This document shows, piece after piece, positions 1 through 64,000 of a stretch of DNA of 64,000 bases. Origin of the DNA: Yuukianura sp. NJ FZ-2021. Taxonomy: Eukaryota. Position numbers and translations under genes: made by a program. The notes beneath the pieces are model-generated. The model did not search any database. It was not told the DNA's origin and saw only the letters and a program-made list of their open reading frames with translations. The number at the start of each line of letters is the position of its first letter. Within the stretch, counting starts at the first letter, position 1. The stretch is taken from positions 186,001 to 250,000 of the forward strand of contig CM102283.1 in NCBI GenBank assembly GCA_046563655.1. Direction: 5' to 3'.

Positions 1-36
1 CTATAAGTATTCTATTTACCTTGGATGCACAATAGA

Positions 37-3000
37 TTTTTTTTTAAACAGAAGCTTTTATTTTGAATTCCTGTAGAATTACACCTTTAACCTGCCAAAG
101 GCAGGTTGAGTAATTATTGTTAAAGTAGAGTTGATAATTTTAGTTCGTAATGTTCCCTCCCTCGAGGCAAGGATCCCAAATAGAGGCACTGTTTCCCTTT
201 TGAATAGCGAGGCTAACGCGTTGGAGTAGAAAAGTAGTTGAACGTTTGTCGCCAGTTGTTTCGGAAATTAGATGTCCAATGGATTTCACTAGACGCAGGC
301 TTTCATTCCCGTAAACTCCTGAAGTCTCAATTGCAAGATTGGATACAATGATTTGATTTTCGAGGTCACGATAGATGTTGTGTTTGTATAATAAACTAAA
401 TCTAGAGCTGCAGGTTGGCCAAGGCAAGTAGACGAAGTTGGAAGGTAAGAAACCGCAAATGTGTCACGGCATGTAAACTCCCATATAAGGCAACGGCCCG
501 ATTTCCATGGCAGGAGTGTTATGCCATCTGGACGCTTCCCGTCAGATCCGGAACAGCCTGATGGCTCTTTTATGTTTGGTATTCCTGCGGTATGAAGAGC
601 TCTAGAGATGATGTCGTTTACGGTTCCATTTCTTGATTGACGACCGGCGCTCGGGATGCAACTTAATCCGTGCAAGTCATTGCTTGAGACTGATGCTCCA
701 CAAGGACAACGACGAGGTTGGCATATATCAGTTCCTAAACGAAGTGCACAGGAAATGGTGAAGCTTTCATTGGTGAGGAGGGTCCCGAGTGGAGAAGATG
801 GGATTGGATTTAACCAATTTCCTGAATGAGGGGCAGCGGCGGCGATTAAGCGGGCTTTGTCAACCAGAGTGGTAGAGTTCTCGAATAGAGTAGATGTAAT
901 TGAAAATTTTAGGTTCCCAGAGTTTTTGAATTTTTCCATCTTGAGGGTCTTCGAATGCCATTTCTGACCAATTGAGAGAAGCACAGACGAAGGAGTCGTC
1001 GAATGGTGAGATGTGTGGTGGGAGTAAGGCAGTGATTAGGTCAGTATTGCTTAGAACTGAAGCCATAAAGGAGAACGCAGCATAGTCAGAAGCATGACGA
1101 ATCTTTAATCCACCTTGATTTACCGGCAATGAAGATTGAGACGAGGCATGATGAGTTAATTTCAAGTTTTATTTATTTTTTTTATTTTTTTTTTATTTGT
1201 AGAATACTCTCCCTGTGGGCCCGCAGCCCATGGAGAGGGAGTTCGATCCATTGAATTGGTTAATAGCAAATTTTTGACGTGCTAGTGGGGTTCAAATATC
1301 TAATAACAGAGGTTGTGCAAGTTGGTAAAAGTAAAGAAAAGATTAATTTTGAGGACTAGTTATTCTTATTTCCGTCTTCTTTGCTCTTTGAACTTTGCTT
1401 TCATTGCATCCAGTTTCGCTTTCGTAAGTGATTTGTTGAGATGGTCCAATGATTCATCACTAACTTCCCTATAGTGTTCCGCGACTGCATTTTTAAAAGC
1501 ATCTCGACCCTGCGTTGCTGCTAGTTTAAAAACGCTGTAATTTGTTGAGTTCTGCCTTACGTCCATTGTGCGCAAGATGGTCGGGGTTCTTGTGACTTGA
1601 GTTTGTGACTGGAATTTGCTGATGGATGGTGAGAAGACTGGTGACGATGGTGTTAGGTTGCGTTGGAGGAGATTGTGGAAGCTGAGAATCTGCATGAGCA
1701 GCGAGTGAAGTCTTCAATAATTTTGTTTCTTTTTGTTGAGACGTAGGGTTTTGTTGCATGACGTCATGATGTACAGTTTTGCAAGTTGAGGATGTTGAAT
1801 GAGCATTATGACTGAGGTCAAAGGGTTCCTCTGTGTTGACTTTTGACTTGATGGTCTCTTGCGGTTGGCCCACGGGAGAGGTGAGCGCTCCCTTTCCAAT
1901 TGGGTGAAAGGCTTTAGATGGAGTAATCATTGTGGACGGGGAGTTCGAAGGAAAAATTCCCACTTTCTCTTCACATGCGTCAGCGTCTGAGTGGTCTTTT
2001 TGGACATTATGAGACTAGATGGGGTGGCAAATCATCGCTCATTCCGATTTCAGTTCCTTTTAGCAGGTGACATCGGCTGAACAGCTTTGCTTTCTCCATG
2101 CTTGACATCAGTGACACAGAAATTGTTTGCTTTTTCCCAAATACACGGACGGATTGAACTTGAAGTTGGATTTTTAAGTGACCATTAAGGATCCATTGTG
2201 AAATTGTAGAAACAGAAACTCGCTCAAGTTTGAAGCCATGAATGATCACAGCCGGTTTGACACATGGTTTTTGTAGGATCACCTTTTGCGGGAGCTGATG
2301 AACAAATTTGTCTTTTAATTGGTTAAGGTGCACTAAGTCCGAATTTGAAAGCTGGTTGCCATGGAGTAATGAGACTAGTGAATTGAAACAGAGCTTGGCA
2401 ATTTCCATTTCCAAATGAGTGATTGTATGGATTAAGAGTCGAATAGAAAGAGAACTAGAGCAAATTCTTGTGACAAGGGAGGAGAACTTAGTGACACACG
2501 TCTTAACAGCTTCACGTCTCGAATCGAACTCCAGTTAATTTCAAGTTGAGAATGGATTCCACTACAATAAGTAAGGCTGAGTATTCTGCTAGAAGATCGG
2601 TTTCTAGGAATGATGGGTAACATCGTAGAAAGTAAATCAATCTTGTTGTTGATATGGAAGCCCTGAGGAGGAAAAACGCTGGGTGGGCTAGCAGGCAGGA
2701 TAGTTAGAAGAAAGTTTCTTGAAATTTTCTGTCTTCGACTTTAGAATTTGAGGCGAAGATTCTCTGGACAGTAGAGCTCCCAAAAGTTCCATTCGATCGA
2801 TTTCAGGGAATTCTTCAGAAAAGGTATGAAAGGTGTTTGAGATTTTCACTGTTTCAGAATTGAATGCACCTAGAATGATCACTTCGCATTTTCTCTTGTT
2901 GAGATGTAAACCGAAGGACGAGGAAACAGAATCGATGGCCTTCAAACTGTTGAGTACGGCTTCTGGTGTATCAGCAATAGTTCCGTCATCCAAATACCAG

Positions 3001-3629
3001 AAGTTGAATTTAGTTGTTAAAGATGAGACTAACGGATGAATCGTCAATGCGAAGAGAGCAGGTCCTAGAGGATCCCCCTGCTGTATTCCGAGCTTGGATT
3101 TGAAGCAAGTTGACTCATAGAAGAGATCCGATTTGAAGAAATAGGCTTGTAAGATGAAGTTATAAAAAGCAGGAAGATGGAGTTTGACAGCCTCTAACAT
3201 TCTGTCTCTCCTGATCAGGTTGAAGGCGTTCCGGAAGTCCATTTTCAAAAAAACCTTTGAGAATTGTGTGCAGCGTTGCAGTATATCCTGGCAGAATGGG
3301 CGACAGCTTCGGCGCCGTTTTTCACTCCAACTCCAACTTGAATTGGGCTTAAGATGGACGAAATTGAGTTCATTGACCGGGACAGGATGATCTTCGACAC
3401 GAGTCGTCTCCATGTGAAACCAACAGCTATGGGCCGGATTCCGCCTGTTTTCTTTTGGATGGCGATTAGATACGCGCCAAAGAAAATTGGTCTGATGTGT
3501 TGTGGAAGAGTCTCCATTGGTAGTTGTGACTGATGAAAAGTTGGAACTGGCTTCATAGGTAGCTGGAACTGATGAATGGCTGGAAGCGACTTTGTTGCTG
3601 CAGCTGTTGTTTGGGTTGAAGTTATCCAT
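37..3629 (-). mobile_element. CRE-clade (RLE-type) non-LTR retrotransposon, frameshifted, interrupted by insertion 1169-2532
   Basis: RT motifs KKTGGIRPIAVG, GVGVKNGAEA, KMDFRNAFN, QQGDPLGPALF, YLDDGT (2548-3556); LPVNQGGLKIR; C-terminal CPCG..HGLSC zinc motif and KRPDG..PW..G restriction-like endonuclease (140-1153); A-rich tail near 37-45. Confidence 0.85.
1169..2532 (-). mobile_element. ORF1-only (HAL1-like) non-autonomous LINE derivative with poly(A) tail
   Basis: 15-bp TSD AGTTAATTTCAAGTT at 1154-1168 and 2533-2547; (A)nT tail at 1169-1198; 3' stem-loop at ~1207-1237; ORF1-like segment KAKLFSRCHLLKGTEIGMSDDLP (2007-2414); no RT or EN motifs. Confidence 0.8.
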
Positions 3630-3870
3630 TTGTTGTAGTTGTCAAGGTAATGTATGTGATAAATCTGAATTCTTCGAAGAAAAATTAGTAGAAGTAAAAT
3701 GTTGTCCTGGAGACAAGTTTCAAGATGCGTTTGTTTGAATTATGATGTCTTGGAGAGCGGATTTTGGAGTCAAAATTTCAGCGCTTTGAGTGACGAAAAT
3801 GGGCCAGTTGACAAGTGTCTGCCAGTTGTCTCCAGAAGACTAAAACTACAATGTTAACTGGTTAACAGCA

Positions 3871-6800
3871 AACAAGGCATGGCGATGCTCAAGGGTAGAG
3901 CATAGGTCTTCTGGAGAGAGTTGACAATTGATACGGCATTTAGACCGGCCTACCGCAAAACTATGGACGAAGTGAGGAACGGTTTTCATGGAATTGAAGC
4001 TCTAAAACGTCGCTGAAAATTTTCAGTGCGAATATGAGATCTAATTTTGTGCATGATGACGATGAGTTGCACCAAAATTTTCTTGTCAATTTTACCGTTT
4101 CATTGAACGAAAATCATGTTAAAGTTTTGGGGCCCAAAATATCTGCACTGAATTGATGTTGTGAATTTGATGTGCACAAAATGCACAAAATTGAACGTTT
4201 AGGAGAAGGGGTCGAATATCGTTCTTGATTGATGCTCTTAGTTTGTTGAGCAAGATGCACATAATGTATTGTCGATGTTGTCATGGCAATGCTCAAGGTA
4301 GTTCTCAAACCGGCACAAACCTTTATTTGTGTGCATCATGCACAAAATTGAACGTTGAGTGGCAGGTGTCGAATATCGTTTCTTTAAAATCAAAATCATA
4401 AAAATTTCTTGTGAATGCAAAGTGAAACTCTGTCAAACACTGTTTCCATATTATGAATTTGAGCCGGATTATCCACACTCTAACTAGGTCATTAAAGTAA
4501 CTGTCAGAAAATGACTAGATCAAAATTTCGTTGTTAAAAAATTTTTTGAGCATAATACAGACCTAACACAAAAATTTTGAGGACTTAAGAATCAGCAATG
4601 CGATTCAACCGCAAACTTTGGCGTTGTTAATGTAAGTCTTTGAGTGCAATGTAGATGAAAATACTTGAGCCATACATAACCCCCCGACTGCGATGGGGCT
4701 TATGTTTCCGTGCAAAAGATCCTAAAAAAGCGAACGGACGGACGGCCGTACAGACAGACAAAGTCGTATCAATAGTCTTCTTCAGCATGTCGTAGACATG
4801 CGTCTCCAGAAGACTAAAATGAACGTTTAGAAGGGGTCGAATATCGTTCTTGATTGATGTTCTTCATTTGTTGAGGAAGATGCACATAATGTATTGTCGA
4901 TGTTGTCATGGCAATGCTCAAGGTAGTTCTCAAACCTGCACAAACATTCAATTGTGTGCATGATGCACAAAATTGTACGTTGTGGGGTAGGGGTCGAATA
5001 TCGTTTCTTTAAAATATTTCTTATGAATGCAAATTTGAACCCTCCGATTCGCTTCTTACGTGTTACGAATTTAAAGCGGAATCTGAGCCCTCTCATCAAT
5101 TCCAAATTAACACCGTAAATATATATACTGTGAGAAAATGACCGGTCAAAACTTCGTTGTGTAAAAATATTTTGAGTGCAATGCAAAGGTGTCAAAAAAT
5201 TTCAGTCAGAAGAATCGGCAATGGGAAGTAGCCGCTAATTTTCATGTTGTTATTATAACACTTTTAGTGGAATGTGGACCTACTAAAAATACTTTAGCCA
5301 TACATAACCCCCCGAACAAAAGGGGGCTTATGGTTCAGTGCAAAAAGTCCTAGAAAGTGTGACACACAAAGTCGTATCAATAGGCTTCTTCAACATGACG
5401 TAGTCTCCAGAAGACTAAAGTTAAAGCGCCGATGAACTTAAATTTGTGGGTTTATGCCGTCTTTTTCCGCTCTAATATGTATAGCGCCGTTAAGATTGCA
5501 TTGAGATTGCCGGTGTTGATACTGCGGGTTATACGCAAAAGCGACTTATAAGCGAGAAAATATAGAAACTTAAATTAACCTGAACGTAACCTAACCTAAC
5601 CTTCCGAAATAAGAACAAGATAGGGCGATGCTCAAGGGTTGAGCATAGGTCTTCTGAAGGGTGTTGACAAATGATACGACATTTAGACCGGCCTACCGCA
5701 AAACTATTGACGAACTGAGAAACCGTTTTCATGGAATTGAGGCTCTAAAACGTCGCTGAAAATTTTCAGTGTGAATATGAGATCCTATTTTGTGCATGAG
5801 TTGCACCAACATTGTAATGGCAATTTTACCGGTTACTTGAACCAAAATCATGTTAAAGTTTTGAAGTCCAAAATATCTGCACTGAATAGACGTTGCTAAG
5901 TTGATGTGCACAAAATACACAAATTGAACGTTTAGAAGGGGTCGAATATCGTTCTCAAACCTGCTCAAAGCTTCAATTGTGTGCATCATGCACAAAAGTG
6001 TACGTTGTGGGGTAAGGGTCGAATATCTTTTAAAATCAAAATCATAAAAATTTCTTGTGAATGCAAATTTGAACCCTCCCATTCGCTGCTTACGTGTTAA
6101 GAATTTAAACCGGATTCGGATTCTGAGCCCTCTAATCAGTCCCAAATTAACAACGAAATAAAGTTCTTTTCTCAACCTGCCTTTGGCATGTGAATTTTGT
6201 AAAATTTTGAAAAATTTCAAAAAGCTTTTAATAAAAAAAAGAAATTATTTAAAAAAAACGTAAATAAACATACTGTCAGAAAATGACCGGATCAAAACTT
6301 AGTTGTTTAAATATATTTTGAGTGTAATGGAAACCAATACGTTTCCGGGAAACGACTACACTGCGTGTGCGTAAAGTGGCCGCCCACTTCTACGTTGTTA
6401 ATCTAACACTTTTAGTGCAATGTAGAAATACTGAAAACTCTTGAGGCATACATAACCCCCAACTGCGATAAGGCACATGCTTCAGTGCAAAAAATCCTAA
6501 AAAGTGTGACGGACGGGCATACAGACAAAGTCGTATCAATAGTCTTCTTCAGCATGCCGTAGACATTCGTCTCCAGAAAACTAAACAAGGTAGGGCAATG
6601 CTCAAGGGTTGAGCATAGGTCTTCTGGAGGGAGTTGACAGTTGATGCGACTTAAACCGGCCTGCTCAAAACTGTAGAAGAACTGAGAAACCGTTTTCATG
6701 TAGCGGATGTACCAAAACGCCGCTCAAAATTTTCAGCGCGGATGTCAGGTCCTCTTTTGTGCATGCGTTGCACCAAAACTGGGTTGCCAATGGCATGCAC

Positions 6801-7404
6801 TAAAATCATGTTCCAGTTTTGCGACCCAAAATATTTGCAATAAATTGATGTTCTTGATTTGGTGAGCAGGATGCACATAATGTATTATCGGTGTTGCCGT
6901 GGCAATGTACTTATTAGCGAAAAGAGCGTGAACCAAACGGCGTCAAAATAATGATACCGAAATTTAGCTTTATGCATTATAAAAATTTCTAGTAAATGCA
7001 ACTTTGACCCCTGTTGTGCACCATTCACATATTAAACATTTAAGCCGGATTTTCTACCCTCTGATCAGTCTTAATTTAACAACGTGATTAAACATACTGC
7101 CAGAAAATGACCAGATCAAAACTCCGTTGTTTATAAATATTTTGAGTGCAATCGAAACCAAAACAGTTTTGCGGAGCCACGATACTGCGGGTACATAAAG
7201 TAGCCGCCCACTTCTACGTTGTTAATAAAGCAGTTTGAGTGCAATGTAGAGGTAGAGAAAACACTTGAGCGATACAGGACACCCCGTCAATAATGGAGGT
7301 AATGTTTCAGTGCAAAGGGTACTAAAAAACGTTACGGACGGACAGACAAAGTCGTATCAATAGTCTTCTTCAGCACGTCGTAGACGTGCGTCTCCAGAAG
7401 ACTA
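3871..7404 (-). mobile_element. Array of four Helentron-associated (HINE/DINE-like) non-autonomous elements: ~3871-4816, 4820-5417 (partial), 5612-6583, 6584-7404
   Basis: Minus-strand 5' ends TTTAGTCTTCTGGAGAC with internal inverted repeat followed by GTCT/GTCC microsatellite; 3' ends with subTIR CTCCAGAAGAC, hairpin ATGCTC-n7-GAGCAT, then CTTGTT; copies C and D are joined head to tail. Confidence 0.75.
6163..6256 (+). mobile_element. Short 3'-end retrocopy related to the CRE element tail, inserted in a HINE copy
   Basis: CTCAACCTGCCTTTGGCA...AAAGCTT..poly(A) resembles the minus-strand 3' end at 37-111; flanked by imperfect direct repeat AACG(T)AAATAAA; absent from sister HINE copies. Confidence 0.55.
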
Positions 7405-7920
7405 AAATCGGTGGCTGAAGATACTGAGGTAGTGATGGACCCATATTTTGTGGCGTAGGGTTTTACAACTAACACGATGCAAGAGGTTAGTGGAAGAATA
7501 AAAAATCTGAGATAGGTTAGATTAAAAGGTTAATAGGTTAAATTCTGATAGGATAATCAGAATTTATAACTAAGTGCTTAGGAGTATAAATATTGGGCTG
7601 TTTGGAACTTTATGTGCAAACTTAGAATATTCCTTCCACTTGCGCGAAATATTAAATTTTTCTAAAATAAAATCAATAAAGTATTAAAAAATCTAAAGTA
7701 CAAACAAATATTGATCCATGGAAATATGTGTTAAATTCACAGTTTACCCTACAATCAAAAACCAGCTTGCGTATGTCCTGTCTAGAAGGCAGACAGAGAA
7801 GCACAAGGAGTTTTATGTACCTTTAGAAGAGGATCACACAAAGGGGTTCCAACATAAGTTATTTATGGGCGATGAAAAATGTAAGTCCGTGAGGTATTAT
7901 AAATTAAATTTTGTGCTTAC

Positions 7921-8431
7921 CATTTTTAGATATTAAGAAAAAGTTGTAGCCCGTTATGCCTGGTAGGTGTATATCGCATGAATAAAGGCCTCCATCTTGA
8001 CTGTCAACACATTCGAAGAGATATTTTTTGTTCGACGGAGAGTCCCAGCAATTAGCCACGCATTTACGCAAAGACAAAGGATTTCCATTGTTTATTGAAA
8101 AAAAGCAGTTCACCTAGAAACAGAGCGATGTTACAATTCTGCGGGTTCGAGCCTAGGAGTCAAACTGTACCTTATGTTGCTCGTCATCGTCATAGCGCGG
8201 ATGGTATATAGGGTTGCATACGCCATCAGAAAATAACGATATAATCGCATCACCAGGAGATGGAGGATCTTTTACTTTGTGGAGTTCACACGCTCCATCG
8301 CAGATACTGAATTCCGATGCGACAAGAGCATCGGAATTCCGCGCGGCTTCGGCGCGATAAAGGTGAAAAATTATCAAGCAGAATTGTACTGAAGCCAACT
8401 CCAAACACATCGTAACAATTCCCGCAGCCAT
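7921..8431 (-). CDS. Putative small secreted cysteine-rich protein (exons 8431/8410-8171 and 8113-7921; last exon uncertain)
   Basis: 57-bp GT..AG phase-0 intron (8170-8114) joins two ORFs in frame (…DDDEQHK|VNCFFSINNG…); hydrophobic N-terminus MCLELASVQFCLIIFHLYRAEA; GTAAG donor at 7920. Confidence 0.55.
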
Positions 8432-9525
8432 GACCGCGCCTCGAATAATTTATACAGTGAGAATAGGAAAACTTCCAAACCACAAATGTCCCACTCTACC
8501 GAATGAGAATGAAATGAGCGATGATAACTCCTAAGGAAGTAGTTTGTAGTGGTTTTATTACATGCATTGTTCAAACTAGGGCGACCCAATTTCCCGTGGA
8601 TTGCTTGTATAGTTAAGCCTATTTTAACGAGGTTAGGTTAACCTAACCAATCTAAAATGAACGCTATAGCGTGAAGTACCCTAAATTGGAAATTCGCTAG
8701 ATTGATTAACAATTGAATGCCTTCGGCAAACTGGAAATCGTTGTTTTGACGTTTTCTTTTTCAATTTCTAAACAAACGAAATCACGCGAAAAAAAGGTTT
8801 TCCAGACCGATTTAGCGGTTTTTTCTGCCAGATTTCAGCAGAAAACTAATACGCAACTCGTTGCCCATAGAAACTCAAATTGCAATTTGCCGTTTGCTTC
8901 TTTTTCCGCGAAGCCATTCAATTTCCAAGTAGTTAAAATATAAAATAGGTCACATTTAGGCAATCAAAAAGAATTTCAATTGTCTATTAACTACCACACG
9001 ACTAAATTAGTCATGACAATTGCAAAAATTTTCTAAATTACGAGGATAGGTTGGCTTATGTCTTTTTATTTATTAGAGAAATTTAAATAAAATTTTTTTG
9101 GCAAAGACTTTCGCTTTCAAACGTAATCAAAATTTTATTCTCGAAATGAATGCGGCTAGGTTCAACACAAATTGAACTTGAGTCTGATTTTGCGTATATA
9201 AGGAAAAATGATTCTTGATTTTTCTTCTGGAGAAATAGAACATATAGATGAGAGGGGGTTTTTCCCTGTTAGTTTTGGTCAGAATCAAGCAATCTTACCA
9301 TTGATGAAATAAGATTCCAATTAACAATGTGAATTTCACATGCTGAATGAAAATTTTTAGTACAACTAAAGGTTCCCGCACACTGGACGGCGCCGACTGT
9401 CGGCGGCTGTCTGCTCTACTTTTTCTGTTCACTTTGCTATAGCACACCAGAAAAAGTAGCCGCCGAACTTTTTCTTCCCGTCGAAGAGGAAAGAAAAAGT
9501 TCGTCTCACTTTCATCTTTCTACAC

Positions 9526-12500
9526 TGTAAGGACAGTCAACTGCTACCCGCTAGAATGACTGACTCCTTCGTTGTTCGTAGACTGTGCTACTGATTAATC
9601 GATTTATTCAACTGATTTTACCAATTAACTCTTTTTTACACTTTCTTACTGGTCCTGTCTCTTGAATGTCTAAAATTCGACTATCTTCTTTCTTCATACT
9701 TTTTCTAACAAAAAAACCTAAAAATATAACACACAAAAAACGCTATTTTGAATTTCCCTCTCCCATTCTCTCAAAATCTCAAATTCTAAAAAATACCAAA
9801 AGTCAAAACCTAAAATTTACAAAAAATAACCTAATTTCAGATCCCAACATTTTTCCCCACCTTTTAAAAGTGAAACTTTTAAAACTAAATCGTACACTAA
9901 AATTGACCTAGTATAATCCATGAACTTAACCTAATAATCCTAATATGTCCATGATCCATATCCATACCGAGTTGGCTTCTTGACCTTACGTCCTGATCTC
10001 GTTTCTTTGATGTCTTCGTCAGGCTCTTCTGATTGGTCCTTCTCCGGCTCAGCGACTTTAGTCGACCGATTTTTCAAACTCCGAACTTTGTCTTTAGTGA
10101 TCTCCGCTGGTGGACTTGAAATTTCCAGTGGGTAGATCCGCTGGATTGGGCGAGTCAAGATGTGACATCCGAAATCCTTCTTCTCACTGGATGCGTTGGA
10201 GACTTTGACCTTGACCACCCGAATTTTTCCATCTTTTCCAGGAATGAGTTCCATGATTTTTCCCAAGGGCCATTGGAAACGCTTCTTCCCATCTGCTCCG
10301 ACGAGAACGATGTCACCCACTTTGAGAGCCGTACTTCCTTCAGATGATTTCTGCACCAGCATAGCTAAGTACTCCTTCCGAAATCTTGCTTGTAGGGTTG
10401 TTTTCATTGTCTGTAGTTTGGAGTACGCTTTTCAATAACCGTCAGCTCCAATTTCATCTCCTTCTGGGAAACACCCAACTGGTAAGTCCCGCATGAACAT
10501 CCTTGGTGTCAGCGGCGTCAGATCGTTGTCATCTTCTGTGAGAGTCGTCGATGGCCGATCGTTGATTGTTCCAGCGATTGAGTAGATGCAAGTAATGGAC
10601 TGCTCGTAGCTTAGCTTTGCATTACCCATCATTCTTCTGAGTAGTTCCTTGACAGATCTGACCATCCGTTCCCAAAATCCTCCCCACCACGGTGCTGCTG
10701 GAGGATTGAACGTCCAGATGATCTCCTTAACTTTGAACTCTTCCTCTAGTGTCTTCCAGTCGAGTTCTTTCATCAGATTCTTAGCGCCCACAAAATTCGT
10801 CCCGTTGTCGCTGTAGATACGGTTTGGACGCCCAATGACACTGATGAATCGCTCAATGGATTCTAAGAATGCTTCAGTGGAGAGTGAGGTGACCAAGTCC
10901 AAATGTACTCCCCTATACACTGCGCATGTGAACAGCACAATCCACGCCTTGGTACCTCCTTTGAGTATGATCGGTCCCGCCAAGTCCACTCCTATAGTTT
11001 GAAACGCGAATGACGTTGAAACTCGATCCTTTGGCAGGGGTGCTGATTCACAACTGGTTTTCTTTGACGTATGACGGCGACAAATGACACACTGACAAAT
11101 AACTTTTCCCACCGTCTTTCTTCCTTGTTGGATCCAGTATCTCTCACGTAACTTTCCGAGTACGACTTGAGTCCCAGCATGCCCCATGGACCTATGAACA
11201 TGGTTAATCAATTGATTAACTAGCGGATCCCCTCGTGGCAACAAAACTGGTGTCCGGAAGTTCTCTGTGTCATCTTTGTAGAGGAGTCTTGAGGTCACTT
11301 TCCACAGTCCGTTGCTCCTCTTCACGTCCAAATTTTTCCAATTAGCCGACTGCAACTTATCACCAAATCTTTCTTTCTGAAGTTGACGAATCAAGTCTTC
11401 TTCGGCCTTCAACATCTCTTGTTTGCTAAAATGTGGTGACGTCACTCGATTTTCTATTTTGAGACACAGATTCTGTACAAATCTTCTCACATAGGCAGCC
11501 ACACGAACATTTTGCAAGTAAACTCCAAACCGGGGCTCCTTAACCTCAGTTTCTTTGGCAATTAGAGTAGTCTTGCGTCTTTCTGAGTTGACGATCTCTT
11601 CTTCTGCGTCTGCGTAGACTCTAGGCCAATTTTCTTCTCTGTCCTTGAGCCATTCTGGGCCTTCCCACCATTTGGAGTCCAGTAATTCTCTCGGTGAACA
11701 TCCCCGTGAAGGAAGATCTGCGGGATTGACACTGCCAGGGACATGCTTCCAAGAGTTCACGCTGGTCAACTTCCCTATCTCCTTCACTCGATTTCCGACG
11801 AACGTTCCCCAATTCTCCTGTCGCTGGATCCAACTTAAAGCAGTGGTGGAGTCCGTCCAAAAATGAACTGAGTCGGTGTTCACTGTCATAGCCGCCTTGA
11901 CACTAGTGAACAATCTTGCTCCAATGAGACATCCCATCAACTTTAATCTTGGGATTGTCACTTTCTTCTTGTTTTCCCTGCTGATTGGGGCGACTCGTGA
12001 CTTTGCTGCCAACAACTGAACTGAAACTTCCAAGTCACTCTCCACCCTCACGAATACGACACCGGCGTAGGCGACTTGACTGGCGTCCGTGAACACATGA
12101 AGTTGGACTGAGTTCACATTTACTCCAGCAAATGCATGACGTGGAATCTTGATTTTCTCTAGAAATTCCATTTCTGTACACCAATTACGAAATGGCTCCT
12201 TCTGATGTTCATCCCACTCGACATCCCATCCAAGGTCACTTGCCCATGCCTGCTGCAGCATCAACTTCGGTTGAATTAAGGCTGGTGCGGTGAAACCGAT
12301 TGGATCAAAAACTTGGGACGCAACAGACAAAACTTCTCTCTTCGTCACCTTCTTCACGTCTGGCTCCTTGGGTACTTCACAAAAAAGAAGATCTTGACGC
12401 TTGTCCCATCTGAGTCCCAGAACATTGGTGACGAATTTGTCAAAGTCAAATTCGGTTGACTTCTCCCACTGTCGGAGGTCCATCTTCGCTTCTAACAAAA

Positions 12501-15500
12501 TGTCAATGGCTTAATGCTTGAACTTCTTGTGTTCTTCCTCCGTGTCGAATGAGATGACGCAGTTGTCGACGTACAGCGAACGGAGAAGAAGCGTAGCGGT
12601 GTCTTGGAATTTCTCTTGTACATTCTTCAGATGTAGTTCCAAGACTGCTGCCAAAACGAAAGGGCTTGACGTCATCCCAAAAACGACACGACAGTGTTCA
12701 AAGGCTTGAAGGGAGTCTTCTTTCTCTGTATCCCACCAAAGGAACTTCTGATAACTTCTGTCCTCTTCGGCAACACTGATCATCTGAAAAGCTTTGCGGA
12801 TGTCTGAGATTGCCCCAATTTTCTTCTCTCTAAAACGTAACAAAATAGAAGGAATTAGTTCCAGCATGTTAGGGCCTTTCTCCAGACACTGATTTAAAGA
12901 CGGAAATCTTCCAATACGACAGGAGGCATCAAAAACAGGGCGAACTGGTGTCGTTGTGCTCTCCATCTTGAAGACTGGTCTATGAGGCAGGAAGTGAGAC
13001 AAACATTTTTCGAGTTCCCTCTTCCTGATGAATCCTTCCTCTTCCCACCCTCGAAAAATTTCACCGTAGAGATCCAACTTCTGATTCTTCTTTAGCTTTT
13101 CAGTGGCAAAATTCAGCCGTTTTTCGCAGACTGCCAAATTGGTAGGGAGTTGTGACTTGACCTCTTCATTAACCCATGGTAGGTTAACCACGTATCTCCC
13201 GTCTTCGTCTCGTTTCACCTTCTTCTGGAATTCCGCTTTGACTTGGGACTGTCTCTCTGCTTCGGTCATCTTTTCTGCCGAATCGTGTACCCCTAGTAGT
13301 TCCAGATCCCAAAGTTGTGAAACGTCGCCGGAGAGATAACTCTGAATGACCATTTCGGATGCGGCGACTTCAGCTCTCTTCACAGGTCCACACAGCATCC
13401 AACCGAAAACTGATTCAACAGCGAAAACTCCGTCACTCAAGTCCACTCGTTTACCCGTCATCAGTTGCTCACGATAGTCACTTCCCACCAACAGGTCAAT
13501 GTCATGTCTCTCCATTCCACTGCCACTGTGATCCAAAATCGTGATGTTCTGCTTCCTCAGTTCACCAATCCAATTCCCAATGTTGGCACTGGGAAGAACA
13601 CCTCCAATTCTTGGACGTTCTCGTAGGACTAGTGACTTCGTGCGTCCTCCATCCAAACTTCGGACAATCAACTTGTGTTTGAAGAAACGGTCGCAATTTG
13701 AGATGGTTCCATCAATCATCACGTTCCGGACCCGCTCTTCCCCAATTGGTTGACTTTGAATTCCGGAAGTCACATGCGACGTCACGTAACTGCTCTGACT
13801 TCCCTCGTCAAACAGTAGTCTGGCCACCATACTCGTCCCGTTCCTACCAAAGACACGAACAAAAACAGTTTTTAGCAACACCTCTCCACCACACTTAATT
13901 TCACTTAGAGATGCAGTGGCTTCTGATGCTCCCTGTGTCGTCAGCTGTTTTTGTTTACTCTCTGTCTTCTTCTCATTTGTACGATCTGGGCACATGACGT
14001 CATAGTGCTTCTTCTGACAGACGGTACAACGGATTGAGGACTTGCAAAATTTCGCATTGTGGCCCTTCCGAAAACAAATGAAGCATCCCCTTGTTTCCAA
14101 AATCTTCTTTCGTTTCTCCTCCAGTGTCATCTTCACTGCTCTAAAGCAGTCTTGTGAGGAGTGATTCGACTTTTCACAAAATAGACATTTATCTTTTTGT
14201 TCAAGGAGCCCGTATGCCGTAGGAACATCTTCCTGGCTCCTATCGTGTTGTTTTGGCTTGTTGGCCACTTTCCGCTGAGATGATGTTGCTTCTGATTTGA
14301 CCAATTGACGTTGTTCTGCATTTTCAACTTCAATCTTGAGAAACTCCATGATGTAGAACAAGTCACTTCTTTGTGGGTCTTCTTTACTTCCATCTCTGCC
14401 GTAATTCGGATGCCTCTGCCAAACCACCAACAATTCTTCCGGAAGTGCTGACTCAACCATCGGATACAAAAACTCTGTGGCCACTTCTGACGTCACTCCA
14501 AGTGACTCCAATGCTCTAGTGTGACTATCCAGGCTGTAGTACAATGTTGACACACCATCCACTTTTCTGGTTGGTGAGTTGATCAACTTCAGCATTTCCC
14601 TGACGTACATCTGCTTGAGAAGTTTCTTTTTCCCGTATCGTGACGTCAGTGCTTCAATTACCTTTGGGTAATTCTCTTCTGACTGTGGGTAGGCCTCAAC
14701 AATTTCCCGTGCTCGATATCCTTCCACAGTCGCTTGGTACAAATACTGAAACTTGTCGGTGGCATGCAGCGTTTGATCTTCGTGGATCTTCTGGAACTGT
14801 GCCCACCAACCGAGCCATTCCTTGAGCTCTCCATTGAACTTCTTCAGTTCCGTCTTCGGCAGTTTAAACTTGCGGCTCTGCGCACTGCCAGATGCGGAAG
14901 TGTATACACTGTTCTCTGGAGTGACACTCTTGTGATGAATTGACTCTTGTTTCTCCAGAAATTCTTCAATCTTCAACTTTGTCATAGTTAGTTTCTGGAG
15001 ATACTCTTGATTTGATTCAGTTTCTGCGTTGAATTCTTCATCAGTTGTCGATTCATTGTCTAGTAAGGCGTCAAGGATGATTCGGTCCAAACGACAGACC
15101 TCGTCATGAAGGTGTTCGATTCTTAGCAGTTTAGCCTTGAGGAGATTAACATTTACTTCCGACGTCTCCTTCTGCAGTTCTGCCTCAACATCCTTCACCG
15201 TCTTCGTTGCCGTCATCCTGACTACTCTTCGTTCTTGTTTGGATCGATCCATAACTGTGAATTGGTAATTCAACAAAACAAATCCTAATTAGTAAATTTT
15301 ACAGCTGATATTGATACGGAACGGTATCACCTCAACTACCCCTGAATGCTCAGGGTAGGGCCCACAAAGTGGCAGGTTGTTTGTATCAATCGATGATTGG
15401 AAGTCCCACTCGGCCCGGATGATCCGTTCTTCCTTTCAGGATATCGTCTCTCGGTATCCAACGTTGATCTTCAGTACACAGTTTACACCAGGGTCACCAT

Positions 15501-15828
15501 AAAATGTAAGGACAGTCAACTGCTACCCGCTAGAATGACTGACTCCTTCGTTGTTCGTAGACTGTGCTACTGATTAATCGATTTATTCAACTGATTTTAC
15601 CAATTAACTCTTTTTTACACTTTCTTACTGGTCCTGTCTCTTGAATGTCTAAAATTCGACTCTCCTCTTCTTTTTCTTACTTTTTCTAACAAAAAAACCT
15701 AAAAATATAACCCAAAAACGCTATTTTAAATTTCCCTCTCCCATTCCCTCAAAATCTCAAATTCTAAAAAATACCAAAAGTCAAAACCTAAAATTTACAA
15801 AAAAATAACCTAATTTCAGATCCCAACA
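9526..15828 (-). mobile_element. Bel/Pao LTR retrotransposon, near full length with frameshifts
   Basis: 324-bp TG..CA LTRs at 9526-9849 and 15505-15828; PBS TGGTGACCC; PPT AAAAGGTGGGGAAAAA; internal gag-pol. Confidence 0.95.
9940..15276 (-). pseudogene. gag-pol: Bel/Pao gag-pol polyprotein split into 3 ORFs (12511-15276, 10432-12498, 9940-10407)
   Basis: DUF1759-like gag, Cys/His knuckles, protease LFDEGSQ, RT YVDN, RNase H FTDAS, integrase HHCC with VDLAGP/SDNGTNF/PWWGGFWER, C-terminal TRSGR. Confidence 0.92.
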
Positions 15829-15959
15829 GTTACCATTACATTCCCATTACATTACAACTCACCTGACTATTATAAATATTTTAAATCAAACCAATCACAG
15901 CGTCACAAGTACTGCTAAATCTACTCTACATCTACTCTACTGGCCAAATGACGGCGACG

Positions 15960-16330
15960 CAGCAAAAGTAAGTAAAAGTGGCAAGGCTAGAACGACCTTG
16001 ACCTTTGATATGGTAATCAATGTCCATTCCAGTAATGTACGCGTACATACTTTGTCATATGAAAACAAAAGACCAGAAACAAAATCAACCATCCATTCTA
16101 TGCAAACGGAGAGCGACTTTGACCTTTGACATGACAATTGGTCAACGAAATTAACCATTTGTTCATTTCTATGCAAGGCGAAGGCGACTTTGACCTTTGA
16201 CATGGTCATCAATGTCCACATATACGGTCATATGCAGGAAAATAAAATCGAAAATCAAATCAACCACTTTCTCCGTTCGACACAAATGAGGGCGACTTTG
16301 ACCTTTGACCTGTCCATTGGTGACCACATG
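15960..16330. repeat. Diverged ~185-bp duplication with four TTGACCTTTGA words
   Basis: Motif GAC(C/T)TTGACCTTTGA recurs at ~15994, 16114, 16186 and 16294 with shared flanks. Confidence 0.6.
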
Positions 16331-16857
16331 CACACGGACATGGACATGGACATGCACATGGTCACGAAGGGCAACAGAATGGCCACAAAATGGCGAACGG
16401 TAGTAACGACGGTGACCAGCATGATGGTAGTAATAAGTGCAAACGTCCATGGGGGCAAGGGGAGGGGCAAAGGAGAGTAATTCTACCTTCACTCAATGAC
16501 TAACTAGCAGTTTCCGCCAATTCTTAGTTTTAGTCACACCCCACAGTCTGCGACAATTCCACCCGAGGTGAAAAAAAAATAAAAAATTTTTAAAAATGTA
16601 CTTTTTCAAAAAGTGATAAAAATTTTCGAAATGCTACGTTATTGGAGTACTTGAGTGTAAGTTTTAGTTAGGTTTAGATTAGGCTAGATAGGTTTACAAT
16701 ATGTCTCCTTGTTGTTGATGGTCATGGAACTGGAATTGAATTAAATTGGAAAAAGTTGAAATGTTTCTTTCTCCCAACAATTTCTCTCCGAAAACTTTCG
16801 TTTTGCTTTATTTCGAGTAAATTTCAAAGCAAGATCCCCATCTTCATACTTTGAAAA

Positions 16858-17478
16858 CGAAGCACGCCATTAGGCCCAATGAACTGGCCCTCAGCCATCA
16901 GGCCCAATGAATTAGGCCCAAAACAATTTGGCCCTCACTGCCTTTAGGCCCAAATGAATTAGGCCCACAAAAATTTTAGGCCTAAAAATTTTAGGCCCTA
17001 AGAACTTTAGGCCCTCACAATTTTTAGGCCCTAAAAACCATTTTGAGAAATACAATATTCAAACCGGTAGTCGTTTATACTTTGCTTTGATTTTCCCGCG
17101 CCGAAGGCGCGGCGTTAGGTTATGAAATTGACAGTAGTGATTCGTTATTTCAATGCCTAAGCTTTAGGGTAATTTCGATGCCCTTATACAAATTACGAAC
17201 TTGTATTGAAGTTTCAATTAGGTTTCTAATATGTGTTGAGGTTAGGTATATGAACTTAGAGCCTGTTGCATGTTTACCCACGCTACGCTTAAAAAAATTG
17301 TGAGGGCCTGAAAATTGTGAGGGCCTAAAGTGCTGAGGGCCTAAGAGTTTTGGGCCTAAAATTGTTTTGGGCCTAATTCATTTGGGCTTAGAGGCAGTGA
17401 GGGCCAAATTGTTTTGGGCCTAATTCATTGGGCCTGATGGCTGTGGGCCTAATTCATTGGGCCTAATGGCATGGAACC
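16858..17478. mobile_element. Foldback/MULE-like MITE with AGGCCC-repeat arms
   Basis: 9-bp TSD CTTTGAAAA at 16849-16857 and 17479-17487; long inverted arms built of AGGCCC repeats; termini CGAAGCA and TGGAACC. Confidence 0.8.
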
Positions 17479-19095
17479 CTTTGAAAAGGTTCTTTTCATA
17501 CGAACCGAAAAGGTTCCTTTCACTTTCTCCCCCTGCTGCTCCACTCTGTTTGAATTTTTTAGAAAAGTCTGAGATTTAGAGGTTCCATGTCATAACCGCC
17601 GAACCAAAAACCGCCGCTCCAAAAACCGCCGCTCAATAATCGCCGAAAAAATAACCGCCGCCAGGTAAAAATCGCCCTTATGCAAAAACAGCCGCCACGA
17701 AAAACCGCCGCTAGGAACACCTCACACTTTGTATTGCTCAATGTGGCAACATAGGTAGCCTTAGAAAATAGAACCTACAGACGTGATCAGTATTGTGGGT
17801 GTTACCAAACCTAACACCGCGCCTTCGGCAATAATCGCCGAAAAAATTACCGCCGCCAACCAAAAACCGCCGCTGTTCAGAAACCGCCGCCTTCCAGAAA
17901 GGGTTCAATACCAATTTTTTCAAAAGACCAGTTGGTGCAATGCCGATTAGTTTGAGACAAATTTGTTTGATTTTTAGGCGCGGTGTTAGGTTTGGTAACA
18001 CCCACAATACTCATCACGTCTGTAGGTTCTATTTTCTAAGGTGTGAGGGAGCATCACCCACACCACCCAACTTAGCAGATCCAGCGCCAGACGAGGAAGA
18101 CGGAGCGGAGGAGCAGCTTCACTCCTGGAGCAGACGGCGAGGAGAGAGGAGGACACAGGACACAGGATCATCATTTGTTTCACATTGGCGACCTGTGACA
18201 TTACGGAACCTCCAACTTCGGTCTGAAGTCCTTACTAAATCATCGAAACTACGCATCAGAAGGTCAGAGGTCAATCCCTACACCGATCTACGCAGATCTA
18301 CGCTACACTGAAGATCCAATTGTACATCTCAGCATCTTACATCGCTCATAAGGAAGGTATGTGAAATGTAGCATAAGTCAAGGGACGATGTGCATAACAA
18401 TGTCCCTCCAGTGTGTCAAAGGTCAAATTAGAGGTCACCTAAGCTAAAGACAGGAATCAGAGTTAGTGTAGACAGATAGCTATTGCATCAGAGCGTAGGA
18501 AGGACGTTGAAAGTCATTTGAAGGTTATCATATAAGTCATGTATAACGTAATATGAGTGTGTAGTGAAAAGATACGACAAATAACGTACCACAGCCGAGT
18601 CAATTAACAAAATTAGCATATTGAGAGGCAAACGAGTCAGAAATTCAAGGTTATCCTATAACTTACAGAGTTTCAGTCACAGTACGAGTCAGTTTCAAAG
18701 TTACAAAGTCAAGTCAAACGTAATACAAGGTTATTCACACTGAACTAGCAGAGTCACGGAATATAAGGTCAAATCAAGGTTACTTCGTGTTTGTAAGCAA
18801 ATCTACAGTTTCAGTTGAGTTATTAAGATACAGTTCAAGTTAAACCAAGGCTATTCGAAGTTATTCATGCAATCTAAAAACTTATGAGAGTTGTAAGACA
18901 AAATTAAAGTAAAACCAAGGTTACTCATGCAAAGTCAAGTTATTAAGTCACAGTTGTACATAAAGTAAAGAAGTCAAGGTAATACATGCAGAGTTGAATC
19001 TAAAGGTCAATTGAGTTTGTCAGATCGACCTTCAGAGTTCAAACTCACATTTTCTTACTAACGTCAAGGTTATAATTTTTGAAAAAAAAGTCAAA

Positions 19096-20610
19096 ATGAG
19101 TGATCACGAACAAGACACAGTTGATGATACTGAAAATGAAGAACCGAACGTACCACCGCATAGACCGCCTAGATCACATGTTAGCACTAGACAAGAAGGT
19201 CCAAATAACAGAGACAGAGTTCGAGAACGAGGTCAACGTACTGAAAATTCTAATGTAACACAAAATACTATGGCTCAAGCCAATCTAGGTACAAGTCGTA
19301 CTGCTCTAGCAGGCAGAGGAAGTACATACCCAGAACAAACAGGACCGCAAAACATACCGAAACGTGTTATTCGACAATTAGGTCTCGAACAAGAGGGTTT
19401 AGACACATGGTCAGATTTGAAAAAGTGGTTAGACAAAATTCCTAAAAAGAAAAGTGTCAGAGGCGACGTGAGTTCAGTCGACGCCTTAGATGAAGAAACA
19501 GATTCAGATGATTATGATGAAGAGAAAAGTAGCGATGAAGAAAGTGAAGTAGAGACAAGAAAGAAAAATCGAATGCCAAAGGTCAACTACGTTATTACGG
19601 GTATTAACCCGAATATACCGATACCAGTCTACGACTACAGAAAGCGAACAGCTGTTTCTTATTTACATGATGTAGAGTCGTACTTTCAGAGTCAAAATTA
19701 TACGAAAGACAAGTACTTGTACTTGATCCGAACAATTATGACAAAGGAGGACAAATCTTGGTTCGACAATGTCAGAGACGACATAAAAACTTGGTCAGAG
19801 TTTAAAAAAGCGTTTATAGCCAAATACGATTCAGTTGCAGAGAAAGAATTCAGAGCAAGGTTGTTATTAACCAGAAAACAGAAAGTTGCAGAGTCCGTAG
19901 AGTCATTCGTATGGGAAATGGTTACGTTAAGTCATCAGGTGAATCCTAAAGAAGAGACACATGTCATTGTACGCAGATGCAGAGACGCTCTGTATCCTAC
20001 AATTCGGACATTGATTGGTTATAGTGCTAGTTGGACGCCGACGGATTTAATTAATGAAGCGAAAAGAGTCATCTACGATTTGAGGTCAGAGGCTAAACGA
20101 ACGAAAACGTATATCCCAATTCCTCAGGTTAATACTATTCCAGTTGAGCAGAGTGAACTTAATTCAGCTTCAAAAACAGTTTCTAACACTACAGAGTCAC
20201 AAAATCATAGATTTCCAGAGAACATACATTTCAAAGGTAACCGTAATCGAGGAAATTACCATGGAAGTCAAGAAAGAGTTCAAAATTTTCGAAATTCTCA
20301 AAATTTTCAAAACAATGAAGGTCAACCAAGTGAAACGCGGAGTTATATGACATACCAAGGTCAAAGTTCTAGAGGCAGAGGTAATTCCTATGTGATCAGA
20401 CAAGGGAATAATACCCCAGAGTACTTGGCAGGGGATCACAATTTTTATTCTCAAAACAATAGAAGTAAGGATTACGACGAACGAGACTTTCAAAGTCAGA
20501 ACAGACATTTTACTCAACAGAAGAAGGAGTTAACCTGTTTTGTATGCCACCAGGTTGGTCATTTTGTTCGCGATTGTCCAAATGTAATACGCAGTCGCCA
20601 TGACGTATAA
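19096..20610 (+). CDS. gag: Gypsy-type Gag (504 aa)
   Basis: Retrotransposon-gag helical core (KSWFD..TWSEFKKAFIAKY..RKQKVAESVESF) and CCHC knuckle CFVCHQVGHFVRDC. Confidence 0.88.
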   Translation: MSDHEQDTVDDTENEEPNVPPHRPPRSHVSTRQEGPNNRDRVRERGQRTENSNVTQNTMAQANLGTSRTALAGRGSTYPEQTGPQNIPKRVIRQLGLEQEGLDTWSDLKKWLDKIPKKKSVRGDVSSVDALDEETDSDDYDEEKSSDEESEVETRKKNRMPKVNYVITGINPNIPIPVYDYRKRTAVSYLHDVESYFQSQNYTKDKYLYLIRTIMTKEDKSWFDNVRDDIKTWSEFKKAFIAKYDSVAEKEFRARLLLTRKQKVAESVESFVWEMVTLSHQVNPKEETHVIVRRCRDALYPTIRTLIGYSASWTPTDLINEAKRVIYDLRSEAKRTKTYIPIPQVNTIPVEQSELNSASKTVSNTTESQNHRFPENIHFKGNRNRGNYHGSQERVQNFRNSQNFQNNEGQPSETRSYMTYQGQSSRGRGNSYVIRQGNNTPEYLAGDHNFYSQNNRSKDYDERDFQSQNRHFTQQKKELTCFVCHQVGHFVRDCPNVIRSRHDV

Positions 20611-22339
20611 TCCTAGAGAAGAGAATTGTGAAGGTCAGAGACAAGAATTTTCGAATATCACAACTCACCAAAATAGTCAGAGACCAAAGTCAAGAAGAGT
20701 TTTCTCCAAATACAATGCCAATTTTTTCAAGTAGTAATTGTAAGAGGAACGACGTGTTCGACGATGTTCCTCCCCAAAACAAAAACAGCCAAGAAAATCA
20801 GTATTTAAATTATTAAGGGACAAAGTCCCACCATGTATCAATTTACTCCATAATTACTGCAGAGATTTAGTGTTTAAAATTTGGTATTCAAGAATTTAAA
20901 AAATTAAAAAAGACAATGTGCGCAGATGTCACATTACATAGTTTAGATTAGTCAAAAAGATTTATACCGCGACAGTTCAGATTATGGGATTTCCGCCGTG
21001 TTATTCCTGAAATTAAAAGGAAAAAACGAAGTTGTACATTTAACAGTTTACAGAGCAACAGTAACAGCTCTTAAGACAGATCAAAATTTAGTAGATGATG
21101 AAATAGAAATAAGGGATGCTCCCAAGGTTAGGTCGACGTGCTCGACGATGACCTGACACGTTGTCAAATTTCAAATGTATAGTTAGTGTAGATCAAATCA
21201 GAGAAGAGTAAAAGAACGATTAAGAAATTATTGAATTCAGAAAGAAATTATTAAAACCAAAATGGTTGAAAACAAGAAATCGAAAGAAACGAGCAATTGT
21301 CCTCGAACTAAAAGCAGAATTATGCTGTTAAAATGACGCAGTAGTCAGAATTGTTTATTTTACAAAAGCAGAGTTGCTAAGAAAAGAGATCTCCAAAAAT
21401 AATTCCAGTGATACGCCAGAACTCCAGAAAGTTAACGTATCTGTTAAGGAAAATACAGGCCTTACCCGGGAGCAACAGTCTAGCCCCGCGGAATATGAGC
21501 ACATTGCGCTGCCATTAAATGAATCAGAAAAAGTACGTACAGAAAATGAGAAAGTCGACTTAGGAAAACAAATAGGTTATAAGATAGAATTAAAATTTTT
21601 TGTACTAGGTATTACAATGATATGGAGAGAATTGATTTTGAGTTCAATCTAAAGTGTCATAAACAAATATACAGCAAATTATGCCAAAAAACTTCTAAGG
21701 TTCATTAGCAAGCAAGGTTTAATAACTTTCAAATAGACAGAGATGTTTCCAATAAAACAATCGACAACAAAAGATAAATTGGTTGACGAACTAAGTATTT
21801 GGCCAATACGGAAGTCTAAAACAAATTATTGCGAATCAAGGGGCTTAGGTCTCTTTGAACTTTAGTGTCAAACTGTTGTTCAGCATCTCAGAGTCAAAAT
21901 TACAAAAATACTTACAGAAGTTCATTGTATGCGTTCGAAACCATATGAGCAAGTTGCAAAAAGTATAATGACCCAGATTAGTTTAACAGTGTTCAACAAA
22001 AGCAGTCAGTATTGAGTCGACGCAGTGCTGTATTGTAATAAATTACGAACACGGAACCGAAAGTTACACAAACACGTTACCAATAGCAAAATAACCGAAA
22101 AAACAAGCGTTCTCAGATCAAAACCCCAGTTAATTATACAGCGTTATCAGGTTTAAGAATATAGATTAAGTTAGTACCCCGGGTTAGATTAAGTTAGACT
22201 AAAGTAGCATAAGTCAGAGTTAGTGAGATAATGTAAAAATGTATAATAATCCAGTTTACTTTAATTAATTTATGAAATACATCAAATTTCAAAAGCAAAC
22301 AGTTTAGAGATAAAAAAAAATTGCCGTTTATCATAGAGA

Positions 22340-23345
22340 AATGCACAAAATAAGTGAACGTCAAAAGACTGCGGACCAGTATAAGTATCCTATGTTGTTA
22401 AAACCGACGAAGAGTAGTCAATTTCAAAGGGGACATTGTGTTTGGACAGAGTTCCCCATTTCAAAAAAAAAATGCCAAGTGGAATTCGAAAAACGTATTT
22501 TTCAAAAATTATGGTTCCCGGAACTAGAGTTAAACATTGGATCAAAACAGAGTTTCATGTTGATTTAATTAGAGCATATTTGTTGTCTAAAATTTTCATC
22601 GATAGCGAACAATGTCGGTCCATTACTTGAATATTTACCAAAACGTGTATCAAAATAAAAAACTGTAACAGCTTGCCAGAGGGCGACAATGACCTTTTGT
22701 TACTCCAGCAAGATTTTAATCTTCGTTTATCCGGCCATTGACTTACAAGAATTCTACTTTAGAGTGTAAAAACTGTGTTACAAAACTTAAAGCCACTTGG
22801 ATTGGCTAAAAAGTGTAAATAGTTACTCAATATTGAGGTATTTGAGTTAGTTCAGAAGGAGGAGGTCGATGTGTTCGACAATGACCTCAGCAAGTAGTTT
22901 TGAGATGGAAACATAAATTAAAAATTTCCAATCTGGACAGAGTATCGAGCGAAATAACTCGATAAACCATTATTTCAAATCTTAAAAAGCGAAATTATAG
23001 CAGAAATTGCAAAAAATCACCAATTACAAATGAAGACTTACGAAAAATTACAAAATATACTCACAAATACGAAATGGATATTTTGAGAGTTATTTCAGAC
23101 ACAAACAGCCTAATCCTAACCGTCTACAAAGTCCCTCTTACGACAAAAATATCAACTACGACGACATGGAGACTTTTCCGCAGCCGACGACTACGAAGAA
23201 ATATTGGTTCTGTTTCTCTACTGGACACAATCACAAAGCATGCAAGAATCCGACAGCCAGTTACAAACATATCGTTGCAAACCCCGAGTAGAAACGGAAG
23301 TACAACCGCAAACACAAGTTATGGACCAGACGCAAACGAGGAGGA
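22340..23345 (+). pseudogene. Decayed RRP6-like exonuclease/zinc-knuckle extra ORF, homolog of 53500-55178
   Basis: Frameshifted fragments KYPMLLK, VPGTRVKHWIKTEFHVD..LLSKIFIDSE, GDNDLLLLQQDF..YPAIDLQEFY, LLNIEV, INYDD..FCFSTGHNHKACKNPTA align in order with the minus-strand ORF near 54 kb. Confidence 0.8.
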
Positions 23346-25507
23346 CTCATGCAGAAACCAGGACGACTCATGCAGAGACGAGGACGACCCCTTATTCCAG
23401 TCGGAGGACCCCCAGGAGGAGGTCAAGGGGCTCTTTCGAAGGAGAGTGTGAGGGAGCATCACCCCCACCACCCAAATCAGCAGATCCAGCGCCAGATGAG
23501 GAAGACGGAGCGGAGGAGCAGCTTCACTCCTGGAGCGGACGGCGAGGAGAGAGGAGGACACAGGACACAGGATCATCATTTGTTTCACAAAAGCTACCTA
23601 TGTTGCCACATTGAGCAATACAAAGTGTGAGGTGTTCCTATCGGCGATTATCGTGGCGGCTGTTTTTACCTGGCGGCGGTTTTTGCCTGGCGGCGGTAAT
23701 TTTTTCGGCGATTGTTGAGCGGCGGTTATTGGTTTGGCGATTATGGGTTGCTACGGATTTAGAAACCCCCTTGAGCAGAGAAGTTGTTAATCAGCGGATG
23801 CTGGTAGTGGACAGGACAGTGGACTGTGATGGATGAGGGCACAACAAGCTTTATTTTCAATTCAATGTTTCACTCGGATTAAGGATTTCAAAAAATCGAA
23901 AAGGATTTTGAAAAGTGTTTTAGACAGGAATTAGAAGGGTGCTGTGCGTTTGGCTATTGCAGATAACCGGCACTCACTGTTTGCTTTTTCCCTTGTGTCC
24001 ATGTAAGCTCAAAATTTCATCAAAATGAAAACTCTAATTTTGGTTTAACATTTTTTAATTTTGAAATTTAATAAGAAAGGGAAAAAATTTCCACTACTTT
24101 GCTCGCTCAATGAGATACGATCCACTTGGATTTCAAACTTTCGAAGGACAAAAATCTCCAAATCTTCCATCGCAACGAATAGACTTTCAAAATTGCTTTA
24201 AAAAATAAGTGAAAATTCAGAGAAAATATTGAGCGGACTTGTCAAAATTGGAAAATTTTTGTACTTTTTTGAAAAATAGAACTTTTGTTTCAAAATTTCA
24301 TGAAAAGTGAAAGTCCATTGGCACTCGGGTTACTTAATTTGGAAAGTTGTAAACTCTCTGGTCATTTCCTTCTGTTTTCTTCTTCCTTATTATTATGCTC
24401 ACCAGTTTTTGGTAGAAGGAAAAGCCTTGTTTAATTTGTTTCCAGAAGTTAGAGTAAAAGTGGCCATTAAATTAAATGGAAAATACTCTCATTCAATTGC
24501 ACAAAAACAACAATTGGAACTTTCTCTTTCTAGTCGGGGTATCATGAATAAGGCGAGAGCGGAAATAGTTACTTCCTCCAAAGAGAGCAAATAGTTAATC
24601 CCTCCAAATGTTATTATTGCTCAGGATTTGGAGCAGGCTGAGGAAAACGACTGGTGGAAGAAGCTTAAGGAATCAAATGGAGACTCGTTTGCAGAAAAAC
24701 CGAATCATATTTCTTTTTTCAACTAATTACACACGTTTTTTTGATCTTGGAGAAACTTGTTCAACTTTCTTTTGAAACTCCTTAACTTTTTCGGTTTTTT
24801 AAAAAAAGTAGGCGCAGAACAGAATGGAAATGACTTTTAATGTGCACATTCCCACTTGGTCTGTGATGTTTCCTTGGAGAGGGGCTGATTTATGGGCCAG
24901 AAGAACCACGGTGGTTTCCTTTCACTTTCTTAAAATTCCCGCTTAGGTTAGAATCAAGGAAAAGGCGGGTGGAGGGAGTAACCAAACCAAACCAGAGAAA
25001 GTTTAATTAAATCTGCGTAGATGCAAAGTTATGCTGGAGAAAGTCAGAGATTCCCATGTTACCCCGAAAATAGATCTGATTTCAGTCGTGCCAAAAATAC
25101 AAATTATAGTGTGTCTCTTTTTAGAAGGCACTTTTCAAATCTGAAAATAATTCCGTTCACCTTTGCTAACACCTTAGTTAACATAGAAATTCTCAATTTT
25201 GTGAAATTTTGTGTATAAACTATATGGAGAAAATGTGTTTTTTTTTTGAAAAACCGATTTTTTTATAAACGTCGCAATGGAAGAGAGAAAACGACCAAAC
25301 CAAAAAATGCCTTCTAAAAAGCGACAAACTATGGACACAACCTCGATCTAAATATTGTTTTATCTCATAACTTGTGTGTTTCCAAAATTTTGAAGTAGTT
25401 GTATTTTTCGTATGTTGATTATTGATAAGTTGATTGGATGTGACGGTTCTCTTGGACCGAAATAATATATTGAGTGGTTGTATCAGAACACAGTGAAATC
25501 TTCTGAA

Positions 25508-26631
25508 AGCCCGTATCACATTGCACCGCTTGCGTTGCTCGTTGATTTTAAATCCAACGCCCAGAATTGAGGCCATCACATTGCAAGATCCTAGCGTCAG
25601 AAATAACGCGGGTTCAAAATTAACGCCGGAACTGTACCAACATCTGTGATGAATGCGGTTGACTTAAGAACATTTTTGAAATTTTTAGCGCCAAACCACA
25701 ATTAACAGTTTTCAATTTGTATAATTTTTTTTTATTATGAATGCCAAAATTTCTAAAGGAATTTGATCATGTAATGTAAAAGGACAGATGTAAGATTCTT
25801 TCTACTGTTCCTCCCAGGCTATAATGAGACTCTGGAATTGAAGAATATGGTGGTTTTCAAGTACACGAAAAACTAAACCGACGATTTTTCCAATAAAACC
25901 ATTCCCTAATTTTGAAAAAACTTTCAAAATTTTGAAAAAACTTTCAAAATTTTGAAAAAAGTTCAAAATTTTGAAAAAACTTTCAAAATTTTGAAAAAAG
26001 TTCAAAATTTTGTAAAAACTTTCAAAATTTTGAAAAAAGTTCAAAATTTTGAAAAAAGTTCAAAATTTTGAAGTAGTACATGGATGAATCATGCTGGATG
26101 AAAAAAATGGTTTTATTTAAGAAATCGTCGATTTGGTTTTTCGTGTACTTGAAAACCACCATATTCCTCAATTCCAGAGTCTCATTATAGCCTGGGAGGA
26201 ACAGTACCTTAGTTAAACTTAAACACATGACCCGGGCCGGAAAACGTGAAAACACTACATATTAATTATACAAAGTGTGCTTTATAATTATATGAACTGT
26301 GACACACTTCACCAAAGCACAATTAAATGTTAAAACTCGATTATATTCGTAAACAAATATAATCAGCTGTGGTCTGTAGCTCTGATTTGATTTTGACGCA
26401 GAGAAAAGTTGGTTCAACTTTTCATCGCGTCAAGTTTTCTTGACGTCAGTTTTGAATCGGAAAGAGGCAGTGTGATAGCTCCCCGATTTTGACCTCGCGT
26501 CAACTTTGAGGCTGAGAAAAAACGCGCGTCAACTCTACGCAGCCTCAAATCCAGTGTGATAGCCTTTTTCTCGCATTGGATTCAAATCCAACGCAAAAAT
26601 TTGAGGTGCGTCGGCAAGGTGATACTGGCTT
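25508..26631. mobile_element. Probable Harbinger-type MITE containing the TA-flanked MITE at 25805-26204
   Basis: Ends AGCCCGTATCAC and GTGATACTGGCT|TAA; internal TCACA/TGTGA subterminal repeats. Confidence 0.4.
25805..26204. mobile_element. TA-flanked (Tc1/mariner-type) MITE with internal 19-20-bp palindromic tandem repeat
   Basis: ~80-bp TIRs starting CTGTTCCTCCCAGGCTATAATGAG; TA on both sides; (TTCAAAATTTTGAAAAAA)n at 25905-26072. Confidence 0.8.
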
Positions 26632-27039
26632 AAGCCTCTAAACCATTCCGCGAGTCGACGTCAAAACGTCCAACGACGAAATGACAGAATAAAACGTAAG
26701 GCGGAACAAGAGGCCTATTATGAAATGATTCAACAGCTTGATCTAGGTTGGAACATTATAACTGTATGAGAACTTACTTAATGAATGAAATTAACAAAAT
26801 TCAATGGTATAGATTCCGTTCATTCAATTACAAGTTTGAGTTCTCCAACATTGGTAGTTATCCAGGCGTCTCTCTATAGTTCCCACGCACAAGTTGCGGT
26901 GTTAGGTTTTTAAATTCGCAATACTGATTACGTCTCGAGGGTTTAGATTGGATAGATTAGTTTTTTTTTTAAAGTTCGCAATACAGATTACTTCTCAAGG
27001 GTTTCTGCTTAGGTTTGTTTATTGCTAATGGTGGTTTTG

Positions 27040-27184
27040 AATTGGATCTGGAGGCGCGCTGTTTGATTGGAGCCTCATTTTGGGTGACGGCGCGTTTTGG
27101 ATGGTGGCGCTTATTCTTTAGGCGCATATTGAGTGGCGCATATTTGAGTGACGCTTATTGAAGTGGCGCTTATGACCAGGAACC
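27040..27184. repeat. Single arm of a GGCGC-repeat foldback element ending in GGAACC
   Basis: Tandem GGCGC words; terminus TATGACCAGGAACC matches the GGTTCC end of the elements at 17478 and 17581. Confidence 0.5.
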
Positions 27185-27204
27185 CATAGTTATTCTCGAA
27201 TAGG

Positions 27205-27345
27205 GTTTCTAAGGTAGCGGAGCTGATATTCCCAGGTTACCCCGAGGTGGCAAAGTTTTTCAAAGTAATCAATGACGGATTTGATGTACTCAACTCTAAA
27301 GTACCAGTTGACGTTGCCAAGCCCTTAAGGCTTTGTTCGCTCGGC
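27205..27345 (+). pseudogene. P-element/THAP9-like transposase fragment
   Basis: Translates AKFFKVINDGFDVLNS, matching the F..ND.FD.LNS motif. Confidence 0.55.
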
Positions 27346-27749
27346 AACTAAGAGGTCTACTAACTACTGAAAATTGACCTTTTTCTAAAATCAGTTAAAA
27401 ATTGTAGGATCGACGTAAAAGGTCAGGTAAGATATCAAAACATGCGGAAGAGCATTGCGGGGTATCCTATGGAATCACACTTTAAATACCTCAACCCGTT
27501 TAACAGTTACAGCCGATAAAACAAAAGTAGTTACGAATAATCGTTGTTTTTTAGGCTTAAACGTGGGATTTTCTAATTTTTTATTCCATAGAAAACCCCG
27601 CAATCGCTTTTCACAAATTTTGATACCATTAATCGTCTTTCTATATCTATCCTAGGGGTCTCTGGCATAAATTTTACCAAACGACCAAAGATTCCGGAAG
27701 TTTAACGTCAAGGTGGACAGATTGGCTTATTACCCAATTTCCCATAAGA

Positions 27750-28067
27750 CTTCTGGTGCACTTCCTGACTGATTGGTAAGACCCTCAGAAAACTAGGACC
27801 ACACTTTTCGTATTAGCACACGCTAATAAATAGCTCATTTGACGATTATTTGACGAAAACAGGACCCTTCGCCTAGAAAACTTAGGTTTTCTAGAAGATG
27901 TTTCTGAAATCCTCGGGAAAACCCTGAAAACCTTTGTTTTCTGGGCGTAGGGTCCTGTTTTCGTCAAATAATCGTCAGGTGAGCTGTTTATTAGCGTGTG
28001 TTATTGCGAAAAGTGTGCTCGTAGTTTTCTGAGGGTCTTACCAATCAGTCAGGAAGTGCACCAGAAG
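27750..28067. repeat. Foldback inverted repeat with ~120-bp arms
   Basis: CTTCTGGTGCACTTCCTGACTGATTGGTAAGACCCTCAG... at the left and its reverse complement ending at 28067. Confidence 0.8.
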
Positions 28068-28550
28068 ATTAGGTCAAAGTTCAGGAATTCCTTTTTTACG
28101 ATTTATTGTTTCGCATTACGTCACTAAGAGTTGGGGCAACGTGAGAATTGAGGATCAGAAATGGCTCACCCACTTTGCCTGACCGTTTTAGAAAAACCGC
28201 GAATGATTCTCAAATTTTAACTTTAACGCAGTGATTCGCGAGTTAGCATGAGTTGTGCAAAATTTCAATCGTAATTAATCCACCCGTTCGGGGTTTTCAT
28301 GATTACGTAGTGTGTAAATTTTCAATTCTCAGTTGTTACCATGTCTACAAAACGTTCTTGGGCGTTATTTTTATTGACCTCCTGTCTCTCCTTAATTTTG
28401 AATCGGCGTAAATCACCACGACATCGGCAAGTGTTTGTATGTTTGTATGAAAGATACAGCTATTCACTGCAAATGATTTGAGTGAAAACGAACAACTATG
28501 CCGACGTCTGCAGTAAAACAGAAACAAATTTTGCAGTTGTTAACGGCAAC

Positions 28551-31500
28551 TGTTGGATAATTGAGTGTTTTCATTTTTTGTGTTTTCAAGATTAGTTTTT
28601 AGAAATGTTTAGTTTTAGGAAGTGAGAATGTTGAGCGCGTTTTCTCTTTCCGATTTCCTAAATTTCAAATAGGCTTTACGCCTGCTCTCAGAGTTTCTCA
28701 CCTCGAGGTGTTAGGTTTTTAGAATAAGAACAAGTTGTAACAAGATTGTAAGTACAAGAAAGAATCTGTAAGTTTTGGTAATTAATCGGTTGATTAATTA
28801 AAGTATATTCAAATTAACTACAGTTTGGTAGTTTTGCGTCGTCCTGTCAGTCATTCGTCAGTAGTCAGTTGCTCCGGCCAGTTAATTTGTAGGAACTCAG
28901 AAAGCGACAGTTGACGGTTAGTTTTCTGGTCGACTTTCTAACATTTTGGTGACCCTTGGCCTCAAATTTACTGGAGTGGTGGAGCAGTAACCTGAGGGAG
29001 AGTTCCAGAGATCGTTCTTGGACACCTTTGGACACTACAGGAGCAAGTTGGAGTATCGTCCGGGTGTGGAGCCGATACTGTCACAATCGAATACGTAGTG
29101 GTCTGTGCCTACCGGAACGGCACTTCCTGAGGTGACGATCGTTCAGATCAACCAGTTTAAATCAAATTCTGATATTTGGTTTTTCTTTTGTTTACCTTTT
29201 TGAGCTATGGATAGAGCTAAACGGGAAAGAGCTGCTGAGAGGAGTGACGTACTGGAAATAGTCAAGTCACTCGAAGATGAATTGCAGAGAGATCCAGTTA
29301 ACACAGATGAGATCGTGACGTCACTACAGTTACTGGATGCTTCTCTACAATCATTGTCCGAACTCGATGAGATGATTAAGGAGTTCATTTTGGATATGGA
29401 AGATGTTGATGGGGGCGTCCTTTCCTCAGAACGGACGGAAAGTCGGGAGTTTCGCAAGAAGGCAACTTTAGTCAAAGTGAAGGCAGAAACGAAACTTCAG
29501 AATCTGTGGAAAAGTCAACGCCCAGTCAGTCCAACAAGAAGCGAGTCATCCAACGCCTACAGTCGTCGTGTCAAACTGCCGAAGATCGATTTGATGAAAT
29601 TCAACGGAGATTTGACGGACTGGTTGGGTTGGTGGGCCCAATTTAAGAAAATTGATGAAGATGAGGAGCTCCACGATTCAGACAAATTCAGTTACCTGGT
29701 GCAGTCCATGGTGTTGGACTCACGGGCAGAAGAAGTTGTCAAGCGATATCCCCAGCCTTCTGAAAATTACCCGAAAGCCCTTGCTGCACTGAAGGAACGA
29801 TTCGGCAAGGAGAATTTGCTCAAGCAAGTGTACGTCCGTGAGCTGATTAAGTTGACTTTGGATAATCGCTCAAAGGAGAAGAGGCCGCTCGCTACACTTT
29901 TTGACAAGTTGGAAGCATCACTTTGTTCCTTGGAGTCCCTTGGTGTCAACATGGAGCAAATGGTGGAATTATTGTTTCCAATGGTGGAATCCAGTCTGCC
30001 GGAAGATGTTCTTCTTGCCTGGCAGCGCAGTCCGAATTTTGGGAAGGACGGATCACGTGAAAATCCTCCAAAATCGGAACTGGATTTTCTTATGTCTTTT
30101 CTGAAGATTGAGATCGAGAATGAGGAGCAGCGGAAGTTAGCCCGGTCTGGAGTCGGCCTCATCCCAGAGAAACAAAAATTTCAGAATCGACCACAACATG
30201 CAGATGAAGATGTTCCAACTTCAGCTGGAATTTTTCGTGGAACAAGTGGAGGTGGGAAGGCGGGAAAAGTCTCCTGCATTTTTTGTGAGAAGCCACACGA
30301 CTCCAACAATTGTTTCAAGGCCCAGAAAATGAAGTTGGAAGAGAAGAAAGAAGTTGTTTCCAAGAAGAGAGCATGTTTTTCATGTCTTAAAGTTGGTCAT
30401 GTCGTCTCAAAGTGCCCCATTCGTGTTAAGTGTTTACTTTGTGGGAAGAGACATGCTATTCTTTTGTGTCCTGGTGCAGAAGTGAAACCGAAAGTGGCTA
30501 CGGAAGAGCAGACAGTTCTCAGCAGTTTGAACTGTACTAGTGAAGTGCTCCTTCGTACACTAATTGTTCGACTTGAAAATCCAGTGACACACCAAACAAG
30601 AAACGTGAGGATGATTTTGGATTGTGGTTCCCAAAAATCCTACATCCTGAAGAAGACTGCAGAGGCCCTGAATTTGGATGTGAAGGAGACTTTGACCATG
30701 AACCACTTGCTGCTTGGTGGAAATGAAGTCGTGGGAAATCGACATTCAATTTTCGAAGTGAACATTGGTAGTCCCCTCAGCAAGTTTTCGTCTTTGTTTA
30801 CACTCATGGACCAAGAATATATCTGTGGCGAGGTTCCGAGGATTCCGGATGGTCCATGGATTCAGCAGTTTAAGAAGAGAGGAGTGAGACTCAGTGACGT
30901 GGATCCGAAAAACCCGATGGAAGTTGAAGTACTACTTGGTGCGGACGTCATGGGAAGAATCTTGGCTGGAAGGATCCAACGGTTGGCCAGTGGTTTCACT
31001 GCAACCGAAACGAAGTTCGGATGCTCAGTTTTCGGTCCAATGTGCGGTACCAAATTGGACACTGTGGCCATGACTGTCATGTCAATGACTATTTCTAGTT
31101 TTTCAGTGTCACAGTTGTGGAACTTGGACACAATTGGAATTCTGGACCCTGTGGAAGTGAAATCAAAAGAAGAGAAGGAGAGAGAAGCCATTGACCATTT
31201 CCAACGTACCGTCAAGCAGAATCCGGATGGTCGGTACTCTATTTCTCTGCCATGGCCAAATGGAATTCAGTCTTTGCCCTCCAATCGTTTAGTTGCCCAG
31301 AAGAGATTGGAGAGTACAACGAGAAAGTTGGTGACACTTGGACGTTTTGCTAATTATGTTTTTAGTGAAAGTTAACAAAGTTTTTAGTGACTGGGAGGAG
31401 GAAGGCATAATTTTCGTTGTGAAAAGTGAGAGTGAGACTGCTAGTTGTCATTTTCTTCCTCACAGAGCCGTGTTCAAGTCCAGTGTCACAACTCTCGTGC

Positions 31501-34500
31501 GACCAGTCTTTGACGCAAGTTGTAAAGTTGGACGCAACCCGTCACTCAATGACTGTTTGGAGAAAGGGCCAAATCTGATCGAACTAATCCCTTCTGTTTT
31601 GCTACGTTTCAGATTTGGACGAATCGGAGTCACCGCTGACATCAGAAAAGCATTTCTGATGATTGATGTGAACGAGCGTGACCGAAAGTATCTCCAGTTT
31701 CTTTGGTGGGAAGACTCGTCACAAAGTCAAGTCAAAGTCTTCCAGCACAATCGAGTTGTTTTTGGGATGAACTGCAGTCCATTTCTTCTGGGAGCAGTCA
31801 TCCTCCATCATTTGGCCAAAAATCGCACTGTGGCACCGACTGTCGTGAGTTTAGTGGAAAAGTCGTTGTATGTTGACAATTTGGTTTTTGCAGTGGACAG
31901 AGAATGTGACCTTGAGAGAATTCGTGAAGTGTCAACTTCAATTATGTCAACAGCAAAAATGGAACTACGACAGTGGGAACAAAGTGGTATTTGTGGTGAA
32001 CAGTTTGTGACTAGTGTCTTAGGTTTGAAGTGGAACAAGAAGACTGATACTCTGTTTTGTGACTCAGTTCCATTTGACATTCCACTTAAAATTACTAAAA
32101 GAGTAATTTTGTCTGTTTTTCAGAAGGTTTTTGACCCCCTCGGATTTTTGGCTCCAGTGCTCATCGTGCCGAAGATGCTTCTTCAGAAAGCCTGGAGTGA
32201 CAACAAAAAGTGGGACGAAGAAGTGACAGAAGAAATCAAAGCGGAATTTTTGTCATGGTCCAAGGAACTGTCCACTGTCATGGAGAAAATTGAAATTCCG
32301 AGGGACGTAACTGGTAACGTTGGCCAGTGCCAACTACACGTTTTTGGAGATGCATCTCAGAAGGCCTATGCAGCAGTAGCGTTTCTACGCGTGTAGACGG
32401 CGACAGACGTGAAAGTTTGCCTTGTTCAATGCAAGTCTCGAGTCGCCCCATTGAAAGCTACTACAATTCCGAGACTGGAACTACTCGCCAGCACCATCGC
32501 AGCAAGACTGGGAGTTAGTGCCAAAGAGGCCCTTCATTTGAGTGATGTCACAACGTACTACTGGTCAGACTCGTCAACAGCACTGTCGTGGATTAGAGGA
32601 AGTGACAACTGGGAAACGTTCGTGGGAGATCGTGTCAAGGAAATTTGCTCTTTGACCAATGTGAGTGACTGGAACCACGTCCCAGGAGTACACAATCCAG
32701 CAGATGTTCCGTCCAGAGGCATCAGTTCCATCAAATTCCTCGAGTCGAAATGGTGGGCAGGACCTGCGTGGCTGAGACTGCCAAAAGAACAATGGTCAAA
32801 TGCTGAATTCGTTGTGGACGAAGCAGAAGTCAACAGAGAGAAGAAGAAGAGCATTTCGTCTCTCGTCAATTTGAATGCTGCATCTGAACATTGGTACATC
32901 AGGAAGAATCACTACGAATCTAATCTCCGTGTCATTTGTTTCGTTCTCAGGTTCGTGAGTAAGCTCAAGAAAATGTCAGTCGAGAAGAGCCCACGACCTA
33001 CGGGAGAAGAACTGGAGACTACGGAGAAGATGCTAATCAAGATTGTCCAATCAGAAGCATTTGACACTACCAAATCAGTCATCGAGGGTCTACGAGTCGT
33101 CAGAGATGAAGAGGGCATAGTTAGAGTGTCTACTAAGATTGTACGAAGAGACGACACAACTACATTTCGGTTTCCAGCCCTACTTCCGCATTCTCACCCT
33201 CTAGTGGATTTGATCATACAGAAGGAGCATCTTCAGAATGTACATGGTGGAGCTCAGCTGATGATGTCAAAGTTACGGGAGAAATTCTGGATCGTGAGAG
33301 GAAGACAGGCAGTGGTCAAAGTCATCCGTCAATGTGTCAAGTGCAAAAGATTCGACGGAAGAAAGCACCACGTCAAACCGTGTTCACTACCAGAACCAAG
33401 AGTACAAGAGGCCAGTGCTTTCCAAGTCACAGGAATTGACTTGGGTGGTCCTCTCAGTCTGAAAAACAAGAAAAAGGCCTACATCGTTTTGTTCACTTGT
33501 GCCGTTTACCGTGGAGTCCATTTGGAAGTGACGGAGTCGTTATCGACAGAAGATTTTTTGCTGTGCTTCGTCCGGTTTTGTAAACGGAAGCAACGTCCGT
33601 CAATTGTTTACACGGATAATGGAACTAATTTTGTGGGAGCCGTCAACTTGTTTAAGAAGATCGACTGGGAGAAAGTGAAACAGGAAACCCAGCAACAACG
33701 GATCAACTGGATCTTCAATCCACCCTCAGCACCGTGGTGGGGAGGCTGGTGGGAACGTTTAGTGCGTAGCACCAAGGATCTGCTCAGAAAGTCACTAGGA
33801 TTTGGTAAATTGTCATTGGGGCAACTGGAGACAGCACTTTGTGAAGTGGAAGCTGCCACCAACCACCGCCCATTGACGTACGTGACCGAAGATCCGGAAG
33901 ATTTTGTGCCGTTGCCCCCTGCCATGTTTATGCACAATCTTCCCTACAGTGAGGTGCCGGAGTCAAGTGTCGTCGTAGTGTCAACACTGAGGAAGGAGCA
34001 AAAGAATCTACAGCAGCTCCACCAAAAAATCAGAGATCGTTTTCGCTCCGAATATTTGGGCCAATTGATACAGAGAGGGAAGGAGCAGAAGATCCGGAAG
34101 TTCGAAATCGGAGAAGTCGTTCTGGTTGAAGTTGACAATCAGAAGCGGATCTTTTGGCCAATGGCGAAGATTGTGGAACTCCTTCCTGGAAAAGACGGAG
34201 AAGTCCGAGTGGCCAGAATCAGGACGAAACCTAACTCAGCTACGTCCCATACAACGGTTGATTCCACCGGAGATCCGAGATGACGTCACAGAAAGCGTCA
34301 CTGGTGCAGGTCAGAAGAGTGGTGTCAAGAAGAGCATCGCAAACCCAAGAAAACTCCAGGAACAGGAGTCAATTGAAGAACTGGAAGTGGAGGTGGAATC
34401 GGATCCCGTTGTTACCCGAAGTGGAAGACAAGTGAGGAAGCCGAATCGGTTCACCTTCAATTAGTTTTAGTTTTTTGTTTCATTTCATTTTCCATTTCAA

Positions 34501-35073
34501 AGTTAAAGTTTAGTTTAATTTGTTTGGTTAAGTTTTTGTTTTCAATTTGAGTTTAGAGTTAAGTTTAAATTTTAGATATTTAACTTTCTCTATTTACTTT
34601 TCCAATAACCTAATTAGTTAGTTAACGTTTCTTCGGTAATTGTTTACCTCAGAAAGTGGGGAGAAATGTTGGATGATTGAGTGTTTTCATTTTTTGTGTT
34701 TTCAAGATTAGTTTTTGGAAATGTTTAGTTTTAGGAAGTGAGAATTTTGAGCGCGTTTTCTCTTTCTGGTTTTCTAAATTTAAAATAGGCTTTACGCCTG
34801 CGCTCAGAGTTTCTCACCTCGAGGTGTGAGGTTTTTAGAATAAGAACAAGTTGTAACAAGATTGTAAGTACAAGAAAGAATCTGTAAGTTTTGGTAATTA
34901 ATCGGTTGACTAATTAAAGTATATTCATTACAAGTAAAGTATATTAACTACAGTTTGGTAGTTTTGCGTCGTCCTGTCAATCATTCGTCAGTAGTCAGTT
35001 GCTCCGGCCAGTTAATTTGTAGGAACTCAGAAAGCGACAGTTGACGGTTAGTTTTCTGGTCGACTTTCTAACA
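28551..35073 (+). mobile_element. Bel/Pao LTR retrotransposon, full length
   Basis: LTRs at 28551-28943 and 34667-35073 (TG..CA); perfect 5-bp TSD GCAAC; PBS TGGTGACCC; PPT AGAAAGTGGGGAGAAA. Confidence 0.96.
29207..34464 (+). pseudogene. gag-pol: Bel/Pao gag-pol: frameshift ~31360 from a short duplication, stop at 32394, frameshift ~34230
   Basis: gag, ILDCGSQ protease, YVDN RT, FGDAS RNase H, integrase IDLGGP/TDNGTNF/PWWGGWWER. Confidence 0.92.
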
Positions 35074-35099
35074 GCAACGATTGGTGTTAAATAAGCAAC

Positions 35100-35520
35100 A
35101 ATAAGCCGTCCTTAAGTTCTGGTTACGGAATAGATGAATTGGAACAAAATGATGCTCTTGCTGACCTAGAAAATTGGATTCGTACCATTCGTCTTTTTAC
35201 TAGGGAAGAACGCTAACAAGCAGAAAAATGTGGAAACGAGTCTCTTTCATAGCCAGAAGGTTTTTTTTTGTCAATCCGATCGTTTCGGAATCTGCTTTAA
35301 CAGATGAGGCAACAGTACGGAGTTCAATACCTCCTTGGGATCCGTACAACCCAAGCTGTATTGGAGTCATCATTCTCACTAATCAGAACGTTTGCGGGTA
35401 ATAATATTACGCCGAATCCAATTAAATTCAGATATAGGATTATATTACTAATCCTTGGGCCACGGACGAGGCAGCCGAAATACACAAATTGTGACATTGG
35501 TGATTTGAATTACTTGAACT
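35100..35520 (+). pseudogene. P-element/THAP9-like transposase C-terminal fragment
   Basis: YLLGIRTTQAVLESSFSLIRTFAGNNITPNPIKFRYRI resembles the YLLT.RL.QD.LE.FFS.IR..GG...P motif. Confidence 0.65.
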
Positions 35521-37094
35521 TTTACTTTTACTTGCGTTTTTAACCTGCCGCATTCGTATCAGAACTGAAGAACTAAATTCGATTAGAGTACCATCCATAA
35601 ATACACAAAAACCAAAAATGTTTAACTTGGAAGGAAAGACAGGGATGCCTACTTTACTAACAAACTTATATCATGTTGAAATCTTTCTTACATTAACAAT
35701 GAAACTTAATTACAACGCACGTCATTTCTTGTTTTCTCATGCAAGAGTTGGTTAGGGTTAGGTTAGGTCGGTCCACAGTCGTCACTCTGCGAGAGGAGCA
35801 ACCCAGCTGATTTTCACCCTCCAAAGGACCCTACCTAGTAGTAGTATTCGATATACCTTGAGCCATGACAGTTACCTAGATTTGTTCGGTAGGAGTGAAA
35901 GCAACAGTAAAAAGATAGGGAGCTTAATTAATCAATCAATTTGAGAATGTAGAATTATAGTTTGATTTTTTATTTCTTTTTTTATGGTTCCAAACATAAG
36001 CGCTCGGTTATCAAAATTGCCATTGCAACCACATTATTTTGCGATAAACAAAACAAAGGTTCAGAAATAAAACTAAAAGAATAACGGAATTTTTAAATAA
36101 TTTTAACACTACATTTCGCTTTTTCTAAAATTGAATCCCTGCTTCTACATTTAGAAGCAGGGCTTCAGCATTTAGAAAGAAAGATGTCGCTGTTTATCCT
36201 TACTGCAAGACAGTGAAAAGTGACTATAAAAAAAGAGAAAAATCAAAACTGGTGAAATACTCCACTGGACTAACAGAATTTGAATTTATCCAATTTGATA
36301 GGTTCTGTATACTATTTATCTACGTTTAATGTACTCCTTAGCATGGGTTTTTTAGTATTGAGTTTGCAACATATTGCAGCTCATATTTTTGGTTCTCATG
36401 TATTTGTCCCACAGATTTAGTATTTGTATGGCTGTGACCGGTGTCTTTGCTCCTTACATAAGTGACACTTATAAAGTGAGCTCCAGCGAAACGAGTACAC
36501 CCGTATTTTGTTTCCATAGAGACGAGTGGAAACATATGTAAACATGAAGGGAAAGTAAACTCAAAATTTGAAACTTTAGCTAAACTGGTATAATGGAACT
36601 TTTGTAAATTGCATTATTTCAATCGTTCTCCCTCCATAGTTTCGAAATTAAACAAATTACTGATTTCTGGGTGTGGGTGTACTCTTTTAACTGGACCTCA
36701 CTGTATAATTCATCCGGTGTAATGTCGTGCTGCGTGTATAGGCACGAAACACAATTAGTATGCTCTTATTTCCTACACATTTTACTTAGCATTGGTTTAA
36801 TTCCAATGGTTGGCATTTTTATCCTGCTAGATCGAGCGCCTTTTCGTCGCAATAAATTGCGCACTTCGAGAATTAACCATTAATTGTGTGGCCTTGTTTC
36901 TTTTTCAGATAATTTACGAGTGCGGTGTCATTTCAAAAGATTTTTATGTTTATGATGTATAGAAGGCAAAATCTACTTAATTACACCAATGGCTTAGTAC
37001 CAAGGTCGCATAAAGCTATTCGTTCTAAGCCTTACTGTTTCTCATTCCATTCAATATAGTTGTACTCTCCACTTCAAATTTGTTTTTGACTAGG

Positions 37095-40004
37095 ATGGCA
37101 ACCTCCGAGCCGTTGTTTTTGGTTTTCATAATCACCACGTTAGCAAATGGCATAAGTGGCAATCACTTAAAGGAAGTTGAAACAAAGTTTGTTATGGATG
37201 ATGTTCGTGCACTATCACTTTCTCACGAACAAAAACTTGGAGACAGACAGCGCTCCTCTGTTCCTATTGATGTGAACCTAGTGAGATTTTTGCTGTACTC
37301 CAACGCAAGGTATATTATTTATAAGCACTGTTTTATCCAGGTAATGTTCCTTTAAAAGCCACGAACATCGTTTAATGCTCAGGCGTCGTCTTTCTACGTT
37401 TCAAAGAGTTCCTATGTTTTGCTTAAGGCAGACGACTCTCCAAAATTTGAACGCTAAAGCTCGAAAGATTTAATGTGTATGGGGAACACGGTTATAGATC
37501 CTTACAGTCACTTGGAATCCAAGCAAAAATTAAAATTTGTAGCTATCGTTATTAAACTTTCAATTAACAAGTAAGAGGTCAACGGATTAGAAAATCCTAT
37601 AAGAGGGTAGTAGTTGTTGTTGCTCTAACCCTACTATTTATTGCAGTTCAGAGCAATTTCAAGAAATTCTTGTGGACGATGTAAAATCTCTAAAGCGCGG
37701 CTCCATCATATTAGCCATGCCTACCAAAATTTTGATTCACGGATTTCAAGGTCATAAGGATAATGATTTTCCAAAATACATGAGACAAGGTAAGGAAACA
37801 CAAAAGTCATCGCATTAATAGGTTATAACCTAACCATTTTGAGGCCAGAATATAAATTTGAGTTTTGTTTCTGAGATAAAATTAATTTTGGCAAAAAAAC
37901 CAATGCCAACATGTAATAATACGCTCCGATGGGAGTTTACTTCTATCTCTATATTACCGCCGTCATTCGGCTTTTGCCGAATGCCGAAAAACATTCTATC
38001 TGTGCCTCAAAAGGTTAAATAAGTCTTTTAAATAAATGACGTTTCTGATTCAGTTAAGTCATTTGCTAATTTATCGTTTATGAAGCCTTCCAGAAAAGCA
38101 TGGTTGGTGCATCCACGACTGTCAACTTAATTGTCGTCGACTGGGGTGCTCTCGCGGGTGGTTCATTATTGGATTACCCCAATGCCAGAGAAAACGTCGA
38201 GAGAGTTGGGAAACATTTGGCTAAATTTTTAAATTTTTTACTTGCTGAGCATGCTGTTAATAGTCTAGACGATATACACTTAATTGGACATAGTTTAGGA
38301 GCACATATTGCAGGGGTTGCAGGATGTCGTGCTGGTTCGCGCTCTGGAAGTGTAGGGCGAATAACTGGTCTTGACCCAGCTGGACCTGGGTTTGACGGCA
38401 AGTATACTCGACACGGAAAACTGGATAGCGGAGACGCGAAATTTGTTGACGTGATTCATACAAACGCGAGATTTTTGGGAACACGTCTAGATTCTGGCCA
38501 CGTGGATTTTTATCCAAATGGCGGAATGGAGCAGAAGGATTGCGGCGACTTTGTAGGTATCGAGTTCAAAGGTGAGTGTGCTGTACGATCGTAAAAAGAA
38601 CATAATGTACATAACCTTAAAATTGCTCAAATACAGGAACATGTAGTCACAGTAAGGCTCATACGATTTACACGGCAACGATCAAGAATCCGAATGTGTA
38701 CCTTGCATGCCCTTGTGAGCGACTGAAGGTCTGCACAGACTCATGCAGGAACGGAGTCAAAGTTGGGGAAAAGGTTCCAAACACGTAAGCAACATAACAT
38801 AAGTTCCTCCATCAAACCGTATTCATTGTTCAGTTTAAGTGACAATTGCGAAAAGCCAAACTGTTTCAAAGGGTATTCGCCCATAAAATGCAAGGTTCAA
38901 AACTAGCTCCTCACTCACTCCCTCAGCCTGAGAAAAGAGGAACGTTTCTCCAAGTTAGGCTACACGTTGGGATTTATTATATGCATATATGCACGTAACT
39001 CGAGAGGAGTTTTTCAAGTACCTAACAAAAATCATCTACTCATTTGTCCCTGACAGCCTGTCACTGATTCGCATGTTGTCACATCGTGGATCCGTTGGAA
39101 TGGAACCCAAGTTTCTGCAATCCAAAATTTTCTTTCTCAATTTATCGGATCGGATCCCTTTCGCAAAGGATTTGATAGGAATTGTGTTATGACTATTATG
39201 TTGTAAACTATCCTCCTTCGCCGGTGGGCAGGATTAAATATATAAGGTTAGGTTTCAAAAGGTCTATCCCAAAATCCCTTCGTTATTTTTGGTTTTGACC
39301 GGAAAGCAGAACTCAGCGACGTGAAACATTATTTTAAATTTCTGACCGTTTGGCTTGTTGCGAACTTTCGTCATTGACTATGGCGATAACTGAAAACATC
39401 TACGGCACCAACGAACAATTTTTCTCCATTCTGACCACCCAGTTTCCAGCACGGCTGTCTCTACAGTTCGGAGCTTATGGACCAAACTTGAGATGGGTAT
39501 CTGGAGGAGAGTTAGAGTTTAACTAGTTGCTCCTTCTCTGAGAAGAGAGGGAGGCACTGCATTGTGTTTGTGCAGAAAAAAAAAGCTTTTTGTAGGTTCG
39601 ACCCTCTTCGATGCCGGAACAAAACGGAACCGAAACCAATGCTAAAGTTTCATTTGCATTATAATAAACTTAATAACTAATCATCGGAAAATAATAATGA
39701 ATCAGCAAAACCGTACGGTTTCGTCGGAACGAAACGGTGTTGCGATGCACTAGGCAAGCAAGTTACTATATATAATTAAATTTTATTCTAAAATTTTAAT
39801 TTATTTATAAAAATTGTACCGTTTCGTCTAACTAGTTATACACAAACTCTCCTCCAGCTACTCATCTCAAGTTGTGTCCATAAGCTCCGAACTGTAGAGA
39901 CAGTTGTGGTTTCCAAGCTATTCGCAAGTTTTAAATTATATATTACATCTTATTGATATATGTCTTATTCTAGAACGCGAGGTTTTTACTACTTCAACCC
40001 GTAA
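37095..40004 (+). CDS. Secreted pancreatic-lipase-like / phospholipase A1 family lipase; exons 37095-37309, 37647-37789, 38086-38571, 38637-38784, 39974-40004
   Basis: Signal peptide; IHGF, VVDW, GHSLG (Ser), GLDPA (Asp), VDVIHT, DFYPNGG, CSH (His); all GT-AG junctions keep the frame; AATAAA at ~40157. Confidence 0.9.
39455..39903. mobile_element. Inverted-repeat MITE in lipase intron 4
   Basis: ~70-bp arms CTGTCTCTACAGTTCGGAGCTTATGGAC... and ...GTCCATAAGCTCCGAACTGTAGAGACAG. Confidence 0.7.
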
Positions 40005-40239
40005 TCCGCAAGATAAAGCTACCACACCTATTAAAGTTTGGAAACTCAACTTATATTTGTAACATATTGAGACGTAGTGTTGCCATTACAAATATTGGAT
40101 TTTCTATTGTATTAAAAATTTTTGACCTTGTAACTTATAGAAGTTATTTGAATGGAAATAAATTTGTAAACCGTTAACATGGAGCAAGCATAGAGTTCTC
40201 AATAGGATTTTCACTTTTTTCTTTTGAGTTAGAGTAGGA

Positions 40240-41440
40240 CATTTAGCATTTTTTTAAACAAAGTCTTCGAAGAAAAATGCAGGGAAGGCCCGTCACATAC
40301 CTGTATCTCCTGTGGTGGACTTTGGTTCAAGAAATCTATCAAGCAGCTACGGCGATCCGACTTTACTCGATCCGATGACAACTTTCTGAACGCTGTTTTC
40401 TCTAACAAACTGGAAGGAAACTTTTGTAACGCTTGTCATGCTGCAGTTAGATCTGGCCGAGATTCACGCTTGGCGCTTACAAATGGACTCAACTTTCCGC
40501 TCATCCCTTCAGGGGTTTCGTCTTTGACGCTTTTGGAAGCCCGTTTAGTTTCACCATACCATGTTTTCCAGGCGATTTGGGCTGTACGAGGGCCGCAAGG
40601 TAATTTAAAACCTATTTTATTTTATTTATGGTAAAATTTAACAAAGTTTGTCATTGTAAGGTCAATTCAAACCCAAGGGACGGATTGTGAATGTTCCAGT
40701 TTCCGTGACTAACATTGTTCAGAGTCTACCGCGTCTTCCATCCGACGATTCGGTTCTACACTTACGTCTTGCTCGGCAAATGCACGTGGAACGAAATTAT
40801 ACTTCCGGCAATATACGTCCACAAAAAGTTTTTCAAGCTGCTGAGGTTCTGTGCCAATCTCCTTTCATGGCGTATCACTTTCGCGCTCCTGGCTGGCGGA
40901 TTCTCAACAACAGTTGACTTCTATGGACTCTACCTTAGAGAGTCACCTTGAAAACTCTCTTAAAATCACGAGCGAAAGAAATCCGGACGCCGAAATCGAA
41001 AACTCCGCAGGAGGTGAAACGATGCTCACAGATGCCTCGGGAGTTCGGATGGCCCCAGCAGAGGGAAATCGCCCTGTTTCTGTGCTTGTGGACGATGACG
41101 CTATATTCCTGGCATTTCCTCAGTTGTTTGAAGGAAAAAAACTGAATCCTATTTTCGATGGGAAGAAAATATCGCGAGCTGACATGTTCAAGTCCTTTGC
41201 TAGAAACAAGGACCGCCGTGCCGCTGAGTCAGTGGACTCTCTATTGTACATGGCGAAGACCCTGGAAATATCGCGTATAGCTAGCAACAGAAACATACCC
41301 CTGAGGAAGCGAAGACTTAACGGCGAACTCATTGTTCCAACAGCGGCTCAAGTCTTGCACCAGACGTACGTTGATGGCCTCATCAAGGACGATAATGCTT
41401 ATAAAGTTCTCGCTGGGATCCGAAACGCAGGCACTCACTG
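40240..41440 (+). pseudogene. Helentron/Helitron2 Rep-helicase N-terminal fragment with an intron at ~40600-40660
   Basis: EGPSHTCISCGGLWF, CNAC, LEARLVSP, GRIVNVP..SLPR, GNIRP (DUF6570-like), APAEGNRPVS, LAFPQLF. Confidence 0.75.
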
Positions 41441-41892
41441 TGTAAGATAAGGAATTTTTGGTAGTGGTTACTTTAAGGGACAACTTTTCCGCTCTAACTT
41501 TGAACCCCCTTTTCCGTTCCTATCCTTACGTTTATTCTCGGGCCCTTGGCAGTTTCACCTTACAAGGGGATTTCTTCCCTTCCAAGGGCCGGCCGGTCAC
41601 TCAAGGTCACGACTTGACCCCCTTTTACCTCTTGTAGTAGTAGAATGAAATTGGCCTCAGTTGATCCGCTACTCCAGCCTGTTGTTGATTTCGAGTACTC
41701 CAGCCCGACAATCCAGAATCCCGCACCCCAGCGCCGCACCAAACCAACTCCACACGAACCAACCAGTACTAACCTCCCAATTAAGTTCAAGCTACCAACA
41801 GCGGTGTTTCAATTCTTCCGATCAGTAAATCCCGAATTCCTTCGTGTAAAAAAATAAGGTAGCTAGTGTTACCACTAGACCATGGTGCCTCC
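41441..41892 (+). mobile_element. Possible LTR fragment truncating the Helentron ORF
   Basis: Starts TGTAAG where the coding frame ends; ..CA followed by PBS-like TGGTGCC at ~41883; no partner LTR seen. Confidence 0.3.
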
Positions 41893-41953
41893 TGTACCAA
41901 ATGAAGGCTCTACAGCTTATGTTATCCCACATTCGTATACCACAACATGAGTA

Positions 41954-42578
41954 GGTTAGATTGTCGTTGTTGGGGCAGTGAAAATTTTTTCTAAGTTCTT
42001 TGGTCAAAATTTTCGAAAAATTTTTTGACCCTAAGGGTCCCCCCTTCCCATTCTTTTGAAAATCTTGACTCGAAAATTTTCAAAGTACGAAAACTGAAGT
42101 GGTCACCCCTGACAACCTCAAAAATGACCCTTACGAAAGTTGTTTAGAATCATGAGGTGAGTATTTTTTGTCCTATGGACTATGACCCTACGACCACTCC
42201 CTGAGGTCAGAGGTCAACACAAAGAAAAATTGGGGAAATGTTCGCATTGACCTCTGACCTCAACGAATGGTTGTAGGGTCATAGTCCATAGGACAAAAAA
42301 TACTCACCTCATGATTCTAAACAACTTTTGTAAGGGTCATTTTTGAGGTTGTCAGGTGTGACCACTTCAGTTTTCGTACTTTGAAAATTTTCGAGTCAAG
42401 ATTTCCAAAAAAATGGGAAGGGGGGACCCTTAGGGTCAAAAAATTTTTTTTGCTCCAAACGTTCCAAAAACGTTTGAAACATGATAAAAAGTGAAAAAAA
42501 CGAAAAAAAAATTTTTCGAAAATTTTGACCAAAAAACTTAGAAAAAATTTTCACTGCCCCAACAACGACAATCTAACC
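41954..42578. mobile_element. Long-TIR foldback MITE, copy 1 (left arm has a deletion)
   Basis: GGTTAGATTGTCGTTGTTGGGG ... CCCCAACAACGACAATCTAACC; short central spacer. Confidence 0.8.
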
Positions 42579-42606
42579 TTACTTGTTTTGGAAATGGAAA
42601 TATTGG

Positions 42607-43297
42607 GGTTAGATTATCGTTGTTGGGGTAGTTCAAATTTTTTCTAAGTTTTTTGGTCAAAATTTTCGAAAAATTTTTTTTTCGTTTTTTTCACTTTTTA
42701 TCACTTTTCAAACGTTTTTGGAACGTTTGGAGCAAAAAAAATTTTTTGACCCCAAGTGTCCCCCCTTCTCACTTTTTTGAAAATCAGGAGTCGAAAATTT
42801 TCCAAGTACAAAAAACTGAAGTGGTCACACATGACAACCTCAGAAATGACCTATGAAAGTTGTTCGGAATCATGAGGGGAGTATTTTTTGTCATATGAAC
42901 TATGGTCCTACGACCACTCCCTGAGGTCAAAGGTCAACGGAAAGAAAAATTGGGGAAATGTTTGTGCTGACCTCTGACCTCAATGAGTGGTCGTGGGGTC
43001 ATAGTCCATAGGACAAAAAATACTTCCCTCATGATTCTGAACAAGTTTCACAGGGGTCATTTTTGAGGTTGTCAGGGGTGTCCAATTCAGTTTGCGGACT
43101 TGGAAAATTTGTGAGTCCAGATTTTCAAAAAAATGAAAAGGGGGACACTTGGGGTCAAAAAAAAATTTTTGCTCCAAACGTTCCAAAACGTTTGAAAAGC
43201 GATAAAAAGTGAAAAAAACGAAAAAAAAAATTTTTCGAAAATTTTGACCAAAAAACTTAGAAAAAATTTGAACTACCCCAACAACGATAATCTAACC
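42607..43297. mobile_element. Long-TIR foldback MITE, copy 2 (Merlin-like: GG ends, 8-bp TSD)
   Basis: 8-bp TSD AATATTGG at 42599-42606 and 43298-43305; ~330-bp arms. Confidence 0.85.
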
Positions 43298-44085
43298 AAT
43301 ATTGGAATGGTTTTACAAATGTAAAGATCAAAATCCTGTTTTCTCTGTTGGGTTACGAATCTAGCATTAGCATTCCTCAATTTTAGAAGTTAGTTAGAGT
43401 TTAGAAGTATGATTAAGTTATACAAAAATGAGGTGATTAAGTTATACAAAAGATTATACAAATAACCTAACCTAACCTAGGGAATAATTTTACTTTCACC
43501 AGGTAACTCGGATTTTTATAATTTCTTTCTGAAAAAAATTAACCTAACCTACCAACATTGTTTAAGCCCTTTAAAACGTAACCGAGTTAAGTTGTAAGAA
43601 AAAAAATTTACATGAGCCCTTATGGGGACATTTCAATTTTCAAACTTTTTTAAAAATTTCAGTTTTTGAGAGTCTAGTAAAAAAAATATATATATTCCTG
43701 GTCAGGGGAGTAGATATGTAGACATGATCCAGACGCCAGGTGCTAAAAGCATTAGGCGGGGAAAGGAGGGGGAAGGGAAAGGTGGGAGGCCCCCCCTCCC
43801 TCGAGGTATTAAAGGAGACCCCACGGGCAGTGTGTGGATATACCCACGTATCATTATGTGTAATACCAACGGGCTATAGATTAACCACCCCACATAGTAT
43901 GTTGCAAATTTCATCAAAACTGTTTCTTCAAGTTCGAATTCCATTCCAAAACATATTCTACGAGATGACGTAATTACACATTGGTCAACACTTGTAGTAG
44001 TACTTAAACAGGGAGTTTTGAAAATAGCAATCTCAGTTCTGAAGTCGAAGCTGTAACATTCCTTTTCCATATTAGTTCTCGAGAG

Positions 44086-44541
44086 ATGGAAGAGGTGAAG
44101 CATGAAATTGCTCTCCGAGTTAGAGGTATCCCGTGGAATAGACGTCCAAAAAAGTGTCCTGGATTTTATATATTTCCAATTTGTTTGCAACAAAACTTGT
44201 CGATGTTTAAAATTCACGAAGAGTACAAAGCGCTTCCAGTTACTCGAATATGTGATCACACTCGATGTAATTACAGTGGTGAATACGACTACTTGATCGA
44301 AAAACTATTTGGAGATGGAGTATTTAAACCAGCTGATTTGGAGGAAATTATGGACGAAATTTCCCGGCTCCGAACGTTTAAAAAATACTATTGCAAATAT
44401 ATGCAATGTTGTGGATTCGTTTTGCGAAAGGGTAATGCTGCAACAGCCGAACCATATTCTCTAGTTCCTGGATATGACTTTTCTAGAAGCAAGGAAGCTC
44501 CTTACACCTTACCATGTAATGGCTGGAAGTGGAATTTATAA
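44086..44541 (+). CDS. Unknown Cys-containing ORF overlapping the start of the pPolB remnant
   Basis: 151-aa ATG-started ORF; no motif recognised. Confidence 0.35.
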   Translation: MEEVKHEIALRVRGIPWNRRPKKCPGFYIFPICLQQNLSMFKIHEEYKALPVTRICDHTRCNYSGEYDYLIEKLFGDGVFKPADLEEIMDEISRLRTFKKYYCKYMQCCGFVLRKGNAATAEPYSLVPGYDFSRSKEAPYTLPCNGWKWNL

Positions 44542-45577
44542 GGTTGACAAACTTGTAGCAGACTTGCACAATAAGAAGAACTACATCCTCCACAGTGAAA
44601 CTCTAAGAGAATACTGCAAGCTGGGTGTGAAAGTCTCCAAAATTCATCGCGTACTTTCATTTAGACAAGTGGCTTGGATGAAGCCGTTCATAGATTTTAA
44701 CACTGAGATGAGAAAAAAGGCTACGAGCGACTTTGAAAAAGACTTCTGGAAATTGCTAAACAATTCTGCATTTGGAAAAACAATTGAACAGGTTCGTGAT
44801 AGACAAAACGTTCGAATTGTTACAGACAGACAAAAGGCGTTGTTCTATAACAAAAAACCTACTGTACAAAATATTGTCGTTGTGAATGAATCTACTTGTT
44901 TGTTTATGATGAAGAAAAAATCAGTCAACCTAAACAAACCAATTTTCACCGGTGTTGCAATTTTGGAAATTGCCAAAAAAATAATGTACGAAATGCACTA
45001 CCAAGGAATTAAAACCCTCTACGGGGATCGAGCAGTTTTACTCTATACAGACACAGACTCACTCATTTACAAGATTGACACTGAAGACGTTTACAAGGAC
45101 ATGATGTCACATCGCCAACTATATGATATGAGTGAGTATCCAGAGCAACACCCAATGTTCGGATCGTTCTATGACGTCACTAACAAAAAGGTTTTGGGGA
45201 AATTCAAAGACGAGTTCGCCGGTACTGTGATTACCCACGTGATTTGTCCAAGACCAAAAATGTACTCCATTCGAAATGTAGGACTATACAAGGAGGGGGA
45301 GGAGTGGGTGTGGAAAGAGTCGTGCTCAAAAAAAGTTAAAGGCATTACCAAAGCGGCGGTAAAAAATCAAATCAAACTCGAAGACTTCTCGAATGTTTTG
45401 GAACAAAACATACAAACAATGGTCAGCATGCGCGGGATTCGAAGTGTGGAACACCGAATTTTTACAGAAGTGATTCGAAAGAAGGCTCTTAGTGGGTTAG
45501 ATACAAAACGTTTTGCAATTGATAGCGTCAATACCGTTGCGTTTGGCCACAAGGACATACCAATCTACAATATGTAA
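44474..45577 (+). pseudogene. Protein-primed B-family DNA polymerase, C-terminal part only
   Basis: KL..DLHNKKNY, KLLNNSAFGKT (motif B), YTDTDS (motif C), GKFKDE, RPKMY, KKVKG, D.KRF; motif A and exonuclease not seen. Confidence 0.9.
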
Positions 45578-45602
45578 TGTAACATAACGATTTAGAACTT
45601 GT

Positions 45603-45675
45603 GTTGTGCGGTGGTTCAATCGATAACCTTCAGATTGAGCCATCGCACAACTTTTTGCTTCTAGGGTTCGAATCC
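45603..45675 (+). ncRNA. Candidate Pol III short-hairpin RNA unit
   Basis: 19-bp stem 45603-45621/45633-45651 with two G-U pairs and an 11-nt loop; TTTTT at 45652-45656; B-box GGTTCGAATCC at 45665-45675; A-box-like TGGTTCAATCG inside the 5' arm. Confidence 0.45.
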
Positions 45676-45707
45676 AGCTTGGAAATTAACGTTTTATTTC
45701 ATTGAAT

Positions 45708-46661
45708 TTAGTAATTTACATTTAACAATTGCTGCTCATAAAATCCGCCAGGTATTGGCACTCCTTTCAAATCCTGAAGAGAATAAACTCGAGGAATTGT
45801 TTCACGACCTTTGACGACTGTGTAAATCTCCTTATTACAGTTTGCAGTATATCCTTTTTCGAATGTTTTCTTGTTTCTTGCAATCAAAACCCTGTCTCCC
45901 TCATAGAATTTTGGAGGTGTATATAACACAATTCGTTCTGGATATAGCGTATTGTACACTTTTGCTTCGTTTGCTTTTGTGACTTCGTTTGGCTTCCTTT
46001 TTATGCTGCGATGATACGAATTGTTGTATAAATTTTCAAAATCATGAAGCTTATTTACAAATCGCTTTGTGTTATTGTGTGTCATGTAGCGTTGAATTTT
46101 TCCAAACAATGTACGAATGAATCTCTCGATGACAACACTTTTCAGAGGCGAATAACTCCAAAACAGTTTGATTCCTAACCCGCTTATGTATTTTTCCATC
46201 GTTTTGTTTAAGAACTCTCCGCCCTTATCAACATTTATTCGTTTTGGTATGGCACCGCTTCGTTGAAGAATTTTCTTTAAAGCGTTTGTTACAGTCATAG
46301 CAGTCTTATTTGGTATAGCTTCAATCCATGCTTGCTTGGAAAAAACGTCAATGATGACGAGGAGGTACTTTTTTTTGAAGTTGTAATTTGCAAATTTTCT
46401 AATATCCTTCAGATCCATTGCGTATTGTTCATGTATTCCGTTGGAGTAGACCCTACGACGCAAAAATCGCCGTGTCACAGGGTAATGCAAGGTGTAGGCG
46501 GGCACTGACTTTAAACGCTGCTGTGCAATTTTCCGTCTCGCTTTACCCCCCTTGGGCAAAAAGTTTGACAGTCCGCTAAAGCTGCCAGAGTTCTCCAAAT
46601 TCCTCCAACGCTCTGTCACCTTCCTTTCCATGATCAAGAGTGATAAAAGCTGACAGCGCAA
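45708..46661 (-). CDS. Polinton retroviral-type (rve) integrase
   Basis: YTLH, YAMDLKD, IDVFSK, VDKGGEF, VIERFIRT, YN.SYHRSI, FEKGY, FYEQQL; DDE triad present. Confidence 0.93.
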   Translation of the reverse strand: MRCQLLSLLIMERKVTERWRNLENSGSFSGLSNFLPKGGKARRKIAQQRLKSVPAYTLHYPVTRRFLRRRVYSNGIHEQYAMDLKDIRKFANYNFKKKYLLVIIDVFSKQAWIEAIPNKTAMTVTNALKKILQRSGAIPKRINVDKGGEFLNKTMEKYISGLGIKLFWSYSPLKSVVIERFIRTLFGKIQRYMTHNNTKRFVNKLHDFENLYNNSYHRSIKRKPNEVTKANEAKVYNTLYPERIVLYTPPKFYEGDRVLIARNKKTFEKGYTANCNKEIYTVVKGRETIPRVYSLQDLKGVPIPGGFYEQQLLNVNY

Positions 46662-46694
46662 AGCAATATTTAATCAGTCAGAAAGCAGTCAGAC

Positions 46695-47351
46695 ATGGAA
46701 TTCGACTATCGTCTTCGACGTCCATTTGTGATGACGTGTGCAGGACCTACTCAGGCTGGAAAATCAACGCTAATTGAGGAACTGATAAGAAGAAAAGATG
46801 AACTAATATTCCCAAGGATTGAGAAAGTTATATTCTGTTACAATGAGGATGAACCTGCTTTTGCAGACGGTTTAAAAAAGCAGCTCGGAGACTCACGCAT
46901 ACATTTCCAAAAAGGAATTGTACTAGATGTTGAGGAAGGAAACAAGACTCCCACTTTAGTGGTTCTGGATGACTTTATGGAAGAAGCATCCACATCCAAG
47001 GACGTTTGCAGCATGGTAACACGAGGTTCCAGCCACCGCAATTTCAGTGTTATTTTGACGCTGCAAAACTTCTTTTACAAAAACTGTCGTACTTTGACTC
47101 TAAACAGCAAGTACATTGCACTATTTCGAAATCCCAGAGACACAAGCATCATCAATTATCTTAGCCGTCAAATGAATGGAGGCAAGGATCATCCAATATT
47201 AGCAGCGGCATATGAAGATGCTACCAAAAACAAGCCAAATAGCTATCTATTTTTGGACATGTCCCAACAACAAAATGATGAACACAGAATACGCTCTGAA
47301 ATATTTCCAGATTCAACTTGTATTGTTTATTTACATCGGAAAAATTATTGA
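46695..47351 (+). CDS. A32/FtsK-like DNA packaging ATPase
   Basis: Walker A GPTQAGKS, Walker B LVVLDD, RGSSHRN, TLQN, FRNPRD. Confidence 0.93.
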   Translation: MEFDYRLRRPFVMTCAGPTQAGKSTLIEELIRRKDELIFPRIEKVIFCYNEDEPAFADGLKKQLGDSRIHFQKGIVLDVEEGNKTPTLVVLDDFMEEASTSKDVCSMVTRGSSHRNFSVILTLQNFFYKNCRTLTLNSKYIALFRNPRDTSIINYLSRQMNGGKDHPILAAAYEDATKNKPNSYLFLDMSQQQNDEHRIRSEIFPDSTCIVYLHRKNY

Positions 47352-47710
47352 ACGTGTTTCTTAAGTTCTAACATTGCTTGTAATAAACAATTAAACAATT
47401 CCAATTTCATGCTGACTCCAACGATTCCTTCGACCGGATTCCTAATGTTAATGTGGGTGGCGGCTGGGGACGCTATACCAACCTCGTCTCCAAGATATAC
47501 CATCCAGCCATCGTCCAAATGTACTTGGGGGGCTGGGTATGGCTTTGAAGCAGAGGTTTTAATTTCAACTAGAGTAGGGATGATTACGGTTCCCTTGATG
47601 GCAGATTTGACGTTCCGGTTCTTTAATCGCTTCAGTCTTGGCGGATTTGGTGCTTTGACGTGCTGAACTTCGTATTCAAAGGTTGGTGATGGAGAACGAG
47701 ACTTTTCCAT
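47345..47710 (-). CDS. Polinton hypothetical protein (121 aa)
   Basis: ATG ORF convergent on and overlapping the ATPase stop; no motif recognised. Confidence 0.5.
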   Translation of the reverse strand: MEKSRSPSPTFEYEVQHVKAPNPPRLKRLKNRNVKSAIKGTVIIPTLVEIKTSASKPYPAPQVHLDDGWMVYLGDEVGIASPAATHINIRNPVEGIVGVSMKLELFNCLLQAMLELKKHVQ

Positions 47711-47942
47711 TTTATTAACACCACAATTCAGAGAACACGACTTGCAAATGTTGATTGTTGTAGAGGATTTTTTTTGTGAAAAGAAATTAGAAAAATCTTG
47801 TAATCGCAGAGCAAGTACAGCTCATGACCAACACAAGTGACGAACTAACGAAAAATTTCAATTTCTGACTATTGAAATACCTTATTTTCACCATCAATGT
47901 TAGTCATGACGTCAGTCAAGCTTTGTCACGTGAGGAGTCACA

Positions 47943-48197
47943 ATGTCTGAGAAGATTAAGTCCAACAAACGTTTTTTAAAATACATTTCCAGTTGTACAC
48001 CGGCTCAGCGAGAAGCGTTATTACGTCATGCCACCCCAGACGAGATAAAGAGTCTTTGTGAGTGCGTCATGAATGCGTACCGCAAAACGTTTCCCTAACA
48101 CCATCTGTCGTTGCTAAACTCAAACCGTTCCGTGGCACAATAACGAAAATTGCAAGGTATCCAAAGCAATCAATTCGCAAACAAAGATTGCTTTTAA
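47943..48197 (+). pseudogene. Small basic conserved Polinton protein, frameshifted and cut by a TTAA insertion
   Basis: MSEKIKSNKRFLKYISSCTPAQREALLRHATPDEIKSLCECVMN / KLKPFR..KIA..KQRLL; the CE..N motif is typical of a Maverick small ORF. Confidence 0.6.
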
Positions 48198-49498
48198 CCT
48201 TTTCGCGACGGGGTCATTAGAACCGAGTGCGTTTGTTGGACGGGGGACCCATTTTTGGGTTCTCCCTACTCGGACATCTCAGACGGGTAACCAAATCGTA
48301 GACTGATTCCACCAGACGGGCCTCTTTTTCTAAGTAACAAATCTCATTACAGTCTCTGCCCATCAATCGAATCTCTCATTTCAATTAGTATACTTATTAA
48401 ATAATATTATTATGTATTATGTAATATTAAATAATATTATACGTTATATTATACTCTATTATATATGTTATATAATATTACATAATATACTACATATTAC
48501 ATATATAGTATGTAATAGAAAAATACAGTTATATAATAAGCATATAATATAATAACATTTTATTATTATTATATTATATAATAACATATAATATAGTGTT
48601 ATGATATTATATGCTCATATATTATAACATATATGATATACAGTGAGTGCCACGAAAACCTGCACACCTCCATAGTAATTATTTTGTTTATTTTTCAAAA
48701 TCTGGGGGGAAAACTTGCACAAAACAACCTAACAAAAAATCTGTGCCTAAATACAAATTTGAAAACTAACTAGATTTCATGCTCGAAGTGCTTCCCTTCA
48801 GCTACGATGCAGTATTCTAAGCGATCATAAAATGCTCGCCGAGCATCTCGGAGTGTATCAGGAGTGATGGCGGCGAAAGCATCTCGGATTCTTTGCTCCA
48901 AGTGCTGAATTGTAGGGCTACGTACCAAAAAGACTTGGTGTTTTACAATGCCCCAAATGCAAAAATCCAGAGGTGAAAGGTCAGGAGACCTTGCAGGCCA
49001 AGGAATTGGCCCATCCCTTCCTATCCATCTTCCAGGAAATGCATCGTCCAGATATGATCGTACATCTTTCAGCCAATGCGCAGGAGCTCCATCCTGCTGA
49101 AAGTAAATTTCTTCGTCGCCTGCAATTTGCTCCAGTGCTGGTCCAATTTCATTTTGAAGCATATTCAAGTATCCTATTGAAAGTAATGAGTCAGTTGAGG
49201 GAAAGTGGTGTGGTGCCAGAAGATCTAGAGCACTATTAGGAACCAGAGACACCGACAACATCGCCAGAATATGACACCCCGGAGGTGCCAGGGGAGACTC
49301 CATGGCATGAACACGTGCAAGAACGACGTGGAAAAGGTGTCCGGAGACGTTTATCGCAAACATGGGAGGAAATTGAGAATGCTGGAGCCTACAGTTAGGG
49401 AGGGGAAGGCCAGGCCCTCCCCCCGGGCTACTTTGGAGAATTCAGCGGGCCATGTTTAGATTAACCCACGGACAATAGAATTCCGATACAAGGGTTAA
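48194..49498. mobile_element. Composite TTAA-bounded (piggyBac-like) insertion inside the Polinton
   Basis: TTAACCTTTT... at the left, ...AAGGGTTAA at the right; interrupts the viral gene block; contains an AT-rich tract and a Tc1/mariner fragment. Confidence 0.45.
48641..49175 (-). pseudogene. Tc1/mariner-type transposase 3' half with one TIR
   Basis: YFQQDGAPAH, RWIGR, WPARSPDLSPLDF, GKHFEH; TA|CAGTGAGTGCC terminus at 48641. Confidence 0.85.
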
Positions 49499-49628
49499 AT
49501 TTCCAAGCATTCCTACGTGCAATTGAGGGAATTCGGCGAAACCACTGTGAAAAATACCCACGCGCCATGTTTGCTATTTAATTGGTTGTTTTGTGTTTAA
49601 TCGAACTAGTTACTTGCTAGACTTTACA

Positions 49629-50390
49629 ATGTCGAAATCATTTTATGTAACACTTCAGTCAAACGCTTCGGCAAACTTTTTTAACAATAAAATTTGTGAT
49701 TTCAAAAATCGACTTGGTACGGCAATTTCATTACCTCCAGGGCAATGGGAGTTTGCGCTAACGGATATCAGCTATACTGCGGGAATATCTTACATTAGTA
49801 AAGGTGAGTTGTTGTTTGTGAAATATCCCAACTCAAATTCTGTGCGAACGAGTGAAATTACAGCCAAACAGACTGCGGCTTCACTAAATGAAGTTGAACA
49901 AGTTCTTTCCTCAGCGTTGCCAAACTCAACTTGGCAAATTACAAGAACTGGAGTCAGCTACTCGCTTACACTTGAGACACCACAAGAAAAAGTTGAAACG
50001 ACAGAAAAGATTAAGGATTTGCTGGGATTACGTACTACCGATTTGACGTGTCCAAAAAACACGTTTAAAGAGTTAAAAACAAAGTGTACTGGACGTAACG
50101 TTTTTCCAATATTTCTATTATCTGGAAATACGAAATTGTTTGTGTATTGCAATCTCGCACGTCCACAGTTTATTGGCGATACAATGGCGCCATGCTTACG
50201 GGTTCTGACATATAGCGGCGAAAACCGAGAGCAAAGACATCACGAATTTATTAATCCTCAATATGTGGATTTGGCTGTTTCTGAATTTGACATCATCCAC
50301 ATGTATATATTAAACGAGATGGGCGAAGTTGCGCCATTACAATTTGGGAACGTGACTGCTACACTACGATTTCGAGAAAAGAAAATATGA
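49629..50390 (+). CDS. Polinton minor capsid protein (penton)
   Basis: FYVTLQSNAS..NKICDFKNRL, WEFAL.DISY, LFVYCNL..Q.IGD...LR, NPQYV, TLRFR. Confidence 0.88.
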   Translation: MSKSFYVTLQSNASANFFNNKICDFKNRLGTAISLPPGQWEFALTDISYTAGISYISKGELLFVKYPNSNSVRTSEITAKQTAASLNEVEQVLSSALPNSTWQITRTGVSYSLTLETPQEKVETTEKIKDLLGLRTTDLTCPKNTFKELKTKCTGRNVFPIFLLSGNTKLFVYCNLARPQFIGDTMAPCLRVLTYSGENREQRHHEFINPQYVDLAVSEFDIIHMYILNEMGEVAPLQFGNVTATLRFREKKI

Positions 50391-50764
50391 GGGCAAACTA
50401 TCAATACGGAGGATTTCAAGATGGCCGCCTTTTCTTCTCAGGCGTTCGCCGTCAGCGAGGGGCTGGCCTGGCAGGCATATTTGGAGCTGTGGCAAGATAC
50501 CTTTTGCCATTCTTGAAGAAATTTGTATTACCACATGCGGCAACAGCGGTGACGTCAGTTGCTACGGATATGGTAGCTAAAAAGCAACCGCTTACGTCAT
50601 CAATCAAGGAACATGGAAAGCAAGCATTAAAGAGGGTTGGATCGGCTATTCTCAATCAGTCCGGTTCTGGAAAGCGAACGAAACGCAGCGCCATCCAAGT
50701 GCCATTGCTCAAACCAAAACGAAAAATTCCAGTCAAATTCTCGCCTAAAAAAGGACGTTACTGA
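50387..50764 (+). CDS. Basic core/precursor protein with Q-x-G-x-G protease-site-like motifs
   Basis: QYGG, RQRGAGLAGIF, NQSGSG, Lys/Arg-rich tail; lies between penton and hexon. Confidence 0.75.
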   Translation: MRANYQYGGFQDGRLFFSGVRRQRGAGLAGIFGAVARYLLPFLKKFVLPHAATAVTSVATDMVAKKQPLTSSIKEHGKQALKRVGSAILNQSGSGKRTKRSAIQVPLLKPKRKIPVKFSPKKGRY

Positions 50765-50774
50765 TTTTAAAAAG

Positions 50775-52076
50775 ATGGCTGTTCCCTACAAATTTATCCG
50801 CTGTGAAACGCAATTGTTTGATGAGCTACAATATGGCGTGAGCTTAGCATCCACTCATTGCTCAGAGCACTATCCCATTACGTCAATTTCTGATCAAAAC
50901 TCACCGATTGAGTTCTTTCTGCAAAAGCAACGACTCCCAATAGATTGATTTGGCAGAAACTAAATTGTACAGCAAAGCCAAGGTTGTAAAGGCGGATGGA
51001 ACAAATTTTGCTGCAACCGATTCGATTACTACAGTCAACAACACCCTACACTCCATGTTCAATCAAGTGTCGATTTGGTTGAATGAACTTTTGATAACCC
51101 CAGCGTCAAATCAATATGCCTATCGAGCATATTTGGATACTCTTTTGAGTTACAACAAGGAATTCAAGAAATCGCATACTCAGTGTGCTTTGTATTTTCG
51201 CGAAACTGACCCTGCAAACACTGATTCTAAAAAGGAGGATGGTTACAAGAGCAGATTCGAACTAACAAATACTTCCAAAGTATTTGAAATGATTGGTCGT
51301 CCATTTTGTGACATTTTTCTGCAAAACAAATATTTAATTCCGGGGTTGACATGCGCATTAGTTTTGCTCGGTCAAGCCCAGAGTTTTGTCTCTTTGCTCC
51401 AGCTGATACGAAAGCTAAAGTTGTTGTAACAGAAGCTCGACTCTTGGTGAAAAGACACACTTTGCTACCAGATTTGTTGACTGCCACGATTCAAAACATG
51501 GATAAGGGTCGTCATGCAACATATCCACTGAAGCGCGTCGAAATTAAATCGTACTCATTGTCACAAGGAAGTGTCGGCGACGTTAACGATTCGCTGCTGA
51601 CTGGCATGTTACCAGACAGAATCCTTGTCGGAATGGTGAGCTCCAAGGCATTCAACGGAGACGTCACAAAGAACCCTCTAGAATTTCAAGCTTTCAACTT
51701 ATCAAGAGTCGAGGTTGCAGTCAACGGTGACATGACGTCATACCTCCCCTTACAGGTTGACATTAGTGGCGGCACCTACATTCAACTTTACAATAACCTT
51801 TTTGAGGGGTTGGGAATTTCAAACGATGACGTCGGCTTGGATATAACCCGGGAGTCTTTTAAAAAACACCCACTAATGCTTTACAACCTCCGCCACATTC
51901 GTGACGGATTTGCATTGCCCACTTACGGTAACGTGAAAATTGACCTCAAGTTCAAGGAAGCCTTGACGGAAGCTGTAACTGTTCTTGTGTACGCGGAATA
52001 TCAGTCTGTCCTCCACATTGACAAGAGCAAAAACGTCTACTTTAAGGATTTTTCAAACCACAACGCTATTCAATGA
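50775..52076 (+). pseudogene. Polinton major capsid protein (hexon-like), frameshifted at ~50925 and ~51345
   Basis: PIEF, NNTLHSMFNQV, YAYRAYL, QNKYLIPG, LP.RILVGMV..AFNG..KNP.F, G..KIDLKF..AL..VLVYAEY. Confidence 0.9.
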
Positions 52077-52402
52077 ACACCGAAGAAATTTATGGATATC
52101 TCGACTGTTTTCTTAGAAAACAGCAATGCACTTACAGCGTTATTCCAAGCGACTATCTTTCAAGGTTTAAAACGTCTTCCTACCCTTTGTGTTTAATCGT
52201 AAACTCAATGGACAGCACCCATCCTGGATTACATTAGCTAGCGCTCTACAAGCAATCAGAGGACTCTCCTTTAATTTTTATGGATTTTTATGGGGGTCAA
52301 ATGGATGATTATGGAACCTACTTTTCCGAATTTGCAAAAGGATTTCAAGTTATTCAAGGACATCGACGACTTCAAAGCTATGAGAGCAACGTTTGCGGAC
52401 AC
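52073..52402 (+). pseudogene. Adenain-like cysteine protease, premature stop and 3' truncation
   Basis: IVNS..STHPGLH* (TAG at 52235 where Trp is expected), FMDFYG, LQSYESNVCGH. Confidence 0.85.
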
Positions 52403-53499
52403 AGTCACAGAAATTCGCAACTTAAGGTTTATAGGTCATAAATTGACACCTTAAATTACATTGTTTGTGCCACGAGGTACTAAACTGCAAAAAAACATAA
52501 TAAATCCGGAAGACTAAACTAAATTGGTGACAAAAAGGAAAACATTCTAAAAACAAACAAAATGTGAAGGCCGTTAGGCATCAATTTACTTTATTCTTTT
52601 TCTAAACCTGTAAGGCAGCGATTATAAAACAATGTAATAAAAATTGATTGGGAAATGACTTCTAAAACTTTAGTTAAGTGCTAATGTGTGCAAGGAGGGA
52701 TAGAAGAAGGCTAATCGTGATTCCTGTTCATCCGTGAATTTAACTAACATGAGACAAACGAGTTAACGCGTGGTGGAGAGCCGTTGTACACAAAAAGAAA
52801 ATAACAAAATGTTTATTAACTTCTAGGCTCCGTCGATTTTTAATTAAGATGTGAGTGTGATTCTTCCAATTCAATGCCACTAGGTATTGCCAAATCTCCT
52901 TTTGGCAACTCGAATTCAACTTTACCTATAAAATGTTTCGCAGCATAAACTTTTGTTCAAGATGATATTTGAGATACTGTGGTACTTTTCAAGGTTCTCA
53001 GCTCAAAAGTGACACAGATTCTACATTCCTATCGACATATTGATACACTAAATTGTTATGCGTAACTTAGCCCGAGGCGTAAAATGCTAAAGCTGTTTTT
53101 GTAAAATGTAAGGGTCAACAAGTTCAACGGGCCACTTCGAATAAGTGCCCTACCCTGATGACCGCTTTTTGACGGGGCGTGGTCACTTGGCGCTGAAAGG
53201 CCAATTGTATTTGTAGGTATTGAAAGTTTGACCCTTAAGGGGTCCGTAGATTGTAGAGTTGACCCCTGGTCAACTCCAGAAATGATCTGGAAAAGAGGAC
53301 TGATCGCGAGTAGGACTGGAAACAGACTGATCTTTATTCTCTGAATAAAGATCTGAATCAAAAAATAAGAAATAAAACTAAAGCTAAACTGTGCTGTGCG
53401 GTGTGGTCTGTCCTCCTCGTGGCTCTCTCCTCTCCTCCTCCTCCTCCTTGGACGGTGGCGAATACTGCGCCGTCACATTCACCACGACGAGAGCCCCCT

Positions 53500-55178
53500 C
53501 TACTGGCGAAGCGTCGTCTTGCGTCTGTGTCGGTTACGATGGTGGGAAAGCCGTCTACGTCGATTCTCTTGCTGTCGTCTTTGGAGGGTGGAATTGATGA
53601 ATCCCTTCCTGGCAGTCGGGTTCGGACAAGTACTGTGCTCGTGTGAAGTGTCGTGACAAAGGTAGCATCTTCTGGTGCTGATTGGTGCATCGGGAAGTGG
53701 AATTTCTGGAAATATGTCCGGCTCATCATCATAGTTCACATGGATTTCAATGTCTGGTTCTGTAGCTTGCATGTCAACATCAGGAGCTTGAATCGGCGAA
53801 ATGATTTTTGGTTCTGGTACAATATGGTGTAAATTGGGAGTTGGTTCATCAGCTTCAGATTCCGTTTCTGGTTCTGATTCAGGAGTTCGTTTCTGGTTCA
53901 CGACCACGATTTTACTTCTGATTTGGACATTCAAGTCAGACCAACTATCTTCGCTATCGTCGTCGGTGCTGACGTATGATGGTGCTCTGGTTAGTGGTGC
54001 TGGAATGTTGGCGATTACATGGTAAACTTGAGCGATGGCGTCACAGATTTGATTTTGAATTTCAAGTGAACATTTGTAAATCTTAACTACGTCTTTTGGA
54101 CATGAAGGAGCCACTATGGCTAAAGTTCTCATTTGATCGAATGTCATAATCCAATGTACTTGTTTGTCTAGAATTTTTGCCTGATTAAGTGCCCATTGGT
54201 ACAATTTGCTAAAAATACACTTCTGAATTTGATTGAGTGCTTGTGCTTGCTTGCCTAAAACAATTTCTACCGTTGTTTTGTCACACGCACGGTACATTTT
54301 TAAAGATTTCTCCATAGATACTAGGAAAATTGGTAATTTTGCTTCTAACTTATGTACAAAGTCTAGTTGAAGGTCGCTGCCACTCGCTGCGTCCTTCCTT
54401 TTCTTAACACATTGATTCCAGATTAATATCAAACTATAACTATCATACCAAGCATATCTGAACAAATCCTGTGGTAAACGACTGAGCTTATCTCTCACTG
54501 TCCAATCTGCTGCTTGAGCATCCTTTGACACCTCTACATCAAGTAAATATTTACACATCGTGGAAAGTGAAGTAGCTTCAAATCTAGCGTCTACACCGAA
54601 AAATAACATATGATACAATTCTTGTAAGTCTATTATAGGGAAAATGAATATGTCAAAGTCACGCTGCGTCTCATGAGTTAATCATTGTCGCTGCCAACTA
54701 GAATTTTGCCAATATTCGTACAACAAAAGATTTTTGGGAGATTCTCCTTAAGCCAATTACAAATCGGGGGAACATCTATCACAAAATCATGATCCTCTAC
54801 TGAAATTTGAATAATAGTAATGAAATCTTTGTAACACTTAGTCTGATGAAACTCCACATCTACAAAAAGTAACTGTTTCTGAAGTAAAAACTCTAACATC
54901 TGATCTGCATGATAACTAGTCTTAATCCAGTGATGAGTTCTAAAATCTGGTACTTCTAATTCTCTAAATAATGACAAATCTGGGTTCCAATTACGAATTT
55001 GATTCTCAAAGGGGTGTACTCTTGGAATTTTAGGCTCTATAGCAAAATTTACATTCTGTCTCATCTTTAAGAATTCGGGATACAAATCTTACGGTCTAGC
55101 TTCTACGGACTTCCATTTCAATTTAGCTTCTTTCTGTGCTAGTTTCCATTTCTGAGCCTGTCTCTGCTTGCTATTCAT
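53500..55178 (-). pseudogene. Retrotransposon-borne RRP6/EXOSC10-like DEDDy 3'-5' exoribonuclease + HRDC + CCHC knuckle (one stop at 55091, one frameshift at ~54670)
   Basis: ExoI FVDVEFH..IIQIS..DFVID; ExoII GSDND..QRDF..ID; ExoIII Q.ADW.VR..LP.....YAWYD; HRDC-like IFSKLYQW....AKILD; CYLCHDTSHEHSTC. Confidence 0.88.
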
Positions 55179-55399
55179 TTTGAGGGTACAGTCGCTGCCT
55201 GAATCGCTGCGTCTGTACTGTAAATAACCAAAAATACTAAAATTAGTCTAAATCAGAATCTTAACTAATTTCAACCTAGCCTAAGTTATTTTCAACTTAA
55301 CCTAGTAATTTCAATTTAACCTAAAATGATTTCCTTAACCTAAGGCGCCAACTAACTAAATTCTTAATCTAGCTTAACTAAGAGCTCTTCTAACCTAAC

Positions 55400-57030
55400 T
55401 TATGTCCTAAATCCTGCTAATTGCCTGTAGTTTACTGGTTTTCTGTCTCTGAGCTGTCGTTTTTCTGGTTCTTCTGGCATTTCTTCTGGAATTTTGATTC
55501 GAACTGTCTCGGTATCTCTTGGAAAATATGGTTTTAAGTCACTGACGTGTCTAACTCCTGCTAACTCTCTTTCTGGATAAGTACAAATTTGAAATGTAAC
55601 TGGAGTGACTTGTTTGACAATAACATAAGGTCCTATCCGCTTTGGAGCTAATTTTTGAGCTATACCTTCGTCTTTGTTAGATTGTACTCTGTTTCTAGTC
55701 AAAACAAACTGATTTTCATCAAACGAAACTTCTCTACGATGTTGATCATAGTATTTCTTGTATGTAGCTTGAGCTTTGTCAATATTCGTTCTGACCCAAC
55801 TAATTAGATTCTTTAAGTACTGATTTAATTCAATTGCATGAGACTCTGGTAACTCGAAATTTTCCTTTTCTGGTTCTGAAATTTGTCTGTCGAACGGCAA
55901 ACTAATCTCACGACCTAAGTTTAACATTGCTGGTGTTACTTTAGTACTTTCGTTACAGACTGTTCTTAACGCAAGTGCGAATTTTTGGATATGTAAATCC
56001 CAACTCGAATGTTGACCGTCTACAAATGCACAAATCATTGCTTTAATGTTTCTATTTATCCTTTATGCTAAATTTGGCTGGGGATGGTACACTGCGATGA
56101 ATCTATGGTCGATATTCCAAGCTTTACAACATTTTTTCATTAAATTAGACAAAAATTGAGATCCGTTGTCTGTGATTATCGTTTTTGGACTTCCGTACCT
56201 GCAGAATACGTGATCCTCTAAACAATCTACAATCTTTTTAGCCGTTGCTTCTCGTAACGGAAACATTTCTGTCCACTTTGACAATTGGTCGACTAGAACT
56301 AACAAATACTCATTTCGTCTGCCTCCTGCAGTAACCGGAAGTGGACCAATTAAATCTGCGTAAATGACTGAGAAAACCTCTTTCGCTGCTCTAATAATTC
56401 CCATAGTCCCTGCGGGTTTTAAGTTATCATATTTGACTTCCTGACAAACTTTGCATGTTTTAACGTAATTTGCTATATCTTTGTTCATGTCTGGCCAATA
56501 CACTCTGCTTTGAACTCTGAATTTTGTTTTTCTGACCCCTGGATGACCTGAATGAGGTTCATCATGTAACTCTTTTAGAACCAAATTTCTGAGACTTTTA
56601 GGCACAACAGGTAAGTACAACTTAACTCTATCCTTAACACTATTCTTATCTCTATTCTTAACACTAATCTTAACACTAACGCTAGCTTCGTCTTCGTCTG
56701 TACGTACTTTCTTTTCGGAACGAGGAGCATCTTCGCATCCCACATTGTTCCTTACGAACGGAGAGCTCTTCGGCATCCCACATTGTTCTTTTAGACGCTC
56801 TTGGTTCTTAGGGCTATCTACCCTTTCTGCTCTACCAGGCACTGCCGCTGGGAGTCTACCTAGGCCTTTCTCTTCGGTATTCTGTACAAAACAACTTTCG
56901 TTTGTAGAACCGATCTGTGGATCAACTCTGTCCACTTGTGGGGTCATGCTACCCACTTTGCGCGTCCGCAAACTTCTATTTTTCTTTGTGTGCACTATCC
57001 TAAACAGGATTCCATCTTTTATAACATAAT
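55400..57030 (-). pseudogene. pol: Gypsy integrase (HHCC, DDE core, GPY/F), broken near 56060
   Basis: LHDEPHSGHPG..YWP..CKVC, ADLIGPLP, TDNGSQF, YHPQPN, KLAPKRIGPY. Confidence 0.92.
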
Positions 57031-58186
57031 TTTCTAAATTGCATGATTTTTTTAACCCTTTTTGTTACTTTATTATTCTAGTAACTTTATTAAAATAAAA
57101 ACTTACGATTTCATATTGTTCTAGAGCCCAGTTTTGAATTGGGCGGACATCAAACCCAGTTCCCATACTTCGGAAGAAACTGTTTTGTTTCTAATAAAAA
57201 ATTAAATAGTTATTCTGTTGCAAGAAAATGAACGAGACCAACACCCAGGTAGTACATATGTACGTGGTACGTATGTGCTACTTGGGTGCAAAGCTTGCAG
57301 ATTTTTTTACAAAACCCTGCGCAAACTCTGACACCTTATTGCAACCATACTCATAATCTTCGACAGCCAACTTAAACCTAACCTAATAAAAACTTATTGT
57401 GTTACACTTACAGGTGTTCTTCCAAATTGTTTAGTTTGGATTCCTCCTCCATTCAGTACTGACTTCCGGCTCTTTGCTTTCTAAACAAAATAACAAACAA
57501 ATTTTGAGATGAAAGCGTAAAAAAAATAACAGCAATATCAAAACATAGTAACAACCAATGTTAGGTTAAGTCAGGTTACACTTACAGGAGTCCCACCAAC
57601 TTGTTTAGTATTGCATCCTCTTCCTTCCTGTACTGAGTTCTGGCCTTTGTTGTTCTAAGCAAAACGACAAACAAATATTAAAATGAAATCGTAACAAAAA
57701 ATAACACCAAATTAAAAAATACTAACAAAAACATCAAAAATAAGATCCTCAACCTTATGTTGTACATGTGAAATTGTGTAAACATTAAATAAAAATTTGA
57801 ACTGTAATAAAAATGTTATTGGTACCTTGTGGTTTTGTAGTTTGTTTTGTAGTTTCAATGCTTGCCATTTTTTCCCCATTTTTAAACTAAACGTATTAAA
57901 GCTTCTGCAAAATTTATTAACTTTCTTCTTAAAATTCTTTCTCAGCAACTGGGGAGGGTAGGGTATACGATTTAGTATTAGTTGGTTATTGTCGTCGAAT
58001 GGCTTATAGCATTTTTTGTCATCTTGTACTAACGAACGGATGACAATAAACCAAAAGTGTGCAAGCAACTTTTTTTGCAAGTTGAAGTTATATCCTTTGG
58101 TTCAGAGAACCGAAAAGGCGTCGTGTCAGTTCAACACAAAGACAATCAGACTTGGATGGGAAATTGACAGACTGCATTTTTTGCCA

Positions 58187-59120
58187 TCAAGTCATAAATA
58201 CCTGTGGCAACTTGAGATTTGCTGCAGGCAGTAGTGGCTTACAGCCCTCATCAGAGAAGCCATTGCTTCCGAGTTTCGGGATCCAATTTGGTTTGGACTC
58301 AGAAGACGATGAAAAATCCCATTTGTCCACCTCCAGCTTCAATTGTTTGAGGGAGATGAAACATTGGTTGATGGTGTCGATGACCTTCCGTAAGCCAGAA
58401 GTGGTGTCAGAGACATTTGGAATGGAGAAGAGCTGTTGGAGGTGGGAAGAAGCGTTTTCCCGCTTCTTTTTGTAGCGTTTCTCCACCAACGCCCACGCTT
58501 CTTTGAAATTGAGGTTGGTCAGTGGAAATGATTTGGCAATGGAGGCGGCATCTCCGGTCAAGGCATTTTTTAGGTACATTAATTTTGATGCACCTGAGAG
58601 TTTTTTGTTTTCGATGACTGCGGCCTTGAAGAGGTCGGAAAACTGCTGCCACTCGGAGTAGCTTCCGGAAAATGTCGGTGGTTTGGTGCGTTCCAATTGG
58701 AAATCGGAACCATCGGGGAGCTCTTCTGTTTCGGTGGAAGATTTGGATGCTTGTTCTGCTCGGAGCTTGGTCCTTGCAGCGATGTTGCACTGTTCGCGTG
58801 CGCTGAGGATTTGAAGTTGACACTTTTCCAGAAGTGTATCGCAGAGGTCAAGGGTCACTTGGTGGGACTGGAGAACTAGGTGAGAATCCTTTACCACTGA
58901 GCATGTCAGGATGACTTTTCCTCCAGAACTCCAGTTGCTTTTCCATTTTGGAAAGTTTGCCCTCTTTGACCGTGACCTCTAGTGAGTTGAACTTGCTCCA
59001 TCTTTGAGGGTCAACGGTCTCGGAGAACTTTTGAGCACTAATTCTGAAGTGTTCAAGTCCAAAAACTGCGTGCTCGTAGGGGATGTCGAGGTCAACCATC
59101 ATTTCCTCTTGTTGGCTCAT
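58187..59120 (-). pseudogene. gag: Bel/Pao gag fragment (DUF1759-like)
   Basis: PTFSGSYSEWQQFSDLF..KLMYLKNALTGDA..NFKEAWALVEKRY. Confidence 0.8.
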
Positions 59121-59633
59121 CTTGAGAGATTAGGTGAAAGGTCGTGTCACACACTACTCACTTTTACCAAAATCGAAAAAACTGTTGGAGTTCTAAGCAA
59201 ACTCCTTTTTGAAATTCGGTGGAAAAAGAATCGGGCGAAAACAACAAGATGAGACGCTGGATTTTTTGGGGCTTTCGCCCTTTTATTATAAAAGAAAGAA
59301 AAACTGAGAAAATGTTGGGGACAATTTGGTGTTTCGATTGGTGTGAGAATCAGAATCTGATGACTACTTGTTTGCAAGAGAGCAGAAAACTGACTGAGGT
59401 TGGTGGGGCAGGAGAGTCTTGACATGGGTTGCTGAATGACCTTGGTCCCTCGTCAGTCCATGAACACAAAATGCTTCACCTTGTGACATGGACCATGTCA
59501 CAAGGCATGGCACTAAGACAGGCTTTGGAGCCTGTAAGACTCAGGAGGAAGGAAACGGAATTTTAATTTAATTAACTGGAGGGGTTGACCAAGGTCGAGC
59601 AGTTCTTGGCTTGACCTTGTCAATTCTTCCAAC

Positions 59634-60895
59634 AGTGAACAACTTGAGTACTTAAATGAAAACTGTTCACTAATTATTTAGTGAACTACTATGTTCACAA
59701 TTTATCTACTTACATCACACTATGTTCACTAGTTATTTAGTGAACTAAAATGTGTGAACTTGACTACGAAAATCACAAATGTTCACTGATTAGTTAGTGT
59801 ACCACCAATGTGTTCACGAGTTTTATACTTACGACTCACTTTGTTCACACGTTATTTAGTAAACTAAATATGTGTGGACAACTTGATTATGAAATTACAA
59901 AATGTTCACTAATTATTTAGTGAACTACTAATGTGTCCACAAGTTATCTACTTAGCTTACACTATGTTCACTAGTTATTTAGTGAACTAAATAATTGTGA
60001 ACACCTTGACTGCTAAAATCACAAAATGTTCACTAATTATTTAGTGAACCACCAATATGTTCACAAATTATCTACTTACCTTGCACTATGTTCACTAGTT
60101 ATTTAGTGAACTGAAATATGTGTGAACAACTCGACTACTGAAATCAGAAAATGTCCACTAATTATTTAGTGAACTACTATGTTCACAATTTATCTACTTA
60201 CATCACACTATGTTCACTAGTTATTTAGTGAACTAAAATGTGTGAACTTGACTACGAAAATCACAAATGTTCACTGATTAGTTAGTGTACCACCAATGTG
60301 TTCACGAGTTTTATACTTACGACTCACTTTGTTCACACGTTATTTAGTAAACTAAATATGTGTGGACAACTTGATTATGAAATTACAAAATGTTCACTAA
60401 TTATTTAGTGAACTACTAATGTGTCCACAAGTTATCTACTTACCTTACACTATGTTCACTAGTTATTTAGTGAACTAAATAATTGTGAACACCTTGACTG
60501 CTAAAATCACAAAATGTTCACTAATTATTTAGTGAACCACCAATATGTTCACAAATTATCTACTTACCTTGCACTATGTTCACTAGTTATTTAGTGAACT
60601 GAAATATGTGTGAACAACTCGTCTACTGAAATCAGAAAATGTCCACTAATTATTTAGTGAACTACTAATGTGTCCACAAGTGATTTCGTGAACTGAAATA
60701 TGTGAACAACTTGACTAATGAAATCACAAATGTTCATTTAAAATTTAGTGAATCACCAATGTGTTCACAAGTTATCTACTTACATCACACAATGTTCACG
60801 AGTTATTTAGTGAACTAAAAATATTTACAAATTATTTAACAAACTAAATATGTGTGAACAACTTCGTTATCGAAATCACAAAATGTCCACAAATT
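59634..60895. repeat. Satellite with ~50-55-bp palindromic subunits and a 488-bp higher-order repeat
   Basis: GTTCACTA(A/G)TTATTTAGTGAAC recurs throughout; the block starting 59691 repeats almost exactly at 60179. Confidence 0.9.
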
Positions 60896-61812
60896 ATATT
60901 TAATTTAATTTAATTTCCAGGTGCGTCTACACTTGTACACTTCAGTATTGAGCCAAGTTGAGTTCAAGTTAAAAAGTATGTAAAATAATTATTTGTCAAG
61001 AACGTTCCTTAACCCAGTTAAGAAAACCAAGAATATGTCCGAAAATATTTACTAAAAACCAGCAAAGTATTTAACTAGATACAATATTTACTGAAAAAGG
61101 GCGGAATGTTTATGAACATTACGGGCATGGGTAGCTAAATAAACCTAACCAATTTGCTTGGGTCATTTCACTCACAAAAAATTTCTAAAGTAAATTGGAT
61201 TCTGTATCTTTATTATAGCCCAGGCATTTTTCAAACATATTTTCTTATTTGAATTTTCATTTTACTAGTCTAGAAACACAAAATTGCCGCCAGCAACGAT
61301 AACTCGACGCAACAGGGAAAACAGGAGTGAGAAATACAACGCTAACTACGTCAGAACAATGGTGAAAAAAACATCTCGCCTTAAGGCCTGTTTATACCGT
61401 ACCTCTGGATGGATTTTTCTTCCACTGGACGCCAATCCAGTCGTTCATACCAGATTTGCTTTCTCTGGATGGATCATCCAGAGAAAGTTTGGGTGAATTT
61501 TTTATCCATGGATGGATTTCCGTCCGTTCACACAGAAAAAATCCATGCAGTGGATTTTTTTCCCACTGGATTTTCCTCTAGTGCTGAGAGATGGGAGAAA
61601 CGATCCAGACCAAAAGTTCAACTTCTTGAACTTTTGCTCTGGATTGAGTATGAAAGTTGTTTCACTTTGCCCCAGTTTCACACGGGAGCGCGAAACAGAA
61701 GGTTTGAAATACAAAACAAGTCACATTTTAAAAAAGTGTTAAAAAAATAGAACCACATAAAATTAGGACCTCACTTTAGAGACTTATTTAGTTTTACTTA
61801 AAACTAAAAGAA

Positions 61813-62679
61813 ATGGATAACGATAATCCAGAGAACGACGGAGAGGCAAAAGAGTTTTTGATAACGGCAGTACAAAAACGTAAAGTTCTCTACGATGCCA
61901 GTTCATCATCGAACCGGAACAAGTTCTTGCGGGAGCAAGCCTGGGAAGAAGCCATGAAGCCAAGCCATGGAGCCATGCTATCAATTTAATTTAAATTGTA
62001 AAAGAATGTTTATTATTACAGCTCAGTGGTGTCGCACAACGTGGGGAAAACTGAAGGATTCCTACCGTAAGAAGAAGCAACAGCTAATTGGGAAAACAGG
62101 TCAGGCTCGAAAAAAAAATCGAAGCTTGGACGTATTTTCATGCACTTCGGTTTATAGATGACTACTACCCATCTGCAAGGTCTGTCACCTTAATAAAATA
62201 CTCAACTATCAACAAATGCAATGTATAACTAGGTTTACGATGTTAAATTACAGCACATCTGGAAACTTGGATTCACAAGTTAATGTCCAAGAGGAAGGGG
62301 AGGAAACATTGGATGTAAAAGATACTTCGCAACCAATGAATTATATTGTAAGGAATTCAAATACTAGTTTCTAGATAGAAGAATGGCTCCATTCTAAAAT
62401 TATTTTCTTTAGGATTCGGAACTTCAGGAAGTCCCTCCAAACGCTAGAAAACGAAAATGGAGTGGAACTAGTCCAAGTGATCGGGTGGAAGCGGAATTCG
62501 TGAGATACATAAAGAGACCAAGAATGAATCAAGATGAATTCCATCACTTTGGGATGGACGTTGCTGAACAACTACGCAAAATGGAACCTGAGACATCCTC
62601 GTTCCTGAAGTTCCAAATTTCGAAACTGCTGTTTGAATGCAAACATTCCGAAATCACTTTAGTTAATCCGGACACCTGA
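61813..62679 (+). pseudogene. Harbinger MADF/Myb-SANT DNA-binding protein (spliced, BESS-like C-terminus)
   Basis: LITAVQKRKVLYD..REQAWEE, CRTTWGKLKDSYRK, WTYF..LRF, DEFHHFGMDVAEQLRKM. Confidence 0.75.
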
Positions 62680-62738
62680 ATACACAATCAAAAGGAGGAG
62701 TATGGCGCCATACTTGTTAATTATTACCTATTTATTTT

Positions 62739-63715
62739 CTAATAAGTATTGTATCCGGGTAGTAAAGCTGCTTTTTCGTCTTGCCAAGAAACCTTTCCGT
62801 TTTGAGAGATGAAATGATCAGCCAAGTTGTCACGCATTTGTTTAGCAGAGTTTGTCGCATTATGTGAGCCAGAAAACTTAACAGGAGTCAAGATTACATT
62901 TGCGGATGTTTCAATTCTCCAACCTCCGTTTCGTTCGTCATCTGTGTCCACATAACCAGGGGGACAGTACATTCGGCTGGAGGGTTGCAGGCCCTCCTCT
63001 TGCTTCCTCACGAAATTATGAAGAACTGTTGTACCTGAAAATTTTAGGACTAGTTTCTATGTCTAGTTTAGCATGGAGCCATGCTGTAGTCATACGGATT
63101 TACGTCCTACCTCTTACAATCCTTTTCACTTGAGTATCGTCTGCGTACAGGCGGCGTTGAAAAATTCGATAGCGGATGACCATTATCCCAAATGTATTTT
63201 CTATAATACGGCGAGCACGGGACAGTCTATAATTGAAAATTCGTTTTCTAGCATCCTTGATAACTCCTGCATATGGTCGCATCATAAAGTCTGACAATGC
63301 AAAGGCTTCATCTCCCACAAGAGTACACGGCTGAACTAAATTCGTATTTGGGAATCTTCGATCGGAGGGAATGTCGACGGAGCCTGCAATTTAGCAAAAT
63401 TAAACTGAAATTAACTTTTTATTAAGTGAGTGTGGCTCCACACTGGACTCTTTTTTTAAATTACCTTGTAGTAGGCCTTTCCCAAGTGCTGAATTTTGGA
63501 ATATCCCACCATCACTTTGCCGGCCGTACGCTCCGATGTCAACAAATGTAAAGTTATAATCCGCGTCACAAGTCGCAAGCAGAACGATACTGAAAGAGCC
63601 CTTGTAATTGTGATAGTTTGTATCTTGTTTTGATATCTTTGGTGCAATGAGGTTGAGCAGTATATCAAAAGTGGATGGTGTCATCCTTGTATACTGAAAA
63701 AAATGTTCTGGTTGG
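62739..63715 (-). pseudogene. Harbinger (DDE_Tnp_4-type) transposase with internal deletion
   Basis: [53 protein letters not shown]; helical region deleted between KQDTNY and HNYKG. Confidence 0.88.
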
Positions 63716-64000
63716 TTTTAGTTTTTCGAGGTTTGTGGTTGGTTTCGGTTTTTTCCCATTCTCTATTGAATCCCTCTCCTGCTGTGTCTTAACAGGGTAA
63801 ATATGGAAATGGATGGAGATTCAGCGCCGCTGGAAGTCTGGCTCAGGTGGACGTCCACAACTCAAAACCTTAAGAAAAGATGAAGGAAATGGAAATGAGA
63901 AATAAGAAAACATTTTTTGAAAAACATATTTGAAAGGGGCCTTTTGTTTCATTTTTGTTTGATTTAGGACGCCTTGACTAAATACAAATTAAAATTTCAA

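What the first reader, a model, noticed from the sequence alone, without database searches (positions are those of the whole stretch)
22340..23345. A second, highly diverged Gypsy element has the same nuclease-knuckle ORF, so the cargo is a lineage feature
Seen: fragments before the 3' LTR of the 18-23.6 kb element match the 54-kb ORF in the same order. KYPMLLK vs LYPEFLK; VPGTRVKHWIKTEFHVD..LLSKIFIDSE vs VPDFRTHHWIKTSYHAD..LLQKQLLFVDVE; GDNDLLLLQQDF..YPAIDLQEFY vs SDND..TQRDF..FPIIDLQELY; INYDD..FCFSTGHNHKACKNPTA vs VNYDD..LCHDTSHEHSTCPNPTA. The two elements have different LTRs (143 vs 424 bp), and the similarity is far clearer in translation than in DNA. Inference: the capture is old and was kept under selection in at least two families.
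Basis: partly seen in the sequence, partly recalled or inferred. Interest (0 to 1): 0.82.

Follow-up and report, generated by a model that had tools for sequence, protein, structure and literature searches.

The report
Decayed Rrp6-like nuclease gene in retrotransposon
A dead remnant of an exosome-type (Rrp6/EXOSC10-like) RNA exonuclease gene sits just before the end of a second retrovirus-like transposon in this window, matching the better preserved copy in another element, which shows the nuclease is transposon cargo of a kind already described in rotifers.

Summary
The two reading-frame pieces of the 53.5-55.2 kb ORF (- strand) hit 22493-22609 and 23133-23339 (+ strand) at E 1.3e-6 and 1.7e-6 against the whole window. 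A third collinear block lies at 22719-22760. 0 of 300 shuffles reach these scores.

The ORF is an Rrp6/EXOSC10-like DEDD-Y 3'-5' exonuclease with an HRDC-like region, one CCHC knuckle and a basic tail. It lies 3' of a Ty3/Gypsy integrase and ends just before a putative 3' LTR.

The 22.3-23.4 kb stretch is a badly decayed homologue: frame breaks, stops, and about 680 bp shorter. It occupies the same slot, right before the polypurine tract and 3' LTR of a 5.5-kb element. That element has 143-bp LTRs, a Gypsy-type gag and only faint pol traces.

Both window copies are dead. Contigs of public runs show the 54-kb family is multi-copy, with integrase and nuclease linked.

DEDDy-exonuclease ORF3s in LTR retrotransposons were published for bdelloid rotifers in 2017, so this is another case of a known kind. 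It adds an EXOSC10-type core and a knuckle.

"Lineage feature" is plausible. Vertical descent cannot be separated from ORF exchange here. The 424-bp LTR could not be verified.

The parts
18042..18184 (+). Element 1: 5' LTR, 143 bp, TG..CA
   Evidence: Direct repeat. Boundaries read. 138 of 143 identical to the 3' LTR.
18186..18197 (+). Element 1: primer-binding-site-like TGGCGACC..., one base after the LTR
   Evidence: Read. Identified as a PBS by inspection only; tRNA not identified.
19096..20610 (+). Element 1: gag ORF (open; Retrotrans_gag and CCHC knuckle)
   Evidence: Pfam PF03732 at E 5.4e-6 and zf-CCHC at 1.6e-4. Weak blastp matches to the gag parts of Gypsy polyproteins P0074 and P0081.
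20871..22012 (+). Element 1: faint, collinear traces of pol (RNase H to integrase); no recognisable domain
   Evidence: A profile of 17 Gypsy pols gives four + strand hits in profile order 471-490, 497-522, 628-702 and 854-889, with E 0.55-13 each. Pfam on 10 fragments found nothing relevant. tblastn with pols found nothing.
22341..23345 (+). Element 1: decayed remnant of the exonuclease-knuckle ORF3 (the finding). It starts at an ATG at 22341. Blocks lie at 22380-22403, 22451-22609 (pre-EXO and ExoI), 22655-22760 (ExoII) and 23133-23339 (knuckle and basic tail). It has at least two frame changes and in-frame stops, and is about 680 bp shorter than the element 2 ORF (1005 against 1679 bp). Basic-tail-like coding may run on towards 23440.
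23438..23446 (+). Element 1: polypurine-tract-like GAAGGAGAG abutting the 3' LTR
   Evidence: Read; by inspection.
23447..23589 (+). Element 1: 3' LTR, 143 bp
55400..57061 (-). Element 2: integrase end of a Ty3/Gypsy pol (H2C2, rve, SH3_Tf2-1), with one in-frame stop at 56063-56065. The copy is cut off 5' at 57061/57062, with no RT, gag or 5' LTR.
   Evidence: Pfam. Best relatives are Gypsy polyproteins, up to 52% identity, which match the window only at 55427-57040. Contigs of other copies run on unlike past 57061 (tables 7 and 8).
55179..55399 (-). Element 2: 221-nt spacer between the integrase stop and the ORF3 ATG. It is TTAG(G)-rich and ends in a pyrimidine tract plus CAG (splice-acceptor-like) about 40 nt before the ATG.
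   Evidence: Read. The splice site is inference only.
53500..55178 (-). Element 2: ORF3, an Rrp6/EXOSC10-like exonuclease (ExoI DVE, ExoII ..DND, ExoIII YAWYD) with an HRDC-like region, an acidic linker, CX2CX4HX4C and a basic tail. This copy is broken by an in-frame stop at 55089-55091 and a frame break near 54680.
53107..53477 (-). Element 2: putative 3' LTR (about 371 bp, TG..CA), preceded by the purine run AGAGGGGG at 53494-53501. The outer end at 53107 is supported. The inner end is inferred.
   Evidence: Read. Contigs with differing flanks end at 53107, and depth is highest in the 53085-53518 bins (tables 2 and 7). There is no partner LTR in the window.

Best explanation
The stretch 22341-23345 is the dead remnant of a third gene (ORF3) of an LTR retrotransposon. 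The same gene is better preserved, though also broken, at 55178-53500 (- strand), behind the integrase of a 5'-truncated Ty3/Gypsy element.

**What the gene encodes.** It encodes the catalytic core of the nuclear-exosome exonuclease Rrp6/EXOSC10: a pre-EXO linker, a DEDD-Y EXO domain and an HRDC-like region. It lacks the N-terminal PMC2NT domain. It adds an acidic linker, one retroviral-type CCHC zinc knuckle and an arginine/lysine-rich tail. This much is shown.

**How it most likely works (inferred).** ORF3 is expressed from the element, perhaps from a spliced subgenomic RNA as env genes are. The knuckle and basic tail bring the protein to RNA or into the gag/RNA particle. The enzyme is active and trims or degrades RNA 3' ends to the element's benefit. 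Two candidate tasks are processing the element's own RNA or primer, and removing host RNAs that restrain it (surveillance or small-RNA pathways). I hold these two as about equally likely and cannot separate them here.

**State of element 1.** It is an old copy (LTRs 96.5% identical) that has lost nearly all of pol and about 680 bp of the ORF3 stretch.
For: **Homology and collinearity:**

**Same slot in both elements**
- In element 1 the remnant ends about 100 nt before the purine tract and 3' LTR.
- In element 2 the ORF starts 221 nt after the integrase stop and ends at a purine run, 22 nt before a TG that opens the putative LTR.

**Cargo of a repeat family**
- 101 to 247 contigs per run, at 85-100% likeness, lie on 52000-58500 in 4 of 4 DNA runs (2 samples, 2 studies).
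- Contigs bridge the integrase-ORF3 spacer in X1, X2 and X4, which are one sample.
- Contigs end with unlike flanks at 53107 and run on past 57061.
- Two of the window copy's three lesions are not shared by the contigs.

**Identity of the domain**
- PF01612 scores above its cut-off on both pieces (31.3 and 25.1 bits against 23.6).
- The ORF piece's only solved-structure matches are EXOSC10/Rrp6 (6 of 6; best E 8.5e-7).
- The family profile scores E 5e-62 to Rrp6, against 5e-27 for RNase D and 1.6e-18 for Mut-7.
- The model of the intact relative P0003 (mean pLDDT 72, EXO region above 90) superposes on Rrp6 catalytic cores over 333-392 columns.
- D, E, D, Y and D of the three Exo motifs are present.

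**Knuckle**
- The CX2CX4HX4C spacing is read.
- Query residues 333-357 match 26 knuckle repeats of P0001.
- P0003 has the same C-terminal layout.

**Protein-level constraint:** codon-position identities are 74, 74 and 46 of 122.

**Precedent:** DEDDy ORF3s in bdelloid Juno and Vesta LTR retrotransposons (PMC5408684, passages read).
Against: - Both window copies are broken, so nothing here shows a working gene in this genome.
- Element 1 has no provable pol, and element 2 has no LTR pair, gag or RT. Neither is a complete Gypsy element with the ORF inside.
- The contigs that bridge integrase and ORF3 come from one sample, which may be the sample the window was assembled from.
- The two related loci fetched from metagenomes give no retroelement context. 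L001 is only 1082 nt. L002 has no pol traces upstream.
- No pol-exonuclease fused protein was found (weak evidence).
- HRDC in the window's ORF is below Pfam's cut-off (16.3 against 23.8 bits).
- Pfam did not call zf-CCHC in the window's ORF.
- The remnant in element 1 matches no Pfam family, and its knuckle lacks the first cysteine.
- The function is entirely inferred.
Confidence: 0.7

Rival explanations
1. The ORF is retroelement cargo but not a vertically inherited lineage feature. It was passed between unrelated LTR-element families by template switching or recombination, or captured more than once, so the two elements need not be related.
For: - The bdelloid study reports independent acquisition of DEDDy ORF3 by Juno and Vesta, and sharing with Penelope-like Athena elements (PMC5408684).
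- The two window elements share no DNA similarity.
- Their backbones cannot be compared: gag is present only in element 1 and integrase only in element 2.
Against: - Nothing in the window argues against it directly.
- The shared N-terminal, knuckle and tail layout shows only one origin of the ORF, not of the elements.
- The ORF-to-LTR junctions look alike by eye (23 of 34 bases), but this is not significant.
Confidence: 0.3
2. The nuclease is a catalytically active counter-defence factor. As a free Rrp6 core without the exosome-docking parts, it destroys host small RNAs or competes with nuclear RNA surveillance of the element's transcripts.
For: - PMC2NT is absent and the catalytic residues are kept.
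- The ORF's family is split from canonical EXOSC10-like proteins by a branch with SH-aLRT 100 (30 rows against 31; quick tree).
- Related DEDD nucleases (Mut-7/Nibbler, EXD1) act in small-RNA pathways. This rests on the names, the discussion in PMC5408684 and the abstract of PMC4712191 seen in the listing.
Against: There are no expression, small-RNA or biochemical data, and no RNA run was listed. It is equally compatible with a role in the element's own RNA or primer processing.
Confidence: 0.3
3. The two stretches are decayed copies of a host gene (an EXOSC10 paralogue or its processed pseudogene) that lie next to LTRs by accident in a transposon-rich region.
For: - The window is a transposon graveyard: BEL/Pao, Polinton-like and Harbinger pieces.
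- Springtail gene models of the wider family are annotated simply as HRDC domain-containing proteins.
Against: - The same orientation and the same position against the purine tract and LTR occur in two unrelated elements.
- The knuckle and basic tail are absent from EXOSC10.
- High-depth contigs link integrase and ORF.
- The family is multi-copy, with near-identical paralogues in one springtail genome.
Confidence: 0.04
4. The similarity is chance or compositional.
For: Each block is short. Four of the supporting profile hits are individually non-significant.
Against: - Two blocks score E of about 1e-6 against the whole window.
- 0 of 300 shuffles reach the observed scores.
- The blocks are collinear.
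- An unrelated database protein gives an independent hit.
Confidence: 0.01

Closest known systems
DEDDy (RNase D-like) exonuclease ORF3 of bdelloid rotifer LTR retrotransposons Juno and Vesta, also found in Athena/Terminon elements (Rodriguez et al. 2017, PMC5408684; abstract and 11 passages read; supplements not seen)
   Same: An extra ORF downstream of pol in LTR retrotransposons encodes a DnaQ-like 3'-5' exonuclease. It is found in more than one element lineage, and its function is unknown.
   Different: - Here the core is EXOSC10/Rrp6-type with an HRDC-like region, the canonical DEDD-Y residues, a CX2CX4HX4C knuckle and a basic tail.
- The paper's main text has no occurrence of HRDC, zinc knuckle or CCHC. 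It reports DEDD changed to DEED and a Cys-His-Cys motif in Vesta2 and Vesta5.
- Sequence relatedness to the bdelloid ORFs was not tested, because their sequences were not on hand.
- The host of this window is not known to me.
Rrp6 / EXOSC10, the distributive 3'-5' exoribonuclease of the nuclear RNA exosome
   Same: It shares the pre-EXO linker, the DEDD-Y EXO domain and the HRDC. It is the best sequence and fold match.
   Different: - There is no PMC2NT domain and no long C-terminal exosome-binding region.
- A knuckle and basic tail are added.
- The length is about 560 aa, against 700-900.
- It is separated from canonical sequences by a branch with SH-aLRT 100.
Short Rrp6-like 'HRDC domain-containing proteins' of about 470-600 aa, from the springtail Orchesella dallaii and from metagenome or transcriptome assemblies (P0004, P0005, P0011, P0020-P0024, P0032, P0046, P0056 and others)
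   Same: - They share the N-terminal motif, EXO, HRDC, acidic linker and basic tail.
- P0022 is the best full-length tblastn match to the window's ORF (E 7e-32).
- They are multi-copy in one genome: 7 sequences with 11 accessions listed in four paralogous clusters, one sequence under three accessions on one contig.
   Different: Most have no knuckle. Their genomic context (transposon or host gene) could not be examined.
env-type ORF3 of errantiviruses and other env-carrying Ty3/Gypsy elements
   Same: It occupies the position between pol and the 3' LTR. Expression from a spliced RNA is possible (inference).
   Different: It is an enzyme, not a membrane fusion protein. I did not test for a signal peptide or transmembrane segment.
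Trypanosoma brucei RNase D (PDB 7c42-7c4c, deposited as 'CCHC-type domain-containing protein')
   Same: A DEDD exoribonuclease combined with a CCHC element (names).
   Different: It is a distant match (profile E 9e-11). It is a cellular enzyme, not mobile-element cargo.

Membership tests
DEDD-Y 3'-5' exonuclease (Pfam PF01612, RNase D/Rrp6 type): element 2 ORF | Pfam model above its gathering score | tested here: met
   31.3 bits (profile 2-87) and 25.1 bits (profile 92-167) on the two frame pieces. The cut-off is 23.6.
DEDD-Y 3'-5' exonuclease: element 2 ORF | Catalytic residues of ExoI (DxE), ExoII (D) and ExoIII (Yx3D) | tested here: met
   DVE..SDND and YAWYD lie in the family columns of alignment A1. 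Which residues are catalytic is recalled from the Rrp6/RNase D literature.
DEDD-Y 3'-5' exonuclease: element 1 remnant (the finding) | Pfam model and three Exo motifs | tested here: not met
   No PF01612 or other relevant Pfam hit on the fragments; only chance-level matches, E 0.075-0.09. ExoI-like DSE and ExoII-like GDNDLLLLQQDF are readable. The ExoIII region is gone. It is a relic of a member, not a member in working order.
Rrp6/EXOSC10 orthologues | N-terminal PMC2NT domain (Rrp47 binding) | tested here: not met
   The ORF starts only about 90 aa before EXO. There is no PF08066 in the window's pieces or in P0003, whereas canonical hit P0009 has it weakly (21.0 bits, below its 23.3 cut-off).
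Rrp6/EXOSC10 orthologues | EXO followed by an HRDC domain | tested here: inconclusive
   - Window ORF: HRDC at E 0.0094, 16.3 bits, below the 23.8 cut-off.
- phmmer aligns residues 6-205 to EXOSC10 198-377.
- The family profile matches the isolated EXOSC10 HRDC chain 2cpr at E 2e-5.
- The P0003 model superposes on EXO+HRDC cores.
Rrp6/EXOSC10 orthologues | Groups with canonical sequences in a tree | tested here: not met
   In a quick IQ-TREE of 61 rows, 30 rows including the window are split from 31 canonical-type rows by a branch with SH-aLRT 100. Long branches are flagged.
Exonuclease ORF3 of LTR retrotransposons (as in bdelloid Juno/Vesta) | Separate ORF between pol and the 3' LTR of an LTR retrotransposon | tested here: met
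   - Element 2: 221 nt after the integrase stop, ending at a purine run before the putative LTR.
- Element 1: between faint pol traces and the purine tract and 3' LTR.
- Contigs link integrase and ORF.
Exonuclease ORF3 of LTR retrotransposons (as in bdelloid Juno/Vesta) | Sequence kinship with the published Juno/Vesta/Athena ORFs | not tested
The paper's supplements are closed.
Ty3/Gypsy LTR retrotransposon: element 1 | LTRs with TG..CA, PBS, PPT and target-site duplication | tested here: inconclusive
   LTRs are met. PBS-like and PPT-like motifs were found by inspection. The flanks AAGG and AAAG agree in 3 of 4 bases only.
Ty3/Gypsy LTR retrotransposon: element 1 | gag plus pol with RT-RNase H-integrase order | tested here: inconclusive
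   gag is met (PF03732 and zf-CCHC). For pol there are only four collinear hits at E 0.55-13, and none by Pfam or tblastn.
Ty3/Gypsy LTR retrotransposon: element 2 | Gypsy-type integrase (H2C2, rve, SH3_Tf2-1) with Gypsy polyproteins as nearest relatives | tested here: met
   Of 17 hits, 15 carry RVT_1, RT_RNaseH and rve, and the other two lack one of the three. RT, gag and the 5' LTR are missing from this copy.
Retroviral-type CCHC zinc knuckle | CX2CX4HX4C | tested here: inconclusive
   - Element 2: the spacing is exact by inspection, and residues 333-357 match 26 knuckle repeats of P0001. Pfam zf-CCHC was not reported at E up to 0.1.
- P0003: 19.8 bits against the 20.8 cut-off.
- Element 1 remnant: the first Cys is absent.

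The most novel reading that the evidence does not exclude
A whole, fast-evolving family of short Rrp6/EXOSC10-like proteins is a pool of retroelement-borne, catalytically active exoribonucleases. This is the 30 of 61 rows on the window's side of the tree, including the many springtail 'HRDC domain-containing proteins'. Ty3/Gypsy elements of soil invertebrates would carry them as ORF3, in one branch fused to a nucleocapsid-type knuckle. They would use them to blunt the host's nuclear RNA surveillance or small-RNA silencing. That would be a transposon turning the exosome's own nuclease against the host.
Probability: 0.2. Interest if true: 0.65.

Novelty: new variant of a known kind. Interest (0 to 1): 0.4.

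Why it matters
- **More cases of an unexplained gene class.** Accessory genes of retrotransposons are rare and mostly unexplained. The published exonuclease ORF3s come from bdelloid rotifers. These two cases have a clearly EXOSC10-type core, an HRDC-like region and a nucleocapsid-like knuckle. The host of this window is not known to me.
- **A concrete hypothesis to test.** The layout suggests an RNA-directed enzyme delivered to the element's RNA or particle.
- **Annotation.** Multi-copy 'HRDC domain-containing' or 'ribonuclease D' gene models in invertebrate genomes and soil metagenomes may be transposon cargo rather than host exosome genes.
- **Limits.** The finding itself, a dead second copy, adds modest weight. 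It shows the ORF belongs to LTR elements, not to the locus.

Tried and rejected
- **No whole genome held.** No genome-wide census was possible.
- **Earlier notes of this scan.** Nothing found.
- **Word-based protein search with the 393-aa piece.** No hit. The full HMMER search was needed.
- **Fused pol-exonuclease proteins.** None among the 62 phmmer hits. None in the 'longer' search with alignment A1. The tool itself calls this weak evidence.
- **Metagenome contigs.** Only 2 loci. L001 is a 1082-nt decayed copy in three frames. L002 is a lone fragment with no pol traces upstream. So no outside context was gained.
- **Viral contigs with the ORF alignment and with pol P0069.** Nothing found.
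- **Pfam on three long read-through frames of 20.6-22.3 kb.** I used stop-to-stop fragments instead.
- **tblastx hits 22099-22230 to 56715-56584 and 20413-20529 to 62888-62772.** Judged spurious. The first lies in a lysine-rich stretch and is out of order with other weak integrase hits.
- **DNA likeness of the two ORF-to-LTR junctions.** 23 of 34 bases by eye. A local alignment chose another purine-rich stretch, and 6 of 500 shuffles reached its score. Not significant.
- **Sequencing runs.** No RNA holder listed, so nothing can be said on expression.
- **Parts of 52000-58500 without listed contigs.** I draw nothing from them.
- **Literature.** Five searches found no paper on an Rrp6/EXOSC10- or HRDC-type ORF in LTR retrotransposons other than PMC5408684 and citations of it (PMC6338049; PMC5718144 seen in the listing only). 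Subscription journals and supplements were not searchable.
No second copy in the window. My estimate of about 371 bp rests on one supported end and one inferred end.
Full report
**1. The observation**

The window is eukaryotic and full of transposons. I read it with the standard code.

The ORF near 54 kb lies on the - strand in two frame pieces, 54678-55088 (136 aa) and 53500-54681 (393 aa). I kept the pieces separate throughout.

tblastn of both against the whole window finds, apart from themselves, three collinear + strand blocks:
- 22493-22609 (41% of 41 aa, E 1.3e-6)
- 22719-22760 (64% of 14 aa, E 0.42)
- 23133-23339 (32% of 76 aa, E 1.7e-6)

Nothing else in the window scores better than E 0.1. 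None of 300 shuffles of 22300-23450 reaches the observed scores.

Two checks do not use the window's own ORF. Database protein P0006 hits 22655-22723 at E 8e-4, the only one of 68 proteins tried that hits the stretch. A profile of 21 database relatives puts its three best non-self hits, and four of its best five, among 3200 six-frame fragments into 22631-23448 in profile order. Each of those hits alone is weak (E 0.13-4.3).

At DNA level the two elements are unrelated (best blastn E 0.016).

**2. Anatomy of element 1 (18042-23589, + strand)**

- LTRs: 143 bp, TG..CA, 138 of 143 identical.
- A TGGCGACC primer-binding-like motif lies one base after the 5' LTR.
- The gag ORF is open, with Retrotrans_gag and a CCHC knuckle (19096-20610).
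- Then come 1.7 kb in which neither Pfam nor tblastn with 17 Gypsy polyproteins sees anything.
- A profile of those 17 pols gives four weak + strand hits at 20871-22012, in the order RNase H to integrase (E 0.55-13). I read these as traces of a largely deleted pol, not as proof.
- From the ATG at 22341 the ORF3 remnant follows. It changes frame at least twice, has in-frame stops, lacks the ExoIII and HRDC parts, and at 1005 bp is about 680 bp shorter than the element 2 ORF of 1679 bp.
- Its knuckle has lost the first cysteine.
- It runs up to the purine tract GAAGGAGAG and the 3' LTR.
- The flanking tetranucleotides AAGG and AAAG agree in 3 of 4 bases.

**3. Anatomy of element 2 (57061-53107, - strand)**

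Only the integrase end of pol is present (H2C2, rve, SH3_Tf2-1). It has one in-frame stop.

Its nearest relatives are Ty3/Gypsy polyproteins, up to 52% identity. Of the 17 hits, 15 carry RVT_1, RT_RNaseH and rve, and the other two lack one of the three.

After a 221-nt TTAG-rich spacer that ends in a splice-acceptor-like tract, ORF3 starts at 55178. This copy has an in-frame stop at 55089-55091 and a frame break near 54680. It ends at 53500, next to a purine run.

No second LTR exists in the window.

**4. What public runs add**

Four DNA runs were laid, all kept as contigs. X1, X2 and X4 are one sample. X3 is another organism code and another study. The best holder may be the window's own source.

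- They lay 101-247 short contigs each on 52000-58500, at all likeness classes from under 90 to over 99%. This is a repeat family.
- Contigs bridge the integrase-ORF3 spacer in X1, X2 and X4.
- Contigs of X1, X3 and X4 run on with unlike sequence beyond 57061, so the window's copy is 5'-truncated there.
- Contigs of X1 and X2 with differing flanks end at 53107, which is a CA, so the element ends there.
- With a TG at 53477 after the purine run, the LTR would be about 371 bp. The inner end is inferred.
- At the integrase stop and next to the ORF3 frame break, the contigs differ from the window's copy. Those lesions look private to this copy.
- Run X3 holds pieces of both integrase and ORF3, but no listed piece joins them.

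**5. What the ORF encodes**

- PF01612 scores above its cut-off on both pieces. HRDC scores below its cut-off.
- The language-model atlas points to exonuclease/HRDC clusters at lead level only (0.79).
- Full HMMER against 1.84 billion representatives gives 62 hits. P0003 (545 aa) is intact and has the same layout from N-terminus to knuckle and basic tail.
- All 6 solved-structure matches of the window's piece are EXOSC10/Rrp6. P0003 gives the same picture.
- The family profile scores 5e-62 on Rrp6, covering the pre-EXO linker, EXO and HRDC. It scores 5e-27 on RNase D and 1.6e-18 on Mut-7.
- An AlphaFold model of P0003 (mean pLDDT 72; linker 399-473 disordered) superposes on Rrp6 catalytic cores over 333-392 columns.
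- The D, E, D, Y and D of the Exo motifs are kept in the window's ORF, P0003 and P0002.
- PMC2NT is absent.

**6. Where the family sits**

I built a quick tree of 61 rows: the window piece plus 60 of the 62 hits. I left out the two knuckle-only hits, P0001 and P0060.

A branch with SH-aLRT 100 splits 30 rows, including the window, from 31 canonical EXOSC10-type rows. The window groups with P0002, P0003 and P0006 (SH-aLRT 90). Long branches are flagged, so details are unsure.

Named members of the short family all come from one springtail, Orchesella dallaii. There they occur as several paralogous clusters, some with near-identical copies, and one sequence appears under three accessions on one contig. 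That pattern fits mobile cargo, but their context could not be examined.

**7. Selection**

In the 122 aligned codons of the three blocks, positions 1, 2 and 3 are identical in 74, 74 and 46 cases. This fits divergence under protein constraint before both copies died. The blocks were picked by protein similarity, which inflates the contrast.

**8. What is known**

Rodriguez et al. 2017 (PMC5408684; abstract and passages read) describe RNase D-like DEDDy ORF3s in the bdelloid LTR retrotransposons Juno and Vesta. They report at least two acquisitions, sharing with Athena elements, and unknown function. A 2019 opinion paper lists the DnaQ-like exonuclease among known accessory domains (PMC6338049, passage read).

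So the kind is known. What differs here is the EXOSC10-type core with an HRDC-like region, the intact DEDD-Y set, and the CX2CX4HX4C knuckle with basic tail. Whether the bdelloid ORFs are kin was not tested.

**9. Mechanism**

Shown:
- an Rrp6-type catalytic core with intact motifs;
- no exosome-docking N-terminus;
- a nucleic-acid-binding C-terminus;
- the ORF3 position;
- multi-copy linkage to integrase.

Inferred:
- The protein is an active 3'-5' exoribonuclease brought to RNA or to the particle by the knuckle and tail.
- It serves either the element's own RNA or primer processing, or the removal of host RNAs that restrain the element.
- It may be expressed from a spliced RNA.

**10. Verdict**

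Vertical inheritance, present-day selection and the Gypsy nature of element 1 are not established, and the phenomenon is not new in kind.

Noticed in passing
window 44465-52441: Polinton/Maverick-like gene cluster. It holds an rve integrase (45708-46673, - strand), an adenovirus IVa2-like packaging ATPase (46674-47351, + strand) and several ORFs without a Pfam family (49551-50390, 51312-52076). It is interrupted at 48770-49441 (- strand) by what looks, from recall of the motif QQDGAPAH, like a mariner-type transposase fragment.
   Followed up: partly
window 9521-15669 (- strand) and 28548-35073 (+ strand): Two BEL/Pao-type LTR elements with LTR pairs (170 nt at 98%; about 400 nt at 94-99%) and long gag-pol ORFs. 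Neither has any exonuclease ORF.
   Followed up: partly
window 17591-17762 versus 23590-23749, and 17759-18041: The flanks of element 1 are inverted repeats of each other (102 nt at 83% and 60 nt at 95% complementary). A 283-bp unit with 66-nt terminal inverted repeats (98%) abuts the 5' LTR. Element 1 seems to have landed in the centre of a palindromic or foldback repeat.
   Followed up: no
window 55179-55399 (- strand): The spacer between integrase and ORF3 is built of TTAG/TTAGG-like words and ends in a pyrimidine tract plus CAG about 40 nt before the ATG. This could be a splice acceptor for a subgenomic ORF3 message.
   Followed up: no
window 58187-58978 (- strand) and 62739-63717 (- strand): A BEL/Pao gag fragment (DUF1759, E 1e-27) and PIF/Harbinger transposase fragments (DDE_Tnp_4) lie upstream of the truncation point of element 2. 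Run X3 shows extreme depth at 58076-58500.
   Followed up: no
window 59660-60877: Tandem array with units of about 62 and 123 nt, and a 488-nt higher-order duplication at 99%.
   Followed up: no
L001 1-1082: A metagenome contig holds a copy 45% identical to the window's ORF3, spread over three frames. Decayed copies of this subfamily therefore also occur in an environmental sample.
   Followed up: partly

Follow-up and report, generated by a model that had tools for sequence, protein, structure and literature searches.

An RRP6-like exonuclease gene between the integrase and the 3' LTR of a Ty3/Gypsy-type retrotransposon lineage

Accessory enzymes are rare in retrotransposons and point to steps that gag and pol leave uncovered, either in replication or in the conflict with the host. 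A stretch of 64,000 nucleotides from Yuukianura sp. NJ FZ-2021 (the window) raises the question of what a gene resembling RRP6/EXOSC10 is doing beside a Gypsy integrase, whether it belongs to the element, from where it derives and what its product may do. RRP6/EXOSC10 serves the nuclear RNA exosome as a distributive 3'-5' exoribonuclease, and its N-terminal domain PMC2NT binds Rrp47/C1D. In the window, the gene is a third open reading frame (ORF3) located between the integrase and the 3' LTR of a 5'-truncated, dead copy of a Ty3/Gypsy-type element, named here element 1 (Table 1). Taken jointly, the evidence is best explained, with a high degree of confidence, by an ORF3 that belongs to a Gypsy-type element, falls in an RRP6-like clade and, in intact copies, would encode a stand-alone RNA exonuclease.

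Table 1. Coordinates, strand and supporting evidence of the features of elements 1 and 2 in the window
Feature	Position	Strand	Basis
3' LTR of element 1, 371 bp, TG...CA	53107..53477	-	homology to element 2 LTR start; flank divergence of contigs
RRP6-like ORF3, pseudogene in window copy	53500..55178	-	frames, Pfam, phmmer, alignment
Basic, Arg-rich C-terminal tail	53503..53625	-	sequence, alignment
CCHC zinc knuckle, C-x2-C-x4-H-x4-C	53626..53667	-	sequence; aligns with knuckles of P0003, P0031, P0047
HRDC-like helical domain	54073..54216	-	Pfam HRDC E 0.0094 (below cut-off); alignment to EXOSC10 HRDC region
DEDDy 3'-5' exonuclease domain, split by frameshift	54412..54932	-	PF01612 in both pieces; ExoI, ExoII, ExoIII retained
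Spacer from pol stop to exonuclease ATG, closed in all frames	55179..55399	-	sequence
Integrase part of pol, Ty3/Gypsy type	55400..57064	-	Pfam; two adjacent frames; in-frame stop 56063-56065
Element 2, diverged, internally decayed relative	18042..23589	+	143-bp LTRs at 18042-18184 and 23447-23589
gag of element 2	19015-20610	+	Pfam Retrotrans_gag + zf-CCHC
Element 2 remnants colinear with element 1	22099..23339	+	tblastn, tblastx, translations
Element 2 integrase remnant	22099-22230	+	tblastn, tblastx
Element 2 exonuclease remnants	22499-22591 and 22719-22757	+	tblastn, tblastx
Element 2 knuckle and tail remnant	23184-23339	+	tblastn, tblastx

The Gypsy context of ORF3 is defined on both sides. 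Upstream, the frame ending at 55400 carries the Pfam families Integrase_H2C2 (5e-24), rve (1.4e-14) and SH3_Tf2-1 (1.1e-7). The pol of element 1 is cut off on its 5' side near 57062, and past 57061 the contigs of other copies no longer resemble the window; the frames just upstream of 57064 match no Pfam family, and neither a second LTR nor the 5' LTR, gag and RT of element 1 are found within the 64-kb window, which is a mosaic of transposon fragments. Downstream, the position of the 3' LTR, originally placed at 53477, is borne out by the homology of this point to the one at which the LTR of element 2 is verified to begin and by the site at which other copies stop matching, since below 53107 their contigs pass into unlike flanks. 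Between the two, the integrase-exonuclease junction is shared, as contigs of other copies (2-4% different) bridge the pol stop and the ORF3 start. The spacer of element 1 contains a pyrimidine tract ending in AG at 55218-55227, which matches the motif of a splice acceptor and is a putative splice site; a similar acceptor-like motif is located 7 nt ahead of the ATG of the homologue in two metagenome loci, L001 and L002.

ORF3 itself runs on the minus strand from the ATG at 55178 to a stop at 53500-53502 (560 codons) and is broken twice, by an in-frame stop at 55089-55091 and by a frameshift somewhere between about 54669 and 54681, which leaves the stop-to-stop frames 54678..55088 (136 aa, piece 1) and 53500..54681 (393 aa, piece 2). 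At the frameshift, the contigs of X1-X3 that cover it differ in length from the window and X4 shows no such difference, while the integrase stop site has another letter in every covering contig of X1-X4. The window copy is thus a dead member of a family that is not generally broken here. Pfam DNA_pol_A_exo1 (PF01612) is recognised above the curated cut-off in both pieces, the match spanning profile positions 2-87 in piece 1 (E 2.2e-7) and 92-167 in piece 2 (E 1.7e-5), and the catalytic pentad reads D, E, D, Y, D, with 5/5 DEDDy positions present. An acidic linker separates the HRDC-like domain from the CCHC knuckle. Hence, the description from which this analysis started holds in its structural points: a frame of about 560 codons with one stop and one frameshift, a full set of DEDDy catalytic positions, an HRDC-like bundle (under the Pfam cut-off, in a region that aligns with the EXOSC10 HRDC) and, in the translated sequence, an acidic linker followed by a knuckle and an Arg-rich tail.

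The nearest relatives of the ORF3 protein by sequence, profile and fold are RRP6/EXOSC10, with which it shares the stretch ahead of the EXO domain, the DEDDy EXO domain and the HRDC. Specifically, all the phmmer matches in the PDB are RRP6/EXOSC10 chains, both for piece 1 (13/13, best 9.7e-7) and for piece 2 (6/6, best 8.5e-7), and they take in the RRP6-specific pre-EXO stretch; together with DNA_pol_A_exo1 and the weak HRDC hit, this is the outcome that had been anticipated for the nearest-relative search. The AlphaFold model of P0003, the closest intact relative (pLDDT 76), can be superposed over about 332 columns on the EXO+HRDC cores of RRP6; all 12 rows listed for ranks 1-13, with one rank omitted, are RRP6/EXOSC10 cores, followed by RNase D and, at ranks 27-45, by Egalitarian complexes. 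Moreover, the family profile scores EXOSC10 at 219-265 bits vs at most 151 bits for bacterial RNase D. In contrast to the 650-1000 aa of RRP6/EXOSC10, the element-borne proteins have about 460-600 aa, lack PMC2NT and a recognisable exosome-binding C-terminus, have in their place a basic tail or a CCHC knuckle and fall in a clade of their own. PMC2NT is not found by Pfam in either piece of the window ORF3, and the PDB alignments, by which the exosome-core-binding C-terminal region was judged, show no similarity to EXOSC10 past the HRDC.

The same separation is seen in the phylogeny. The tree sets 25 short proteins and the window sequence apart from 31 canonical EXOSC10 rows (SH-aLRT 100), at an identity to EXOSC10 of only about 25%. 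In a tree that involves long branches, the element-borne clade forms the sister group (SH-aLRT 97/98) of the 13 eukaryotic EXOSC10 sampled and is not nested in the animal ones, and the two together stand against RNase D at 99; the AU test does not reject a union of the clade with animal EXOSC10 (p 0.172). The proposal of a captured host exosome nuclease therefore stands in one part, the presence of an RRP6-like gene in the element, and not in the other, as host capture does not follow from a clade that is sister to the sampled EXOSC10 with this AU value. A recent capture from the present host is unlikely because of the low EXOSC10 identity and the long separate stem.

The same gene is found in related elements elsewhere, which identifies ORF3 as a real cargo of an element lineage and not a chance neighbour. 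Within the window, element 2 has LTRs identical at 138/143 positions with TG...CA ends, a PBS-like TGG... site at 18186, a single nucleotide past the 5' LTR, and, ahead of the 3' LTR, a purine tract at 23438-23446, with no clean target-site duplication at its LTR ends; it has the order integrase, exonuclease, knuckle and LTR in common with element 1. Outside the window, a metagenome scan with the single protein P0024 returned 3 loci, and genomic context was read for one other branch of the family, represented by L001 and L002. L002, of a distant metagenome family, encodes intact RVT_1, RT_RNaseH, Integrase_H2C2, rve and SH3 domains followed by an intact EXO+HRDC ORF, and thus displays the pol order RT, RNase H, integrase, whereas the window copy is devoid of RT and RNase H. 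L001 contains gag, then integrase, then an exonuclease ORF that is intact next to a fragmented pol, and no LTR pair was found in it. The possibility that other copies lack the ORF does not hold for element 2, for L001/L002 or for the junction-spanning contigs, and the same three sources support the core of the original prediction, namely a Gypsy element that carries an RRP6/EXOSC10-like protein with DEDDy, HRDC and knuckle in the position of env.

The clade consists of short RRP6-like proteins without PMC2NT that are abundant in the springtail Orchesella dallaii, in which several diverged paralogues occur, one of them under three accession numbers, and it is carried by a diverse Ty3/Gypsy-type lineage, probably of springtails. 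Its members have in common a basic N-terminus and an RRP6-type EXO domain with pre-EXO extension followed by the HRDC; they also share an acidic linker and basic tail, and some of them possess the CCHC knuckle. HRDC is recognised in 16/22 relatives and PMC2NT in 0/22; for comparison, 6/10 canonical matches show PMC2NT at E up to 0.001 together with a matched stretch, and a seventh shows it with none. The complete D-E-D-Y-D pentad is retained, at an overall identity of about 25%, in 23 of the 26 relatives in which all five positions are covered, and the ExoII position is occupied by E in two and by Q in two (4/29 relatives). The dN/dS between L001 and L002, a single pair of copies, is 0.32 overall, 0.25 for the N-terminus plus EXO and 0.26 for the HRDC, and not near 1. 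The relatives came from an exhaustive search; a word-indexed protein search with the 393-aa piece gave no match. No relative was found in GTDB genome contigs, as expected for a eukaryotic element, nor in the IMG/VR scans with P0044 and P0011, and no RNA run is listed as containing the stretch. A search among longer proteins for a pol-exonuclease fusion yielded 0/7 (one 1051-aa EXO+HRDC protein, five WRN helicases and one other), which is weak evidence.

The earlier belief that no such cargo had been described is too strong, since the Juno and Vesta LTR retrotransposons of bdelloid rotifers carry a DEDDy-exonuclease ORF3 (Rodriguez, Kenefick & Arkhipova 2017, PMC5408684). The bdelloid elements resemble element 1 in an additional ORF for a DEDDy 3'-5' exonuclease, placed after pol and ahead of the 3' LTR, in catalytic residues that are mostly kept in both families, with a function assigned in neither, and, for some of the bdelloid ORF3s, in a Cys/His zinc motif that recalls the window knuckle. 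Compared by description, the bdelloid ORFs resemble RNase D but have DEED as their altered motif, are set apart from cellular Rrp6, RNase D, WRN and mut-7 and are shared with Athena/Terminon elements (PMC5408684). For bdelloids, repeated exchange has been proposed. In contrast, the family presented here resembles RRP6 in particular, with the pre-EXO extension, the EXO domain and the HRDC, mostly has the DEDD-y motif and is borne by probable springtail elements, again a distinction drawn by description. The literature on Gypsy or LTR elements with an RRP6, HRDC or exonuclease ORF yielded only the bdelloid paper and reviews citing it, and none on springtails or arthropods. To the extent covered by these sources, a DEDDy exonuclease ORF3 was previously known only from bdelloid rotifer elements and without an assigned function. 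The present family adds a separate case that is clearly RRP6-derived, multi-copy, with signs of purifying selection, in arthropod-type elements and with naturally intact genes, so that the use of a 3'-5' RNA exonuclease to retroelements becomes testable in a second system.

Two readings would detach the gene from the element. A processed copy of host EXOSC10, or a host paralogue, might have landed beside a Gypsy fragment as a one-off pseudogene, in keeping with a window copy that is broken and lacks RT, gag and 5' LTR in a mosaic of transposon fragments; this is highly improbable and already contradicted by the gene order repeated in element 2 and L001/L002, by the junction common to other copies, by the position of the protein in a well supported clade separate from EXOSC10, at only about 25% identity, and by a start and N-terminus of its own that are conserved in the alignment with relatives. 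The family could also consist of short RRP6-like genes of springtails, taken up by elements now and then or derived from elements by domestication, with the link to elements being secondary. The Orchesella dallaii models, annotated as ordinary proteins, and the intact exonuclease ORF beside the fragmented pol of L001 would agree with such host genes, but the sequences are multi-copy and strongly diverged within one species, one of them has several accession numbers, and the ORF follows Gypsy pol in all three contexts read, which makes this origin improbable.

As for function, intact copies would encode a stand-alone, exosome-independent 3'-5' exoribonuclease, the independence being suggested by the absence of PMC2NT from the relatives and the window. 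Its basic ends and nucleocapsid-like knuckle may bring it to RNA, and its translation probably takes place from a spliced subgenomic RNA, for which errantivirus env provides the model. The env product of errantiviruses comes from a spliced subgenomic RNA, and in errantivirus-type Ty3/Gypsy elements the env ORF3 occupies the same place, after a closed spacer with a splice-acceptor-like site ahead; in contrast, the errantivirus cargo is a membrane glycoprotein, while that of element 1 is a predicted soluble nuclease. The role that is tentatively favoured as the most likely one is the trimming of RNA 3' ends in the replication complex of the element itself (genomic RNA, primer tRNA, leftovers of RNase H). 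The main alternative to such trimming is the destruction of host silencing small RNAs, in which the protein would attack the small RNAs directed at the element, degrading or over-trimming their precursors or unprotected siRNAs and piRNAs. Conserved catalytic residues, purifying selection, predicted RNA-binding ends and the apparent lack of the domains that tie RRP6 to the exosome would suit it, and the 3'-5' exonucleases ERI-1 and Nibbler do act on small RNAs; conversely, the nucleocapsid-like knuckle fits an action on the element's own RNA equally well, and this role is conceivable though on the unlikely side. It would resemble a viral suppressor of RNA silencing. Its fullest form, a springtail Gypsy lineage that has long kept, under purifying selection, its own exosome-independent RRP6-type exoribonuclease, expressed from a spliced subgenomic RNA, as a suppressor of small-RNA silencing, is rather doubtful; if true, the enzyme would be a retrotransposon weapon against the RNA-based defence of the host.

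A protein that keeps the exonuclease fold only for binding RNA, as an inactive adaptor like EXD1, Egalitarian and Maelstrom, would account for the E or Q at ExoII in a few relatives and for the Egalitarian complexes among the structural matches, but the pentad is complete in most relatives despite the low overall identity and the best structural matches are active RRP6 cores, and hence an adaptor is a decidedly unlikely product of ORF3. The exosome decoy, also raised in the original prediction, is a poor fit and unlikely, as the Rrp47-binding PMC2NT is found in none of the relatives and no exosome-core-binding region is recognised, with nothing EXOSC10-like after the HRDC in the PDB alignments. 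Whichever RNA it acts on, the family represents a natural minimal RRP6, namely EXO+HRDC without recognisable exosome tethers. Lastly, a set of "HRDC domain-containing protein" and "ribonuclease D" annotations in one springtail genome and in metagenome records are probable transposon genes.

The window, which is eukaryotic DNA, is crowded with transposon fragments. ORF3, the RRP6-like exonuclease gene of the minus-strand Ty3/Gypsy-type copy (element 1), reads from an ATG at 55178 to a stop codon at 53500-53502 and, as the original prediction held, is interrupted by one in-frame stop (55089-55091) and one frame switch (between ~54669 and 54681). Pfam divides DNA_pol_A_exo1 exactly across the two resulting pieces, with profile positions 2-87 in the N-terminal piece (E 2.2e-7) and 92-167 in the C-terminal piece (E 1.7e-5), both over the curated cut-off, while HRDC is matched weakly, under the cut-off (E 0.0094). 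PDB-wide phmmer searches returned RRP6/EXOSC10 alone (13/13 matches for the N-terminal piece, 6/6 for the C-terminal piece), in alignments that extend through HRDC and already begin in the RRP6-specific pre-EXO stretch, ahead of the EXO domain, in agreement with the predicted nearest kin. The other predicted traits are likewise present: the alignment retains all five DEDDy positions, and the knuckle and an Arg-rich tail are found in the translation and alignment. As a separate observation, the window holds three copies of the 9-mer GACGCAGCG (55205-55213, 54662-54670, 54385-54393), all of them in the exonuclease gene region and in its sense orientation, against a chance expectation of 0.16 and with three copies reached in 0/100 shuffles; on reading the sequence, a GGCAGCGAC motif stands no more than ~30 nt from each copy, and one copy adjoins the ORF3 frameshift.

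Features of element 1 and of its surroundings in the window
Feature	Position	Strand	Remarks
Integrase of Polinton/Maverick-like or virus-like block	45708-46673	minus	rve; back to back with ATPase-like frame
Packaging-ATPase-like frame	46674-47351		weak AAA_14 and Adeno_IVa2 matches
3' LTR of element 1	53107-53477	minus	371 bp, TG...CA ends; homology to element 2 LTR and contig divergence
ORF3 piece 2	53500-54681	minus	open frame, 393 aa, consecutive with piece 1
CCHC knuckle of ORF3	53626-53667	minus	sequence, alignment
ORF3 piece 1	54678-55088	minus	open frame, 136 aa
Integrase of element 1	55400-57064	minus	Ty3/Gypsy type; Integrase_H2C2, rve, SH3_Tf2-1 (Pfam); immediately upstream of ORF3
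BEL/Pao-type gag fragment	58187-58978	minus	DUF1759, 1e-27; next feature just upstream of truncated integrase
Split PIF/Harbinger-type transposase	63100-63717	minus	DDE_Tnp_4; near window end

The nuclease gene belongs to a Gypsy-type element, since three independent lines converge on it: a second element in the window, two metagenome loci and contigs that bridge the junction in other copies. Specifically, tblastn with the two ORF3 pieces revealed remnants at 22493-22609 and 23133-23339, inside an LTR-bounded element on the plus strand (element 2, 18042-23589) whose 143-bp LTRs are identical at 138/143 positions, with a TGG... primer-binding-like site 1 base past the 5' LTR, a purine run preceding the 3' LTR, and a gag in which Pfam recognises Retrotrans_gag and a zinc knuckle. 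By tblastx, elements 1 and 2 share four colinear matches, from the integrase through the N-terminal part of the exonuclease and the ExoII/III region to the knuckle-tail; blastn between them finds no match, so element 2 is a diverged family member rather than a recent duplicate. Moreover, a metagenome scan with the distant relative P0024, whose protein is 23-25% identical to the window ORF3 and whose family's integrase is 33-35% identical to that of the window, yielded three loci. Locus L001 has the order gag, integrase, intact exonuclease ORF, and locus L002 has an open pol (RVT_1, RT_RNaseH, Integrase_H2C2, rve, SH3_Tf2-1 in Pfam), then a 458-aa low-complexity frame and an intact EXO+HRDC ORF. 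Lastly, Logan contigs from four runs (X1-X4; two studies, two coded organisms) wholly cover 53000-57300 at 85-100% likeness, and contigs differing by 2-4% (records 5, 12, 20) bridge the pol stop and the ORF3 start. An RRP6-like DEDDy and HRDC nuclease in a Gypsy element is confirmed as an observation, and its interpretation is supported in its core.

The window copy itself is dead and truncated. Its integrase frame carries one in-frame stop, and the 221-nt spacer between pol and the ATG holds no open frame. All contigs of X1-X4 that cover the integrase stop have a different letter there, and at the frameshift site the covering contigs of X1-X3 are unequal in length to the window, those of X4 showing no such difference; both lesions are therefore not common to most of the family. 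The region 3' of the ORF3 stop codon is homologous to the start of element 2's verified LTR, and the extent of the 3' LTR follows from the other copies' contigs, which below 53107 cease to match and enter unlike flanks. Past 57061 these contigs continue with sequence unlike the window, where the BEL/Pao-type gag comes next, so the copy is 5'-truncated; no partner LTR, gag or RT of element 1 was found within the 64-kb window. The element 1 integrase contains ~100 extra low-complexity, charged residues (56400-56950, minus strand) between the usual pre-zinc-finger motif and the H2C2 finger. The 458-aa frame of L002 (2548-3924), Lys/Glu-rich, strongly charged and without a Pfam family, overlaps the pol end in a different frame and could represent either a fourth ORF or the tail of pol in a shifted frame. 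In L001 (3374-8899) pol lies in many short frames, yet the downstream 509-aa exonuclease ORF is intact, a pattern that could be coincidental or could hint at retention of the nuclease gene after the death of the element.

Searched exhaustively with HMMER, the 393-aa piece has 62 protein matches at E up to 1e-3, two of them through the knuckle only. The best real matches are P0002 (48% identity, a 144-aa fragment) and P0003 (545 aa, 29% identity across residues 6-385, knuckle included). Many matches are proteins of 456-597 aa that start at a Met of their own and have a basic N-terminus; the window in-frame stop falls in a conserved N-terminal motif of these short relatives, and P0022 starts nearly like the window ORF3. 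Several diverged paralogues, one with three accession numbers, are named from the springtail Orchesella dallaii, the remainder coming from metagenomes or Logan assemblies, so that the window itself is probably DNA of a springtail or of some other soil arthropod. In a 57-row tree (the 62 matches minus the two knuckle-only proteins and four fragments <250 aa, together with the window sequence, its two breaks bridged by X), the window and 25 short proteins split from 31 canonical EXOSC10 rows with SH-aLRT 100, and all 17 rows of at least 600 aa fall on the canonical side. PMC2NT is listed in 7/10 canonical rows scanned (one without a matched stretch) and in 0/22 short proteins by Pfam, which have EXO in 22/22 and HRDC in 16/22. 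The AlphaFold2 model of P0003 (mean pLDDT 76, linker 399-492 disordered) likewise has RRP6/EXOSC10 catalytic cores as nearest folds, in all 12 rows listed at ranks 1-13 (TM by target 0.45-0.72; isolated catalytic cores 0.61-0.72), followed by E. coli RNase D, and in the ESM Atlas P0022, too, resembles EXOSC10 clusters.

The claimed kinship with RRP6/EXOSC10 is borne out, and the origin is of RRP6 type: in a tree of 34 hand-picked rows, rooted on six RNase D sequences from bacteria, the short proteins form a clade (support 98) whose sister group comprises the 13 eukaryotic EXOSC10 sampled (97; both together 99), with long branches involved, and the AU test does not reject a union of this clade with animal EXOSC10 (p 0.172). 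Across the window and 29 relatives, aligned at an overall identity of just ~25%, ExoIII Y and D are present in 30/30 rows, ExoI D and E in 27/27 covering rows and ExoII D in 26/30, the remainder being two E and two Q. Between the L001 and L002 ORFs, a single pair at dS 0.29, dN/dS is 0.32 overall, 0.25 in the N-terminus and EXO and 0.26 in HRDC. The exonuclease ORF3 of this family is probably under selection.

LTR elements with a DEDDy exonuclease ORF3 are a kind already known. According to Rodriguez, Kenefick and Arkhipova (PMC5408684), the bdelloid elements Juno and Vesta carry such ORF3s, gained at least twice and common to Athena/Terminon elements, with the motif altered to DEED, separate from cellular Rrp6, RNase D, WRN and mut-7, and of a function reported as unknown; a review (PMC6431247) repeats this account, and an opinion paper (PMC6338049) lists a DnaQ-like exonuclease as a known accessory domain. 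Compared with the bdelloid set by its description, the present family is a distinct variant: it is RRP6-derived, has HRDC and a knuckle-bearing tail, occurs in multiple copies and belongs to another animal group. No paper describing Gypsy elements with an RRP6/HRDC-type ORF in springtails or any other arthropod was found, in a search lying outside subscription journals, Repbase and Dfam.

The ORF3 protein is an RRP6-type EXO+HRDC enzyme core stripped of the Rrp47-binding domain and of any recognisable exosome-binding tail; its ends are basic, and members of one subclade also carry a nucleocapsid-like knuckle. Such a protein would act as a stand-alone 3'-5' exoribonuclease that finds RNA unaided. 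The role rated most likely, still tentatively, is to trim the 3' ends of RNA within the replication complex of the element itself; an attack on host silencing small RNAs ranks second and is rather unlikely, and an inactive protein with an RNA-binding role is improbable. Since it lacks the tethering domains, the protein is unlikely to serve as the exosome decoy that had been proposed. As for expression, the ATG is preceded by a pyrimidine tract ending in AG, at a distance of 40 nt in the window and of 7 nt in L001 and L002, a candidate acceptor-like tract that would fit production of ORF3 from a spliced subgenomic RNA; a look-up of RNA runs containing the element 1 stretch yielded none.

Elsewhere in the window, two more direct-repeat pairs with ~6-kb spacing (9521-15669 and 28548-35073; 98% over 170 nt and 94-99% over ~400 nt) resemble LTR pairs of other elements, and tblastn with the ORF3 pieces gave no exonuclease match inside either. 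A Polinton/Maverick-like or virus-like block spans 45708-52076, with several long plus-strand frames lacking a Pfam family after the ATPase-like frame, and is interrupted by a minus-strand frame (48770-49441) that reads as mariner-type transposase-like, with no Pfam match. At 59660-60877, direct repeats with 62-nt spacing lie within a higher-order repeat of 488 nt, with 99% identity among its copies.
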